Source of the DNA: Kagunavirus BCH953P1
Strand: one strand, 5' to 3'
DNA: 44,622 nt
Sequence record: OZ035754.1
Below, in pieces: positions 1 to 44,622 of the stretch; position 1 is the stretch's first letter; every line of letters begins with the position of its first letter. The notes beneath the pieces are model-generated. The model saw only the letters and a program-made list of their open reading frames with translations, was not told the DNA's origin and made no database searches. A program made the translations under genes and the position numbers.

Positions 1-30
1 GTTAAGGCTGTTAAACCGGGGGGCGAGTAA
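1..30 (+). CDS. terminase small subunit, last 9 codons plus stop (continuation of the ORF that runs off the window end at 44622)
   Basis: Frame of the 44140..44622 ORF continues in phase into 1..27 (VKAVKPGGE) with TAA at 28-30 overlapping the ATG of the large terminase at 30 (TAATG); implies a circular or permuted molecule. Confidence 0.55.
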   Translation, partial: VKAVKPGGE

Positions 31-1265
31 TGGATATCCCATTAACAGAACCCCAACAGGACTTTGTATTCAGTACAAAGACACACCCAGCTATTGTCGC
101 GGGACTGGGGGCGGGCAAGTCCCGCGCGGCAACGATTCGCCTTTTGTATCTTATGTTGCGCGAGCGCGGGATAAACACTCTATACACTATGCCTACGTAT
201 GACCTGTTGAAGCTGCGCGCCATCCCTGGTGTGGTTGATGACCTGAATATGATGGGGCTTAAGTACGACCTCAACAAATCGGAATACAGTATCCATGTTA
301 GGGGGTACGGTACTATGTTTTTCAGGTCATACGATAACCCGAACCGTCTAATCGCTTTTGAAGTAGCTCATTCTGTCGCGGATGAACTTGACGTTCTTAC
401 TAAAGAACAGGCGTCCCTGGTGTGGCGTAAAATTTCAGAGCGTACCCGGCAACCATGTAGGGGCGGGAACAGTATTGCCGCCGTGACTACACCTGACCAG
501 GGATTCTCTGGATTTGTGTATGACTATTGGGTTACTAACGCCGACAGTTCTACGGAACTGATTAAGGCGTCTACATTGTCGAACCCATATTTACCTGAAG
601 GCTATGTCGAACAGATACGCAGGAACTACGACGCGGCTTTGGCTGATATGTATATTAACGGTGAATTTGTCAGTTTGACGGCCAATAAGGTGTATCACTA
701 TTTCAAACGAAGCACACATGACTCCACTCGCACCTTGCAGAATGGAGACGCTCTGCATATAGGGCTGGACTTTAATATCGGCGGCTGTTGCGCCACCGTG
801 AGCGTTATCGAAGACGGCAACCCGACGGTTGTTGATGAGTTTGTCAGCCATAATACCGACGACTTCGTCAATAATGTCAGGATACGGTATTCGGGCCATA
901 CGGTTACGGTTTACCCCGACGCCTCTGGTCGCTCAGGCCACACTAACGCATCATTATCCGACATAGGTATCATCGAAAAGGCCGGCTTACGTGTTAACGC
1001 TCCAAGTAAGAACCCATTCGTTAAAGACAGAATAAACGCGGTTAACGCTCTTCTGTCGCATAGCCGTTTGAGGGTTAACACTTCAAAATGCCCTAAATTA
1101 ACGCAGTCACTGGAGACGCAGGGGTATAACGATAATGGCGAACCGGAGAAGTTTAAAACTCACCCAGCTATCGACGACTGGAACGACAGTTTAGGTTACT
1201 GTATGCATAGGTTGTTCCCTGTTGTCCGCCCTGTTATCAATACACCAGTTCGTTTCGCACTTTAA
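30..1265 (+). CDS. terminase large subunit (ATPase/nuclease)
   Basis: 411 aa; Walker A-like GLGAGKSRAA near N-terminus; first gene of the structural block directly after the small-subunit ORF. Confidence 0.85.
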   Translation: MDIPLTEPQQDFVFSTKTHPAIVAGLGAGKSRAATIRLLYLMLRERGINTLYTMPTYDLLKLRAIPGVVDDLNMMGLKYDLNKSEYSIHVRGYGTMFFRSYDNPNRLIAFEVAHSVADELDVLTKEQASLVWRKISERTRQPCRGGNSIAAVTTPDQGFSGFVYDYWVTNADSSTELIKASTLSNPYLPEGYVEQIRRNYDAALADMYINGEFVSLTANKVYHYFKRSTHDSTRTLQNGDALHIGLDFNIGGCCATVSVIEDGNPTVVDEFVSHNTDDFVNNVRIRYSGHTVTVYPDASGRSGHTNASLSDIGIIEKAGLRVNAPSKNPFVKDRINAVNALLSHSRLRVNTSKCPKLTQSLETQGYNDNGEPEKFKTHPAIDDWNDSLGYCMHRLFPVVRPVINTPVRFAL

Positions 1266-1277
1266 GAGGATTATTCA

Positions 1278-2759
1278 ATGTTAACTATGAACGGTCAGAA
1301 TCAGGGTGTTAAGACAAAACACCGGGAATGGCTGCATCACTTCGATAAATGGCAGAAGGTACGCCATGCGCTGGAGGGTGACCTTATTCGCTATCTGCGC
1401 AACGTCGGGAAGAATGAGCCTGACCCGGCCTACGCAGCACAGCGCCAGGAAGAATACGAGAACGGCGCTATCTGTTACAACTTCACCAAGAGAACGCTGG
1501 CGGGGATGGTTGGTAGCGTCATGCGCAAGGACCCCGAGCAGATTATTCCGCCTGAGCTTGAGTACCTGTTACGTAATGCCGACGGTTCAGGCGTCGGGCT
1601 GTGGCAGCACGCGCAGGATACACTAATGGAGATTGACTCAGTAGGTCGTGGCGGGTTGCTGGTGGACGCCCCGGAGACAGCCGCGGCAACGGCGGCAGAG
1701 CAGAACGCTGGATTATTAAACCCGGTCATTGCATTCTATACCGCAGAGAACATCATCAACTGGCGACTGACCCGCACCGGTTCCGTTAACCGCGTGACGA
1801 TGGTTGTATTGCGCGAGGCATGGGAATACTCAGAACCGGGCGCAGAGTTCGAAACCAAGTTCGGTGAGCAATACCGCGTTCTTGATTTGATTGACGGGCG
1901 CTACCGCCAGCGCATTTACCGCTTCGACGCCGAAGGTGGTGCTCAGGGTGAAGTAATCGAAATATTCCCTGAACTTGGCGAACAGTTACGCGGCAAAATT
2001 CCGTTCACGTTCATTGGTGCAAGCAACAATGATGCAACCATCGACGACGCCCCTTTGCTGCCGTTGGCTGAGATTAATATCGGGCATTTCCGTAACAGCG
2101 CGGACAATGAGGAGTCCAGCTTCGTTGTAGGCCAGCCAACTCTGTTCATCGCCCCAGGCGAGAACATGAGCATGGAGCAGTGGAAAGAAGCCAACCCCCA
2201 CGGTGTGCGCATGGGGTCGCGTTCAGGCCATAACATTGGTTACGGCGGCAATGCGTTTCTGGTTCAGGCGGGAGAGAACAACCTGGCCAAGCAGAACATG
2301 CTGGATAAAGAGAATCAGGCCATCCAGATTGGGGCGCAGCTTATCACCCCGACGCAGCAAATCACCGCGGAATCGGCCCGCCTGCAACGTGGAGCGGATA
2401 CATCCGTTATGGCAACAATTGCACGTAACGTAAGCATGGCGTATACCGATGCGTTGCGCTGGGTAGCTGCGATGCTGGGGCTGCGTGAAGGGGTAGAGAT
2501 TGAGTTCAAGTTGAATATGGAGTTCTTCCTACAACCGATGACCGCTCAGGACCGTGCACAGTGGATGGCGGATATTAACGCTGGCCTGCTACCGGCTACC
2601 GCTTATTACGCAGCATTGCGTAAGGCGGGGGTAACTGACTGGACCGACGAGGATATTCAGAACGCTATTGAGGATGCGCCGCTGCCGTTAGGCGCGGTTA
2701 CTCAGGTAGAAGGAGATATTCCGTGGTCGGCGCAGCAACAGGACACCACTCAGCAGTAA
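1278..2759 (+). CDS. portal protein
   Basis: 493 aa ORF immediately after large terminase, SD AAGAGGA upstream; size and position typical of portal. Confidence 0.75.
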   Translation: MLTMNGQNQGVKTKHREWLHHFDKWQKVRHALEGDLIRYLRNVGKNEPDPAYAAQRQEEYENGAICYNFTKRTLAGMVGSVMRKDPEQIIPPELEYLLRNADGSGVGLWQHAQDTLMEIDSVGRGGLLVDAPETAAATAAEQNAGLLNPVIAFYTAENIINWRLTRTGSVNRVTMVVLREAWEYSEPGAEFETKFGEQYRVLDLIDGRYRQRIYRFDAEGGAQGEVIEIFPELGEQLRGKIPFTFIGASNNDATIDDAPLLPLAEINIGHFRNSADNEESSFVVGQPTLFIAPGENMSMEQWKEANPHGVRMGSRSGHNIGYGGNAFLVQAGENNLAKQNMLDKENQAIQIGAQLITPTQQITAESARLQRGADTSVMATIARNVSMAYTDALRWVAAMLGLREGVEIEFKLNMEFFLQPMTAQDRAQWMADINAGLLPATAYYAALRKAGVTDWTDEDIQNAIEDAPLPLGAVTQVEGDIPWSAQQQDTTQQ

Positions 2760-2769
2760 GTTCACCTAT

Positions 2770-2790
2770 AGCCCCGAAAGGGGCTTTCTT
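2770..2790 (+). terminator. stem-loop after portal gene (agcccc-gaaa-ggggct then ttctt)
   Basis: GC stem with GAAA loop followed by a short T-rich run; seen directly. Confidence 0.3.
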
Positions 2791-2795
2791 ATAGT

Positions 2796-3872
2796 ATGCT
2801 ATTAACTTTAGCGCCACAGGGTTTATCTATGAGATTACTTACATCCCTAATCAGCCACCAGATTTGGCTGCAACGCACCGCATCGGGCGAAGTGAAAGAC
2901 CTTGCGCCTTTCATTAAGGAGATGCGGGACGAAATCAAACGGCAGGTGCTGCTGTTCGGTGACGATGGGCGTAGCACCGCGCGACTGAATAAACTGTTAC
3001 GCGACCTGGAAGAAGCACTGAGCGGACTTACGGGCGACTGGCAAACAAAGCTGACGGAAGACCTTAAGGAACTGGCGGAGTATGAAGCAGAGTGGAACGT
3101 AAAAACGCTGACGGCTAACGTTAACGCGGAATTTGTTACACCCGCCGCCGAGCAGGTGTGGTCCGCTGCCGAGTTTCAGCCTCTGTCGCTAAGCGACAAG
3201 CCTGTCGATTTCACCAAGCTGATGTCGGACTGGGGTGAAACGGAGGTTGCGCGCCTGGTAACTGGTGTTAAGATGGGTTTCGTACAAGGGCAAACCACAC
3301 GGCAGATTGTTAAGAATGTTGTAGGCGCTGGCGGACTGGCCGACATCTCAGAACGTAACGCAGCTACCGTAATCCGCACCGCGCTGTCGCACGTATCCAA
3401 CGAAGCCCGTAACGAGACGTACCGCCAGAACGACGACATCATCGAGAAATACGAATGGGTATCAACGCTGGACAGCCGTACCAGTACGATTTGCAGAGCC
3501 AGAGACGGAATGACGTGGGAAATCGGTAAAGGGCCGATGCCCCCCGCCCATCCGAACTGTCGATCGTGCACGGCACCGGTAATCAGTTCAGAGTTCGATT
3601 TCCTGGATAAAGGCGCGAAACGCGCAGCTAAGGGCGCAGAAGGTGGTACTCAGGTAAGCGCAGACACCACTTACTACGAGTTCCTGAAACAACAACCGGC
3701 ATGGTTTCAGGACCAGGCTCTCGGGCCAACCCGCGGTAAGATTTTCCGCAACAGCGGTATATCGCCGGAGGAGTTTCGCGTAATATCTGTAGATGGTTTC
3801 GGGAATCCGCTCACGCTTAAGCAGATGGCGGAACTCGATAAACGTGTTGCTGATTATCTGAAAGGGGAATAA
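2796..3872 (+). CDS. head morphogenesis protein (MuF / SPP1 gp7-like)
   Basis: 358 aa after portal; conserved gene order; start uncertain (alternative ATG at 2829). Confidence 0.65.
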   Translation: MLLTLAPQGLSMRLLTSLISHQIWLQRTASGEVKDLAPFIKEMRDEIKRQVLLFGDDGRSTARLNKLLRDLEEALSGLTGDWQTKLTEDLKELAEYEAEWNVKTLTANVNAEFVTPAAEQVWSAAEFQPLSLSDKPVDFTKLMSDWGETEVARLVTGVKMGFVQGQTTRQIVKNVVGAGGLADISERNAATVIRTALSHVSNEARNETYRQNDDIIEKYEWVSTLDSRTSTICRARDGMTWEIGKGPMPPAHPNCRSCTAPVISSEFDFLDKGAKRAAKGAEGGTQVSADTTYYEFLKQQPAWFQDQALGPTRGKIFRNSGISPEEFRVISVDGFGNPLTLKQMAELDKRVADYLKGE

Positions 3873-3955
3873 TGATGGGCTTTTTCAAAGTAACTGATTC
3901 CTAAGGGTAGAGGCGGTAAGCAAGGCGGCGAAGGTTACTAAGCCAGAATGATATG

Positions 3956-3985
3956 AGGCCCCGTTAAGGGGCCTTAGTTTTATTT
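3956..3985 (+). terminator. rho-independent terminator (aggcccc-gtta-aggggcct then T-rich)
   Basis: GC hairpin followed by tagttttattt; sits after the head morphogenesis gene and overlaps the 3' end of the minus-strand ORF 3964..4200. Confidence 0.55.
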
Positions 3986-4200
3986 AAAGAATATCGCGAA
4001 CTTCTTGTAACCCGCTGGCTCGTTGCGCTGACCATGTTCGATAGCAAAACGTTGAACGTTGTTAAAATCGTTCTCTTCCATACCGTCGGTGCAAAAGGTA
4101 AAAAAAAGTTACGTTTGTTTCCGATAAGCACACGGCTCGCAACATCAATGCTGTAAAGTTCTTCGATAGCGCGTACCACGTTTGCAGTAGCTTTGTTCAT
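3964..4200 (-). CDS. hypothetical small protein (78 aa as read; contains an internal A8/T8 homopolymer, alternative frame possible)
   Basis: Track ORF; reverse-oriented inside the structural block; preceded by conserved promoter P1; C-terminal half runs into the terminator hairpin. Confidence 0.4.
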   Translation of the reverse strand: MNKATANVVRAIEELYSIDVASRVLIGNKRNFFLPFAPTVWKRTILTTFNVLLSNMVSATSQRVTRSSRYSLNKTKAP

Positions 4201-4235
4201 TTCTAAATTCCTTATCTCTCGTTTCGATGTAATGA

Positions 4236-4264
4236 ATAGTACCCTATTATATTGGGGTGCGCAA
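4236..4264 (-). promoter_or_regulatory. sigma70-type promoter P1 (TTGCGC-N17-TACTAT), B-family
   Basis: On minus strand TTGCGCACCCCAATATAATAGGGTACTAT; identical over about 33 nt to the copy at 13781..13809; immediately upstream of the minus ORF 3964..4200. Confidence 0.6.
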
Positions 4265-4539
4265 ACTGTTTATTCACCTATTTCAGTTATTCCACTTGAT
4301 TGTAAATGTCGGAATAAACTATTCGAATAGTTGACTTTTCACTGAAAATATGATAAGCTCCACCTGAGCTTGTGAAGTATGAACAAGCGACCGCGGCGCG
4401 GGCAGGTAACGGAGCGGGACGTAAGTCCTGAGTGTAGTTACGCTGACGCGTTCGGAAGGGTCATACTATATTGCTTGTGTAAAAAGTAACTGGTTTACTG
4501 AGATTACGCCGTTTCTATGTTTAAATGATAAGGACTAGC

Positions 4540-4567
4540 GCCCCGCTTTACGGCGGGGCTTTACTTA
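4540..4567 (+). terminator. hairpin (gccccgc-tttacg-gcggggc) followed by tttactta
   Basis: Seen directly; lies just upstream of the spanin gene start. Confidence 0.4.
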
Positions 4568-4583
4568 TCGAGAAAGGAGAAAC

Positions 4584-4970
4584 ATGAATCTTAAAGCAAC
4601 TGTCGTAGCAGGAGCATGTTTCATCGTCCTGGCTTACGCACACGGCATCTACCAGTATCGCAGCGGCTGGAACGAAGGCCGGGCGAATCTCGTTTCGCAG
4701 CAACAGCAGAAGGCGCAGGCTGAGTTAGCGAAGAAAACACAACGGCAGCAGCAGGACGAATCAAAGGCTGCCGCTGCTGACAACGAAGGCAAGACGAAAT
4801 CAGAGGTGATTACCCGTGAAGTCGTTAAGTACATTAAAACGCCTGGCCGCAGCGTGTGCACTTTTGACCCTGAGCGCGTGCAGCTCAAGTCCCGCGCCGT
4901 CGCAAACGCAAATTCCATCCCCGGATACGACGATGATGCAGCCACCGTGCAAACTGGCACCGCCAAGTAG
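4584..4970 (+). CDS. i-spanin (Rz-like inner membrane spanin)
   Basis: 128 aa; N-terminal TM segment (VVAGACFIVLAYAHGIY), Q-rich coiled-coil middle; SD AAAGGAGA; contains the embedded o-spanin ORF. Confidence 0.65.
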   Translation: MNLKATVVAGACFIVLAYAHGIYQYRSGWNEGRANLVSQQQQKAQAELAKKTQRQQQDESKAAAADNEGKTKSEVITREVVKYIKTPGRSVCTFDPERVQLKSRAVANANSIPGYDDDAATVQTGTAK

Positions 4971-5079
4971 CGACGCTGACGAGGATTTGGCTATCGACGT
5001 TCAGAATGCCGAATGTGTACGGCAATTGAGACTGAAAGTGTTCATGTTGCAGGATTACGTGAGGAATATTCTGGAATAG
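4816..5079 (+). CDS. o-spanin (Rz1-like outer membrane lipoprotein), overlapping the i-spanin gene in another frame
   Basis: 87 aa; signal peptide with lipobox LTLSAC, proline-rich mature part; GTG start preceded by GAGGTG; overlapped Rz/Rz1 architecture. Confidence 0.6.
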   Translation: MKSLSTLKRLAAACALLTLSACSSSPAPSQTQIPSPDTTMMQPPCKLAPPSSDADEDLAIDVQNAECVRQLRLKVFMLQDYVRNILE

Positions 5080-5161
5080 TTGCCTTGCATGTTGGAATAA
5101 TTTATTCTTGACATGTAAATCCGGGTGGCCCGGATTCCAACGTCCAGGGGACATACTGACT

Positions 5162-5863
5162 ATGAATCGTTTTTTACGTTATCCGTTCCAGGAAGAAGCT
5201 GGAGCAGAAGATAAATCTGGCGGCGGTGACGCGCCGAAAATGTTCACCGCCGAAGAAGTTCAGGCGCTGATTGAGAAAGAAGTCGCCGGACTTAAGGCCA
5301 ATCAGGAAGCGTTGCTGGCGGAGAAGAAAGAAGCCGCCCGTAAAGCAAAAGAGGCCGAAGAAGAACGGCAGCGCGCACACCAGGAGGCGTTAAAAGCCGC
5401 TGGTAAAATGGACGAGTTCGAAAAGACTATTCGTAGCCAGTATGACCCGGTGTTAGCTGAGAAAGATGGTCGCATCTCCAGAATGGCAGAGCGCATCCTC
5501 GGCAGCGAACGTAAAGCAGTGTTAGGCTCTTTCGCAGGTGACTTCATCACCCCGGAAGCAGTGGACATTCTTGCGCCGTTCGTTAAAACTGAGTTTGAAG
5601 GCGATGATGTGGTTACTAAGTTTGTTGGCGCAGACGGTAATGTAATCACGACTGACCCTGAACAGTTCCGCAAATACCTGCGCGAACATAAAGCGTTTTC
5701 GCATTTGATTAAAGCAAATGCAGCTTCCGGCGGCGGGGCTTCCGGTAGCAAAGGCGGCGGGGCCGCACCAGCGTTTAAAGACATGAGTGAAGCGGAGCGT
5801 TTAGCTCTGTATAAATCGAACCCTGCCGAATTTGAACGGCAACTTAAAGCCCTGAGGAAATAA
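5162..5863 (+). CDS. scaffolding protein
   Basis: Ala/Glu/Lys-rich predicted coiled coil, directly upstream of the major capsid gene; start taken at internal ATG (track ORF begins 5108). Confidence 0.65.
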   Translation: MNRFLRYPFQEEAGAEDKSGGGDAPKMFTAEEVQALIEKEVAGLKANQEALLAEKKEAARKAKEAEEERQRAHQEALKAAGKMDEFEKTIRSQYDPVLAEKDGRISRMAERILGSERKAVLGSFAGDFITPEAVDILAPFVKTEFEGDDVVTKFVGADGNVITTDPEQFRKYLREHKAFSHLIKANAASGGGASGSKGGGAAPAFKDMSEAERLALYKSNPAEFERQLKALRK

Positions 5864-5865
5864 TA

Positions 5866-6915
5866 ATGGCAATTACCACTATCGGCGATATCGTAACTGG
5901 CAACATCCCGGTCCTGGCGTCTTATATGACCGAGGACCCGGTAGAAAAAACCGCGTTCTTCCAGTCCGGTATTCTGACCCCGACTCCGTACGCCGCTGAG
6001 ATTGCCCGCGGCCCGTCAAACATCGCTAATATTCCTTTCTGGAAAGCGATTGATACGTCTATCGAACCTAACTACTCGAACGACGTATACCAGGACATCG
6101 CAACCCCTCGTAACGTGCAGACCGGTGAGATGATGGCGCGCGTAGCGTACCTGAACGAAGGTTTCGGCCAGGCGGACCTGACCGCTGAACTGACCAGTCA
6201 GAATCCGCTGCAATCTGTGGCTTCTCGCCTGGATAACTTCTGGCAGCGTCAGGCACAACGCCGTCTGATTGCCACCGCGCTCGGTCTGTACAACGACAAC
6301 GTAGCCGCTACCGATGAATACCATACGCGGAACGATATGGTTATCGACGTGTCTGCTTCTCTGGGCTTCGACGCTGGCGCATTCATCGACGCTACCCAGA
6401 CTATGGGCGATGCGCTGATGGGCAACGGCGGTGAAGTGCTGGGCGCTATCGCGATGCACAGCTTCGTTTATGCGCAGGCGCGTAAGCAGCAACTTATCGA
6501 CTTCATCAAAGACGCCGACAACGACACCTTGTTCGCCACCTACCAGGGCTACCGTGTGATTGTTGATGACAGCATGACTGTGGTCGGAACTGGCCTGAGC
6601 CGTAAGTTCATCTCCATCATCTTCGGCAACGGAGCTATCGGTTACGGTGAAGGCAATCCGTCTAACCCGCTGGAATACGAACGCGAAGCGTCTCGTGGTA
6701 ACGGCGGCGGCGTCGAAACCCTGTGGACCCGTAAGACCTGGCTGCTGCATCCATTCGGCTACAGCTTCACCAGTGCAGTAATCACCGGCAACGGCACCGA
6801 GACGGTCGCACGCTCCGCTTCCTGGCAGGACCTGGCGAACGCCTCTAACTGGAACCGCGTTGTTGAGCGTAAGCACGTACCGATTGCCTTCCTGGTAACT
6901 GGTGTAGGAGCTTAA
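5866..6915 (+). CDS. major capsid protein
   Basis: 349 aa, follows scaffold, followed by strong terminator; high-expression context. Confidence 0.8.
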   Translation: MAITTIGDIVTGNIPVLASYMTEDPVEKTAFFQSGILTPTPYAAEIARGPSNIANIPFWKAIDTSIEPNYSNDVYQDIATPRNVQTGEMMARVAYLNEGFGQADLTAELTSQNPLQSVASRLDNFWQRQAQRRLIATALGLYNDNVAATDEYHTRNDMVIDVSASLGFDAGAFIDATQTMGDALMGNGGEVLGAIAMHSFVYAQARKQQLIDFIKDADNDTLFATYQGYRVIVDDSMTVVGTGLSRKFISIIFGNGAIGYGEGNPSNPLEYEREASRGNGGGVETLWTRKTWLLHPFGYSFTSAVITGNGTETVARSASWQDLANASNWNRVVERKHVPIAFLVTGVGA

Positions 6916-6930
6916 GGTTAAGATATAATC

Positions 6931-6958
6931 GAGAGGGACTTCGGTCCCTCTTTTCATT
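6931..6958 (+). terminator. rho-independent terminator after capsid gene (gagagggac-ttcg-gtccctc then ttttcattt)
   Basis: Stem with TTCG tetraloop followed by T-run, seen directly. Confidence 0.65.
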
Positions 6959-6974
6959 TACTAAGAGGTAAACT

Positions 6975-7274
6975 ATGGCTAAGACCGGAAAAGGCTTACC
7001 GCGCAGCCTTCATAATACCGACTTCAGCGACCTGGATATCCCAGTCACGCCAGCTACTACCAGCGTAGTTGGAGGGGTTAAAAAGTCAGCTACTGTGGCT
7101 GCACCCGCGGCCATTACCGCCGCCGCCGGGGCGCAGTCCGCTGCGGATCCGACTAAAGCCGAGTTCGATGCGCTTGTAGCGGAGTACAACAAACTTCTAA
7201 CTGATGTTACCGCGCTGCGCACTACCGTAGCAAATCTGTTGACTGCGCTTAAAAACGCAGGAACTGTAAGCTAA
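6975..7274 (+). CDS. hypothetical head-associated protein (Ala-rich, C-terminal helical region)
   Basis: 99 aa track ORF with SD AAGAGG; position between capsid and neck genes. Confidence 0.5.
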   Translation: MAKTGKGLPRSLHNTDFSDLDIPVTPATTSVVGGVKKSATVAAPAAITAAAGAQSAADPTKAEFDALVAEYNKLLTDVTALRTTVANLLTALKNAGTVS

Positions 7275-7286
7275 AGGAGCTTAAAA

Positions 7287-7640
7287 ATGGTTGATGTAAT
7301 CAAACGTCGCGTTACTGGCGTCTCTGACGACTCCCCGGCCGATGGTCAGGTAGAAATCGATATGGCAAATATCTCGCCAGCATCTTTTTCTACCCCACTC
7401 AATGCTACCACCACTGTTAGTGCACCCGCCGCATTGACGCTTACCGTTGAGGCAACTGGCGGGATGGCACCTTATTCCTACCAGTGGTTCAAGGATAACA
7501 ACGCCATTGCAGGCGCTACCTCAGCTACGTACACCAAAGCCACCACTGTCGCGTCTGTCGATTCAGGCACGTATAAAGTGGTTGTTCACGATGTGTATGG
7601 TAATATTATCTCCAGTAGCACTGTAGCAACTGTATCTTAA
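7287..7640 (+). CDS. Ig-like domain protein (possible capsid decoration)
   Basis: 117 aa; beta-rich Ig-like signature (YSYQWFKDNNAI...SGTYKVVV); SD AAGGAG. Confidence 0.5.
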   Translation: MVDVIKRRVTGVSDDSPADGQVEIDMANISPASFSTPLNATTTVSAPAALTLTVEATGGMAPYSYQWFKDNNAIAGATSATYTKATTVASVDSGTYKVVVHDVYGNIISSSTVATVS

Positions 7641-7676
7641 TACAACGGCCCTTCGGGGCCGTAATAAGGAAAGGTC

Positions 7677-7856
7677 ATGGCAGATAATTATGTAATCCGC
7701 GAAAAGTACACCCACGTTGATATTGTTGACGGTCAGGTGATGCCTGTTCGCGGTGTGGTAGAGGCGGATGAACTGGTCGCTACTCAACCGGACAACGAAG
7801 AAGCGCACAACAACGGCGGTGGTACTAAGCGACGCCGCCGTAAGTCAGAGGAATAA
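7677..7856 (+). CDS. hypothetical small protein (59 aa, basic C-terminus)
   Basis: ORF below track threshold read from sequence; SD AGGAAAGG before ATG; fills the gap between flanking genes. Confidence 0.35.
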   Translation: MADNYVIREKYTHVDIVDGQVMPVRGVVEADELVATQPDNEEAHNNGGGTKRRRRKSEE

Positions 7857-7859
7857 TTT

Positions 7860-8372
7860 ATGCCGCTAATCGTGGAAGATGGGTCGATAGTACCTAACGC
7901 TGACAGTTACGTTAGTCTGGCTGACGCCCGCGCGTTAGCGGCTAAATACGGCCTTGAGCTGCCGGCGGATGATACCGCCGCCGAAGTTGCCTTACGTAAC
8001 GGTGCTACTTATGTCGGGCTTGCAGAACCGCAGATGTGCGGTCGTCGTGTATCCGCCGAACAGTCCCTTGCATACCCTCGCACTGGCGTAACGTTAAACG
8101 GGTTCCCTGTAGCGAACAATGTCATTCCGAAACAGGTAATTCTTGCGCAGGTAATCGCTGCCGCTACATATGGTACGGGTGCAGAAGTGCGGGCCAACTC
8201 GGACGGTCGTTCCGTGCAGACTGAGCGTGTCGAGGGTGCAGTGACCGTTACGTACTTCAACAACGGCAACAGTGGCGCTACAACCGCGATTACCGCGGCG
8301 GACGACGCCCTACGCCCGTTACTGTGTGGTGGTCTTAACAATGGCTTCTCGTTTAACGTGTACCGGGGTTAA
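7860..8372 (+). CDS. putative head-tail connector / neck protein
   Basis: 170 aa; position in the head-to-tail joining cluster; SD GAGGAA. Confidence 0.4.
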   Translation: MPLIVEDGSIVPNADSYVSLADARALAAKYGLELPADDTAAEVALRNGATYVGLAEPQMCGRRVSAEQSLAYPRTGVTLNGFPVANNVIPKQVILAQVIAAATYGTGAEVRANSDGRSVQTERVEGAVTVTYFNNGNSGATTAITAADDALRPLLCGGLNNGFSFNVYRG

Positions 8373-8374
8373 AA

Positions 8375-8989
8375 ATGGCTAAGACTAAAACAGAGATGTT
8401 TACCCTTATCGGTGCGAATCTTCCGGATAACACCGCCGGAGCTATTACACCTGCGAAGCTACGCGAAGTAATGACCCAGATGGCGGATTCGCCTATTTAC
8501 GCCACTCCCGGTGTTAAAGAGGTTGAAGTTCTCCGCGCTGCGTCGACAGTAACACAAGCGCCTACCGCAGTAGATACAGCATTGCAGGTATCGTTCGGCT
8601 CTGCTCAGGGAAGCGCATCTGACCCGGTAATGATTAATGCTGCAGGGCTTGTTACGTTCAACACCGCAGGTAACTATGCTGTTCGCATCAAGTTACAGGC
8701 TGGGCGCACAGGGGCCAGCGGCACATCCATCCTTTTATCGCGCATTCTTCTGAACGGTTCTCAGTACGGGTCACCCGCAGCTACTAAACTGGTAAGCGCC
8801 GATATTACAATCCCGATTGAGTCTCGCGTAGTTATTAACCCGACCGCAGGCCAGACGTTTGCCGTTCAGATTATGCGGGATAGCGCCGGGAGTGACTTTG
8901 GCGGCGTATATCCGCAAGCGGCTACTGTAACTGCATGGGGTACAGCGCCTTCTGCGCTACTGGTTATCTCGAGACTGGAGGCCGCGTAA
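8375..8989 (+). CDS. hypothetical structural protein
   Basis: 204 aa track ORF tightly packed in the neck cluster. Confidence 0.45.
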   Translation: MAKTKTEMFTLIGANLPDNTAGAITPAKLREVMTQMADSPIYATPGVKEVEVLRAASTVTQAPTAVDTALQVSFGSAQGSASDPVMINAAGLVTFNTAGNYAVRIKLQAGRTGASGTSILLSRILLNGSQYGSPAATKLVSADITIPIESRVVINPTAGQTFAVQIMRDSAGSDFGGVYPQAATVTAWGTAPSALLVISRLEAA

Positions 8990-9348
8990 TGGGTACAGCT
9001 TTCAGCAAACGTATGCAAGGCGTGGGCACGCGCCTGCTAACCAAATTTGGTAGCACGGTATCTCTGATTCGCGCCGGCTCGAAAGTATGGGATGAAGTTC
9101 TCGGCGAGTACGTCTGGTCCGCGGATGAAGTGTTGCCGTTGAAGGCCGTTCCGGTTCCGGTAAACGCGGGACTGGTAAACGGTACGACGATTCAGGCTGG
9201 TGACATGATTGTTAAAGCCAATCACAGCGTCGTTCCGAAGATGGAAGACAAGGTGCAATTCGGAGGCGAGCAATGGTCTGTCGTAGCCATCGAGAAGAAG
9301 ATGGTTAACGATGATGTCGTGGCATACTTTATCCAGGTGAGAAAATGA
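8989..9348 (+). CDS. putative head-tail joining / head closure protein
   Basis: Start at internal ATG overlapping upstream stop (TAATG); 119 aa. Confidence 0.45.
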   Translation: MGTAFSKRMQGVGTRLLTKFGSTVSLIRAGSKVWDEVLGEYVWSADEVLPLKAVPVPVNAGLVNGTTIQAGDMIVKANHSVVPKMEDKVQFGGEQWSVVAIEKKMVNDDVVAYFIQVRK

Positions 9349-9740
9349 GTTTCGCGCTCGATGTCTCTAAGTTCGTGGAAAAGGCGAAGAAGAATCCCGA
9401 GAAGGTGATTCGTCAGGTGTCTATCAAGCTGTTTTCCGCTATTATAAATGCGAGTCCAGTAGATACGGGTCGCTTTCGTATGAACTGGATGGCATCTGGT
9501 GGCACTCCTGCTTTCGGAACTACAGACGCTACGGATAAATCAGGAAACACGGCAACAGGAAACGCTACAAGTTTCGTACTGAAAGCCACCGACTGGCGCG
9601 AGTTCACGCTGACTAATAACCTGCCGTATGCGCAACGGCTGGAGTACGGTTGGTCGCAACAGGCTCCACAAGGCATGGTCAGGACTAATGTGTCACGCTT
9701 CCAGCAACTAATTAACGAAGAAGCCAACAAGGTGAAATGA
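9345..9740 (+). CDS. HK97 gp10-like neck / tail-completion protein
   Basis: 131 aa; motif PVDTGRFRMNW resembles the HK97 gp10 family signature; ATGA overlap with upstream gene. Confidence 0.5.
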   Translation: MSFALDVSKFVEKAKKNPEKVIRQVSIKLFSAIINASPVDTGRFRMNWMASGGTPAFGTTDATDKSGNTATGNATSFVLKATDWREFTLTNNLPYAQRLEYGWSQQAPQGMVRTNVSRFQQLINEEANKVK

Positions 9741-10153
9741 TGGGCTACTTTGAGGACTTAACAAAAGCGTTCGATGTGCCGCTGGTAGCCTTCGGAACCA
9801 CCAACGGCATCAGGGTAGCGCTTGAAAATATCGACGCGCCGACGTCAACCGATACGCCGTATCTGGCAAGTTACATGTTGCTGGCGGATACGGAACAGGC
9901 TGACCTATTCTTCACCGAGCAACGCGCCGGTGTTTATCAGGTCGACATTAACTACGCATCGGTGAAAGGTAGCGCGCCAATCAATAAAATGGCAGACTTA
10001 CTCAACACGGCGTTTAAAGCAGGTAAGTCATTTTCACGTAACGACATCTGCGCCGAGGTTCAATCGGTTAGCCTGGGGCCGCTGATTGTAGAAAACGGAT
10101 GGGCCAAACGACCATTGTCAATTAACTTTATTGCATTCACCAAGAGGCTGTGA
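9737..10153 (+). CDS. putative tail terminator / tail completion protein
   Basis: 138 aa; directly upstream of the major tail gene; ATGA overlap. Confidence 0.45.
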   Translation: MMGYFEDLTKAFDVPLVAFGTTNGIRVALENIDAPTSTDTPYLASYMLLADTEQADLFFTEQRAGVYQVDINYASVKGSAPINKMADLLNTAFKAGKSFSRNDICAEVQSVSLGPLIVENGWAKRPLSINFIAFTKRL

Positions 10154-10155
10154 AT

Positions 10156-11322
10156 ATGGCTACAACTCCTTTTAAGGGCGCGAATACCGCGCAATTCTAT
10201 GTGGCGGAAACTACCCCGGGCGTAACACCGACTAACCCGGTCTGGTCGCCGTTGCGTAACACAGGCGGCGTCCCTGCTATTACCCGAGACACGCTGACAT
10301 CCAACGAACTGGACGGCAGCCGCGAAACTACATCCATCCGCACCGGTAACAAACAGGTTAGCGGAGAATACGCCATCGAGCTTAGTTCGAAAAGCCAGGA
10401 TGACTGGCTGGCAGGTGCCTTAGGCTCTGCGTGGCAATCAGGTGTATCCTTGACTGACCTGTCAATTACCGTCGCACCGGCGGGCAAGACGTTCACCCGT
10501 GCTGATGGCAGCTTTATTTCTGATGGCGTTGAAGTGGGCGACCTGATCGCGTTCACCGACTTAACGGGCGACAACGCTAAACCGTTCATCGTAACCGAGG
10601 TAAGTGCGACTGTTGTCACCGGCGCTGGTATCCAACATACTCTGACCACTGAGACAGTAACTACCGCCGCTAAGACCGGAGACAAACTGGAAACCGGTAG
10701 CCAGTGTAAGACGTTCTCTATCCTCACCTGGTACAAAGGACAGTGCGGCGGCGCCAGCGCATACACGTTGACCAAAGGCGTAGAAGTTTCTGGGTTCACA
10801 GTTGAACAGGCTGTTAATGCGATGGTAACAGGCAGCTTCCCGTTTATCGGGCGTACCCAGGAGATTCTTACCGAGCCACCGTCTGGCTCTGATTTCTCCT
10901 CTGTTATGTTCGAGGATGAGCCGTTCTCCTCTGTTGACGTTTCCGTGTTTGATGGCTCTACGCCGTTACGCTGTGATAGCCTGACCATCACCAACGATAA
11001 CAGCGCGTCCGCACAGTTCGAACTCGGCAACACTAACGTAGCGTTTGTGGAGCGTAGCCGCGCGGCTAATACCTTCTCCATCTCCGGTAAGCTGTACGAC
11101 ATGGCGATGATTCAGAAGTTTATCAACGAACAGCAGGTAGAGATTAACTCTATTCTGGCGGGGGTAAATGGGGCTATGTCTTTTAGTTTGAAACGTGCAG
11201 AACTTACAGCAGTCACACCAGAGATTGGCGGGCCCGAGTCAATCACTCAGAGCATAGAAGGCCAGGCTACGGGAAACCAGTACCAGTCGTCTATTGTTAT
11301 CCAGCGTATCACTTACGCATAA
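10156..11322 (+). CDS. major tail protein
   Basis: About 388 aa; SD AAGAGG 8 nt upstream of ATG 10156 (track ORF starts at GTG 10150); followed by strong terminator. Confidence 0.6.
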   Translation: MATTPFKGANTAQFYVAETTPGVTPTNPVWSPLRNTGGVPAITRDTLTSNELDGSRETTSIRTGNKQVSGEYAIELSSKSQDDWLAGALGSAWQSGVSLTDLSITVAPAGKTFTRADGSFISDGVEVGDLIAFTDLTGDNAKPFIVTEVSATVVTGAGIQHTLTTETVTTAAKTGDKLETGSQCKTFSILTWYKGQCGGASAYTLTKGVEVSGFTVEQAVNAMVTGSFPFIGRTQEILTEPPSGSDFSSVMFEDEPFSSVDVSVFDGSTPLRCDSLTITNDNSASAQFELGNTNVAFVERSRAANTFSISGKLYDMAMIQKFINEQQVEINSILAGVNGAMSFSLKRAELTAVTPEIGGPESITQSIEGQATGNQYQSSIVIQRITYA

Positions 11323-11326
11323 AACT

Positions 11327-11351
11327 AAGGCCCCTTTCGGGGCCTTTTTCT
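11327..11351. terminator. terminator hairpin between convergent genes (aggcccc-tttc-ggggcct then ttttc)
   Basis: Seen directly; separates the plus major tail gene from the minus-strand cassette. Confidence 0.6.
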
Positions 11352-11905
11352 TACAAACCTAATTTTAAAGCAATGTCTATAACGTTGGATTTAACGTCAC
11401 CCGGTATGATGTAGGTGTCGTAATCTTCTACACCATCAACGCCGTACAGATAACCGCGGCTGTCCCCCTCAAACGTATAGCCTTCTCGGTGCAAGCGAAC
11501 GATTCTTACATCATGACCCGCGGTGACGATAGGGGTTACTTCGCTGGAGAACCCGCCATCAGACACCACAAAAACTTCGTCGCCGTCGGGCAAGTTTCCG
11601 GCAAGATACTTACCGAAATAATCATCACCGAATACCGGTTTAATGAATTGCTCCGAAATGGCAATCATGAACTGACGACGGGACAACCCATTAAGAAAAC
11701 CCTCTGGCTTTTCTTTCCGCGCCCGGTCGTCGTAGCCGTCGAGAAATTCGTGGTAAGCATCCGGGCCTAACGCTGCCAGAGCAATATTGAACATTGGATT
11801 CTTGAAACTGGTAGTTCCTTTTGCAAAGCCCATTTCTACCAGCGCCATAGCAAGCGTGTCTTTCCCGCAACCCGCAGGGCCATTAAGAATAATTACCTTA
11901 GCCAT
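11351..11905 (-). CDS. P-loop deoxynucleoside monophosphate kinase-like protein
   Basis: 184 aa; N-terminal Walker A LNGPAGCGKDT resembles the T4 gp1 dNMP kinase P-loop. Confidence 0.55.
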   Translation of the reverse strand: MAKVIILNGPAGCGKDTLAMALVEMGFAKGTTSFKNPMFNIALAALGPDAYHEFLDGYDDRARKEKPEGFLNGLSRRQFMIAISEQFIKPVFGDDYFGKYLAGNLPDGDEVFVVSDGGFSSEVTPIVTAGHDVRIVRLHREGYTFEGDSRGYLYGVDGVEDYDTYIIPGDVKSNVIDIALKLGL

Positions 11906-12393
11906 TATTTATCGCTCCCGTGTGATTTTAAGTATGTAGAGTTCCCGTTACAGTCATATTCAGTGACCGCGTGTGTCGTGATTCCTAAGCCGCGGAAATG
12001 CTTTATTACCGCTGGAGAGTCGTCGAATGCGCACAAGATTCTCTCCAGCCCAATAGCACGCAACACCTCTTCTTTAATTACGATGTCTTTTCTGTTGTCG
12101 TGTTTGCTGCGCATTAACAGAACGTCGAACTTGACATTGTTTTTACGTAACCACTCGCGAGTTTCTTCCTCGGCGTCGTCGCTTCGCCCGGTAAGGATGA
12201 TTACGGTCATCCCGGTATGCCACAACGTGTTGCACAAGTGAATGTTGTCATATATCGGCGAATCATCTTTGCAGGCCATGTTAAAAGGCTTCCACGCCCA
12301 GGTTTCGCCGTAGTTATCTTTTGGCAGCAGGTGTAAGCGATGAGTTCCGTCGGCTAATGTTCCATCTAAATCGAAAATCACAATATCTTTCAT
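11905..12393 (-). CDS. HAD-superfamily phosphatase (nucleotidase / polynucleotide phosphatase-like)
   Basis: 162 aa; N-terminal DLDGTL HAD motif I; ATGA-type overlaps with both neighbours. Confidence 0.65.
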   Translation of the reverse strand: MKDIVIFDLDGTLADGTHRLHLLPKDNYGETWAWKPFNMACKDDSPIYDNIHLCNTLWHTGMTVIILTGRSDDAEEETREWLRKNNVKFDVLLMRSKHDNRKDIVIKEEVLRAIGLERILCAFDDSPAVIKHFRGLGITTHAVTEYDCNGNSTYLKSHGSDK

Positions 12394-13520
12394 CCCAGCA
12401 TCTCCGGTGAAATAGTTAAACGTGCGACCTCGCCATATTCGGCGCTATAAGTAATTACATTTGCACTACGGCCTGACATCCATCCGCCGCGAGAGGCGTA
12501 TGCGTCTTTAGCCGCTAAGGTGCGGTGTTGCTCAACAATCATGTTACGGCTTTCTACAATCTTTTGATGGTGCAGGTGGCCTACGTGGGCGTAGCTGTAA
12601 ACACTCTCGCCGAATGCTTTGCGGAACTTGGCAATCATAACCGGTTCGATAGCGTCGAAGCGTGCTTTATGTCCGTGATGGAAGAACAGCGTAGTTTTGC
12701 CGTGTTGTACCATCTTGTAAACATCCGGCGACGTATCGACAACCACTCGGCTGTCGTTCGAATATAAAACTGTGAACATTTCTGCCAGCCACACGGACCC
12801 TACAGGGTCGTGATTTCCTTGCACGATAAGCAAGCGAACGGTTTTATGTTTAACCAGCGCCATATCAACAACACGGCGCACCATACGAATCATGTAGCGG
12901 ACAAGTTTCTGGTAGCGAGTGTCCGCGTCCAACACATGACGTGACTCAGGAGTAACGGCATCCAGACTATCGAAGTGCGCGAAGTCGCCTAGCAGGTTAA
13001 TAACTCCCGTTCCTGCATCCGGTGCTTTCTGAAACGCCGCATCGAACCAACGGGAGAACAGGTCTTCCGCAATTTTCATGTCCCAGTCGTCGCCACTCTC
13101 GTCGGCCCATGCCAGCATACCGAGATGGAAATCAGATACCGTGTAAAGATTGAGTAGCTTGTCGTCGCGTTTAGCGCGAACGGCTTTAACAGGTGCAACG
13201 GGTGTAATCTCTGACTTCATGCCTTCAATTACGGCTTTCATCAACTCTATCTGACGTTCGGCGTCAGTATCGGTCTTAACCCATTGCAACTTAGTGTTGC
13301 CGAACTCGTCCACAAGTGACGACGTGCCTTTAATTTTGTAGCCGTCCGGGACAAGGTGGCTAACGTCGCGCCCGTGGCCTACGCCTTTCTTAGCCAGCTT
13401 CGCTTTACGGATGCGAATAACGCGGTCTGAGATGCCATATTTACGGGCTATATCGATAGTTTTAACTCCGGCGTTCAATTCTTCCTGTAACTGCTCGTCG
13501 GTTATTTTCTTCCGGGCCAT
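12390..13520 (-). CDS. HTH domain fused to calcineurin-like metallophosphoesterase
   Basis: 376 aa; N-terminal HTH-like segment (IARKYGISDRVIRIRK); phosphoesterase motifs GDFAH, GNHD, GHLH. Confidence 0.65.
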   Translation of the reverse strand: MARKKITDEQLQEELNAGVKTIDIARKYGISDRVIRIRKAKLAKKGVGHGRDVSHLVPDGYKIKGTSSLVDEFGNTKLQWVKTDTDAERQIELMKAVIEGMKSEITPVAPVKAVRAKRDDKLLNLYTVSDFHLGMLAWADESGDDWDMKIAEDLFSRWFDAAFQKAPDAGTGVINLLGDFAHFDSLDAVTPESRHVLDADTRYQKLVRYMIRMVRRVVDMALVKHKTVRLLIVQGNHDPVGSVWLAEMFTVLYSNDSRVVVDTSPDVYKMVQHGKTTLFFHHGHKARFDAIEPVMIAKFRKAFGESVYSYAHVGHLHHQKIVESRNMIVEQHRTLAAKDAYASRGGWMSGRSANVITYSAEYGEVARLTISPEMLG

Positions 13521-13558
13521 GCTTACTTCCTCGTGTTTAGGATTTGTCCTATGCTAGC

Positions 13559-13765
13559 TCACTTCTCGTTAACATTCGAGTTGCACGCCCAGATTAAAAT
13601 AAATACCCACGGCAGCAGAATCCAACCAAGAAACAGGTTGGCCATGAATATCGCTAACTTCGCTTTATGGTTACGGAAGTACGCAACCAGGAAAGGTGCG
13701 AAATAAGCGAGAAGTGCAAACAGAATTAAGGAAACCGGTAAACTTGACATTTTAAACCCCTTCAT
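13559..13765 (-). CDS. small membrane protein (two predicted TM helices)
   Basis: 68 aa hydrophobic ORF; first gene downstream of promoter P2. Confidence 0.5.
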   Translation of the reverse strand: MKGFKMSSLPVSLILFALLAYFAPFLVAYFRNHKAKLAIFMANLFLGWILLPWVFILIWACNSNVNEK

Positions 13766-13780
13766 TGTTGGTGTAAGTGA

Positions 13781-13809
13781 ATAGTACCCTATTATATTGG
13801 GGTGCGCAA
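13781..13809 (-). promoter_or_regulatory. sigma70-type promoter P2 (TTGCGC-N17-TACTAT), identical copy of P1
   Basis: Same about 33-nt sequence as at 4236..4264; precedes the minus-strand cassette 13765..11351. Confidence 0.6.
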
Positions 13810-13917
13810 GTAATGTGATAGAATAATTTTGCGCCTAGTGTCGCACACGAAAAGCGGGTGGTTCCCGTCTGGCGCATTTACCCTTAACCTGTAACCTCTT
13901 AACCAAAGGATTAAAGA

Positions 13918-14337
13918 ATGAAACTTTCTGATTTCTATTTCGAAGAGAAAGCACTGGTAGGCAAGAAGATGCCGATTCTGCTACCAAACGGCGAAGACTC
14001 CGGTGAGTGGCTTAATGTTGTAAGTCCGGATGCCGATGTCGCCGTTAAAGCGGGGCGTGCTTTCATTATCGCATACCGTCGCGGGCTGGCGCGTTTCGAA
14101 GAACTGGAAAAAGCTGCCAAAGAATCCGGCGACTATACTGAATATAACCTGGCGATTAATGAGCTAGCGGAAGACCTCAACCGGCAACTCGCGGCGGAAG
14201 TCGTAAACGGCTGGAGCTTCGACGACGAGCCTTTCTCTAAGGAAGCGTTTAACAAATTGCTCGACCAGTTTAAAGGGCTTGGAACCCAGGTAGCAGCGTT
14301 CCATAACGCTGAGCGCAAAGCATTACAGGAAAAGTAG
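13918..14337 (+). CDS. tail assembly chaperone (G-like)
   Basis: 139 aa immediately upstream of the tape measure gene; SD AAGGA. Confidence 0.55.
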   Translation: MKLSDFYFEEKALVGKKMPILLPNGEDSGEWLNVVSPDADVAVKAGRAFIIAYRRGLARFEELEKAAKESGDYTEYNLAINELAEDLNRQLAAEVVNGWSFDDEPFSKEAFNKLLDQFKGLGTQVAAFHNAERKALQEK

Positions 14338-14702
14338 ACGCGCTGTACAGGTTCGCCACCTACGAGTTCGTTGATAAGCATAAAATCAGAGAGTTTGATT
14401 CTATAGCTGACGGACACGAACAGGCGCTTATCGCGATGGGTGTAATCGATAAGAAAAAACGTGCAGCGCGACGGGGTGGGCCAGAATGCCCGCCCCTTTT
14501 TATATCCACCTTTGAGACGTACTGTGACATTAAGTTTACGCGACACGTGCGCGAGGACGCTGTAGTATTGTTTGCAAGAGAATCCGTTACGTGGCAAGAC
14601 CTGAAAGCCTATCTCGATGTTACGCAAAAACAGCTTAGCCTGTTCGAGATAGACATTATCATGGGCTTAGAAGCAATCTTTGAAGGTAGAAATCATGGCT
14701 GA
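14313..14702 (+). CDS. tail assembly chaperone -1 frame extension (T-like domain, expressed as a G-T fusion by programmed frameshift)
   Basis: The -1 frame is open from 14313 to 14702 and overlaps the last codons of the chaperone gene; A-AAG slippery context (GGAAAAG) at about 14328..14334; canonical position before tape measure. Confidence 0.5.
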   Translation, partial: AQSITGKVDALYRFATYEFVDKHKIREFDSIADGHEQALIAMGVIDKKKRAARRGGPECPPLFISTFETYCDIKFTRHVREDAVVLFARESVTWQDLKAYLDVTQKQLSLFEIDIIMGLEAIFEGRNHG

Positions 14703-16968
14703 TACCGCTAGCTTGATAGTACGAGTATCTTCGACCGGCGTCGATAAAACCACATCACAACTGAACGGGCTTACCAAAGCCGCAGGTGCCGCCGCGGCTG
14801 CCGTTGTCAGTCTGGAAACCGCTAAGCAGGTGTTCAGCGCGCTGGTGGACTCTCAGCGCAACTTCGATAAGCTGAACTCCGGCCTCATCACAATGACCGG
14901 TAGCGCTGAGAACGCGGCTAAGGCTTTCAGCGTCCTGCAACAGTTCGCAAAAGAAACCCCGTATGGTCTCAATCAGGCGGTAGAAGGTTTCACTAAGCTG
15001 GTTGCCCTAGGCCTGAACCCCAGCAAAGAGGCGTTAATCTCCTACGGCAATACCGCTGCCGCGATGGGTAAAGACCTTAATCAGATGATTGAGGCCGTAG
15101 CGGACGCCAGTACATTTGAGTTTGAACGACTAAAAGAGTTTGGCATCAAGTCGTCACAGCAGGCGGATACCGTTTCTTTCACGTTCCGCGGCGTAACAAC
15201 TACTGTCAAAAAGAACTCCGAAGAGATTCAGAAATACCTGCTAAACATCGGTAACACTGATTTCGCCGGGGCGATGGAGACGCGTTCGAAGACCTTAGAT
15301 GGTCAGTTATCCAGCCTGGCGGACTCTTTCGATGGCCTTGTTCTTGCGGTAGCGCAATCCGGTTTTGGCGATGCCGTAGGTGAGCAGGCCGCGATGGCAG
15401 AAGACGCAGTAACGGCGCTTACCGACGCCATCGCGTCTAATGAGATAGCTGCCACACTCCAGGACTGGGCGACGCTGTTCAATGAGTCGTTCAAGTTTAT
15501 TTCTGACGCCTTGAATGACCTGGCATACGACACCGAGGACAAATCCGCAGACATGTCTGACTCGCTGGGGACTATACCGGATGCTATCCGTGAGTGGTTG
15601 CCTGAGATTCAAAGAATAGCGAAGGATATGTATGTAGAGTTCCAGGCTATTGACATGCAAGCGGCGCTTCTGGCGCAGTCTATTAAAGCCGCCTTCACCC
15701 CAGGTGAAACGGCGGCGGGTACATTTGCCGCGGGTCAGGCCGCCGTTCAGTTCTTCAAAGACACTGAAAAGGCGAAAAACAAGGCTGAGGCGGACGGGAT
15801 AACCCAACGCTCGAAGCAGCGTAAGAAAGAAATTGAGGAACAGCGCAAGCAGTACGACGAGCGCAAGAAGCAAGAAATTGACTTAGCCAGCCTTGTTAAT
15901 AAAAAAGGTGGAACTGGCGGCACCGGTAACGCCGACGATAAAGCGGCAAAAGCAGCCGCTAAGAAAGCTGAGCAATTGCGAAATCAGGCGCAGGATTACC
16001 TCGACACTTTGGCCCGTCAGAACAACGACGAGTTAAAGGCTATTGACGCGCAGGAACAGCAGAAACTGGCTAAAGCAAAAGAGTTCTACAGCCAGGGTGC
16101 GTTGTCTCTGAAAGAATACGAACAAGCTAAAACAGCTATCGTCCTCGAAGCCGGACAAAAACGGCAAGATGAACTGGATAAACGCCAGAAAGAAGCCCTG
16201 GAAAAGCAGCAGAAAGGTGACGACTTCATGGCCCAGATTATGGGCCAGAACGCTACTGAGCTTGAGCTTCTCGACATCCAGGAACAGCAGAAACTGGCGG
16301 TAGCCGATAAGTACCGGGAGCAAGGGCTTATTAGCGAGAAGCAGTATCAGGCCGCGCTTAACGCCATCAACGAGCAATATGCCACCAAGCGCGCCGACGC
16401 AACGGCAACCGCCTTCGGTAACATGGCCTCAAACATCGGGTCTGCGTTGGGGGAGGCTTCCGGTGCGTATAAGGCATTCGCTATCGTACAGGCCACTATC
16501 GCCACGTACACCGCAGCTATTGAGGCGTACAAGTCAACGGCTGCTATCCCTGTTGTTGGCCCGTTCCTTGCCCCTGTAGCCGCTGCCGCTGCCGTTGGGG
16601 CGGGTATGGCGCAGGTTTCCGCTATCAGGTCTGCGCGTGAGCAGGGGGGCCAGTTATCCGCGGGGCAGGCTTCCACCATCGCCGAACGCGGTAAACCCGA
16701 AGTTATCATGCCCGCTGGCGCATCGCGTGTGCGCACCGCGCAGCAGATGAAAGAAATTATGGGGCAAAACGGGTCTTCTTCCGGACCATCTAATGTTACT
16801 ATCGTAAACAACACGAGTTCTCAAATCGGCAATGTATCCACCGAACAGGATGATGAGGGCCGTCTGCGTATCATCATAGAAGAGCAAGTTGCTGCATCTT
16901 TGCAGAACAGCAACAGTAAGATTAGCAAGGCCCGCAAGGCCACAAGAAATGCGCCGGGGTTTAAATAA
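14680..16968 (+). CDS. tail tape measure protein
   Basis: 762 aa, coiled-coil rich with internal repeats and hydrophobic C-terminal segment; follows chaperones. Confidence 0.85.
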   Translation: MKVEIMADTASLIVRVSSTGVDKTTSQLNGLTKAAGAAAAAVVSLETAKQVFSALVDSQRNFDKLNSGLITMTGSAENAAKAFSVLQQFAKETPYGLNQAVEGFTKLVALGLNPSKEALISYGNTAAAMGKDLNQMIEAVADASTFEFERLKEFGIKSSQQADTVSFTFRGVTTTVKKNSEEIQKYLLNIGNTDFAGAMETRSKTLDGQLSSLADSFDGLVLAVAQSGFGDAVGEQAAMAEDAVTALTDAIASNEIAATLQDWATLFNESFKFISDALNDLAYDTEDKSADMSDSLGTIPDAIREWLPEIQRIAKDMYVEFQAIDMQAALLAQSIKAAFTPGETAAGTFAAGQAAVQFFKDTEKAKNKAEADGITQRSKQRKKEIEEQRKQYDERKKQEIDLASLVNKKGGTGGTGNADDKAAKAAAKKAEQLRNQAQDYLDTLARQNNDELKAIDAQEQQKLAKAKEFYSQGALSLKEYEQAKTAIVLEAGQKRQDELDKRQKEALEKQQKGDDFMAQIMGQNATELELLDIQEQQKLAVADKYREQGLISEKQYQAALNAINEQYATKRADATATAFGNMASNIGSALGEASGAYKAFAIVQATIATYTAAIEAYKSTAAIPVVGPFLAPVAAAAAVGAGMAQVSAIRSAREQGGQLSAGQASTIAERGKPEVIMPAGASRVRTAQQMKEIMGQNGSSSGPSNVTIVNNTSSQIGNVSTEQDDEGRLRIIIEEQVAASLQNSNSKISKARKATRNAPGFK

Positions 16969-17468
16969 TGAGCGACTTATATTTCCCACGTAGCCTTAAG
17001 CCGGTGGTGTCGAAAGGCTACTCAATGACCAGACGCAACAACGTCTGGAGTGTCGATTTAGCGGGCGGCGGTGTACGTCAGGGGCGCGACACATATTACG
17101 ACGTGTTTCCGATAAGCGTAACCCTGATTACATCAGCGCTGGGGCGACAGGCGTTTCTGTCGTTCCTCGAAAAAGTAGACGGCGGCGCGTCAAGTTTCTG
17201 GATGGCGCACGACTTCGGCATGGGTATTGAGGACTATCAGGTAACCATTACGTCCACCATCGCCGAGTCCACCGAAGATGGTATTAACTGGACGATTACT
17301 TTCACGGCAACCGCAGAGAAATCGCCGTTCCAGGATGAAGATAATAAGTGCCTTGTTAACAATCTGCCAGATTTGTATGGCTGTTATGGTGACGGGCTGG
17401 GATGTTTCCTTAAAGCCTACGGAACCGCACAATCAACGTTCCCACGAATTTGGGATCCGATGCAATGA
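16968..17468 (+). CDS. minor tail protein (distal tail component)
   Basis: 166 aa directly after tape measure; TAATG overlap. Confidence 0.5.
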   Translation: MSDLYFPRSLKPVVSKGYSMTRRNNVWSVDLAGGGVRQGRDTYYDVFPISVTLITSALGRQAFLSFLEKVDGGASSFWMAHDFGMGIEDYQVTITSTIAESTEDGINWTITFTATAEKSPFQDEDNKCLVNNLPDLYGCYGDGLGCFLKAYGTAQSTFPRIWDPMQ

Positions 17469-17581
17469 CAGAACAAGAGATAAAAGACCTGAGAGAATAC
17501 CTGAAGGACTGGTATTTAGCCATTAAGAAGGGACGTGATATCGAGAACGCCTACTCTTGGTTACGAGGGTATGTGTCATGA
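17465..17581 (+). CDS. hypothetical small protein (38 aa)
   Basis: Short ORF read from sequence, ATGA overlaps at both ends. Confidence 0.25.
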   Translation: MTEQEIKDLREYLKDWYLAIKKGRDIENAYSWLRGYVS

Positions 17582-18093
17582 GTCTGGAATCAGTAGAAGC
17601 CGCCTATCGCCGTAAGCTGGCCTCAAATCCCGACGGCGAGATGGATTACATCACATTACAAATCAGTCACCCGTTGCTATCGAAGACGTACTATCTTGTG
17701 CGCGGGCTACAGGAACTCACAGCAACACTGGAGACAGGCGAAACAATCACGTTCGAACCCACCCCGATGGAGGCGTCGGGGGCTTCAAACAACAGCGATA
17801 TGGACCAGACGACTACGTTTACTCTACCGGATATTCTCAATCAACTGGATGATGAGATGGATAAAATCCCGATGAGTAACACCGAGTTGCCGAAGTTCGT
17901 CTTCCGCCGTTACGTCAGCACCGACCTGTCTTATCCGGCTGACGGCCCGGTAGTGTACGAGTTGCAGGCCATCAACCAGGAGAAAGGCGAGTTCTCTGCG
18001 GATGTCGGTACACCTATGCTGAACCAACGAAGCACTGGTATACTTATGACACCTAAAGAGATACCGTTATTACGCGGCCTGTTGACCACATGA
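17578..18093 (+). CDS. minor tail protein
   Basis: Track ORF 17557..18093; start taken at internal ATG overlapping upstream stop. Confidence 0.5.
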   Translation: MSLESVEAAYRRKLASNPDGEMDYITLQISHPLLSKTYYLVRGLQELTATLETGETITFEPTPMEASGASNNSDMDQTTTFTLPDILNQLDDEMDKIPMSNTELPKFVFRRYVSTDLSYPADGPVVYELQAINQEKGEFSADVGTPMLNQRSTGILMTPKEIPLLRGLLTT

Positions 18094-18455
18094 ATATTAA
18101 CGACTACACGGGTATACCTTACGACTTTCGCAAGCGCAATTGCTGGCATCACGTGCGCATTGTACGGGCGGATGCCGGGTTAGAAACTCCGGCGTTCGAT
18201 GTTACAAGCCCAACGGCGATTAACGAAGCGTTTGACGAAGGCCACCGCGACACGAAGGGGCTTACGAAAATTGATAAGCCTGAAAACTTCTGTGCGGTGC
18301 TTATGGGGTATCGCCGTGGTGGTCGTATAGTGTGGCACGCAGGAGTTTACTTCGACGGGATGGTGAGTCATTGTGAGCTTGCTTCCCGCCAGGTACGGCT
18401 TGACAGGCTGGCGGACCTCAGAGACACGTACACGGAGATTGAATTTTGGCGATAA
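18090..18455 (+). CDS. NlpC/P60-family tail assembly / tail-associated peptidase
   Basis: 121 aa; candidate catalytic Cys in RKRNCWHHV and His in VWHAGVY; ATGA overlap. Confidence 0.55.
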   Translation: MNINDYTGIPYDFRKRNCWHHVRIVRADAGLETPAFDVTSPTAINEAFDEGHRDTKGLTKIDKPENFCAVLMGYRRGGRIVWHAGVYFDGMVSHCELASRQVRLDRLADLRDTYTEIEFWR

Positions 18456-21001
18456 TCCTGCACTACACTCGAAATGCGGAAGGCGCTTTCGACCGTACAA
18501 AACACGTCGGGATGCCGATGGAGTTTGTCGTTAACCGTATTCCTGACGGCGTGCCGGTGCGCGTCTACCTCGGCGAGATTGGCGATGATACAGATGTAAC
18601 CGACGACTTCGAAGCGCTCAAAGACGAAGATGCCGTGTACCACATTATCGAAGGTGCGGGTAGCGGGGCGCTTGGTGCGGTTAGTAAGGTGTTCGGTTTT
18701 ATCCTTAAGCCAATCGCTAAGTTGTTTGGGTTGAACATGTCCGCAAACGCCAACTACACGGCGACTAACAACCAGACAACGTCACCGAATAACAGCCTCA
18801 CAGACCGCTCCAACAAGCCGCGTCCTTACGAGCGTTCTTATGACATCTGCGGTACTGTGCAGACAATCCCTAATGACCTGATGCAGACGTACAAGGCGTT
18901 CAACTCAACGGGTGCTTTGCTGGAGTATTCGTACTATGACGCAGGGCGCGGGCATCTGCATATTGAGGCTGATGGCGTCACGGAAGGTGACACTCTGATA
19001 AGCGACATCACAGGTTCCTCTGTTGCCGTGTATGCGCCGTATACTTCCCCGAACAACACCGCATCTCCGCAGCTACAAATCGGCGACGTCATTGACCAGA
19101 AACTCTATGTGACATATTCCAATGACGACGTTGACGGTATTGTACTGAAAGCGCCAAACGACATCGGAGCTAACCCAAGCGCTGACGGTACAGCAAAACG
19201 TATATCAAACACCGGCTACATCTATGACCCGTCGGGCGACTCTGCTTTTTCTGAGTTTCTTAGCGTTGGTGATGTGGCGGTGCTTAGCAACTTTGACGTT
19301 GCTGACGTCACTAACCTGAACGGCTCGTTTGAGGTTTTATATGTCGACGACTTCGAGGTTCGGTTGTACGTCGGGAATATAGGTAATTGGGGAAACCTTA
19401 ATAGCGGAGAGACTTACGCACTTACAGAGCGTTCAGATACGTTTATCGGCCCGAGCAACACCTATGACGTATCCCTGACCGACTGGTATTACATGGTGCG
19501 CGGAGAAGTTGACCGGGTGCTTGCTAACGTTGCCGGGCAGAACGGCCTCTACAAATACGACGGTGGGTATAACCGCACCAGCGTAACGGTGGAACTCCAG
19601 TACCAAATGATTGATTCTCAGCGTAACCCGTTGAGCGACATTTACACAGTACAGGCCACCATTACAGGCAACAATACGGATTACGTCGGTACGTCCATTT
19701 ATGGGCAGTTACCGACGGCGTCCCGTTTCCGCGCCCGTATGCGCCGCATAACGAATTATGACAAGGACTACGACGGAACAGTAAGCGACGAGATAACGTT
19801 CATTAACCTGTATGGGCAGTCACTGGACACCACACCGCACTACGGCAACAGAACTACCGTACATTGCGCCCGTAAACAGACGCCGCGCGCCGCCAGCATA
19901 GACAACCCGGAACTGCGCATGATTGCGACCGAGATGTGCTACAAATACTTAGGCAATGGAGTATTCGATACGGTAATGTCGCCAAATACTCAGGCTGTGC
20001 AGTCGCTAATCAGACTGGCACGTGACCCGGCGGTGGGTAATCTGCAACTGACAACGGCAAACATGGACAAGTTACTCGCCGTGCAGGAAGAGATTGAGTC
20101 CTATTTCGGAAGTGAATTAGCGGGGCAGTTCTGCTACACGTTCGACGACTACGACACCACGATGCAGGACATCGTTCAGACTATAGCGGAAGCCGTGTTC
20201 TGCACCGCGTACCGTAAAGGCGCGGATATTATGCTGCGATTCGACCGTCCGGTTGCTGGGCCTGAGATGGTGTTCACACACCGCAGCAAAACTACCGGTA
20301 CGGAGAAGTGGTCCCGCACGTTCAACGATTCGACGACCTACGATAGTCTGTCATTCTCGTACATCGACCCGGATACTAACGTACAGGAAACGATTTATAT
20401 CCCGGAAGAACTCGGAGCAAACACCGAGGAATACGAATCGAAGGGCGTGCGGAACTATCAGCAAGCGTACTGGCTGGCGTGGCGTCGCTACCAGCGCAAC
20501 ATGTTAAGTAAAGTTGTCGTAGAGTTCGAAGCGACCGAAGAGGGGGCACTCGCTACACCGGGCGGCGTAATCAGTGTGGTTAAAGGATCTCGCATCGCTC
20601 CTCAGGACGGCTATGTTGTTGCCGTTAATGGGCTTACGCTTACGCTGTCTCAGCCTGTTACGTTTACCCCAGGGGATGGCCATTCCATCATACTCAAGAA
20701 GCGCGACGGCTCGGTGCAGAGTATCTCTGTTATCAAAGGAAGTCACGACCGTGAGGTGATTATGCTCTCCGCGCCGGAGGAGGCAATCTACACAGGGAAT
20801 AGTGCACTAAAAACTGAGTTTTCATTCGGCAACGAAGCAAGGCATAATGCTCAGAAGATAGTTGTTTCCTCAATCGACCCGGGCGACGACCGCACGGTCA
20901 GGATTACTGGTTACAACTATGACGACGGATTCTATAAATACGACGGCGTCGCGCCATACGGCAGCGGTTTCTCCGACGGATACAGCAACGGTTTTTATTA
21001 A
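18446..21001 (+). CDS. tail tip / central tail fiber protein (host-specificity J-like)
   Basis: 851 aa, large beta-rich protein in distal tail cluster; likely TTG start at 18446, start uncertain. Confidence 0.6.
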   Translation: MAIILHYTRNAEGAFDRTKHVGMPMEFVVNRIPDGVPVRVYLGEIGDDTDVTDDFEALKDEDAVYHIIEGAGSGALGAVSKVFGFILKPIAKLFGLNMSANANYTATNNQTTSPNNSLTDRSNKPRPYERSYDICGTVQTIPNDLMQTYKAFNSTGALLEYSYYDAGRGHLHIEADGVTEGDTLISDITGSSVAVYAPYTSPNNTASPQLQIGDVIDQKLYVTYSNDDVDGIVLKAPNDIGANPSADGTAKRISNTGYIYDPSGDSAFSEFLSVGDVAVLSNFDVADVTNLNGSFEVLYVDDFEVRLYVGNIGNWGNLNSGETYALTERSDTFIGPSNTYDVSLTDWYYMVRGEVDRVLANVAGQNGLYKYDGGYNRTSVTVELQYQMIDSQRNPLSDIYTVQATITGNNTDYVGTSIYGQLPTASRFRARMRRITNYDKDYDGTVSDEITFINLYGQSLDTTPHYGNRTTVHCARKQTPRAASIDNPELRMIATEMCYKYLGNGVFDTVMSPNTQAVQSLIRLARDPAVGNLQLTTANMDKLLAVQEEIESYFGSELAGQFCYTFDDYDTTMQDIVQTIAEAVFCTAYRKGADIMLRFDRPVAGPEMVFTHRSKTTGTEKWSRTFNDSTTYDSLSFSYIDPDTNVQETIYIPEELGANTEEYESKGVRNYQQAYWLAWRRYQRNMLSKVVVEFEATEEGALATPGGVISVVKGSRIAPQDGYVVAVNGLTLTLSQPVTFTPGDGHSIILKKRDGSVQSISVIKGSHDREVIMLSAPEEAIYTGNSALKTEFSFGNEARHNAQKIVVSSIDPGDDRTVRITGYNYDDGFYKYDGVAPYGSGFSDGYSNGFY

Positions 21002-21013
21002 AGAGGATTCTAT

Positions 21014-22960
21014 ATGTCAAGCGGATGCGGTGACGTTTTATCGCTGGAAGATCTGAAAACGGCCAAGAAGCACCAGACCTTTGAGGCCGAAGTCATTACA
21101 GGGCGCGCAGGTGGTATATCATCCGGCGCGGAGATTGACTTTGCGACTAACCAGGTTACCGGACAAGTACAAAAAACTCTTCCGGCGATCCTGCGTGACA
21201 TGGGCTTTGACCCCGCGGCATTTGATTTCACCACCGGCGGCACTGTAACAGCACGTGACACCGTGGTTTACAATTCGGCGGATAATAACTGGTATTCGTG
21301 GGCGGGAGCGCTGCCGCATGTTGTTGTGCCGGGCACTGACCCGACGGCGGACAGTAACTGGAAACCGCGCACGGATCAGTTATTGCGGCAAAACCTGGCA
21401 TCATCCGTGATTCCGGGGACTTCGTTAGTGACCCACTCCGACGGTATTCCGCTTGATGATTATATAGAGATTTTTAACAGAAGAACTAAGTTTGTAATGC
21501 CCGAGGATTTTTCCGGCACTGACACCGAACAGTTACTGGCTGCAAACAGCTATGCGAAAGCAAATAGTGTTAACTTAGTTCTGCAACCAGGAAAGACATA
21601 TATCCTTACTGGTTCTACTGGCCTGGACATTGATTTAGGGTATTTTTCTTTTGGGTGTCCTTTTGGGCGTGCGGGTATCGACGCAACCGGTTTTACAGGT
21701 GATGCCCCGATATGGGTGCATTCCTCGGCGCCGTACTCCGTAGGTTATCGGGTGCATTCTAATATCATGCGCGGTGTATCAGTCGTTGGTAGCCTGAAAG
21801 GAACAGGGCAAGCAGGGATAATCATTGGTAATAAAAATAATAACGCCAATGGGACATATAACGGCGATTGCAACATAATGCATTGCAGTTTCAAAAACTT
21901 TGACAAATTACTATTAGCCACTAACTCAACTTGGCGTTATAAATTCACCGATTGCGGTTTTACCACAGAACTGACGGGAACAACGCACGCTATGCACTTC
22001 CCTTCGGGGCTTTCCGATTCTGGGGAGAGTATCAGTTTTGACAACTGTAAGATCTACGATACTAAGGGCGCTAAAATTCTGCTGGAATGCGCCAACTTCT
22101 CAATAGGTATGTCCGGCACATCCATCCTCAACTGCCCGGTAGAAATAACGGGCGCCGGTGCTTTAATAAATCTCGATAAAACCAGCAATATAGAGAATCC
22201 TGTAGCATCTGCATGGTATCGTTATGTTAAAGTTACGGGCGTGGGTGCTCGATTTAATTTTAACGGATGTACTATTGTCTGTAACAACATGTCTGTACAA
22301 ACACAGCCACTGTTTGAAGTTGGGCCAAATGCGTTTTTGGATTTCAGCCACGTTAAAATGCCGGGTAATAACTATCTTTTCCAGAACGGGACAGAAGGGC
22401 TAAGAACTTTTGTTGAGGGTGACGGATATGTTATCGCGACATCTGTCATCGCTGACATTGCTTCAGGAGCAGGAAATATTCCGCTACATAAATCATTAAA
22501 CCCTACCCGAAACTCAGGTTTTGAGACTGGTGATTTATCATCGTGGTCATTTAATAATCAGGGGTCTGCTAGTCAAACATGCGTAGTTGGTACAGCATAT
22601 AAGAAAACAGGTACCTATGGTGCGAGAATGACATCGTTCGGGTCATTAAGTTGTTTCTTAACTCAAAATGTAAAAGTAACACAGCATAATTATTACACGG
22701 TAACGTGCCAAATCAATACAATAACGGCAGGAGCAGGAACAACGGCAGGGGCGCTAACCGTTACATTTTACGATAGGGCTGGTAGCGCCATCCAATCAGG
22801 TGCAAGTAGTTCTTTTACTAATACACCTAGTGGATGGCAATCTGTAGGACAGTTCATACAAGGCCGAGTGCCGCAGGCCGCGGAATACTGCGAAGTGTCG
22901 ATACGCTGCCGTGAGGGTGCCGTTATTGACGTTGATAATTTTATTATTAATTTTACATAG
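21014..22960 (+). CDS. receptor-binding tail fiber / tailspike (possible beta-helix with C-terminal carbohydrate-binding region)
   Basis: 648 aa, last large late gene; SD AGAGGA; 3' two-thirds visibly AT-richer than the rest of the genome. Confidence 0.6.
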   Translation: MSSGCGDVLSLEDLKTAKKHQTFEAEVITGRAGGISSGAEIDFATNQVTGQVQKTLPAILRDMGFDPAAFDFTTGGTVTARDTVVYNSADNNWYSWAGALPHVVVPGTDPTADSNWKPRTDQLLRQNLASSVIPGTSLVTHSDGIPLDDYIEIFNRRTKFVMPEDFSGTDTEQLLAANSYAKANSVNLVLQPGKTYILTGSTGLDIDLGYFSFGCPFGRAGIDATGFTGDAPIWVHSSAPYSVGYRVHSNIMRGVSVVGSLKGTGQAGIIIGNKNNNANGTYNGDCNIMHCSFKNFDKLLLATNSTWRYKFTDCGFTTELTGTTHAMHFPSGLSDSGESISFDNCKIYDTKGAKILLECANFSIGMSGTSILNCPVEITGAGALINLDKTSNIENPVASAWYRYVKVTGVGARFNFNGCTIVCNNMSVQTQPLFEVGPNAFLDFSHVKMPGNNYLFQNGTEGLRTFVEGDGYVIATSVIADIASGAGNIPLHKSLNPTRNSGFETGDLSSWSFNNQGSASQTCVVGTAYKKTGTYGARMTSFGSLSCFLTQNVKVTQHNYYTVTCQINTITAGAGTTAGALTVTFYDRAGSAIQSGASSSFTNTPSGWQSVGQFIQGRVPQAAEYCEVSIRCREGAVIDVDNFIINFT

Positions 22961-22969
22961 GGGCGTGAA

Positions 22970-23143
22970 ATGTTAAAAGTAAATGTGTGGTTTATGTCAA
23001 CTGGCAATCTTCCTGTCACGGTGGACATAGATGCTGGCGAATTATCATTTTCTGATGAAATTGAAAAACAAGATTATGTGTTGGATTACTTAATGAACAA
23101 TGGATTTTCCGACAAAGAAGGATTGACGTTTAAAATAGATTAA
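22970..23143 (+). CDS. hypothetical small protein (57 aa), AT-rich
   Basis: ORF read from sequence just after the fiber gene and before the late terminator. Confidence 0.3.
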   Translation: MLKVNVWFMSTGNLPVTVDIDAGELSFSDEIEKQDYVLDYLMNNGFSDKEGLTFKID

Positions 23144-23175
23144 GGGGCGCAAGCCCCTTTCATTTTAAATTTTTG
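23142..23175 (+). terminator. rho-independent terminator at end of late operon (aggggc-gcaa-gcccct then T-rich)
   Basis: Hairpin followed by ttcattttaaattttt, seen directly. Confidence 0.6.
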
Positions 23176-23214
23176 CGTTATGATTTAGCGTGAAGTCTAA
23201 ATCTCAGCCAAAAT

Positions 23215-23343
23215 CTAGCACCTTGCACATTTCCTGACCGGCTTCTGGCACATTTTAACCGGAGTGACCGCCGTGGCGAAACCGGCATACGAGCAGCCCA
23301 GAACGGCGGCCAGAGTAATCGCGACAGCGGTAATACGATTCAT
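23215..23343 (-). CDS. hypothetical small lipoprotein-like peptide (42 aa)
   Basis: Read from sequence; N-terminus MNRITAVAITLAAVLGC resembles a signal peptide with lipobox; weak. Confidence 0.25.
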   Translation of the reverse strand: MNRITAVAITLAAVLGCSYAGFATAVTPVKMCQKPVRKCARC

Positions 23344-23385
23344 TGTGTTTGCTCCTGAAAGTAGGCCCCGAACGGGGCCTTTTCT

Positions 23386-23523
23386 CTACTCTTCTGATAA
23401 CTTCTCCAGTACAAACGCCAGTTGCGCGTTAGCGGCGTCTCTTTGCTGTCGTAGTCGTAGAACCTCCTCTTCGAGTTCCTTGATACGTTTTTGCAATGCC
23501 GGAATCGGAGCTATGATGTTCAT
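23386..23523 (-). CDS. hypothetical small coiled-coil protein (45 aa)
   Basis: Read from sequence; ATGA overlap with upstream ORF 23520..23705. Confidence 0.3.
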   Translation of the reverse strand: MNIIAPIPALQKRIKELEEEVLRLRQQRDAANAQLAFVLEKLSEE

Positions 23524-23705
23524 TTCTTACCTTCACTTTTCTTGAAACTGCGCTTTATATCCGGCAGCGTGTAGCACCGTGATTTTTCGTATTTACCGTC
23601 CGAGCTTACCAAAACAAAGCTGTTGCCGTCTCTTGATATGTACTCGATGGTGAAAATATTGAATGAATGTACGCTGTATATTTCATCGCCAACATTAAGT
23701 TTCAT
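23520..23705 (-). CDS. hypothetical protein (61 aa)
   Basis: Track ORF; ATGA overlap with the helicase gene upstream. Confidence 0.45.
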   Translation of the reverse strand: MKLNVGDEIYSVHSFNIFTIEYISRDGNSFVLVSSDGKYEKSRCYTLPDIKRSFKKSEGKK

Positions 23706-25126
23706 TTCTTACCTCGTCTCTTCATGTAATTTAGCAATTCTTCCTGGACCGATTTCTTCTCGTCCGTACGCGCAGCGACAACCTCATCCAGCGTGTCTTT
23801 AGCGACGATATGATAGAGGAACACCGGGCGCTCGTGGCCCGCCTGCTTCTGACGGACCGGGCCTATACGCTCAACAACCTGCAAATAGTGCTCAAGGTTC
23901 CAGCCTTGCGAAATAAACGCCAGATGATGGCCGCCGTCCTGTAAATTCAAACCATGACCGGCTGACGCAGGGTGAACGCATAAGATTTCGATTTCCCCAC
24001 GGTTCCACGCTTCCATCTGCTTATTACCCTTAGCACCTTTTGCGAACGCCTGCGCCTGCGGGAATCGCTTAAGGATGCGCTCAAGTTCGTGCTTGAACTG
24101 ATAGGCGACCAGCAACGGCGCTCCCTGTAACTCCTCGACAATCGACTCCAGCGCATCAAGTTTCGTGTCGTGCACTTTCTCCCAGTCTTTGGTTGCTTCG
24201 CCATCCGGTCCTGATACATACACGGCACCGGATGCAATCTGCAGACACTTCGACGTCTTCGCTGCGGCGTTAGCCGCTTCAACTTCTCCGCTCTCCAGTT
24301 CCGCGAATAACTTTTCCTCCATATCGATGTACGCCTGACGCGCCTTCTTCGGCAGGTCGATTTCAACCGGTACGATAACGGGCGCTTCACAACCGAACCA
24401 CTCAGCGGCATCAATCGTAAGGCTGATGTCCTTCATCTTCTGGTGAATTTCATTATCCGCACCCGGGCGGGCGTGGTACTCACGCGCCATCACCGACTTA
24501 CCTTTCTGTACCGAGTTAAACCATCGGTCGGTGAACGCGGTGTATGAAGAACCAAGTCGCTCGCCAGCGTCGATAAACCAGTTCTGCCCCCACAAGTCCT
24601 TGAGGCCGTTTGGCGACGGTGTACCGGTCAGGTTAATGAAGCGCTTAACCTTTCCAAATGCCACTTTGCTGAGCGCCTTAGCCCGCTTGCTCCCACCAGA
24701 ACGGCTACGGAATGATTTCAGTTTCGTGCTTTCATCAGCAACGATAACCGTAAAAGGCCAGTCGTCTTTGCCGTAGTAGTCAATTAGCCACTCGATAACT
24801 TCGTAGTTAGTACACACCACGTTAGCGTCCGACTCCAGCGCCGCGATGCGGCGCTTCTCTGAACCGGTCGCATCGACGACACGTAGACAAGGGAAGTTCC
24901 ATTTCTCTTGTTCTGCAGGCCATGTACCTGACGCAACACGTAAGGGGGCGAGGATTAACACACGGTCGTCGTCCGTAAGTTGCCCATTACGAAACAGGCG
25001 GTTTAGCACCCACATAGTAGAGGAGGTTTTACCCCCTCCCATGCCGCACCAGATATTACAGCGCGGATGTTGTAGCATGAACGAAGTCATGAGCTTCTGG
25101 TACTCTCGACGGATAAATTTAGACAT
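23702..25126 (-). CDS. SNF2/DEAD-like superfamily 2 DNA helicase
   Basis: Walker A GMGGGKTS, DExx motif VIVADEST, C-terminal helicase domain; start at internal ATG 25126 (MSKFIRRE) 2 nt after the methyltransferase stop; track ORF extends to 25444. Confidence 0.8.
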   Translation of the reverse strand: MSKFIRREYQKLMTSFMLQHPRCNIWCGMGGGKTSSTMWVLNRLFRNGQLTDDDRVLILAPLRVASGTWPAEQEKWNFPCLRVVDATGSEKRRIAALESDANVVCTNYEVIEWLIDYYGKDDWPFTVIVADESTKLKSFRSRSGGSKRAKALSKVAFGKVKRFINLTGTPSPNGLKDLWGQNWFIDAGERLGSSYTAFTDRWFNSVQKGKSVMAREYHARPGADNEIHQKMKDISLTIDAAEWFGCEAPVIVPVEIDLPKKARQAYIDMEEKLFAELESGEVEAANAAAKTSKCLQIASGAVYVSGPDGEATKDWEKVHDTKLDALESIVEELQGAPLLVAYQFKHELERILKRFPQAQAFAKGAKGNKQMEAWNRGEIEILCVHPASAGHGLNLQDGGHHLAFISQGWNLEHYLQVVERIGPVRQKQAGHERPVFLYHIVAKDTLDEVVAARTDEKKSVQEELLNYMKRRGKK

Positions 25127-25802
25127 GATTAGCCCCGTAAACTGCTTTTGCGAAACCACGCGGAGTAAGGCTGCGGATTGTTTTTGTTCTGGCGCTCTTT
25201 CCGCCGAGTTTAGCCCAACCAGGGTTATCTCCACTACCCACGGCAACCTCGGCAACGTCGGGCATAACAAACCCATTTCCGGCCCACAGGCACGTCTTTT
25301 TAACATATGCATCTCGCGCCGGGATAACATCCGGGAACATTGGATGTGTGTCGTCTTCGGGTAAATAGCCGCCGTATTCGTACGGATTGAACGCGTAGTC
25401 AGGCTTACGCCATAAAGACGAAAGAACGCTAACCGGGTTCTCAATCATATACGGTACGTTGTACTTTTTAGCCAGACGCGCAGCCACTTTGCATGTAATC
25501 ACGGCCTCTACCTGAAACGTTGGGTTCCTTCTCCGCTTCGTTTCGAAATGGGCCGCGCCGCTAACGGCTAAATCTGTGCATGGGGGGAACGCGAAAATAA
25601 TATCCGGCGCAACGTCGAAGTCGAATTTATTATCAATCCACGCGTTTATATAGTGGATGTTCTCGTGTTCAACTTTTGCGCCCAATCGTGCATAGTCTCC
25701 GTGGTCGGCGCCATCGTAGTTGAAACAATAGCAAGTATGGCCTGCTTCCGCCCACGGCTGGGCCATAAGGCCCGAACCGTCAAACAATGACCAGACAATC
25801 AT
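25119..25802 (-). CDS. DNA (cytosine-5) methyltransferase-like protein
   Basis: 227 aa; motif I-like LFDGSG, motif IV-like FPPCT (PC dipeptide), motif VI-like ENP; short for a full C5-MTase. Confidence 0.5.
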   Translation of the reverse strand: MIVWSLFDGSGLMAQPWAEAGHTCYCFNYDGADHGDYARLGAKVEHENIHYINAWIDNKFDFDVAPDIIFAFPPCTDLAVSGAAHFETKRRRNPTFQVEAVITCKVAARLAKKYNVPYMIENPVSVLSSLWRKPDYAFNPYEYGGYLPEDDTHPMFPDVIPARDAYVKKTCLWAGNGFVMPDVAEVAVGSGDNPGWAKLGGKSARTKTIRSLTPRGFAKAVYGANHV

Positions 25803-25990
25803 TTCGCCACCAGAACTAGCTCTTTACGTCCGAACGCCGTAACGTTACCCGTTACATCTTCGATAACCAGTTTACCGTTCGACTCGACGAACACCGTATC
25901 AACGGCAACAGGACGACGTGTCTTAACGTTGAAAATCATGTCGCCTGGTACGATGTCACGTGCTGGTTTGCGGTCATATTCGTGTTTCAT
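25799..25990 (-). CDS. hypothetical protein (63 aa)
   Basis: Track ORF with ATGA overlap. Confidence 0.45.
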   Translation of the reverse strand: MKHEYDRKPARDIVPGDMIFNVKTRRPVAVDTVFVESNGKLVIEDVTGNVTAFGRKELVLVAK

Positions 25991-26029
25991 TTCTCAATTC
26001 CTTATAGTTAAGGCCCAGAAGGGCCTGTA

Positions 26030-26284
26030 TTAGTTAGATAATTCGGCTTGAACTTGCTTAATAAGTTCTCCAGCCGTTGTGAAGTCTACAGACAGCCCTT
26101 TAGCGACGTCTTCCGCAAGCACCTTGCGGCCAACTGACCCGAAACCCAGGGTACGGTTTACTTCCGAAACCTTCATAGACCATGAGTAATTAGCCGACGC
26201 CCCTGTGTATTTACAGATGCGAACAGATGAATCGATTGAACCGAGAATCATGGTGTTTACTGACAGTTGAAGTTCGATAGCCAT
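26030..26284 (-). CDS. hypothetical protein (84 aa)
   Basis: Track ORF downstream of promoter P3. Confidence 0.5.
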   Translation of the reverse strand: MAIELQLSVNTMILGSIDSSVRICKYTGASANYSWSMKVSEVNRTLGFGSVGRKVLAEDVAKGLSVDFTTAGELIKQVQAELSN

Positions 26285-26285
26285 T

Positions 26286-26600
26286 TTATAATTCCTTATA
26301 TTGTTGGGGTATGTGCTTACTATAATAGTCTGCTATTAGGGTGTCAACCTGTTTTATAGAGCCAACCACAAAAACATTTGCGCCGCGTTTGCGCATCCGC
26401 TCATGTTCTCGTAGCTGGTGCGGGTCTGGCTTCGTGTTTTCGTCTTTCTTAACCTCGACAAACCATATGATGCCGCCGGGGAGCATTACCAGCAAGTCGG
26501 GGGCGCCGGAGCGCCCCTCGTAGGAAAGTTTACGAACGAGGCCCCCCAGGGCCTCGAATCGGTCTTTCGCGTATTTCTGTACGCGGCCCTCTTTAGTCAT
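26286..26600 (-). CDS. VRR-NUC domain nuclease (PD-(D/E)xK)
   Basis: 104 aa; GAPDLLVM ... FVEVK pattern typical of VRR-NUC. Confidence 0.55.
   Translation of the reverse strand: MTKEGRVQKYAKDRFEALGGLVRKLSYEGRSGAPDLLVMLPGGIIWFVEVKKDENTKPDPHQLREHERMRKRGANVFVVGSIKQVDTLIADYYSKHIPQQYKEL
26319..26347 (-). promoter_or_regulatory. sigma70-type promoter P3 (TTGACA-N17-TATAGT), A-family
   Basis: On minus strand TTGACACCCTAATAGCAGACTATTATAGT; lies in the 3' end of the VRR-NUC gene, upstream of 26030..26284. Confidence 0.55.
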
Positions 26601-26749
26601 GGCCGCAGAGCCCAGGTTATAAACGCCCCACCGAGAACGGCAACGCCAACAAACTTAAAGAACAGGCCATAACAGAACATCGCAGCTATTCCAGCGCCGA
26701 GTAATAGTGCGAGCAGGGCTACTATCGTCCAAAATACAAGCATTGTCAT
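26597..26749 (-). CDS. hypothetical small membrane peptide (50 aa)
   Basis: Read from sequence; hydrophobic (MTMLVFWTIVALLALLLGAGIAAMF...); SD GGGAGGGG; stop overlaps VRR-NUC start. Confidence 0.3.
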   Translation of the reverse strand: MTMLVFWTIVALLALLLGAGIAAMFCYGLFFKFVGVAVLGGAFITWALRP

Positions 26750-26831
26750 AATATGCACCCCTCCCGTTTCGTATGCTCAATCCCGCATCGCGGACAGATT
26801 CGACAGTCTTCTTCATAGACCCAGTAAATTT

Positions 26832-26963
26832 TCACTCCAGCACCCACAGATAAATTGCGATAAACATACCTAATACGGCGACCATCATGCCGTATTGACC
26901 CTCGTGACAGTAGACACCGGCGGCGAATCCCGCCAGTACCGCGATAATCAGTTTACTTAGCAT
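26832..26963 (-). CDS. hypothetical small membrane peptide (43 aa)
   Basis: Read from sequence; hydrophobic; start overlaps DNA polymerase stop. Confidence 0.3.
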   Translation of the reverse strand: MLSKLIIAVLAGFAAGVYCHEGQYGMMVAVLGMFIAIYLWVLE

Positions 26964-29154
26964 AACGCTTCATCTCCGCACCTTCTGCCACAAGAGGGAA
27001 CCCCTCGGCCCAATCAGGTAATTCGCACATTAATTTCTCCAGTTCGGCCACCGTGTACTCGGGGGTGTCCGGAGTTTCGCACACCAGTTCATCGTGTACA
27101 GAAAGCACGATGGGATACCCGCCACCCTCAACATTAATCATTGCATATGCGAGTAAATCACGGCACAGCGCCTGAACAATGTTTTCGCAGGCTTTGCCGC
27201 CGTGCGTGTACAGGGTAGTCCATTGGCGGGTTAACTGGTTTTCACCCTGATACTTGATTCTCACATTCGTGTTTACCCGTCCGTCTTCGTCTGTTTCCTT
27301 TGTCACACTAACGCCGATTCCCGGATACGAGAGGATGCGACCTGACGGCAACTCCATACATAACCACCAACCGGGAACCTTCCTACCGGATGAATCAAAT
27401 TCTACTGTTCTCCAGATTCGGATAGCGCGCTCGCCATTCTTGCGCAGATGTGCCCCCGCCCAAAATTCACGACCCGGATTTCTTACAGCGGCTAAAATAC
27501 CGTCTTTGAGGTCGCGCCAGAACGCTACTGTTTCCGGGTGTGACTCGCGCCACATACGCTTGATTGCGTCGCAGGTGCGCCACACTTTCTTGTCCAGAAT
27601 ATACGATGGTCGGTCATCCTTCTCACCTGGATGCGGGGGGCGCTTGGCTTCCTGAATACGCGCCCACTCATACCCACGTGCGGTAGCAGCCCATATGTGG
27701 TCAGGGAATGTACCGTCCATTGTTTTAGTCATCTCAATAAGGTCGAGGCCTAAGTTTTTGGCGAACGTAACGAACGCTCCTACACCCCCCTCATAGCCGA
27801 GGCCAAGCTCGCAGGCCTTGCCTATCTGTCTGATTTCCTTGAAGTTTTTCTTAATATCATCTGGGTCCATGCCGAACATCTTACCCGCGGTTACGCAGTA
27901 AATATCAAGGCCGGCGCGGAACGTATCGAGCGCGGTTTCTTCACCGGCCAGCCACGCTAAACCGCGACCTTCGACGTTAGAATAATCGGCAACAACAAAC
28001 TTATGTCCTGCTTCCGGTATGATGCAGCTACGCACCGTCGATGCCGTCAGCTTGGCCACGTCGAAACGGCGGTGCGCGCGGCCTTTAAGTAGCGCAGAAA
28101 TGCCTTTATCCAGTTCATCATCGTGATAGTACCCGCGCGCCAGGTTCTGCGGCTGGAAGCCTTTACCTGCCCATCGCAGAGTACGTTTTGCCCCGCCGTA
28201 CTGTAAACACCCCCGACGGCGGTCGTCCGAAGAGCGGCCTAACAACAGCGGGTTATATTTCGTTGATGCGGTGGACGCGGCCCCGAGGCGCATTTCGATA
28301 ATCGTGCGGGCGTCATCCGGTAAGTCCTCGTCCGCCAGCAGGTCGTTAAGGGTAGACTTCTGTGCGTTGTGAATGCGGTGCGCGGGGGCGAGTTCACGCA
28401 GAATCGGAAGGAAGTCCTTTCCGGTAAGCGAGCCGCCGTATTTGCGTTGTGCTTCTTCCTGTAACTGCGCCTTGTGTTTCTCTACGGCTTCAATCGCGGC
28501 TTCCGCCAGTGCAACGTCAACCTTAAACCCGCGGTCGTTGATTAACTGGTCCAATTCCAGTACCCGGTCTTCGAACTCGGAATTACCCCAACGCGGCAGC
28601 TTATGGAATACTTCTCGCATCGCAGTGATGTCGCTCACGGCGTACTTGATGAACAGCGCCCACTCGTCCGGGTGTGTTTCTGCGGTGTAGCGGCGAATTT
28701 TGTAGTTCTTCGGTGTCGGTTTAGAGAAACGCTTAATCAGTGCCTTGCCGCGCTTATCCTTCGCATTGTCAGCGGACACGCCCAGCACTTCGCACAACGC
28801 ATCAAGTGACCCCGGCAGCGCGTGACGAAACGCCCAAATCATCGTATCAATGGTGTTGCTTACCGGAATATCAAAGCCCCAGCAGTGTTTCATGATAAGG
28901 CGATCGAAAAGTCCACCGTTGTGCCACACCATCTTGATGCGGCTGTTTGGCTTAACCAGACGGCGTAACGCGCGGTGCAAATCGCCCGGCATGTCGCTGC
29001 CGTCGGTGCAATCCCATACCTGCACCGGCTCGTCGTCAAAAGCATAGGTACAGATAAGCACTTCGGTAGTTGGGTGTTCAGCGTAGGCGTAGGAACCGAC
29101 TTTCTTTAAATTGGCTTCGGAGAATGTTTCAAAGTCTAAGAACAGGTAACTCAT
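26953..29154 (-). CDS. DNA polymerase, family A, with N-terminal 3'-5' exonuclease domain
   Basis: 733 aa; N-terminal exo I motif LFLDFETFS; C-terminal LSVHDELV motif C-like. Confidence 0.85.
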   Translation of the reverse strand: MSYLFLDFETFSEANLKKVGSYAYAEHPTTEVLICTYAFDDEPVQVWDCTDGSDMPGDLHRALRRLVKPNSRIKMVWHNGGLFDRLIMKHCWGFDIPVSNTIDTMIWAFRHALPGSLDALCEVLGVSADNAKDKRGKALIKRFSKPTPKNYKIRRYTAETHPDEWALFIKYAVSDITAMREVFHKLPRWGNSEFEDRVLELDQLINDRGFKVDVALAEAAIEAVEKHKAQLQEEAQRKYGGSLTGKDFLPILRELAPAHRIHNAQKSTLNDLLADEDLPDDARTIIEMRLGAASTASTKYNPLLLGRSSDDRRRGCLQYGGAKRTLRWAGKGFQPQNLARGYYHDDELDKGISALLKGRAHRRFDVAKLTASTVRSCIIPEAGHKFVVADYSNVEGRGLAWLAGEETALDTFRAGLDIYCVTAGKMFGMDPDDIKKNFKEIRQIGKACELGLGYEGGVGAFVTFAKNLGLDLIEMTKTMDGTFPDHIWAATARGYEWARIQEAKRPPHPGEKDDRPSYILDKKVWRTCDAIKRMWRESHPETVAFWRDLKDGILAAVRNPGREFWAGAHLRKNGERAIRIWRTVEFDSSGRKVPGWWLCMELPSGRILSYPGIGVSVTKETDEDGRVNTNVRIKYQGENQLTRQWTTLYTHGGKACENIVQALCRDLLAYAMINVEGGGYPIVLSVHDELVCETPDTPEYTVAELEKLMCELPDWAEGFPLVAEGAEMKRYAK

Positions 29155-29170
29155 TATTTTCGACCCTTAG

Positions 29171-29194
29171 TAAAAAGGCCCAATGAAGGGCCTT
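29171..29194 (-). terminator. rho-independent terminator after SSB-like gene (minus strand aaggccc-tcatt-gggcctt then TTTTT)
   Basis: Seen directly between 29214 and 29154. Confidence 0.5.
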
Positions 29195-29213
29195 AGTTAA
29201 ATTGATTCGGATA

Positions 29214-29837
29214 TTAGCGGCGACGACGTTCGCGGCGCGGTGCTTCATCTTCGTCGTCTTCGAGGTCATCGACACTTGCAGCAACTTTAGAGCCACCGAA
29301 CGCTTTACCTTCGCCTACGTATTTAATCGCCAGCAGGTTAACACCGAGAACTTTGTATTTCTGGCTGAACCAAATTTCAACGCTTACGTTAGCGACGCAG
29401 CCGCTGTAAACCTGTTCACCTTCAATCTGTTCGCCGTCTACATTGAAGTCCTGCTCTACCTGAGTCTCGCCTTTTTTAGAGGTTACAATCAGCGGTTGTT
29501 TCTGTGCCTTCGCTTTGAAGTAGAAGCCTTCGGGGAAGTCTTCAAACGGATTGTCGCGCTCTGCAATATCTTTAATCGCGCATTTATCCATGTGCTTACC
29601 TTCGCCGTAGTTGGACTTCATCCATTTCTCGGCAGCGGCTGCGCCTAACGCTTCTTCAACTACAGCGTAAACGGTGTCGTAAAGCGCGTCGATTTGAGCA
29701 TGGCCAGACGGCAGGATAATCGTCGCGCTGTACTGGCCTTTAGTGATTGAACCATCATCGTTTTCACGGTCTTTTTCGCGTTCGAATACGTTAACCCATG
29801 CAGTGTTTACTTTACGCAGATTCAGTTTAATACCCAT
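29214..29837 (-). CDS. putative single-stranded DNA-binding protein (DUF2815-like), acidic C-terminal tail
   Basis: 207 aa; acidic tail DDLEDDEDE near C-terminus; sits between polymerase and exonuclease genes; own promoter P4. Confidence 0.45.
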   Translation of the reverse strand: MGIKLNLRKVNTAWVNVFEREKDRENDDGSITKGQYSATIILPSGHAQIDALYDTVYAVVEEALGAAAAEKWMKSNYGEGKHMDKCAIKDIAERDNPFEDFPEGFYFKAKAQKQPLIVTSKKGETQVEQDFNVDGEQIEGEQVYSGCVANVSVEIWFSQKYKVLGVNLLAIKYVGEGKAFGGSKVAASVDDLEDDEDEAPRRERRRR

Positions 29838-29890
29838 CGTGATTTCTCGCTTTTCAGTTTACTCCGGGAACTGCCCGGCCAGTGATTAGA

Positions 29891-29919
29891 ACTATAATAG
29901 CTAACTATTCAGGTGTCAA
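29891..29919 (-). promoter_or_regulatory. sigma70-type promoter P4 (TTGACA-N17-TATAGT), A-family
   Basis: On minus strand TTGACACCTGAATAGTTAGCTATTATAGT in the intergenic gap upstream of 29214..29837. Confidence 0.6.
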
Positions 29920-29923
29920 CACT

Positions 29924-30415
29924 TTATTTGCCGTGATTTTCGTGGAAACCGTACTTAACCTCTGCGGCCTTTCGCGCTGCTATTGCGCCGTCGATAGTTT
30001 CAAAACGTCCGAGATGAATTAGTTTCTTCTCAACTTTTATCTCAGCTCGCCATTTGCCGCGGGTTTTATCGAAACTAACACCCGTCACCCCTGACGTGTT
30101 GTTGCGGGCTAAAGATAAATTACGGCTGTTCTCTTTTCGGGTTGTTTTCCTTAAATTAGAAAGAAGATTATTTTCCCGATTATGGTCAATATGGTCTATC
30201 TCCTCTCCAGGTTGAAGTTTATTTTCAGGGTTCATCATATCCCATATAATTCTATGCGCCAGAAATGTCCTTCCACGTAAACGTACGCACACATAGCCCC
30301 AATTACGGACAGACGCGACCTCGCTCCCAGCGGGTGCACGATTGCTGTTAGTTACGCGCCAATACAACTTACCGGTATTGGTATCATACCTAAAATAATC
30401 TTCCCATTTAATCAT
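29924..30415 (-). CDS. HNH homing endonuclease with AP2 DNA-binding domain (copy 1)
   Basis: HNH motif EIDHIDHNRENN; AP2-like SGVTGVSFDKTRGKWRAEI; start at internal ATG 30415 in ATGA overlap with exonuclease stop. Confidence 0.75.
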   Translation of the reverse strand: MIKWEDYFRYDTNTGKLYWRVTNSNRAPAGSEVASVRNWGYVCVRLRGRTFLAHRIIWDMMNPENKLQPGEEIDHIDHNRENNLLSNLRKTTRKENSRNLSLARNNTSGVTGVSFDKTRGKWRAEIKVEKKLIHLGRFETIDGAIAARKAAEVKYGFHENHGK

Positions 30416-31653
30416 TCCAAATCCTCCTCTGTTACCCCCTTCCACTCAGGTCGTTTGTCGTCCGCCGTTGTAACGCATGGGGCTCCGGGCTTACGCGTGA
30501 TGAAGTTTTTTAGTTCTTCTTCTGGGATAACTTTCAAGGCTGCTGTAGGGGTCATGATTGACTTAGTCATAACTTTATCACCAAATTTAGCAATAACGGC
30601 ATCGGGGTCCGCCCAGGAGCGATTGCCATCCCGCCCTTCAACCAGCTTGTACCCCGGAACTTTCTTACCGGAATGCAACGCGGCAGCCATAGCTTTCTCA
30701 ACCTTGTCGATGTGCTGGCGCAACAACGGCAGCTTCTCATACTCGGCGACGAGTTGCTCTGGCGTCAATTCCAGCGCAAAGTCGTCCTCAAGTTCTTCCG
30801 CCAGTACCGCGTTAACGGTTTTTGTACGCGCGGCGCACTGTTCGGAGAACCGACACCACTGGCAACCATCTACTGACGGCTTGAAGTCCGACGCTTTCAG
30901 GTTCTTCTTGCCACGGAAATACGCATCAAGAGCTAACAGCGCACGTTTCTGTGCAAACTTAGCGAACAGTTCCAGACCTTCAACCGAGATGTCCCACTCC
31001 GACGCACCCCCAGCGTACGGCTGGAAGATGACCAGACGAACCATTGTTATGTTATAACGTCTCTTTAGTCGGCGATAAACACCGAGAGCGTAAAGCATAA
31101 GCTGCTTGTTTTCTTTCGCTTCGACACGATGTCGTCCTGTTTTCAGGTCGCCGATGATAAGCATGTGCTCTTCGGTGTTCGCCAGTTCCTGGACGGCAAC
31201 AAGGTCAGCGGTTCCGAACGTCTCGACACCTTCGTAACCAGGATGCAATACCTCAGTAAGATTGACGCGCATTTCCAGCTTAGCGTAAGTCGCTACGTCC
31301 ATAATCGCTTTGCAGTAGTCGGTGTACTTTCGCACCTGCTCAATCATGTCAGCCGTAATCAGCACCGCGCCTTTCATCGGGCTGATTAGCGCCTTAATCT
31401 GGCCTTTACCCTCATCCAGCACGTAAGCACCGACTTCGCGCTCTAACGGCAGTGCAGTGCCTTTTATGTACTGGTTTAAATGTACCTCAGCTATGGTGTG
31501 ACACGCGGTCCCTGTAACGGCGGCTTTACCTGACGTGTTGGGGATATCTTTTTCACAGGCCAGTGATGCACTGCACGCCAACCATTTCTTAGCACCGGAC
31601 GGTGACAACAGCGCGTGCACATCGTTATTGCCCCTGCGTTCTTTTAATTTCAT
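30412..31653 (-). CDS. PD-(D/E)xK exonuclease (Cas4/RecB-like, DUF2800-like) with C-terminal Cys cluster
   Basis: 413 aa; IIGDLKTGRH...EAKENKQLMLYALG nuclease core; Cys cluster CQWCRFSEQC. Confidence 0.6.
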   Translation of the reverse strand: MKLKERRGNNDVHALLSPSGAKKWLACSASLACEKDIPNTSGKAAVTGTACHTIAEVHLNQYIKGTALPLEREVGAYVLDEGKGQIKALISPMKGAVLITADMIEQVRKYTDYCKAIMDVATYAKLEMRVNLTEVLHPGYEGVETFGTADLVAVQELANTEEHMLIIGDLKTGRHRVEAKENKQLMLYALGVYRRLKRRYNITMVRLVIFQPYAGGASEWDISVEGLELFAKFAQKRALLALDAYFRGKKNLKASDFKPSVDGCQWCRFSEQCAARTKTVNAVLAEELEDDFALELTPEQLVAEYEKLPLLRQHIDKVEKAMAAALHSGKKVPGYKLVEGRDGNRSWADPDAVIAKFGDKVMTKSIMTPTAALKVIPEEELKNFITRKPGAPCVTTADDKRPEWKGVTEEDLE

Positions 31654-32144
31654 CTTTTAACCCCATGATTTTTGTGGAACCCGTAAATCTCTTCTGCTTT
31701 CTTTCTAACGTTTACCGCATCGTCGAAGCTGTCGAAGTATCCTAAATGCTTCAATACCTTGTTTATTTTTATACTTGCCCGCCATCTACCGCGCCTACGG
31801 CACCATGAAACTCCGGTCACACCTGACGTATTTAGCGACGACATTCCAGAATTACGCCGGTTGCCTAGACTGTCAACTTTACGAAGATTAGATATGCGAT
31901 TATTCCTTCTGTCATGGTCTATATGGTCAATCTGGTCGCCGCTACTTAAAACATCATTAGGATTACAAAGTTCCCATATAACACGGTGCACTTTATAGAC
32001 CTTACCTAACACTTGTACCTGTTTATAGCCGTGAACATCATTCGACCCCGCCTCTTGGCCTACCTTTACCTTATCCGAAGGGCTTATCTTCCAAAATAAT
32101 TTACCGGTATCAGGGTCATAGTCAAAAACTTCATGCCAATTCAT
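31650..32144 (-). CDS. HNH homing endonuclease with AP2 domain (copy 2, paralog)
   Basis: HNH motif QIDHIDHDRRNN; AP2-like SGVTGVSWCRRRGRWRASI; ATGA overlaps at both ends. Confidence 0.75.
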   Translation of the reverse strand: MNWHEVFDYDPDTGKLFWKISPSDKVKVGQEAGSNDVHGYKQVQVLGKVYKVHRVIWELCNPNDVLSSGDQIDHIDHDRRNNRISNLRKVDSLGNRRNSGMSSLNTSGVTGVSWCRRRGRWRASIKINKVLKHLGYFDSFDDAVNVRKKAEEIYGFHKNHGVKR

Positions 32145-32413
32145 ACTCTGTTCTCCCACTGGTCGATTAAATGTCTGGTCCGGTGATGACAATGCATAGC
32201 CCAGCCATACATCGACTCGAAGACATAAAAGTCAGGCTTGGCGAATGTCGTGCGCTTAATCTGCGACAAGTGACGGCCTATATCTTTAGGCCGTGGCACT
32301 TTGCCTAAGTACGCCATCTCTTCCATCTGGTGCGCACCGGATGGCGCACGCAATAGCCATAGCGCCTCTGTGCTATCCCGCCGGTCTACGGCGCGGTAGA
32401 GTTGGTAAATCAT
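32141..32413 (-). CDS. hypothetical protein (90 aa)
   Basis: Track ORF. Confidence 0.5.
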   Translation of the reverse strand: MIYQLYRAVDRRDSTEALWLLRAPSGAHQMEEMAYLGKVPRPKDIGRHLSQIKRTTFAKPDFYVFESMYGWAMHCHHRTRHLIDQWENRV

Positions 32414-32456
32414 AATTCCGACCCTCAGTTAAAGCGGCCCGAAGGCCGCGGGATAG

Positions 32457-32975
32457 TTATTCTTCTTCGAAATACTTGTTCTTGATTGCTGTCAGGCGCT
32501 CCAGATACTCAGCCAGGTCTTCGTCTTTAATCGCAGCAATCTTCATCTTCTTACCGGTAAACTCTTCCAGCAGTTCGTCAGAATCGTCGCATGCGGCATC
32601 GCTTGGGCCTTCGTTAATCGCATCGTCGATGGCCTGAATCTGGTTACGAAGAGACTGGTAATCGACTTCTTCTTTATCTTCTTCCGGTTCTGGCGCAGGT
32701 TCCTCTACTTTAGCTTTACGCGGCTTGCGTTTCGGCTTCTCTTCTTCTGCCGGTTTAGTGTCAACTACGTCTTCACCCTCGACCGGGATTTCTTTTGTTT
32801 CTTCTTTTACAACAGTAGGCGTGATTGTTGCAGTTTCTGCGACACCACTGTCGACGTCTTTACCATATGGCGCCGTGATAGCCTTCGGCAGTTCAGTACG
32901 GCGTGCACTGTTCGCAGCAATCAGTTCATGTGCAACTACGAAACGTTCCAGTAATTTTAAGAATTGGTCTAACAT
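32457..32975 (-). CDS. hypothetical acidic protein (172 aa)
   Basis: Track ORF; highly charged central region; first gene downstream of P5. Confidence 0.5.
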   Translation of the reverse strand: MLDQFLKLLERFVVAHELIAANSARRTELPKAITAPYGKDVDSGVAETATITPTVVKEETKEIPVEGEDVVDTKPAEEEKPKRKPRKAKVEEPAPEPEEDKEEVDYQSLRNQIQAIDDAINEGPSDAACDDSDELLEEFTGKKMKIAAIKDEDLAEYLERLTAIKNKYFEEE

Positions 32976-33006
32976 TTGTTTCTCTCCTCTCGTTTGGTAT
33001 GGGCTA

Positions 33007-33035
33007 ACTATAATAGCGAACTATTCACTTGTCAA
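33007..33035 (-). promoter_or_regulatory. sigma70-type promoter P5 (TTGACA-N17-TATAGT), A-family
   Basis: On minus strand TTGACAAGTGAATAGTTCGCTATTATAGT; perfect -35. Confidence 0.6.
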
Positions 33036-33045
33036 TGGGCTTTTC

Positions 33046-33068
33046 TAAAATAATTAATATGGTACTAT
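33046..33068 (+). promoter_or_regulatory. promoter-like element for the HTH gene (B-family -10 block GGTACTATTCAC without a recognisable -35)
   Basis: TACTAT at 33063..33068 with the same flanks as P1/P2/P6; divergent from P5. Confidence 0.4.
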
Positions 33069-33099
33069 TCACATATCAACTGACTAAGGAGTAATTGAC

Positions 33100-33315
33100 A
33101 TGCAACCATCTGAACTAGGCATCCGTGTAGAACAGCGCCGTAAAGAACTCGGCATTTCCCAACGCCGTCTGGCTGTCCTGGCCGGTGTTTCCCAGGGCGC
33201 GATTAACCAGCTGGCACTCGGTGTAACTAAGGACGTCCGCCCGTCGACGTTGTTTAAGCTGGCGGAAGTGCTGCAAGTAGACGCCAAGTGGCTGGCGTTC
33301 GGTGAAGGGGCTTAA
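33100..33315 (+). CDS. XRE-family helix-turn-helix transcriptional regulator (Cro/CI-like)
   Basis: 71 aa; HTH ISQRRLAVLAGVSQGAINQL; SD AAGGAG; opposite orientation to flanking genes. Confidence 0.75.
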   Translation: MQPSELGIRVEQRRKELGISQRRLAVLAGVSQGAINQLALGVTKDVRPSTLFKLAEVLQVDAKWLAFGEGA

Positions 33316-33330
33316 CGCCCCTTTCTTTTT
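33306..33330 (+). terminator. rho-independent terminator (aggggc-ttaac-gcccct then tttcttttt)
   Basis: Seen directly, between convergent HTH and primase genes. Confidence 0.6.
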
Positions 33331-33332
33331 AC

Positions 33333-35573
33333 CTACTCCAAATCCTCCTCTGTCACCACCAGCATTTCATTCGGTTCGTATATTGTCTTCGGCCTTAGTC
33401 TATCCCCTATTCTTTCAGGTATACGATATGTTCTCGGTACTACTTCGCCATTAGCGTCGCAGCCTAGCATCAACTCACCGTCTTTCAGCATTTTATCAAG
33501 ATGGGTGTTAGTCACAGAAAAGTCACCGGAACGGGCCACTATCTGCTGCTGGGTAAAACCGCGACCTGTATCATCTGACTGTTGCAGGTCTTCCAGTGCT
33601 GAAAGTATTGACTCCTTCCTTACTTCATCCCTGCCGCGTTTAACTTCTTCCTTTACTTTTTGTTTACCTTCGTTAGTTAACCCTTCTTCCCGCTCTTTCT
33701 CCTCGTCAGTTTTGAACGGCTCGAAACCCCACGGCATAAGCACAAGCGCCTTGTGCGGCTCCGGCAGGTCGAGGTTTACTATTGTGCCGTATTCCTCTGT
33801 GCTACCGAGGAACTCAACCGCGCGATACTCTTTCGGCGGAGGAGCTTCACGAAACTGTACAGACTCCAGCACCATACCAACCGTTTTCTGTTGAGGCCCG
33901 TGCTTAAATTTCGAATGGTATACGTTTATCTGGCGGTCGGTTGCACGTTCAATTGTCAGTTCCACGTCGACGCCCGCATACAGCGCCCCACTACCACGGG
34001 CTTTCTTTCCGCCCTTCGGCGTATGGTGGACGACGCCAACCGCAGCTTTAGTCGCGTCGCGTACTTCTTTCAGTATGGCGATAACTTTACCCATGCCAAT
34101 CGCCGTTGATGAACTGTTTTCGTCGAACTTATCAATCGTCAGGGCCAGCGTCTGGTTTAGGGTGTCGAACGCAACCATACCGATTGGCTCGTCGCCGGCG
34201 GTTTCACGCATCAACTTAATAAGGCTTTTCAGTTTGCCAACTTCGCCCATGTCGATGACATGTACATAATCTTTACCTTCCTCGCCGTATTTAGCCGCGA
34301 GTGCGTCAATACGTGTGCGTGTAGCTGCGCCGCCCTCACCGTCAATATAGAAATGGTGGCAACGCTGGGTATCCGCCCCTGCAAACCGGTATCCGGCGGC
34401 GCTCAGGTACATCATCCCCAGCGTATAGAACGATTTGTACGTGCCGGATTCCCCAACAATATCCCAGATACAATCTGACGGCATGTACCCCTCAACGACG
34501 AAATCAGCCTTTACCGGTTCCGGTAGCTCGTCCTCTTCTGAGTCATCATCGTCTTCCAGGTCGTCGAGGCTGCATGAAACAGATTCACGCGCACCCCATC
34601 CGATAGCCTCGGCGACTTCACTGAACGGCAGCCCGGTCGCATCACACGCGTATTTCCACACTTCTTTCGGTGACATGCCTTCGGTCGCCGCAATGTCGGT
34701 GTCGTGAATCATGGTTACGTTAGGTGCGGCGTAGCCCTCACGTGGGAAGCACAGCAGGAAGTCGTCCGGACGCGGTGTCGGGTCGCTGTAGTTTTCTGCA
34801 TGCTCTGGTGTGGCTGGCATCTTAAGGCCGCGTGGTGTCATAGCACCGCCGTACTCGAACGCCAACGCCTCAAAAGCGTCCGTAAACGCTGTGCGTAGTT
34901 CTTCCGGTATCTGGTAGTCAGATGCGCTGCTCACCTCGTAATCCGGGATGCCCTCCAGTAACTCGTCCGGGTCAATCAGGTCGTTACGGCGCGACCAGAT
35001 AACCTGCGAGCCGACCGGCGGCAGGTACATCGGCTGAGACAGAGTGAACCCGCTGCGGTCCGCACCCATGCCTTTGAAGAAGTGTTCCAACAATCCATGA
35101 CGAACGCGGATGATGTCACCGCCCTCAACCGTTCGGGCCAGCGGCATGACGACGCGAAAGCGCGGGGCTTCGTCTGTGTGTGATGCCGTGGTGTAGAGGC
35201 ACATGGCTTTACGGCTGCGCTTAACCAGGCGCACAGCTTCCTGATACTCTTCCAGGGTTGCGCTGTCGAAGTCCAGGTACGTCAGCGACGATTTGTTTAC
35301 AGACGCGTCGCAGCGGTAGAAGAAGCCCCGGCGCGCTTGCTTAAAGTCACCGGTTTCCGGGTCTTTTACGGTGCTGTGCGTAGAATCGCACGCGGCAGTA
35401 ATATAGCCCGGCGCGGTCTTCGGATTAATCCCGTCACGAACGGCATCGAGCGGCTGGATTAACTCTTTCAGGTCGTCCAGTGTTGCCGTGTGAGTGGTTC
35501 TGACGTTTATATCCTTTTTCTCTGCCCGCGCGTTGCGACGAGACCACGAGTAGGATAAAATTACATCGGACAT
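33333..35573 (-). CDS. DNA primase/helicase (RecA-like AAA_25-type ATPase domain in C-terminal half)
   Basis: 746 aa; Walker A-like VGESGTYKS, Walker B-like region; N-terminal half unassigned (primase-like by position). Confidence 0.6.
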   Translation of the reverse strand: MSDVILSYSWSRRNARAEKKDINVRTTHTATLDDLKELIQPLDAVRDGINPKTAPGYITAACDSTHSTVKDPETGDFKQARRGFFYRCDASVNKSSLTYLDFDSATLEEYQEAVRLVKRSRKAMCLYTTASHTDEAPRFRVVMPLARTVEGGDIIRVRHGLLEHFFKGMGADRSGFTLSQPMYLPPVGSQVIWSRRNDLIDPDELLEGIPDYEVSSASDYQIPEELRTAFTDAFEALAFEYGGAMTPRGLKMPATPEHAENYSDPTPRPDDFLLCFPREGYAAPNVTMIHDTDIAATEGMSPKEVWKYACDATGLPFSEVAEAIGWGARESVSCSLDDLEDDDDSEEDELPEPVKADFVVEGYMPSDCIWDIVGESGTYKSFYTLGMMYLSAAGYRFAGADTQRCHHFYIDGEGGAATRTRIDALAAKYGEEGKDYVHVIDMGEVGKLKSLIKLMRETAGDEPIGMVAFDTLNQTLALTIDKFDENSSSTAIGMGKVIAILKEVRDATKAAVGVVHHTPKGGKKARGSGALYAGVDVELTIERATDRQINVYHSKFKHGPQQKTVGMVLESVQFREAPPPKEYRAVEFLGSTEEYGTIVNLDLPEPHKALVLMPWGFEPFKTDEEKEREEGLTNEGKQKVKEEVKRGRDEVRKESILSALEDLQQSDDTGRGFTQQQIVARSGDFSVTNTHLDKMLKDGELMLGCDANGEVVPRTYRIPERIGDRLRPKTIYEPNEMLVVTEEDLE

Positions 35574-35631
35574 ATTGTATATTCCTTCAGCAAGTAATTT
35601 GGCCTCGGCGCTCTAACGTCGGGGCTTTCTT

Positions 35632-35865
35632 TTATTCCAGGTCTTCTAAAGTAGCGGCCATTCCGCGAACTTCAGCAACAGCACTATATTTCCCACCAAC
35701 ATTTTTCACGACACCAGATTTAACCAGCACCTTCAACGACCCTTCAATAATGGCGGAACTATAGTACCTAAAATAACTACGGCGCAAGTCGATAACGCTG
35801 CACGACCCTTTTTTACGTGTTAACGAAACGACTGCCGTGAATACGCGTGACTGGAACTCGGTCAT
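35632..35865 (-). CDS. hypothetical protein (77 aa)
   Basis: Track ORF; C-terminus ends EDLE like two other proteins in this block. Confidence 0.5.
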   Translation of the reverse strand: MTEFQSRVFTAVVSLTRKKGSCSVIDLRRSYFRYYSSAIIEGSLKVLVKSGVVKNVGGKYSAVAEVRGMAATLEDLE

Positions 35866-36032
35866 TTCACATTCTCCTTAATCCACGCTTCCACTTTCTC
35901 CGGGTCAAACGTACCCGGCTGACGGCGGCCCATAATGCGGATACAACAATCCGGGAACTTCCCGCTCTTTAGCCAGTTATTCAGTGTGCGACGAGTAACC
36001 CCGATACGCTCGGCTACTTCATTCTGTGTCAT
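35862..36032 (-). CDS. small HTH DNA-binding protein (AlpA/excisionase-like fold), probable early regulator
   Basis: HTH MTQNEVAERIGVTRRTLNNW; start taken at internal ATG 36032 because the predicted promoter P9 lies at 36066..36093 (track ORF extends to 36065). Confidence 0.5.
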   Translation of the reverse strand: MTQNEVAERIGVTRRTLNNWLKSGKFPDCCIRIMGRRQPGTFDPEKVEAWIKENVK

Positions 36033-36065
36033 TCTCAAACCCTCAGTATCAGTTAACGAAACCAA

Positions 36066-36093
36066 GTATACATTGCGAATAATGGGAAATCAA
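36066..36093 (-). promoter_or_regulatory. candidate sigma70 promoter P9 (TTGATT-N16/17-TATACT) for the minus-strand replication operon
   Basis: Read on minus strand; moderate match. Confidence 0.35.
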
Positions 36094-36182
36094 ACATAAT
36101 CGCACCTATTGACATTATGAAAATCTTCGTTTAAGGTGCTTCTATATCTTAGTTACTTTGATTCCTGTTCACCTTGTAAGAA

Positions 36183-36216
36183 TGTTTAACCCGTGCGTCA
36201 AGCAAAGGGTTAAACA
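36183..36216. promoter_or_regulatory. inverted repeat tgtttaaccc / gggttaaaca (10-bp arms, 14-nt spacer) in the early control region
   Basis: Seen directly. Confidence 0.4.
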
Positions 36217-36370
36217 CAGGCTTACTGAACACGAGAATTATCATAACTTTCCTTCCTTAGTATCTCCGGTTGCCCTGGGCAAGCTATATTCTCATCAACG
36301 GCATATCTCTTAAGTATCTGATTTTCTTAATGTGCCGTAGATTCGCAACCGTAAAAATGTAACCCTTACC

Positions 36371-36394
36371 GGGCGGGCTTAAGGCCCGCCCTTT
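36371..36394 (+). terminator. GC-rich hairpin gggcgggc-ttaag-gcccgccc followed by TTT
   Basis: Seen directly, in intergenic region upstream of P6. Confidence 0.4.
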
Positions 36395-36464
36395 AGTTAC
36401 AAAGTAATAAGAATAAAGGCACGACCCTGCCTGAAGAATCACAACGGCAACGTAACTATTCTCT

Positions 36465-36493
36465 TGCACACCCCAACATAATAGGATACTATT
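36465..36493 (+). promoter_or_regulatory. sigma70-type promoter P6 (TTGCAC-N17-TACTAT), B-family
   Basis: TTGCACACCCCAACATAATAGGATACTAT; near-identical to P1/P2; 25 nt upstream of the first plus-strand early gene. Confidence 0.6.
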
Positions 36494-36517
36494 CACTTAT
36501 CGTAACGAGACAGAGGA

Positions 36518-36712
36518 GTGAGGGTTATGTTTAAGAAGGGTCAGTTGGTGAAGATTTTGGAGACCGGAGAGTTAGCGGTTATCTCATTTATGCACCACAG
36601 AGAATATGAGGTCTATTTTGCTAAATCTTTAACGGAGTCCTATCTCACCGTGCTATACGCGCAAGATATGAAACTCATCGGCAACAATTTTAAATTCAAA
36701 GGGGCGAAGTGA
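36518..36712 (+). CDS. hypothetical early protein (64 aa)
   Basis: Track ORF; SD GGAGTGAGGG. Confidence 0.5.
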   Translation: MRVMFKKGQLVKILETGELAVISFMHHREYEVYFAKSLTESYLTVLYAQDMKLIGNNFKFKGAK

Positions 36713-36912
36713 TGGAAGAATTATTTGAGGAACTGAAACATCATGAGTTCGAGGAGATATATTTTGTAGCTGGACGCTACGAGGCGCATTTAGTGGACGG
36801 GATTACACTTATTACGGTGGATAGCCTGCAAATGTTAAATAGCTTACGTGCGCTACGAACGGCATCGAATCATGATGCTCGTGCCGACGACTCTGAGGGA
36901 GGTTGCCGTTGA
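36712..36912 (+). CDS. hypothetical early protein (66 aa)
   Basis: Track ORF 36709..36912, start set at ATG overlapping upstream stop. Confidence 0.45.
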   Translation: MEELFEELKHHEFEEIYFVAGRYEAHLVDGITLITVDSLQMLNSLRALRTASNHDARADDSEGGCR

Positions 36913-37169
36913 TGAATAATACTGAACTGAAAACAGTAGCGGAATATAACCGTAAAATACGGGTCATGCGTCGTGGTGCGGGGCTGGAGCAGTTCTATAA
37001 CATGTGGCGCATTGCGACGCGCGACCCTGAGTTTCTTCAGACAGGTTATTATTCCATTAAAGGCATTATCCCGATTCGTGCACGTAAGGATTATGGTTGG
37101 GTTCGTGAGACCCCTAATCTTTTGTGGTGCTGGTATTGTGGTGAATTCTGGGTAAGGGTTAAGGACTGA
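36912..37169 (+). CDS. hypothetical early protein (85 aa)
   Basis: Track ORF 36903..37169, start set at ATG in TGATG overlap. Confidence 0.45.
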   Translation: MNNTELKTVAEYNRKIRVMRRGAGLEQFYNMWRIATRDPEFLQTGYYSIKGIIPIRARKDYGWVRETPNLLWCWYCGEFWVRVKD

Positions 37170-37240
37170 GTTATGAATAATTACCCGTTTATTTTAATCG
37201 TCAGCGTCGTTTATGTGGCGCACGTGTTGTGGGGTTTGGT

Positions 37241-37441
37241 ATGAGCAAGTGGATTAAGTGTAGTGAGCGGATGCCGCGCTGCGAGCCGGGTAGGTGGTCA
37301 AAAGATGTTATTGCACTAAGTGATACTGGGGAGGTGTTTCGTCTGGCCTGTCAAGGTGAATACTGGCAAAGAACGTCAGCGTTCGTTGAATCAGGTTCAG
37401 AAAAAGTGGTTGCATGGATGCCGTTCCCTGATGAGGACTAA
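37241..37441 (+). CDS. DUF551-like protein (copy 1)
   Basis: MSKWIKCSERMP...W..WMPFP pattern typical of the DUF551 phage family; paralog at 37592..37777. Confidence 0.55.
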   Translation: MSKWIKCSERMPRCEPGRWSKDVIALSDTGEVFRLACQGEYWQRTSAFVESGSEKVVAWMPFPDED

Positions 37442-37444
37442 GTT

Positions 37445-37588
37445 ATGAGAGAAGCATTTGAACGGTGGGCCGTCATCGAGGGTCTGCCGGTCAACAAGGG
37501 TTCAAAGAAAGAGTACCTGAACGTTAAGACCCGTCTCGCGTGGCGGGCGTGGAGAGCTGGTGTGCAAGCGGTTATGGACCGGGGGTGA
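37445..37588 (+). CDS. hypothetical small protein (47 aa)
   Basis: Read from sequence, fills the gap between the two DUF551 genes. Confidence 0.3.
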   Translation: MREAFERWAVIEGLPVNKGSKKEYLNVKTRLAWRAWRAGVQAVMDRG

Positions 37589-37591
37589 GAT

Positions 37592-37777
37592 ATGGGCGAG
37601 TGGATTATGTGTAGTGAACGGATGCCGGAGCCTTATGAATACGTTCTTGTAACTGATTGTTTTGTTGGCTGTGAGGTTATGCGTGTTAATTCAGATGGCT
37701 ACTGGGGGCCCGCAAAGAGTTTATATCACGGTGATATCACCCACTGGATGCCATTACCGGAGCCGCCAGAAGCGTGA
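37592..37777 (+). CDS. DUF551-like protein (copy 2)
   Basis: EWIMCSERMPEPYEYVLV...HWMPLPEPP. Confidence 0.55.
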   Translation: MGEWIMCSERMPEPYEYVLVTDCFVGCEVMRVNSDGYWGPAKSLYHGDITHWMPLPEPPEA

Positions 37778-37818
37778 TGTTATATTGTAACAATAGCTTG
37801 GGATTTTACTGAGTGACT

Positions 37819-37840
37819 TACGCTGCTGTGCAGCAGCGTA
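37819..37840. repeat. near-perfect palindrome TACGCTGCTG-tg-CAGCAGCGTA
   Basis: 10-bp perfect arms seen directly in a 227-bp intergenic region. Confidence 0.6.
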
Positions 37841-37944
37841 CAACTTTAACTTAGTGTCGTCAAAAGGTGACACTTTTCACCAAACGCAACAATCGAGGCG
37901 ACTATTGCAGGAGATGCAACAATACAAACACCAATAAAATTTAC

Positions 37945-37973
37945 TTGCACACTGAGATAGAATAGGCTACTGT
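37945..37973 (+). promoter_or_regulatory. sigma70-type promoter P7 (TTGCAC-N17-TACTGT), B-family
   Basis: TTGCACACTGAGATAGAATAGGCTACTGT followed by TCATTTACAC as in the other B-family copies. Confidence 0.5.
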
Positions 37974-38004
37974 TCATTTACACAAACGAGAGGAGAGATA
38001 GAAG

Positions 38005-38154
38005 ATGGTTACTTTGATGGTTATGGAGTTTGAAAACAGCGTAGCAACTTACCGTGAGATGACTATGGTGCAGGCGTATCACCTGGCATCAAACGGCAAC
38101 TTCTACAAGGCTCAAATCATCAACGAGTTCGGGGTAATTGACTATGAATTTTAA
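38005..38154 (+). CDS. hypothetical small protein (49 aa)
   Basis: Read from sequence; SD GAGGAGAG. Confidence 0.35.
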   Translation: MVTLMVMEFENSVATYREMTMVQAYHLASNGNFYKAQIINEFGVIDYEF

Positions 38155-38416
38155 CAGCTACACCGTTACCGTTGATTTTGAGGGGCTGGAGTTGCCCCTC
38201 CCCAACAACTACCGATATGTCACGCGCGACCGTAACGGGTTTATCCAGGGGTGGAGGAACAAACCGACAGATACTGAGTTCGGGATGTCGGGCGGCGAAG
38301 AGTTGCCGATCACTTTCGGGCATCAGAGTAGCAACGAAGAGCTTAAAACTGTGATTCGTAAGTATCGCCGCCGCGGTAACACTGGGCTTATAGCAATAAC
38401 AGGTGCTGTTGAATAG
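38144..38416 (+). CDS. hypothetical protein (90 aa)
   Basis: Track ORF 38138..38416; start at ATG 38144. Confidence 0.5.
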   Translation: MNFNSYTVTVDFEGLELPLPNNYRYVTRDRNGFIQGWRNKPTDTEFGMSGGEELPITFGHQSSNEELKTVIRKYRRRGNTGLIAITGAVE

Positions 38417-38434
38417 ACGAGAGGAGAGACAGAG

Positions 38435-38653
38435 ATGTTCCTGGAATGTAAATCCTATGATGGATATTGGGCGCTGACTAAAAATGACTTATACCACCTA
38501 AAAGAGGACGGCGACGAGAGCCGCTGCTACGTAATAGACGACAACGGCACTGAACTTGATGTCTATTACACCGGTTATGGCCGATGGGCGCTATCCGCTG
38601 ACGATGACTTTGTGTTCGAAGAATATAACGGAGAGGAATCAGAAGATGAGTAA
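38435..38653 (+). CDS. hypothetical small acidic protein (72 aa)
   Basis: Track ORF; SD GAGGAGAG; acidic C-terminus EESEDE. Confidence 0.5.
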   Translation: MFLECKSYDGYWALTKNDLYHLKEDGDESRCYVIDDNGTELDVYYTGYGRWALSADDDFVFEEYNGEESEDE

Positions 38654-39155
38654 CAAAAACGAAGTATTCGAGTACCTGATTGACCAGTTACGACAGCAGG
38701 TAACTAACAACCCGCACAAGCAACAGTGCGAAGACCTGGCGCATGAGGTGCAGTCGCTTAAGAATCAGTTACGTGATGCGTCGGCGCTGGTGGCTGAGTT
38801 GCAGGAAACAATAAAACTAATGAATGAGGACTTCGACAGTGTAACCAACCGCGGCGGCCCACTGCCTAAAGGGAAGAGCTACGTAGTAGGCGAACACGGA
38901 CCAGAGCAATCCGGTTGCCGTAAGGAAGATACTCAGGAATGCGAGCACTCTTGGATTATTATGCCTGGGTTGTTTCTCAGCGAAGGCAATACGAACAACG
39001 TTCCTGGTAGTGAGCTTTGCTCTAAATGTGGTAAACGTGAGTGGGACGACAAGGAATATAAACCGAAAAACGATACACAGGAGTGCGAGCATGAATGGGA
39101 ATATTATTACCCCGACGGTAGGCGTTGTACCAAATGCGGGGTGATAAACTTATGA
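38646..39155 (+). CDS. coiled-coil protein with two C-terminal zinc-ribbon-like repeats (QECEH-x-W ... C-x-KCG)
   Basis: Track ORF 38556..39155, start at internal ATG; repeats QECEHSW...CSKCGK and QECEHEW...CTKCG. Confidence 0.5.
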   Translation: MSNKNEVFEYLIDQLRQQVTNNPHKQQCEDLAHEVQSLKNQLRDASALVAELQETIKLMNEDFDSVTNRGGPLPKGKSYVVGEHGPEQSGCRKEDTQECEHSWIIMPGLFLSEGNTNNVPGSELCSKCGKREWDDKEYKPKNDTQECEHEWEYYYPDGRRCTKCGVINL

Positions 39156-39355
39156 CCAGCATCTTATTTATCTGGGTACTGTCAGCAGGCCAGATGCAAC
39201 TAGCGGCATCAGAAACGTTTTACTCGATGGAGGCGTGCCGGTCAGCGGCACGCGCCGCAGAGAACGCGCACTTCCTGTTTCAGGGCGACAAGCCAAACGA
39301 TTCAGAGGTACGCGCTATCTGCTCACCTAAGCGACTTGGTAAACAGGAGAAGTGA
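39152..39355 (+). CDS. hypothetical small protein with N-terminal signal-peptide-like segment
   Basis: ATGA overlap; MTSILFIWVLSAGQMQLAAS hydrophobic N-terminus. Confidence 0.4.
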   Translation: MTSILFIWVLSAGQMQLAASETFYSMEACRSAARAAENAHFLFQGDKPNDSEVRAICSPKRLGKQEK

Positions 39356-39357
39356 TT

Positions 39358-39537
39358 ATGGTGCAGAGGTACTTATTACAAGGCGGTTTAATCGGGCCGC
39401 ACGATGCGGGTGATTGGGTTGGCTACGAAGATTACGCGGAGCTGGAGCGCAAACTGCGTAACTTCGCCGACCAGGTATTGTACGCACCCTGTTCGAAAGT
39501 TACCGAAGAAATGGCCCGCGAGATTCTCGGAATATGA
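39358..39537 (+). CDS. hypothetical protein (59 aa)
   Basis: Track ORF 39352..39537. Confidence 0.45.
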   Translation: MVQRYLLQGGLIGPHDAGDWVGYEDYAELERKLRNFADQVLYAPCSKVTEEMAREILGI

Positions 39538-39827
39538 GCCTCGCAACTGACATCCTGAAACGAAGCGGCCTTGCGCCGCTGTCACCGAGAGCTAAAACAC
39601 AGATATACAAGCGCCGGGGTAATGCGCTGTTCCCTGAGATTCAGGCCCGACGCAAGGCTATCCGCGCCTGTGGATTCCAGAACGGGAAGGCCGTGAATCT
39701 CGGTGAGTTCAAAACACAGGAACGCGCAGCAATCGCTAATCGGTTATTTAATTACTGGAAATCGCTGGGGTACGATGATATTCCAACGAAACCGCAGAGA
39801 CGACAATACATCTGGAGACATAAATGA
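39534..39827 (+). CDS. hypothetical basic protein (97 aa)
   Basis: Track ORF, ATGA overlap. Confidence 0.5.
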   Translation: MSLATDILKRSGLAPLSPRAKTQIYKRRGNALFPEIQARRKAIRACGFQNGKAVNLGEFKTQERAAIANRLFNYWKSLGYDDIPTKPQRRQYIWRHK

Positions 39828-40264
39828 CTACAATCGCGTTTGACGGAAAGACAATGGCCTGCGACACCCGTGTTGTGTGCGGAAGTAACTGCTACAACAC
39901 TGACACAAAGATATACGAGAATGATTTTGCTGTTATTGGGGTGGCTGGTGATGCTGGAGTAGGGGCTATGCTTATCGATTGCTCTGGTATTCTTCTGGCA
40001 AAGCACTATGACTTCGATTTCGAAGCTCTGGTGTTCGTGAAAGACACAGAAAAGGTGTACAAAGTTGCGTTTTATAAATCATGGGATTGCGCACTAAGTT
40101 CGGTTATCCCTGTTGCCGATGTGCGCGCTGCCGTAGGGTCCGGCGCCCCTTATGCACTGGCGGCTATGTATTTGGGTGAAACCGCAACACGTGCGATTAC
40201 TGTAGCCGCGCAATTCGACACTAACACTGGGGGCAAGGTTATTACCAAACAACTATTAAGATAA
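39824..40264 (+). CDS. HslV / proteasome beta-subunit-like Ntn-hydrolase fold protein (truncated relative to bacterial HslV)
   Basis: N-terminus MTTIAF (Thr after initiator Met), segment KIYENDFAVIGVAGDAGVG and GSGAPYALAAMYL resemble HslV conserved blocks (recalled from E. coli HslV, not searched). Confidence 0.5.
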   Translation: MTTIAFDGKTMACDTRVVCGSNCYNTDTKIYENDFAVIGVAGDAGVGAMLIDCSGILLAKHYDFDFEALVFVKDTEKVYKVAFYKSWDCALSSVIPVADVRAAVGSGAPYALAAMYLGETATRAITVAAQFDTNTGGKVITKQLLR

Positions 40265-40278
40265 TTCCTACCCGTGCT

Positions 40279-40318
40279 ATCCTCCAGTTACTGCATACTT
40301 AATACGCACCTGGAGGAT
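40279..40318 (+). promoter_or_regulatory. stem-loop atcctccag ... ctggaggat (9-bp stem, 22-nt loop) whose 3' arm forms the GGAGGA ribosome-binding site of the holin gene
   Basis: Seen directly; could occlude the RBS. Confidence 0.4.
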
Positions 40319-40323
40319 TCATC

Positions 40324-40632
40324 TTGGATAAATTTACTGAAACAGTGACAGGCTGGCTTCTCGCTGCCGCGCTAGCCGGAGGGGTAATCGGACTACGACA
40401 ACATAAGTCCGTTATTTCTGGCCCTATCGACGGATTCTGCTTTATCGCAATGGGCTTCACTTGCGCCGTATTTGGAGCACCTCTCGCAGCTCAATGGTTC
40501 GGTATCACGGGCGACCGTGAAATCGCGGGCCTGGGCTTCATTATCGCCGTTCTCTGGATGCCTATCTATTCCCGTCTCTCCGGTATCGTCGCCGGAGAAT
40601 ACATCGCACGTCGAGGAGGCCCAGATGAATGA
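40324..40632 (+). CDS. putative holin (membrane protein, TTG start)
   Basis: 102 aa with about three hydrophobic segments; GGAGGA 6 nt upstream of TTG; immediately upstream of endolysin. Confidence 0.5.
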   Translation: MDKFTETVTGWLLAAALAGGVIGLRQHKSVISGPIDGFCFIAMGFTCAVFGAPLAAQWFGITGDREIAGLGFIIAVLWMPIYSRLSGIVAGEYIARRGGPDE

Positions 40633-40897
40633 GTTATTCTGGTTCGGTGGTATGCTGGCAATCGGAGGCACATCGCTGTTTAATGTGTACCATCCGAGTA
40701 TTGACGACGGGCTATTTGGCCGGGTGCTCTATATCCTGACTGCTATCGTCTGCGCTGCCGGATGTATCCACCTGTTACAGGGCAGCATGTCGCCAACGCT
40801 GCCTGAGACATTAATCACATTAGTTGCGCTGCGCCAGATTCGCCAGGCGTGGCTGGCATACGGAGGACATAAGCGTGTCTCGAAACATTTCAGATAA
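40625..40897 (+). CDS. second small membrane protein of the lysis cassette (holin/antiholin-like)
   Basis: 90 aa, two hydrophobic segments; start at internal ATG of track ORF 40472..40897. Confidence 0.45.
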   Translation: MNELFWFGGMLAIGGTSLFNVYHPSIDDGLFGRVLYILTAIVCAAGCIHLLQGSMSPTLPETLITLVALRQIRQAWLAYGGHKRVSKHFR

Positions 40898-41363
40898 TGG
40901 ATTGCATTTCACCGCCGCGTTTGAGGGGTTCCGCGGAACTGCGTACCGCGCTACGCCGAACGAGAAGTACCTGACCATAGGCTACGGTCACTACGGACCG
41001 GACGTAACACCTGGCAAGACCATCACGCCAGGTCAGGGCCTCCTGTTACTGAATCGCGATATGGCTAAGGCCGTAGCTGCGGTTGATGCGGCGGCGCACC
41101 ATTCACTGACGCAGGCGCAGTTTGATGCTGTGTGCGACCTGGTCTATAACGCGGGTGCTGGTGTGATTGCCGCTACTACCGGCACGGGCAAGGCGCTGCG
41201 TTCTGGAGATGTTACGACACTGCGGGCCAAGCTGGCGCTGTTCATCAACCAGAACGGCAAACCGTTACTCGGCCTGCGTCGCCGTACCGCCGGTCGTCTG
41301 GCTCTGTTCGACGGCAAACCATGGCAAGAGGCAGAGGCTATCGGGCGCGCGGTGAAAGGTTGA
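40875..41363 (+). CDS. endolysin, T4/lambda-type lysozyme (glycoside hydrolase family 24)
   Basis: Catalytic-region motif FEGFRGTAY...TIGYGH; GTG start with GGAGGA 7 nt upstream (track ORF starts 40824). Confidence 0.75.
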   Translation: MSRNISDNGLHFTAAFEGFRGTAYRATPNEKYLTIGYGHYGPDVTPGKTITPGQGLLLLNRDMAKAVAAVDAAAHHSLTQAQFDAVCDLVYNAGAGVIAATTGTGKALRSGDVTTLRAKLALFINQNGKPLLGLRRRTAGRLALFDGKPWQEAEAIGRAVKG

Positions 41364-41427
41364 CACCTGAGACTAATCCGACGATACTTAAATCACCTCC
41401 TGCTCCATCCCTCTACTCTCCAGTTTT

Positions 41428-41460
41428 ATCCCGGCCCTGACCCAGCCGGGATTTTTTTTT
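41428..41460 (+). terminator. rho-independent terminator (atcccggc-loop-gccgggat then T9)
   Basis: GC stem followed by nine T, seen directly after the endolysin gene. Confidence 0.75.
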
Positions 41461-41482
41461 ATCTATTTTCTGCAATGACTAG

Positions 41483-41511
41483 TTGACTATTACTCTCACA
41501 CCAATTATATT
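41483..41511 (+). promoter_or_regulatory. sigma70 promoter P8 (TTGACT-N17-TATATT)
   Basis: Strong consensus match, directly after the terminator and about 35 nt upstream of 41545. Confidence 0.55.
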
Positions 41512-41544
41512 TACTCCATCGACAACGAGAACGGAGTAGAGAAG

Positions 41545-41793
41545 ATGAGTAACGTATCGACGATAGAAATAACCGAGGAACTTGAAGCTAAATGCATCGC
41601 ATGGACTATGGATAACGACCCGGTTGCTATGCGTAAATTTCCAATGAAAATCACGGATACCGAGGCATTCAAAGACGCACAACTGATGGCACGTATCGCC
41701 GTTAGTAACCTGAGCAACAGCATTCCGGCAGATGCGTTCTGGTTCGCCGCGATGCAGACACTGAAAGCAGCTTATGCAGGAGAGAAGAAATGA
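41545..41793 (+). CDS. hypothetical protein (82 aa)
   Basis: Track ORF; SD GGAGTAGAGAAG. Confidence 0.5.
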   Translation: MSNVSTIEITEELEAKCIAWTMDNDPVAMRKFPMKITDTEAFKDAQLMARIAVSNLSNSIPADAFWFAAMQTLKAAYAGEKK

Positions 41794-41954
41794 TTAAGTT
41801 AGCTACTGATTTAGTCCCTGGCGATGTTCTATTCATAGATAACCGCGACGGCGGGTATTTTGTGGAGGTTAAACGCGTATTCGAGGACTCGGGTATTTTA
41901 GTTGTTAACGGTGACATTGTATTCCTGACTACCGATTATGTTGAGGTTAAGTGA
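41790..41954 (+). CDS. hypothetical small protein (54 aa), paralog of 42109..42279
   Basis: Read from sequence; ATGA overlap; shares L..D...GD...ID...GGY.VEVKR...D......V.......T.DYVEV pattern with the paralog. Confidence 0.4.
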   Translation: MIKLATDLVPGDVLFIDNRDGGYFVEVKRVFEDSGILVVNGDIVFLTTDYVEVK

Positions 41955-42112
41955 TGAGCGAACAAGGCCCGGCAAGCCGACCATTACGCGTAGGCCGTAA
42001 AGTTAGTCACACCCCGTTCCCGACACGCGAGGAACTGATGAAACGCAACAGTTTCCCGGGGCCGGACAAGAACAAGTATCTCAATCGCATGTGGGGAGAG
42101 CGTAAAGTATGA
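41954..42112 (+). CDS. hypothetical small protein (52 aa)
   Basis: Read from sequence; overlaps both neighbours. Confidence 0.3.
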   Translation: MSEQGPASRPLRVGRKVSHTPFPTREELMKRNSFPGPDKNKYLNRMWGERKV

Positions 42113-42279
42113 AAAAGTTAATTGCAGATGTTGAGCTGGGCGATGTTATCCGTATCGATGACGGCTACGGCGGCTACGATGTAGAGGTGAAGCGAATCGA
42201 TTGGGATTCTATGCTGCCGTTTGTCACTATTAATCGTGAAATCATGTTCGCCAAAACTGATTTAGTAGAGGTTCGATAA
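42109..42279 (+). CDS. hypothetical small protein (56 aa), paralog of 41790..41954
   Basis: Read from sequence. Confidence 0.4.
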   Translation: MKKLIADVELGDVIRIDDGYGGYDVEVKRIDWDSMLPFVTINREIMFAKTDLVEVR

Positions 42280-42503
42280 TGACTAACAACGAATACGAGA
42301 AACTTAGCGTCGAATCCGCGACTGGTGAATCTGAAATAGCGTGGATTGACGTCCACATCGAACACCACTTACGGCAGGTAGATAATCTTATGGAACGCCG
42401 CCGTGAACTGATTAACCGCTTCAACCTGAACAAGGGGTTCGCTATTTCTGATGATTTCGATGGAGATTACCGAAATGGCGATTTTTATGAGGGGGCTGAA
42501 TAA
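42279..42503 (+). CDS. hypothetical protein (74 aa)
   Basis: Track ORF. Confidence 0.5.
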   Translation: MTNNEYEKLSVESATGESEIAWIDVHIEHHLRQVDNLMERRRELINRFNLNKGFAISDDFDGDYRNGDFYEGAE

Positions 42504-42742
42504 TGCCTAAAATCACAATCGCATCGCTCGAGCGCCGTGTTCTGGTGCTTGAGTCGGAGAAACAGACGTTAGGCGGGCAACTGTCAATCAACGGTGAGTT
42601 TCAACTGGAGGCGTTTAAGTTGTTGCTTGATAAGTTGAAAGAGGGTGAAAAGCCTTGCGAGCATGATTACTATCTACATGTGGTTGGTGGGTTACATCGC
42701 GCCACGTGCATTAAGTGCGGTGAAGCGTATGGAGTTGCCTAA
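42503..42742 (+). CDS. hypothetical protein with zinc-ribbon-like motif (PCEH ... CIKCG)
   Basis: Track ORF; motif resembles the repeats in 38646..39155. Confidence 0.5.
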   Translation: MPKITIASLERRVLVLESEKQTLGGQLSINGEFQLEAFKLLLDKLKEGEKPCEHDYYLHVVGGLHRATCIKCGEAYGVA

Positions 42743-42911
42743 ACCAGTAGTTATCGATGGCGTACTGTGGAAACCCTACTCGGTTAACCACATCGACGCA
42801 GACGGGAAGAAGTTTAGCTTCTACATTTTTGCAATTAGCCGGGAGCACGCCGCCTGCGTGGTAGACGATATACGAGAAACGGCGTGGCTTGGTGATGAGA
42901 TAGTGGGGTAA
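42729..42911 (+). CDS. hypothetical protein (60 aa)
   Basis: Internal ATG of track ORF 42645..42911. Confidence 0.4.
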   Translation: MELPKPVVIDGVLWKPYSVNHIDADGKKFSFYIFAISREHAACVVDDIRETAWLGDEIVG

Positions 42912-42913
42912 TT

Positions 42914-43144
42914 ATGTTTCACGAACTGAAGATATTACCTGAGCATTTTGAGCCTGTTATGGCAGGAATCAAGCTGGCGGAACTTCGATTAAACGACCGC
43001 GACTTCAAGGAAGATGACACTCTGTGTCTGCGAGAATACGAAAACGGTGAATACACAGGCCGTATCGTTTACCGCCGCATCATTCATGTTGCGGACGTAG
43101 GGGTTTACCTACCCGGGTACGTGCTATTAAGTATGGAGGATTGA
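42914..43144 (+). CDS. ASCH-like (DUF3850-type) small protein
   Basis: 76 aa; ELKILPEHFEPVMAGIK..ELRLNDRDF..DDTLCLREY pattern typical of DUF3850. Confidence 0.5.
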   Translation: MFHELKILPEHFEPVMAGIKLAELRLNDRDFKEDDTLCLREYENGEYTGRIVYRRIIHVADVGVYLPGYVLLSMED

Positions 43145-43146
43145 TT

Positions 43147-43317
43147 ATGTTCAGCGACATCAACGCAGCAATCGAAGAGGCAATCTGGCGTCGTTACAAC
43201 GGCGAGCAACAGCGGCACTTCTGCCTGGTGCAACGCGGTAACATGATTGCCGTAGTGCAGGACCGCGATAACAAATATCCGAATGCGATGTGGACAACGA
43301 GGAATTTCTTAGAATGA
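43147..43317 (+). CDS. hypothetical small protein (56 aa)
   Basis: Read from sequence. Confidence 0.35.
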   Translation: MFSDINAAIEEAIWRRYNGEQQRHFCLVQRGNMIAVVQDRDNKYPNAMWTTRNFLE

Positions 43318-43550
43318 TTACCAGCATTCCGAACCTGATTAAAGAATTCGGCACGATGGCGGAGACATGCCGACAAACCGGCATCAACGAAATGACGATT
43401 GCGAAGTACAGCAAAGACGTGAACTGCGAGCGCCACGTAATTTATAACAACCGTCTGATGACGCACGTTAAAACAAGCCCGGTGTTATTCACGCGCCGGG
43501 GTATCACTAAAACTGAGCAACGCATCGCTAAAGAGGAGAGCGGAGAATGA
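43314..43550 (+). CDS. hypothetical protein with possible HTH (78 aa)
   Basis: Internal ATG of track ORF 43290..43550; ATGA overlap. Confidence 0.4.
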   Translation: MITSIPNLIKEFGTMAETCRQTGINEMTIAKYSKDVNCERHVIYNNRLMTHVKTSPVLFTRRGITKTEQRIAKEESGE

Positions 43551-43747
43551 GCGAAAAACTATTGTTACTTATGCTGCATACGCTTATTGATGACAACGGA
43601 CAGGTGGTATTCCAGTTTACCGGGCGAGATGACCTCCTAATCGACGTCTACGGTGGGACATTTGCTATTGGCGACGAGTTTGTAGAAAGAGGGGCTGCAT
43701 TCCAGTATCTAAGCGACAATTACGACGTGCTGGAAGATATTTGCTGA
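43547..43747 (+). CDS. hypothetical protein (66 aa)
   Basis: Track ORF, ATGA overlap. Confidence 0.5.
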   Translation: MSEKLLLLMLHTLIDDNGQVVFQFTGRDDLLIDVYGGTFAIGDEFVERGAAFQYLSDNYDVLEDIC

Positions 43748-43862
43748 TGAGACTACTAATCATCCCGAACGCCTGGGCTATCGCCGTAGCTAATGACCAT
43801 TACGGCGGCGACGGTAAAAGAGCACCGCGGCACCGCATATACAACTGATTGGAGAGTGAAAA

Positions 43863-44012
43863 ATGGTTGAATTCGATGATGTTTCATTTGAGGAGCGCAT
43901 AGACCGGGTTGTTTTAATAGTGTATTGGGGTTTTTACTCAAAAGCATTCGAAGGCGACACGAAAGCAGATTGCATAAATCAATTACTGCAATGGGCCGCA
44001 AGCCGAAAGTAA
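43863..44012 (+). CDS. hypothetical small protein (49 aa)
   Basis: Read from sequence; SD GGAGAGTGA. Confidence 0.3.
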   Translation: MVEFDDVSFEERIDRVVLIVYWGFYSKAFEGDTKADCINQLLQWAASRK

Positions 44013-44020
44013 CAACACCA

Positions 44021-44046
44021 AAAGCCCTCCGTAGAGGGCTTTTCTG
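44021..44046 (+). terminator. rho-independent terminator (aagccctc-cgta-gagggctt then ttctgt)
   Basis: Seen directly, closes the early plus-strand block before the terminase genes. Confidence 0.55.
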
Positions 44047-44139
44047 TACATCACGCCTAATCCCCTTATATAATCCATTTAGACGCGTAGGGCGCGTCTT
44101 ATGCGCTCTGATGGTCAGACGCATATGCAAGGGGATTCT

Positions 44140-44622
44140 ATGAAGCTGAAACTCAAGCAGCCATCGCCAGAGGTGGTGCAAGCTGCACATGAAGAAGCTG
44201 TTAGCGCGAACCGTCGCCGTAAACGACCGCGCGGTAAACAGAGCCTTTATCAATCGTCCCGTAATTCCGCCGCGTTGTGGGACCCGGATTATTGCGACGC
44301 GTTAATCGAGTTCTTCGACCGCACGTCATGGGAACTTGTGCCCACGTCTAAGGGTGACGAACGCCCGCTGATTCAGGATAAACCGCCGTCGCTAGCCCGC
44401 TTCGCCTTACATATTGGCGTCACTATCCCGATTATTAAGCTGTGGCTGCGCGAGATTCCCGCATTTGCAGAAGCCTGGGAGACAGCACAGGCACTGGAAG
44501 AGGCATACTTCACTGAGACAGGGGCCGCTGGCATCTCTGCTACGTTTGCCGCTGCGAAGCTGGGCCTGAATAAGAAAGAAGAATCGACTGGCGAGGGTTC
44601 TGAACCTATCGAGATTCGTTTC
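44140..44622 (+). CDS. terminase small subunit (N-terminal 161 codons; ORF runs off the window end and continues at 1..30)
   Basis: SD AAGGGGA before ATG 44140; HTH-like segment; no stop before window end; in-phase continuation at window start ending in TAATG overlap with the large terminase. Confidence 0.65.
   Translation, partial: MKLKLKQPSPEVVQAAHEEAVSANRRRKRPRGKQSLYQSSRNSAALWDPDYCDALIEFFDRTSWELVPTSKGDERPLIQDKPPSLARFALHIGVTIPIIKLWLREIPAFAEAWETAQALEEAYFTETGAAGISATFAAAKLGLNKKEESTGEGSEPIEIRF

Follow-up and report, generated by a model that had tools for sequence, protein, structure and literature searches.

The two ends of the record OZ035754.1 raise the question of whether the open reading frame running off the right end forms one gene with the few codons at the left end, and what a gene split in this manner tells about the opening of the record and about the DNA packaged into the virion. 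The term window is used here for the whole stretch of DNA that was analysed (44,622 nt).

The terS gene across the record ends

An ATG at position 44140 opens a plus-strand frame that is free of stop codons up to the window end (44140..44622; 483 nt, codons 1-161 of the small terminase gene terS) and continues in phase from 44622 into positions 1..27, followed by a TAA stop at 28..30 (terS 3' part, 1..30; codons 162-170 plus stop). From position 1 it reads GTT AAG GCT GTT AAA CCG GGG GGC GAG TAA, and the stop overlaps the ATG of the downstream large terminase gene terL (30..32) by 1 nt (TAATG). This course of the frame, described in an earlier note on the same DNA, can be read directly from the sequence; the joined product comprises 170 aa. 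The in-frame stop nearest upstream is a TAG at 44080. Assignment of the start is slightly uncertain, since in-frame ATGs are also present at 44101 and 44125; of the three, the one at 44140 is preceded by the best Shine-Dalgarno sequence (AAGGGG, 44129-44134, 5-nt spacer) and is used by most homologues, the one at 44101 being the terS start in the RefSeq annotation of K1G. A minus-strand frame overlapping the terS start (43756..44253; 165 aa, TTG start) was rejected as a gene candidate: it lies opposite the conserved coding and leader region, and K1G, phage 26 and hz69, the relatives whose annotation was inspected, have no gene at its position.

The run-on of the frame by itself is weak evidence for a split gene, since nine further sense codons follow any join with a chance of (61/64)^9 ~0.65 and some frame will be 'in phase' whichever ends are joined. 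On this expectation of ~65% draws the view that the wrap is an artefact, i.e., that the ends are incomplete or misassembled and two ORF pieces were joined by chance only. It is contradicted by the base-for-base contiguity of the junction in related sequences. Phage 26 and phage hz69 contain an intact terS of 513 nt, and terL (1236 nt) follows with the identical 1-nt overlap; window positions 43851-44622 correspond to 15387-16158 of phage 26 and positions 1-2740 to 16159-18898, with zero bases lost or gained. Phage 26, hz69 and two IMG/VR contigs (L006 and L008) each have an internal counterpart of the 80-mer that spans the junction, without gaps and differing by 2-5 substitutions; TerS of these genomes likewise has 170 aa. 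The joined product matches PHROG 3064 ('terminase') over residues 1-166 of 170 (E 1.4e-71). With this external evidence, i.e., the full-length PHROG match, the intact relatives, the contiguous mapping and the junction 80-mer, the wrap is certain, and the artefact reading, refuted by the mapping onto phage 26 and by the 80-mer, keeps a vanishingly small probability. The earlier note was thus right that a small terminase ORF wraps the window ends, the gene being uninterrupted in four independent sequences and recognised by PHROG 3064 end to end. No terminal direct repeat of at least 8 nt was found between the two window ends.

The region preceding terS has several predicted elements. A terminator-like, G+C-rich hairpin followed by TTTTCT (44020..44043) lies upstream of the terS promoter and shows a compensatory change in Jerseyvirus-like loci (GCCCTC/GAGGGC to GCCCGC/GCGGGC). 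The promoter itself, putative and proposed from its consensus match only, is sigma-70-like (TGTACA-18-TATAAT, 44045..44074, plus strand; 10/12 consensus positions) and would start the late transcript near 44081; its TTTTCTGTACA is invariant in 38 unique sequences. Two conserved plus-strand hairpins occupy 44081..44124 (44081-44099 and 44101-44124) and are predicted from folding (RNA minimum free energy -23.6 kcal/mol, z -2.4) and covariation: across 17 distinct sequences, 99.7% of the cells are paired, with several G-U pairs and 2 compensatory pairs, the double-sided changes of which both stem from one lineage, so that independent support is thin. The 60 nt before the terS ATG, which include the two hairpins, are more conserved than the third codon positions of terS and form the most strongly conserved DNA seen in the scan for a pac site. 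Searches of this leader against Rfam gave no family match; an rsmX match on its opposite strand was sub-threshold (E 0.15, 21 bits vs a gathering score of 56) and was rejected. The double hairpin could represent a cis element of the late/packaging operon (RNA leader, antitermination or part of pac), possible roles being 5'-terminal mRNA stabilisation, put-like antitermination or a contribution to the pac region.

Terminase proteins and joint exchange of the terS tail and terL

Direct searches did not place the TerS protein in a described family. For TerS and 21 close homologues no Pfam match was obtained at E <= 10 beyond noise, NCBIfam gave no match for TerS, and phmmer of TerS against the PDB yielded noise only; the curated small terminase models (PF16677, PF20901 or NCBIfam) thus do not recognise the window protein. 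A profile search among 1.84 billion representative proteins, by contrast with these direct matches, retrieved 507 remote homologues. Among the 96 homologues that were aligned, PF16677 (GP3_package) matched 73 and PF20901 (Sf6_terminase) 32, while PHROG 3064 matched all 96 and phrog_309 ('terminase small subunit') 71, linking TerS by transitive profile homology to the P22 gp3/Sf6 gp1 superfamily. Direct profile scores against P22 gp3, Sf6 gp1 and T1 TerS are weak: Sf6 gp1 was the top match of the TerS profile in the PDB (E 0.017), and the likeness to the single T1 TerS sequence found by hhalign (32% identity over 60 columns, probability 1.4%) is not significant by itself and was discarded.

An AlphaFold2 model, calculated from the 161-aa right-end part with 22 close homologues, was of insufficient quality for fold comparisons (mean pLDDT 52, pTM 0.28); the helices predicted in this low-confidence model span residues 85-91, 96-105 and 107-127. 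TerS resembles P22 gp3 and Sf6 gp1 in size (140-170 aa), in the position of its gene directly upstream of terL and, tentatively, in a putative HTH-like segment followed by helices; it differs from them in lacking a direct Pfam match. In P22 and Sf6, pac is situated within terS or close to it. With 170 codons the window gene falls within the range of small terminases (~100-200 codons), and it directly precedes terL, to which it is translationally coupled via TAATG, an arrangement found identically in 51 related loci. The families of its homologues together with gene size, position and translational coupling establish the terS product, at the level of sequence comparison, as a divergent member of the small terminases of the P22 gp3/Sf6 gp1 kind.

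The terL gene (30..1265, plus strand) encodes a predicted large terminase of 411 aa, here termed allele A, assigned by Pfam, PHROG 2 and catalytic motifs. Both Pfam domains score above their gathering cutoffs (Terminase_6N, 27.6 bits vs 22; Terminase_6C, 23.1 bits vs 22.6), and TIGR01547 (PBSX family) matches with E 3.5e-13, which is under the cutoff of that model. Four TerL alleles (see below) have in common the Walker A residues G25/G27/G29/K30 (GxGxGK), the Walker B residues D118/E119 and the acidic residues D247, D297, D382 and D386 of the nuclease. When 10 reference TerLs were scored against a profile of the four alleles, which provides a ranking rather than a tree because the references are too divergent for reliable alignment, SPP1 G2P came first with 27 bits, followed by Sf6 gp2 (17), T4 gp17 (5.5), P22 gp2 (3.6) and P1 PacB (1.5); T7 gp19, T1 TerL, HK97 gp2 and Mu gp28 scored lowest, and lambda gpA was undetected. 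By this ranking, with its weak scores, the window TerL groups with headful rather than with cos or direct terminal repeat (DTR) packagers. Among PDB entries, the same profile had Sf6 gp2 as its top TerL match, with Sf6 gp2 and P74-26 TerL at E 0.02-0.03, while a single-sequence search gave only P-loop noise from PcrA and was set aside. The best-scoring characterised relatives are accordingly TerLs of the SPP1 G2P, Sf6 gp2 and PBSX types, i.e., of headful packagers. SPP1 G2P (422 aa) is similarly small and has the same architecture of ATPase and RNase H-like nuclease; all of them are distant from the window protein, as indicated by the 27 bits for SPP1, E 0.02 for Sf6 gp2 in the PDB and the TIGR01547 score below cutoff.

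Nucleotide identity to K1G changes within this locus. It amounts to 83-100% over most of 44026-44562, except for a variable patch at 44326-44382, is as low as ~25-70% in the segment 44563 to 1251 and reaches 97-100% again from 1252 onwards. The low-identity segment comprises the C-terminal tail of terS (44563..44622, plus strand) and, beyond the record ends, the remainder of this tail and nearly all of terL (1..1251, plus strand). The exchanged piece thus covers the last ~28 terS codons and essentially all of terL, and the cut of the window falls inside it.

The same cassette was surveyed in 54 loci (the window, K1G, phage 26, hz69 and 50 IMG/VR contigs), three of which lack a complete terL. 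The body of TerS, up to the residues FAAAKL, is 91-100% identical across all 54 loci and is followed by one of four tails, namely form A (...EPIEIRFVKAVKPGGE), form B (...TEIIFSVAEPVGKIVTTNMGEVEE), form C (...EPISEVTIKVVSGER) or form D (...NTSQNITVVIKKDTGE). These are paired with TerL alleles of 411, 416, 423 and 408 aa, respectively, which share 39-56% identity between alleles and >=88% within an allele. Tail and TerL agree in 51 of 51 loci (A-A 6, B-B 27, C-C 16, D-D 2; 0 discordant), a count that overstates the number of exchange events, the loci being phylogenetically non-independent. In P22, binding is between residues 140-162 of TerS and 1-58 of TerL, and in lambda the C-terminus of gpNu1 binds gpA (PMC9611059). 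Co-exchange of tail and terL agrees with this role of the C-terminal part of TerS. One may speculate that the last ~28 residues of Guernseyvirinae TerS act as a portable TerL-docking peptide that recombination exchanges together with terL, and, separately, that the hairpins at 44081-44124 are a new cis element; this proposal is tentative, and we consider it somewhat more likely to fail than to hold.

Genome map and opening of the record

Megablast retrieved 162 matching records, nearly all of them Escherichia or Salmonella Guernseyvirinae. The window shares identical first and last base positions with OZ035805 (Kagunavirus BCH953P1), and identity between the two is 99.9% at either end, 98-99.9% for the most part and 92-95% in two blocks. 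The window is collinear in its blocks with phage 26 and BCH953P1 and, from end to end, with the type phage K1G. Phage 26 (MZ832314) is opened inside the DNA polymerase gene, so that its ends fall at window positions 27141/27144; the window and phage 26 each span the other's ends, as expected from a circular map. Genes for head formation and packaging (terS, terL, portal, Mu-F-like head morphogenesis protein), for further structural proteins (scaffold, major head protein, tail protein, tape measure, J-like tail protein, tailspike) and for replication and lysis (DNA polymerase, helicase-primase, holin, endolysin) are all present. The portal protein gene (1278..2759, plus strand; PHROG 145, E 3e-147; Pfam DUF4055) is the site where nucleotide similarity to K1G resumes. 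The earlier note had taken the window for a whole genome with a circular map, and this view is borne out by collinearity with the circular K1G record, by phage 26 being opened elsewhere and by the complete gene set. Similarity to and collinearity with members of the genus, together with circular closure, identify the window as a complete unit-length Kagunavirus (Guernseyvirinae) genome, predicted to belong to a K1G-like lytic E. coli siphovirus.

K1G (NC_027993) has the same architecture and gene order, and ~34 kb of the 44.6 kb align at 74-97% nucleotide identity; its terS body is ~91% identical to that of the window at the protein level. As in the window, terS of K1G is split: the RefSeq entry is a circular record in which the gene is annotated as a join over the origin. 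K1G differs in being opened at the terL ATG, so that only 4 nt of its terS wrap, in its TerL, which is allele B (416 aa; 41% identity with the window protein) and comes with a different, longer TerS tail, and in its tailspike and several early genes. BCH953P1 (OZ035805), phage 26 and hz69 (ON556632) possess TerL allele A and the TerS tail of the window; phages 26 and hz69 are 84-94% identical to it in most blocks and less so in the tail genes, and hz69 was deposited on the other strand.

The position of the opening recurs in other records. Like the window, at least four further records from its ENA series, namely BCH953P1, LM02P1, PDP21P8 and LF7074P1, start exactly 29 nt ahead of the terL ATG, two of the records having unrelated sequence at that point. 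LF7074P1, which has TerL allele B and a different TerS tail, opens with GTAACAACGAATATGG..., unrelated to GTTAAGGCTGTTAAAC... of the window, and its cut is ~11 residues more distant from the conserved body of TerS. Since the constant offset from the terL ATG is kept across non-homologous sequence, which a biological cut would not do, the cut is a convention; the overlap of terS with terL (TAATG) places it within the 3' end of terS. Judged from these alignments, the opening of the window is the product of a gene-based rotation rule of the depositor and neither a physical end nor a pac site. Of the earlier claim that the sequence was 'linearised arbitrarily inside terS', the location inside terS stands, whereas the arbitrariness does not, given the -29 nt start in four other records.

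A genuine packaging-initiation (pac) cut at the window start, e.g., one determined by PhageTerm, would have precedents. In the RefSeq record of P22, gene 3 is joined (41461..225) with pac at 4..25, and in that of SPP1, gene 1 is joined (43878..422); both records are numbered from pac within terS, so that terS wraps the origin. The pac cleavage sites of P1 lie inside pacA, and a pac inside terS is thus the norm for these three phages. Against such an origin of the window start, the -29 offset also occurs in LF7074P1 despite the unrelated sequence there, a biological cut would be expected to follow the conserved recognition region rather than the terL start codon, and the cut is located in the most variable, exchanged section of terS. 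A pac cut at this position is therefore regarded as very unlikely, and the depositor's rotation rule is retained as the reason for the opening.

Packaging of the virion DNA

A gene that wraps the record ends demonstrates a circular map and implies nothing further on physical permutation of the virion DNA. In using the wrap as evidence for physical circular permutation, the earlier note went beyond what such a gene can tell. For the mode of packaging, the terminase families and experiments on relatives are informative instead. Serratia phage eta, which has the structural module in common, yields circular restriction maps that are unaltered by ligation, with no submolar band (PMC3918226). For Jerseyvirus K47, PhageTerm indicated headful packaging, the band in PFGE was broad and the EcoRV pattern circular (PMC10783031), and pac/headful calls by PhageTerm were also reported for Shashou, Sciku and Snoke (PMC6776780, PMC6753286, PMC6776784). 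The TerLs of K1G and K1H adjoin headful clades (PMC5582158). In case of Kagunavirus fBC-Eco01, PhageTerm found no termini (PMC9825357), which is compatible with permutation but is not positive evidence for it. The submolar pac fragment, suggested as a check in the earlier note, was missing from two relatives, eta and K47, that are permuted nevertheless, so that its absence would not refute headful packaging. A scan of terS for a pac signal, in the form of suppressed synonymous variation, was flat and revealed no clear stretch.

Transfer of these results to the window has a limit, since the relatives used in the experiments presumably have other TerL alleles, and alleles B, C and D are only ~40% (39-42%) identical to allele A; allele C, for instance, is carried by Golestan and by the Kenya Jerseyvirus records checked (K14, K24, K28). 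Virion DNA with fixed ends elsewhere in the genome, i.e., cos ends or short direct terminal repeats, could likewise result in a circular sequence after collapse of the repeats or joining of the cohesive ends, the wrapped gene proving the circular map and no more. Pointing in this direction, the record of phage 26 bears the note 'cohesive ends ... joined to make a circle' (beside 'circularly permutated'), and the generic text of the fBC-Eco01 paper has the terminase acting at cos (PMC9825357). The profiles of TerL and TerS, however, show no affinity for the cos and DTR references lambda, HK97 and T7, and fixed ends are at odds with the ligation-insensitive circular restriction patterns, the broad PFGE band and the PhageTerm headful calls of the relatives (PMC3918226, PMC10783031, PMC6776780, PMC6753286, PMC6776784). 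In public records and IMG/VR contigs of the group, terS is found at many positions and on both strands, and these records and metagenomic contigs open at many positions without a common end. Fixed ends are accordingly considered improbable, and headful packaging, by analogy with the TerS/TerL families and with the experiments on relatives, is likely for this phage. The explanation favoured overall, with good confidence, is a Kagunavirus genome with a circular map, a conventional cut that splits terS and a presumed headful mechanism.

In such a mechanism, TerS of the P22 gp3/Sf6 gp1 type would recognise concatemeric phage DNA via its conserved body and recruit the cognate TerL by its last ~28 residues. 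TerL, of the SPP1/Sf6/PBSX type, would cut near a pac region and package more than one genome length per head. Headful cutting of this kind would generate terminally redundant, circularly permuted virion DNA, which would be assembled as a circle without fixed ends.

The split terS is a bookkeeping effect of the opening of the record, ordinary for the genus, and does not represent a new biological feature; members of Kagunavirus and Jerseyvirus have already been described as circularly permuted headful packagers. For annotation, terS needs to be joined across the origin, as in the RefSeq records of K1G, P22 and SPP1, since gene prediction on the linear record will overlook or shorten it, and the first base of the record should not be taken as a physical terminus or pac site. 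If the last ~28 residues of TerS do serve as a docking peptide, natural domain swaps would map the TerS-TerL interface. The exchanged cassette predicts that terL is not swappable without the matching ~28-residue TerS tail, which may be of use in the engineering or rebooting of small siphoviruses.

Exchange of the terS tail together with terL

The last ~28 codons of the small terminase gene (terS, split across the window ends at 44140..44622 and 1..30) and the whole large terminase gene (terL, 30..1265) form a single exchanged cassette, occupying window positions 44563-44622 plus 1-1251. Comparison of the window with loci L006-L055 (IMG/VR contigs), K1G (L003) and phage 26 (L004) revealed four TerS tail alleles, each paired with one TerL allele (A to D), and this pairing was concordant in 51/51 loci. 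While the TerL alleles share only 39-56 % identity with one another, the TerS body, i.e., the conserved part preceding the tail, retains 91-100 % identity across the compared loci. The window carries the rare TerL allele A, found at ≥95 % identity in about 7 of 931 phage records. Four further Kagunavirus records of the same ENA series (OZ035805, OZ035819, OZ035783 and OZ035758) begin, like the window, precisely 29 nt before the terL ATG, regardless of the TerL allele carried.

A second, small mosaic patch lies within TerS itself (window 44326-44382, residues ~63-81). It occurs in three versions (ELVPT-SKGDERPLIQ vs EAMPTGAHGDYKAVIA vs EFELT-PKGEKRALMQ) and its version does not depend on which C-terminal tail allele is present.

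Elsewhere, neither K1G nor phage 26 shows nucleotide similarity to the window at positions 21243-23363 and about 36-39 kb. These regions correspond to the distal portion of the tailspike gene (21014-22960) and to a group of small early ORFs, and their divergence is an ordinary case of receptor-binding domains and early genes being swapped.

Endonuclease-like genes

In one allele-D genome (locus L032, IMG/VR UViG_2706796610, nt 937-1425), an extra ORF is inserted between terS and terL. Its 163-aa product is HNH or zinc-finger-like (motifs CPHCGK...H...C) and is probably a homing endonuclease, which could be a driver of the cassette exchange. K1G harbours a mobE-like homing endonuclease gene between head genes (7987-8736), whereas the window lacks it, window 7855-7917 corresponding to K1G 7931-8797. 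The DNA polymerase of the window (26953-29154, minus strand) has an additional PHROG match to the phrog_93 "endonuclease" family (E 8.5e-15), covering the central residues 445-538, where a nuclease-like segment may be inserted or embedded.

Putative promoter and leader of terS

Upstream of terS, a terminator-like hairpin (window 44020-44043), for which a compensatory change was observed in Jerseyvirus-like loci, is directly followed by a promoter-like site (44045-44074) composed of an invariant TTTTCTGTACA and a TATAAT-like box. The interval 44020-44074 looks like the border separating the packaging/late operon from the small-ORF operon upstream of it.

Two alternative in-frame starts of terS are present at 44101 and 44125. 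The former, ATG or GTG in all relatives, would add 13 residues and was chosen by the K1G RefSeq annotation and many gene callers; its ribosome-binding site is weaker than that of the ATG at 44140, and it is located within the second of two adjacent conserved hairpins (44081-44124). These hairpins reside in the terS leader, where the DNA of the region is best conserved, between the sigma-70-like promoter and the Shine-Dalgarno sequence. The pairing holds in 99.7 % of cells across 17 distinct sequences, two of the pairs having changed in a compensatory manner and several G-U pairs being present; a comparison with Rfam yielded no family match. Candidate roles of the leader are mRNA stabilisation, antitermination or service as pac.
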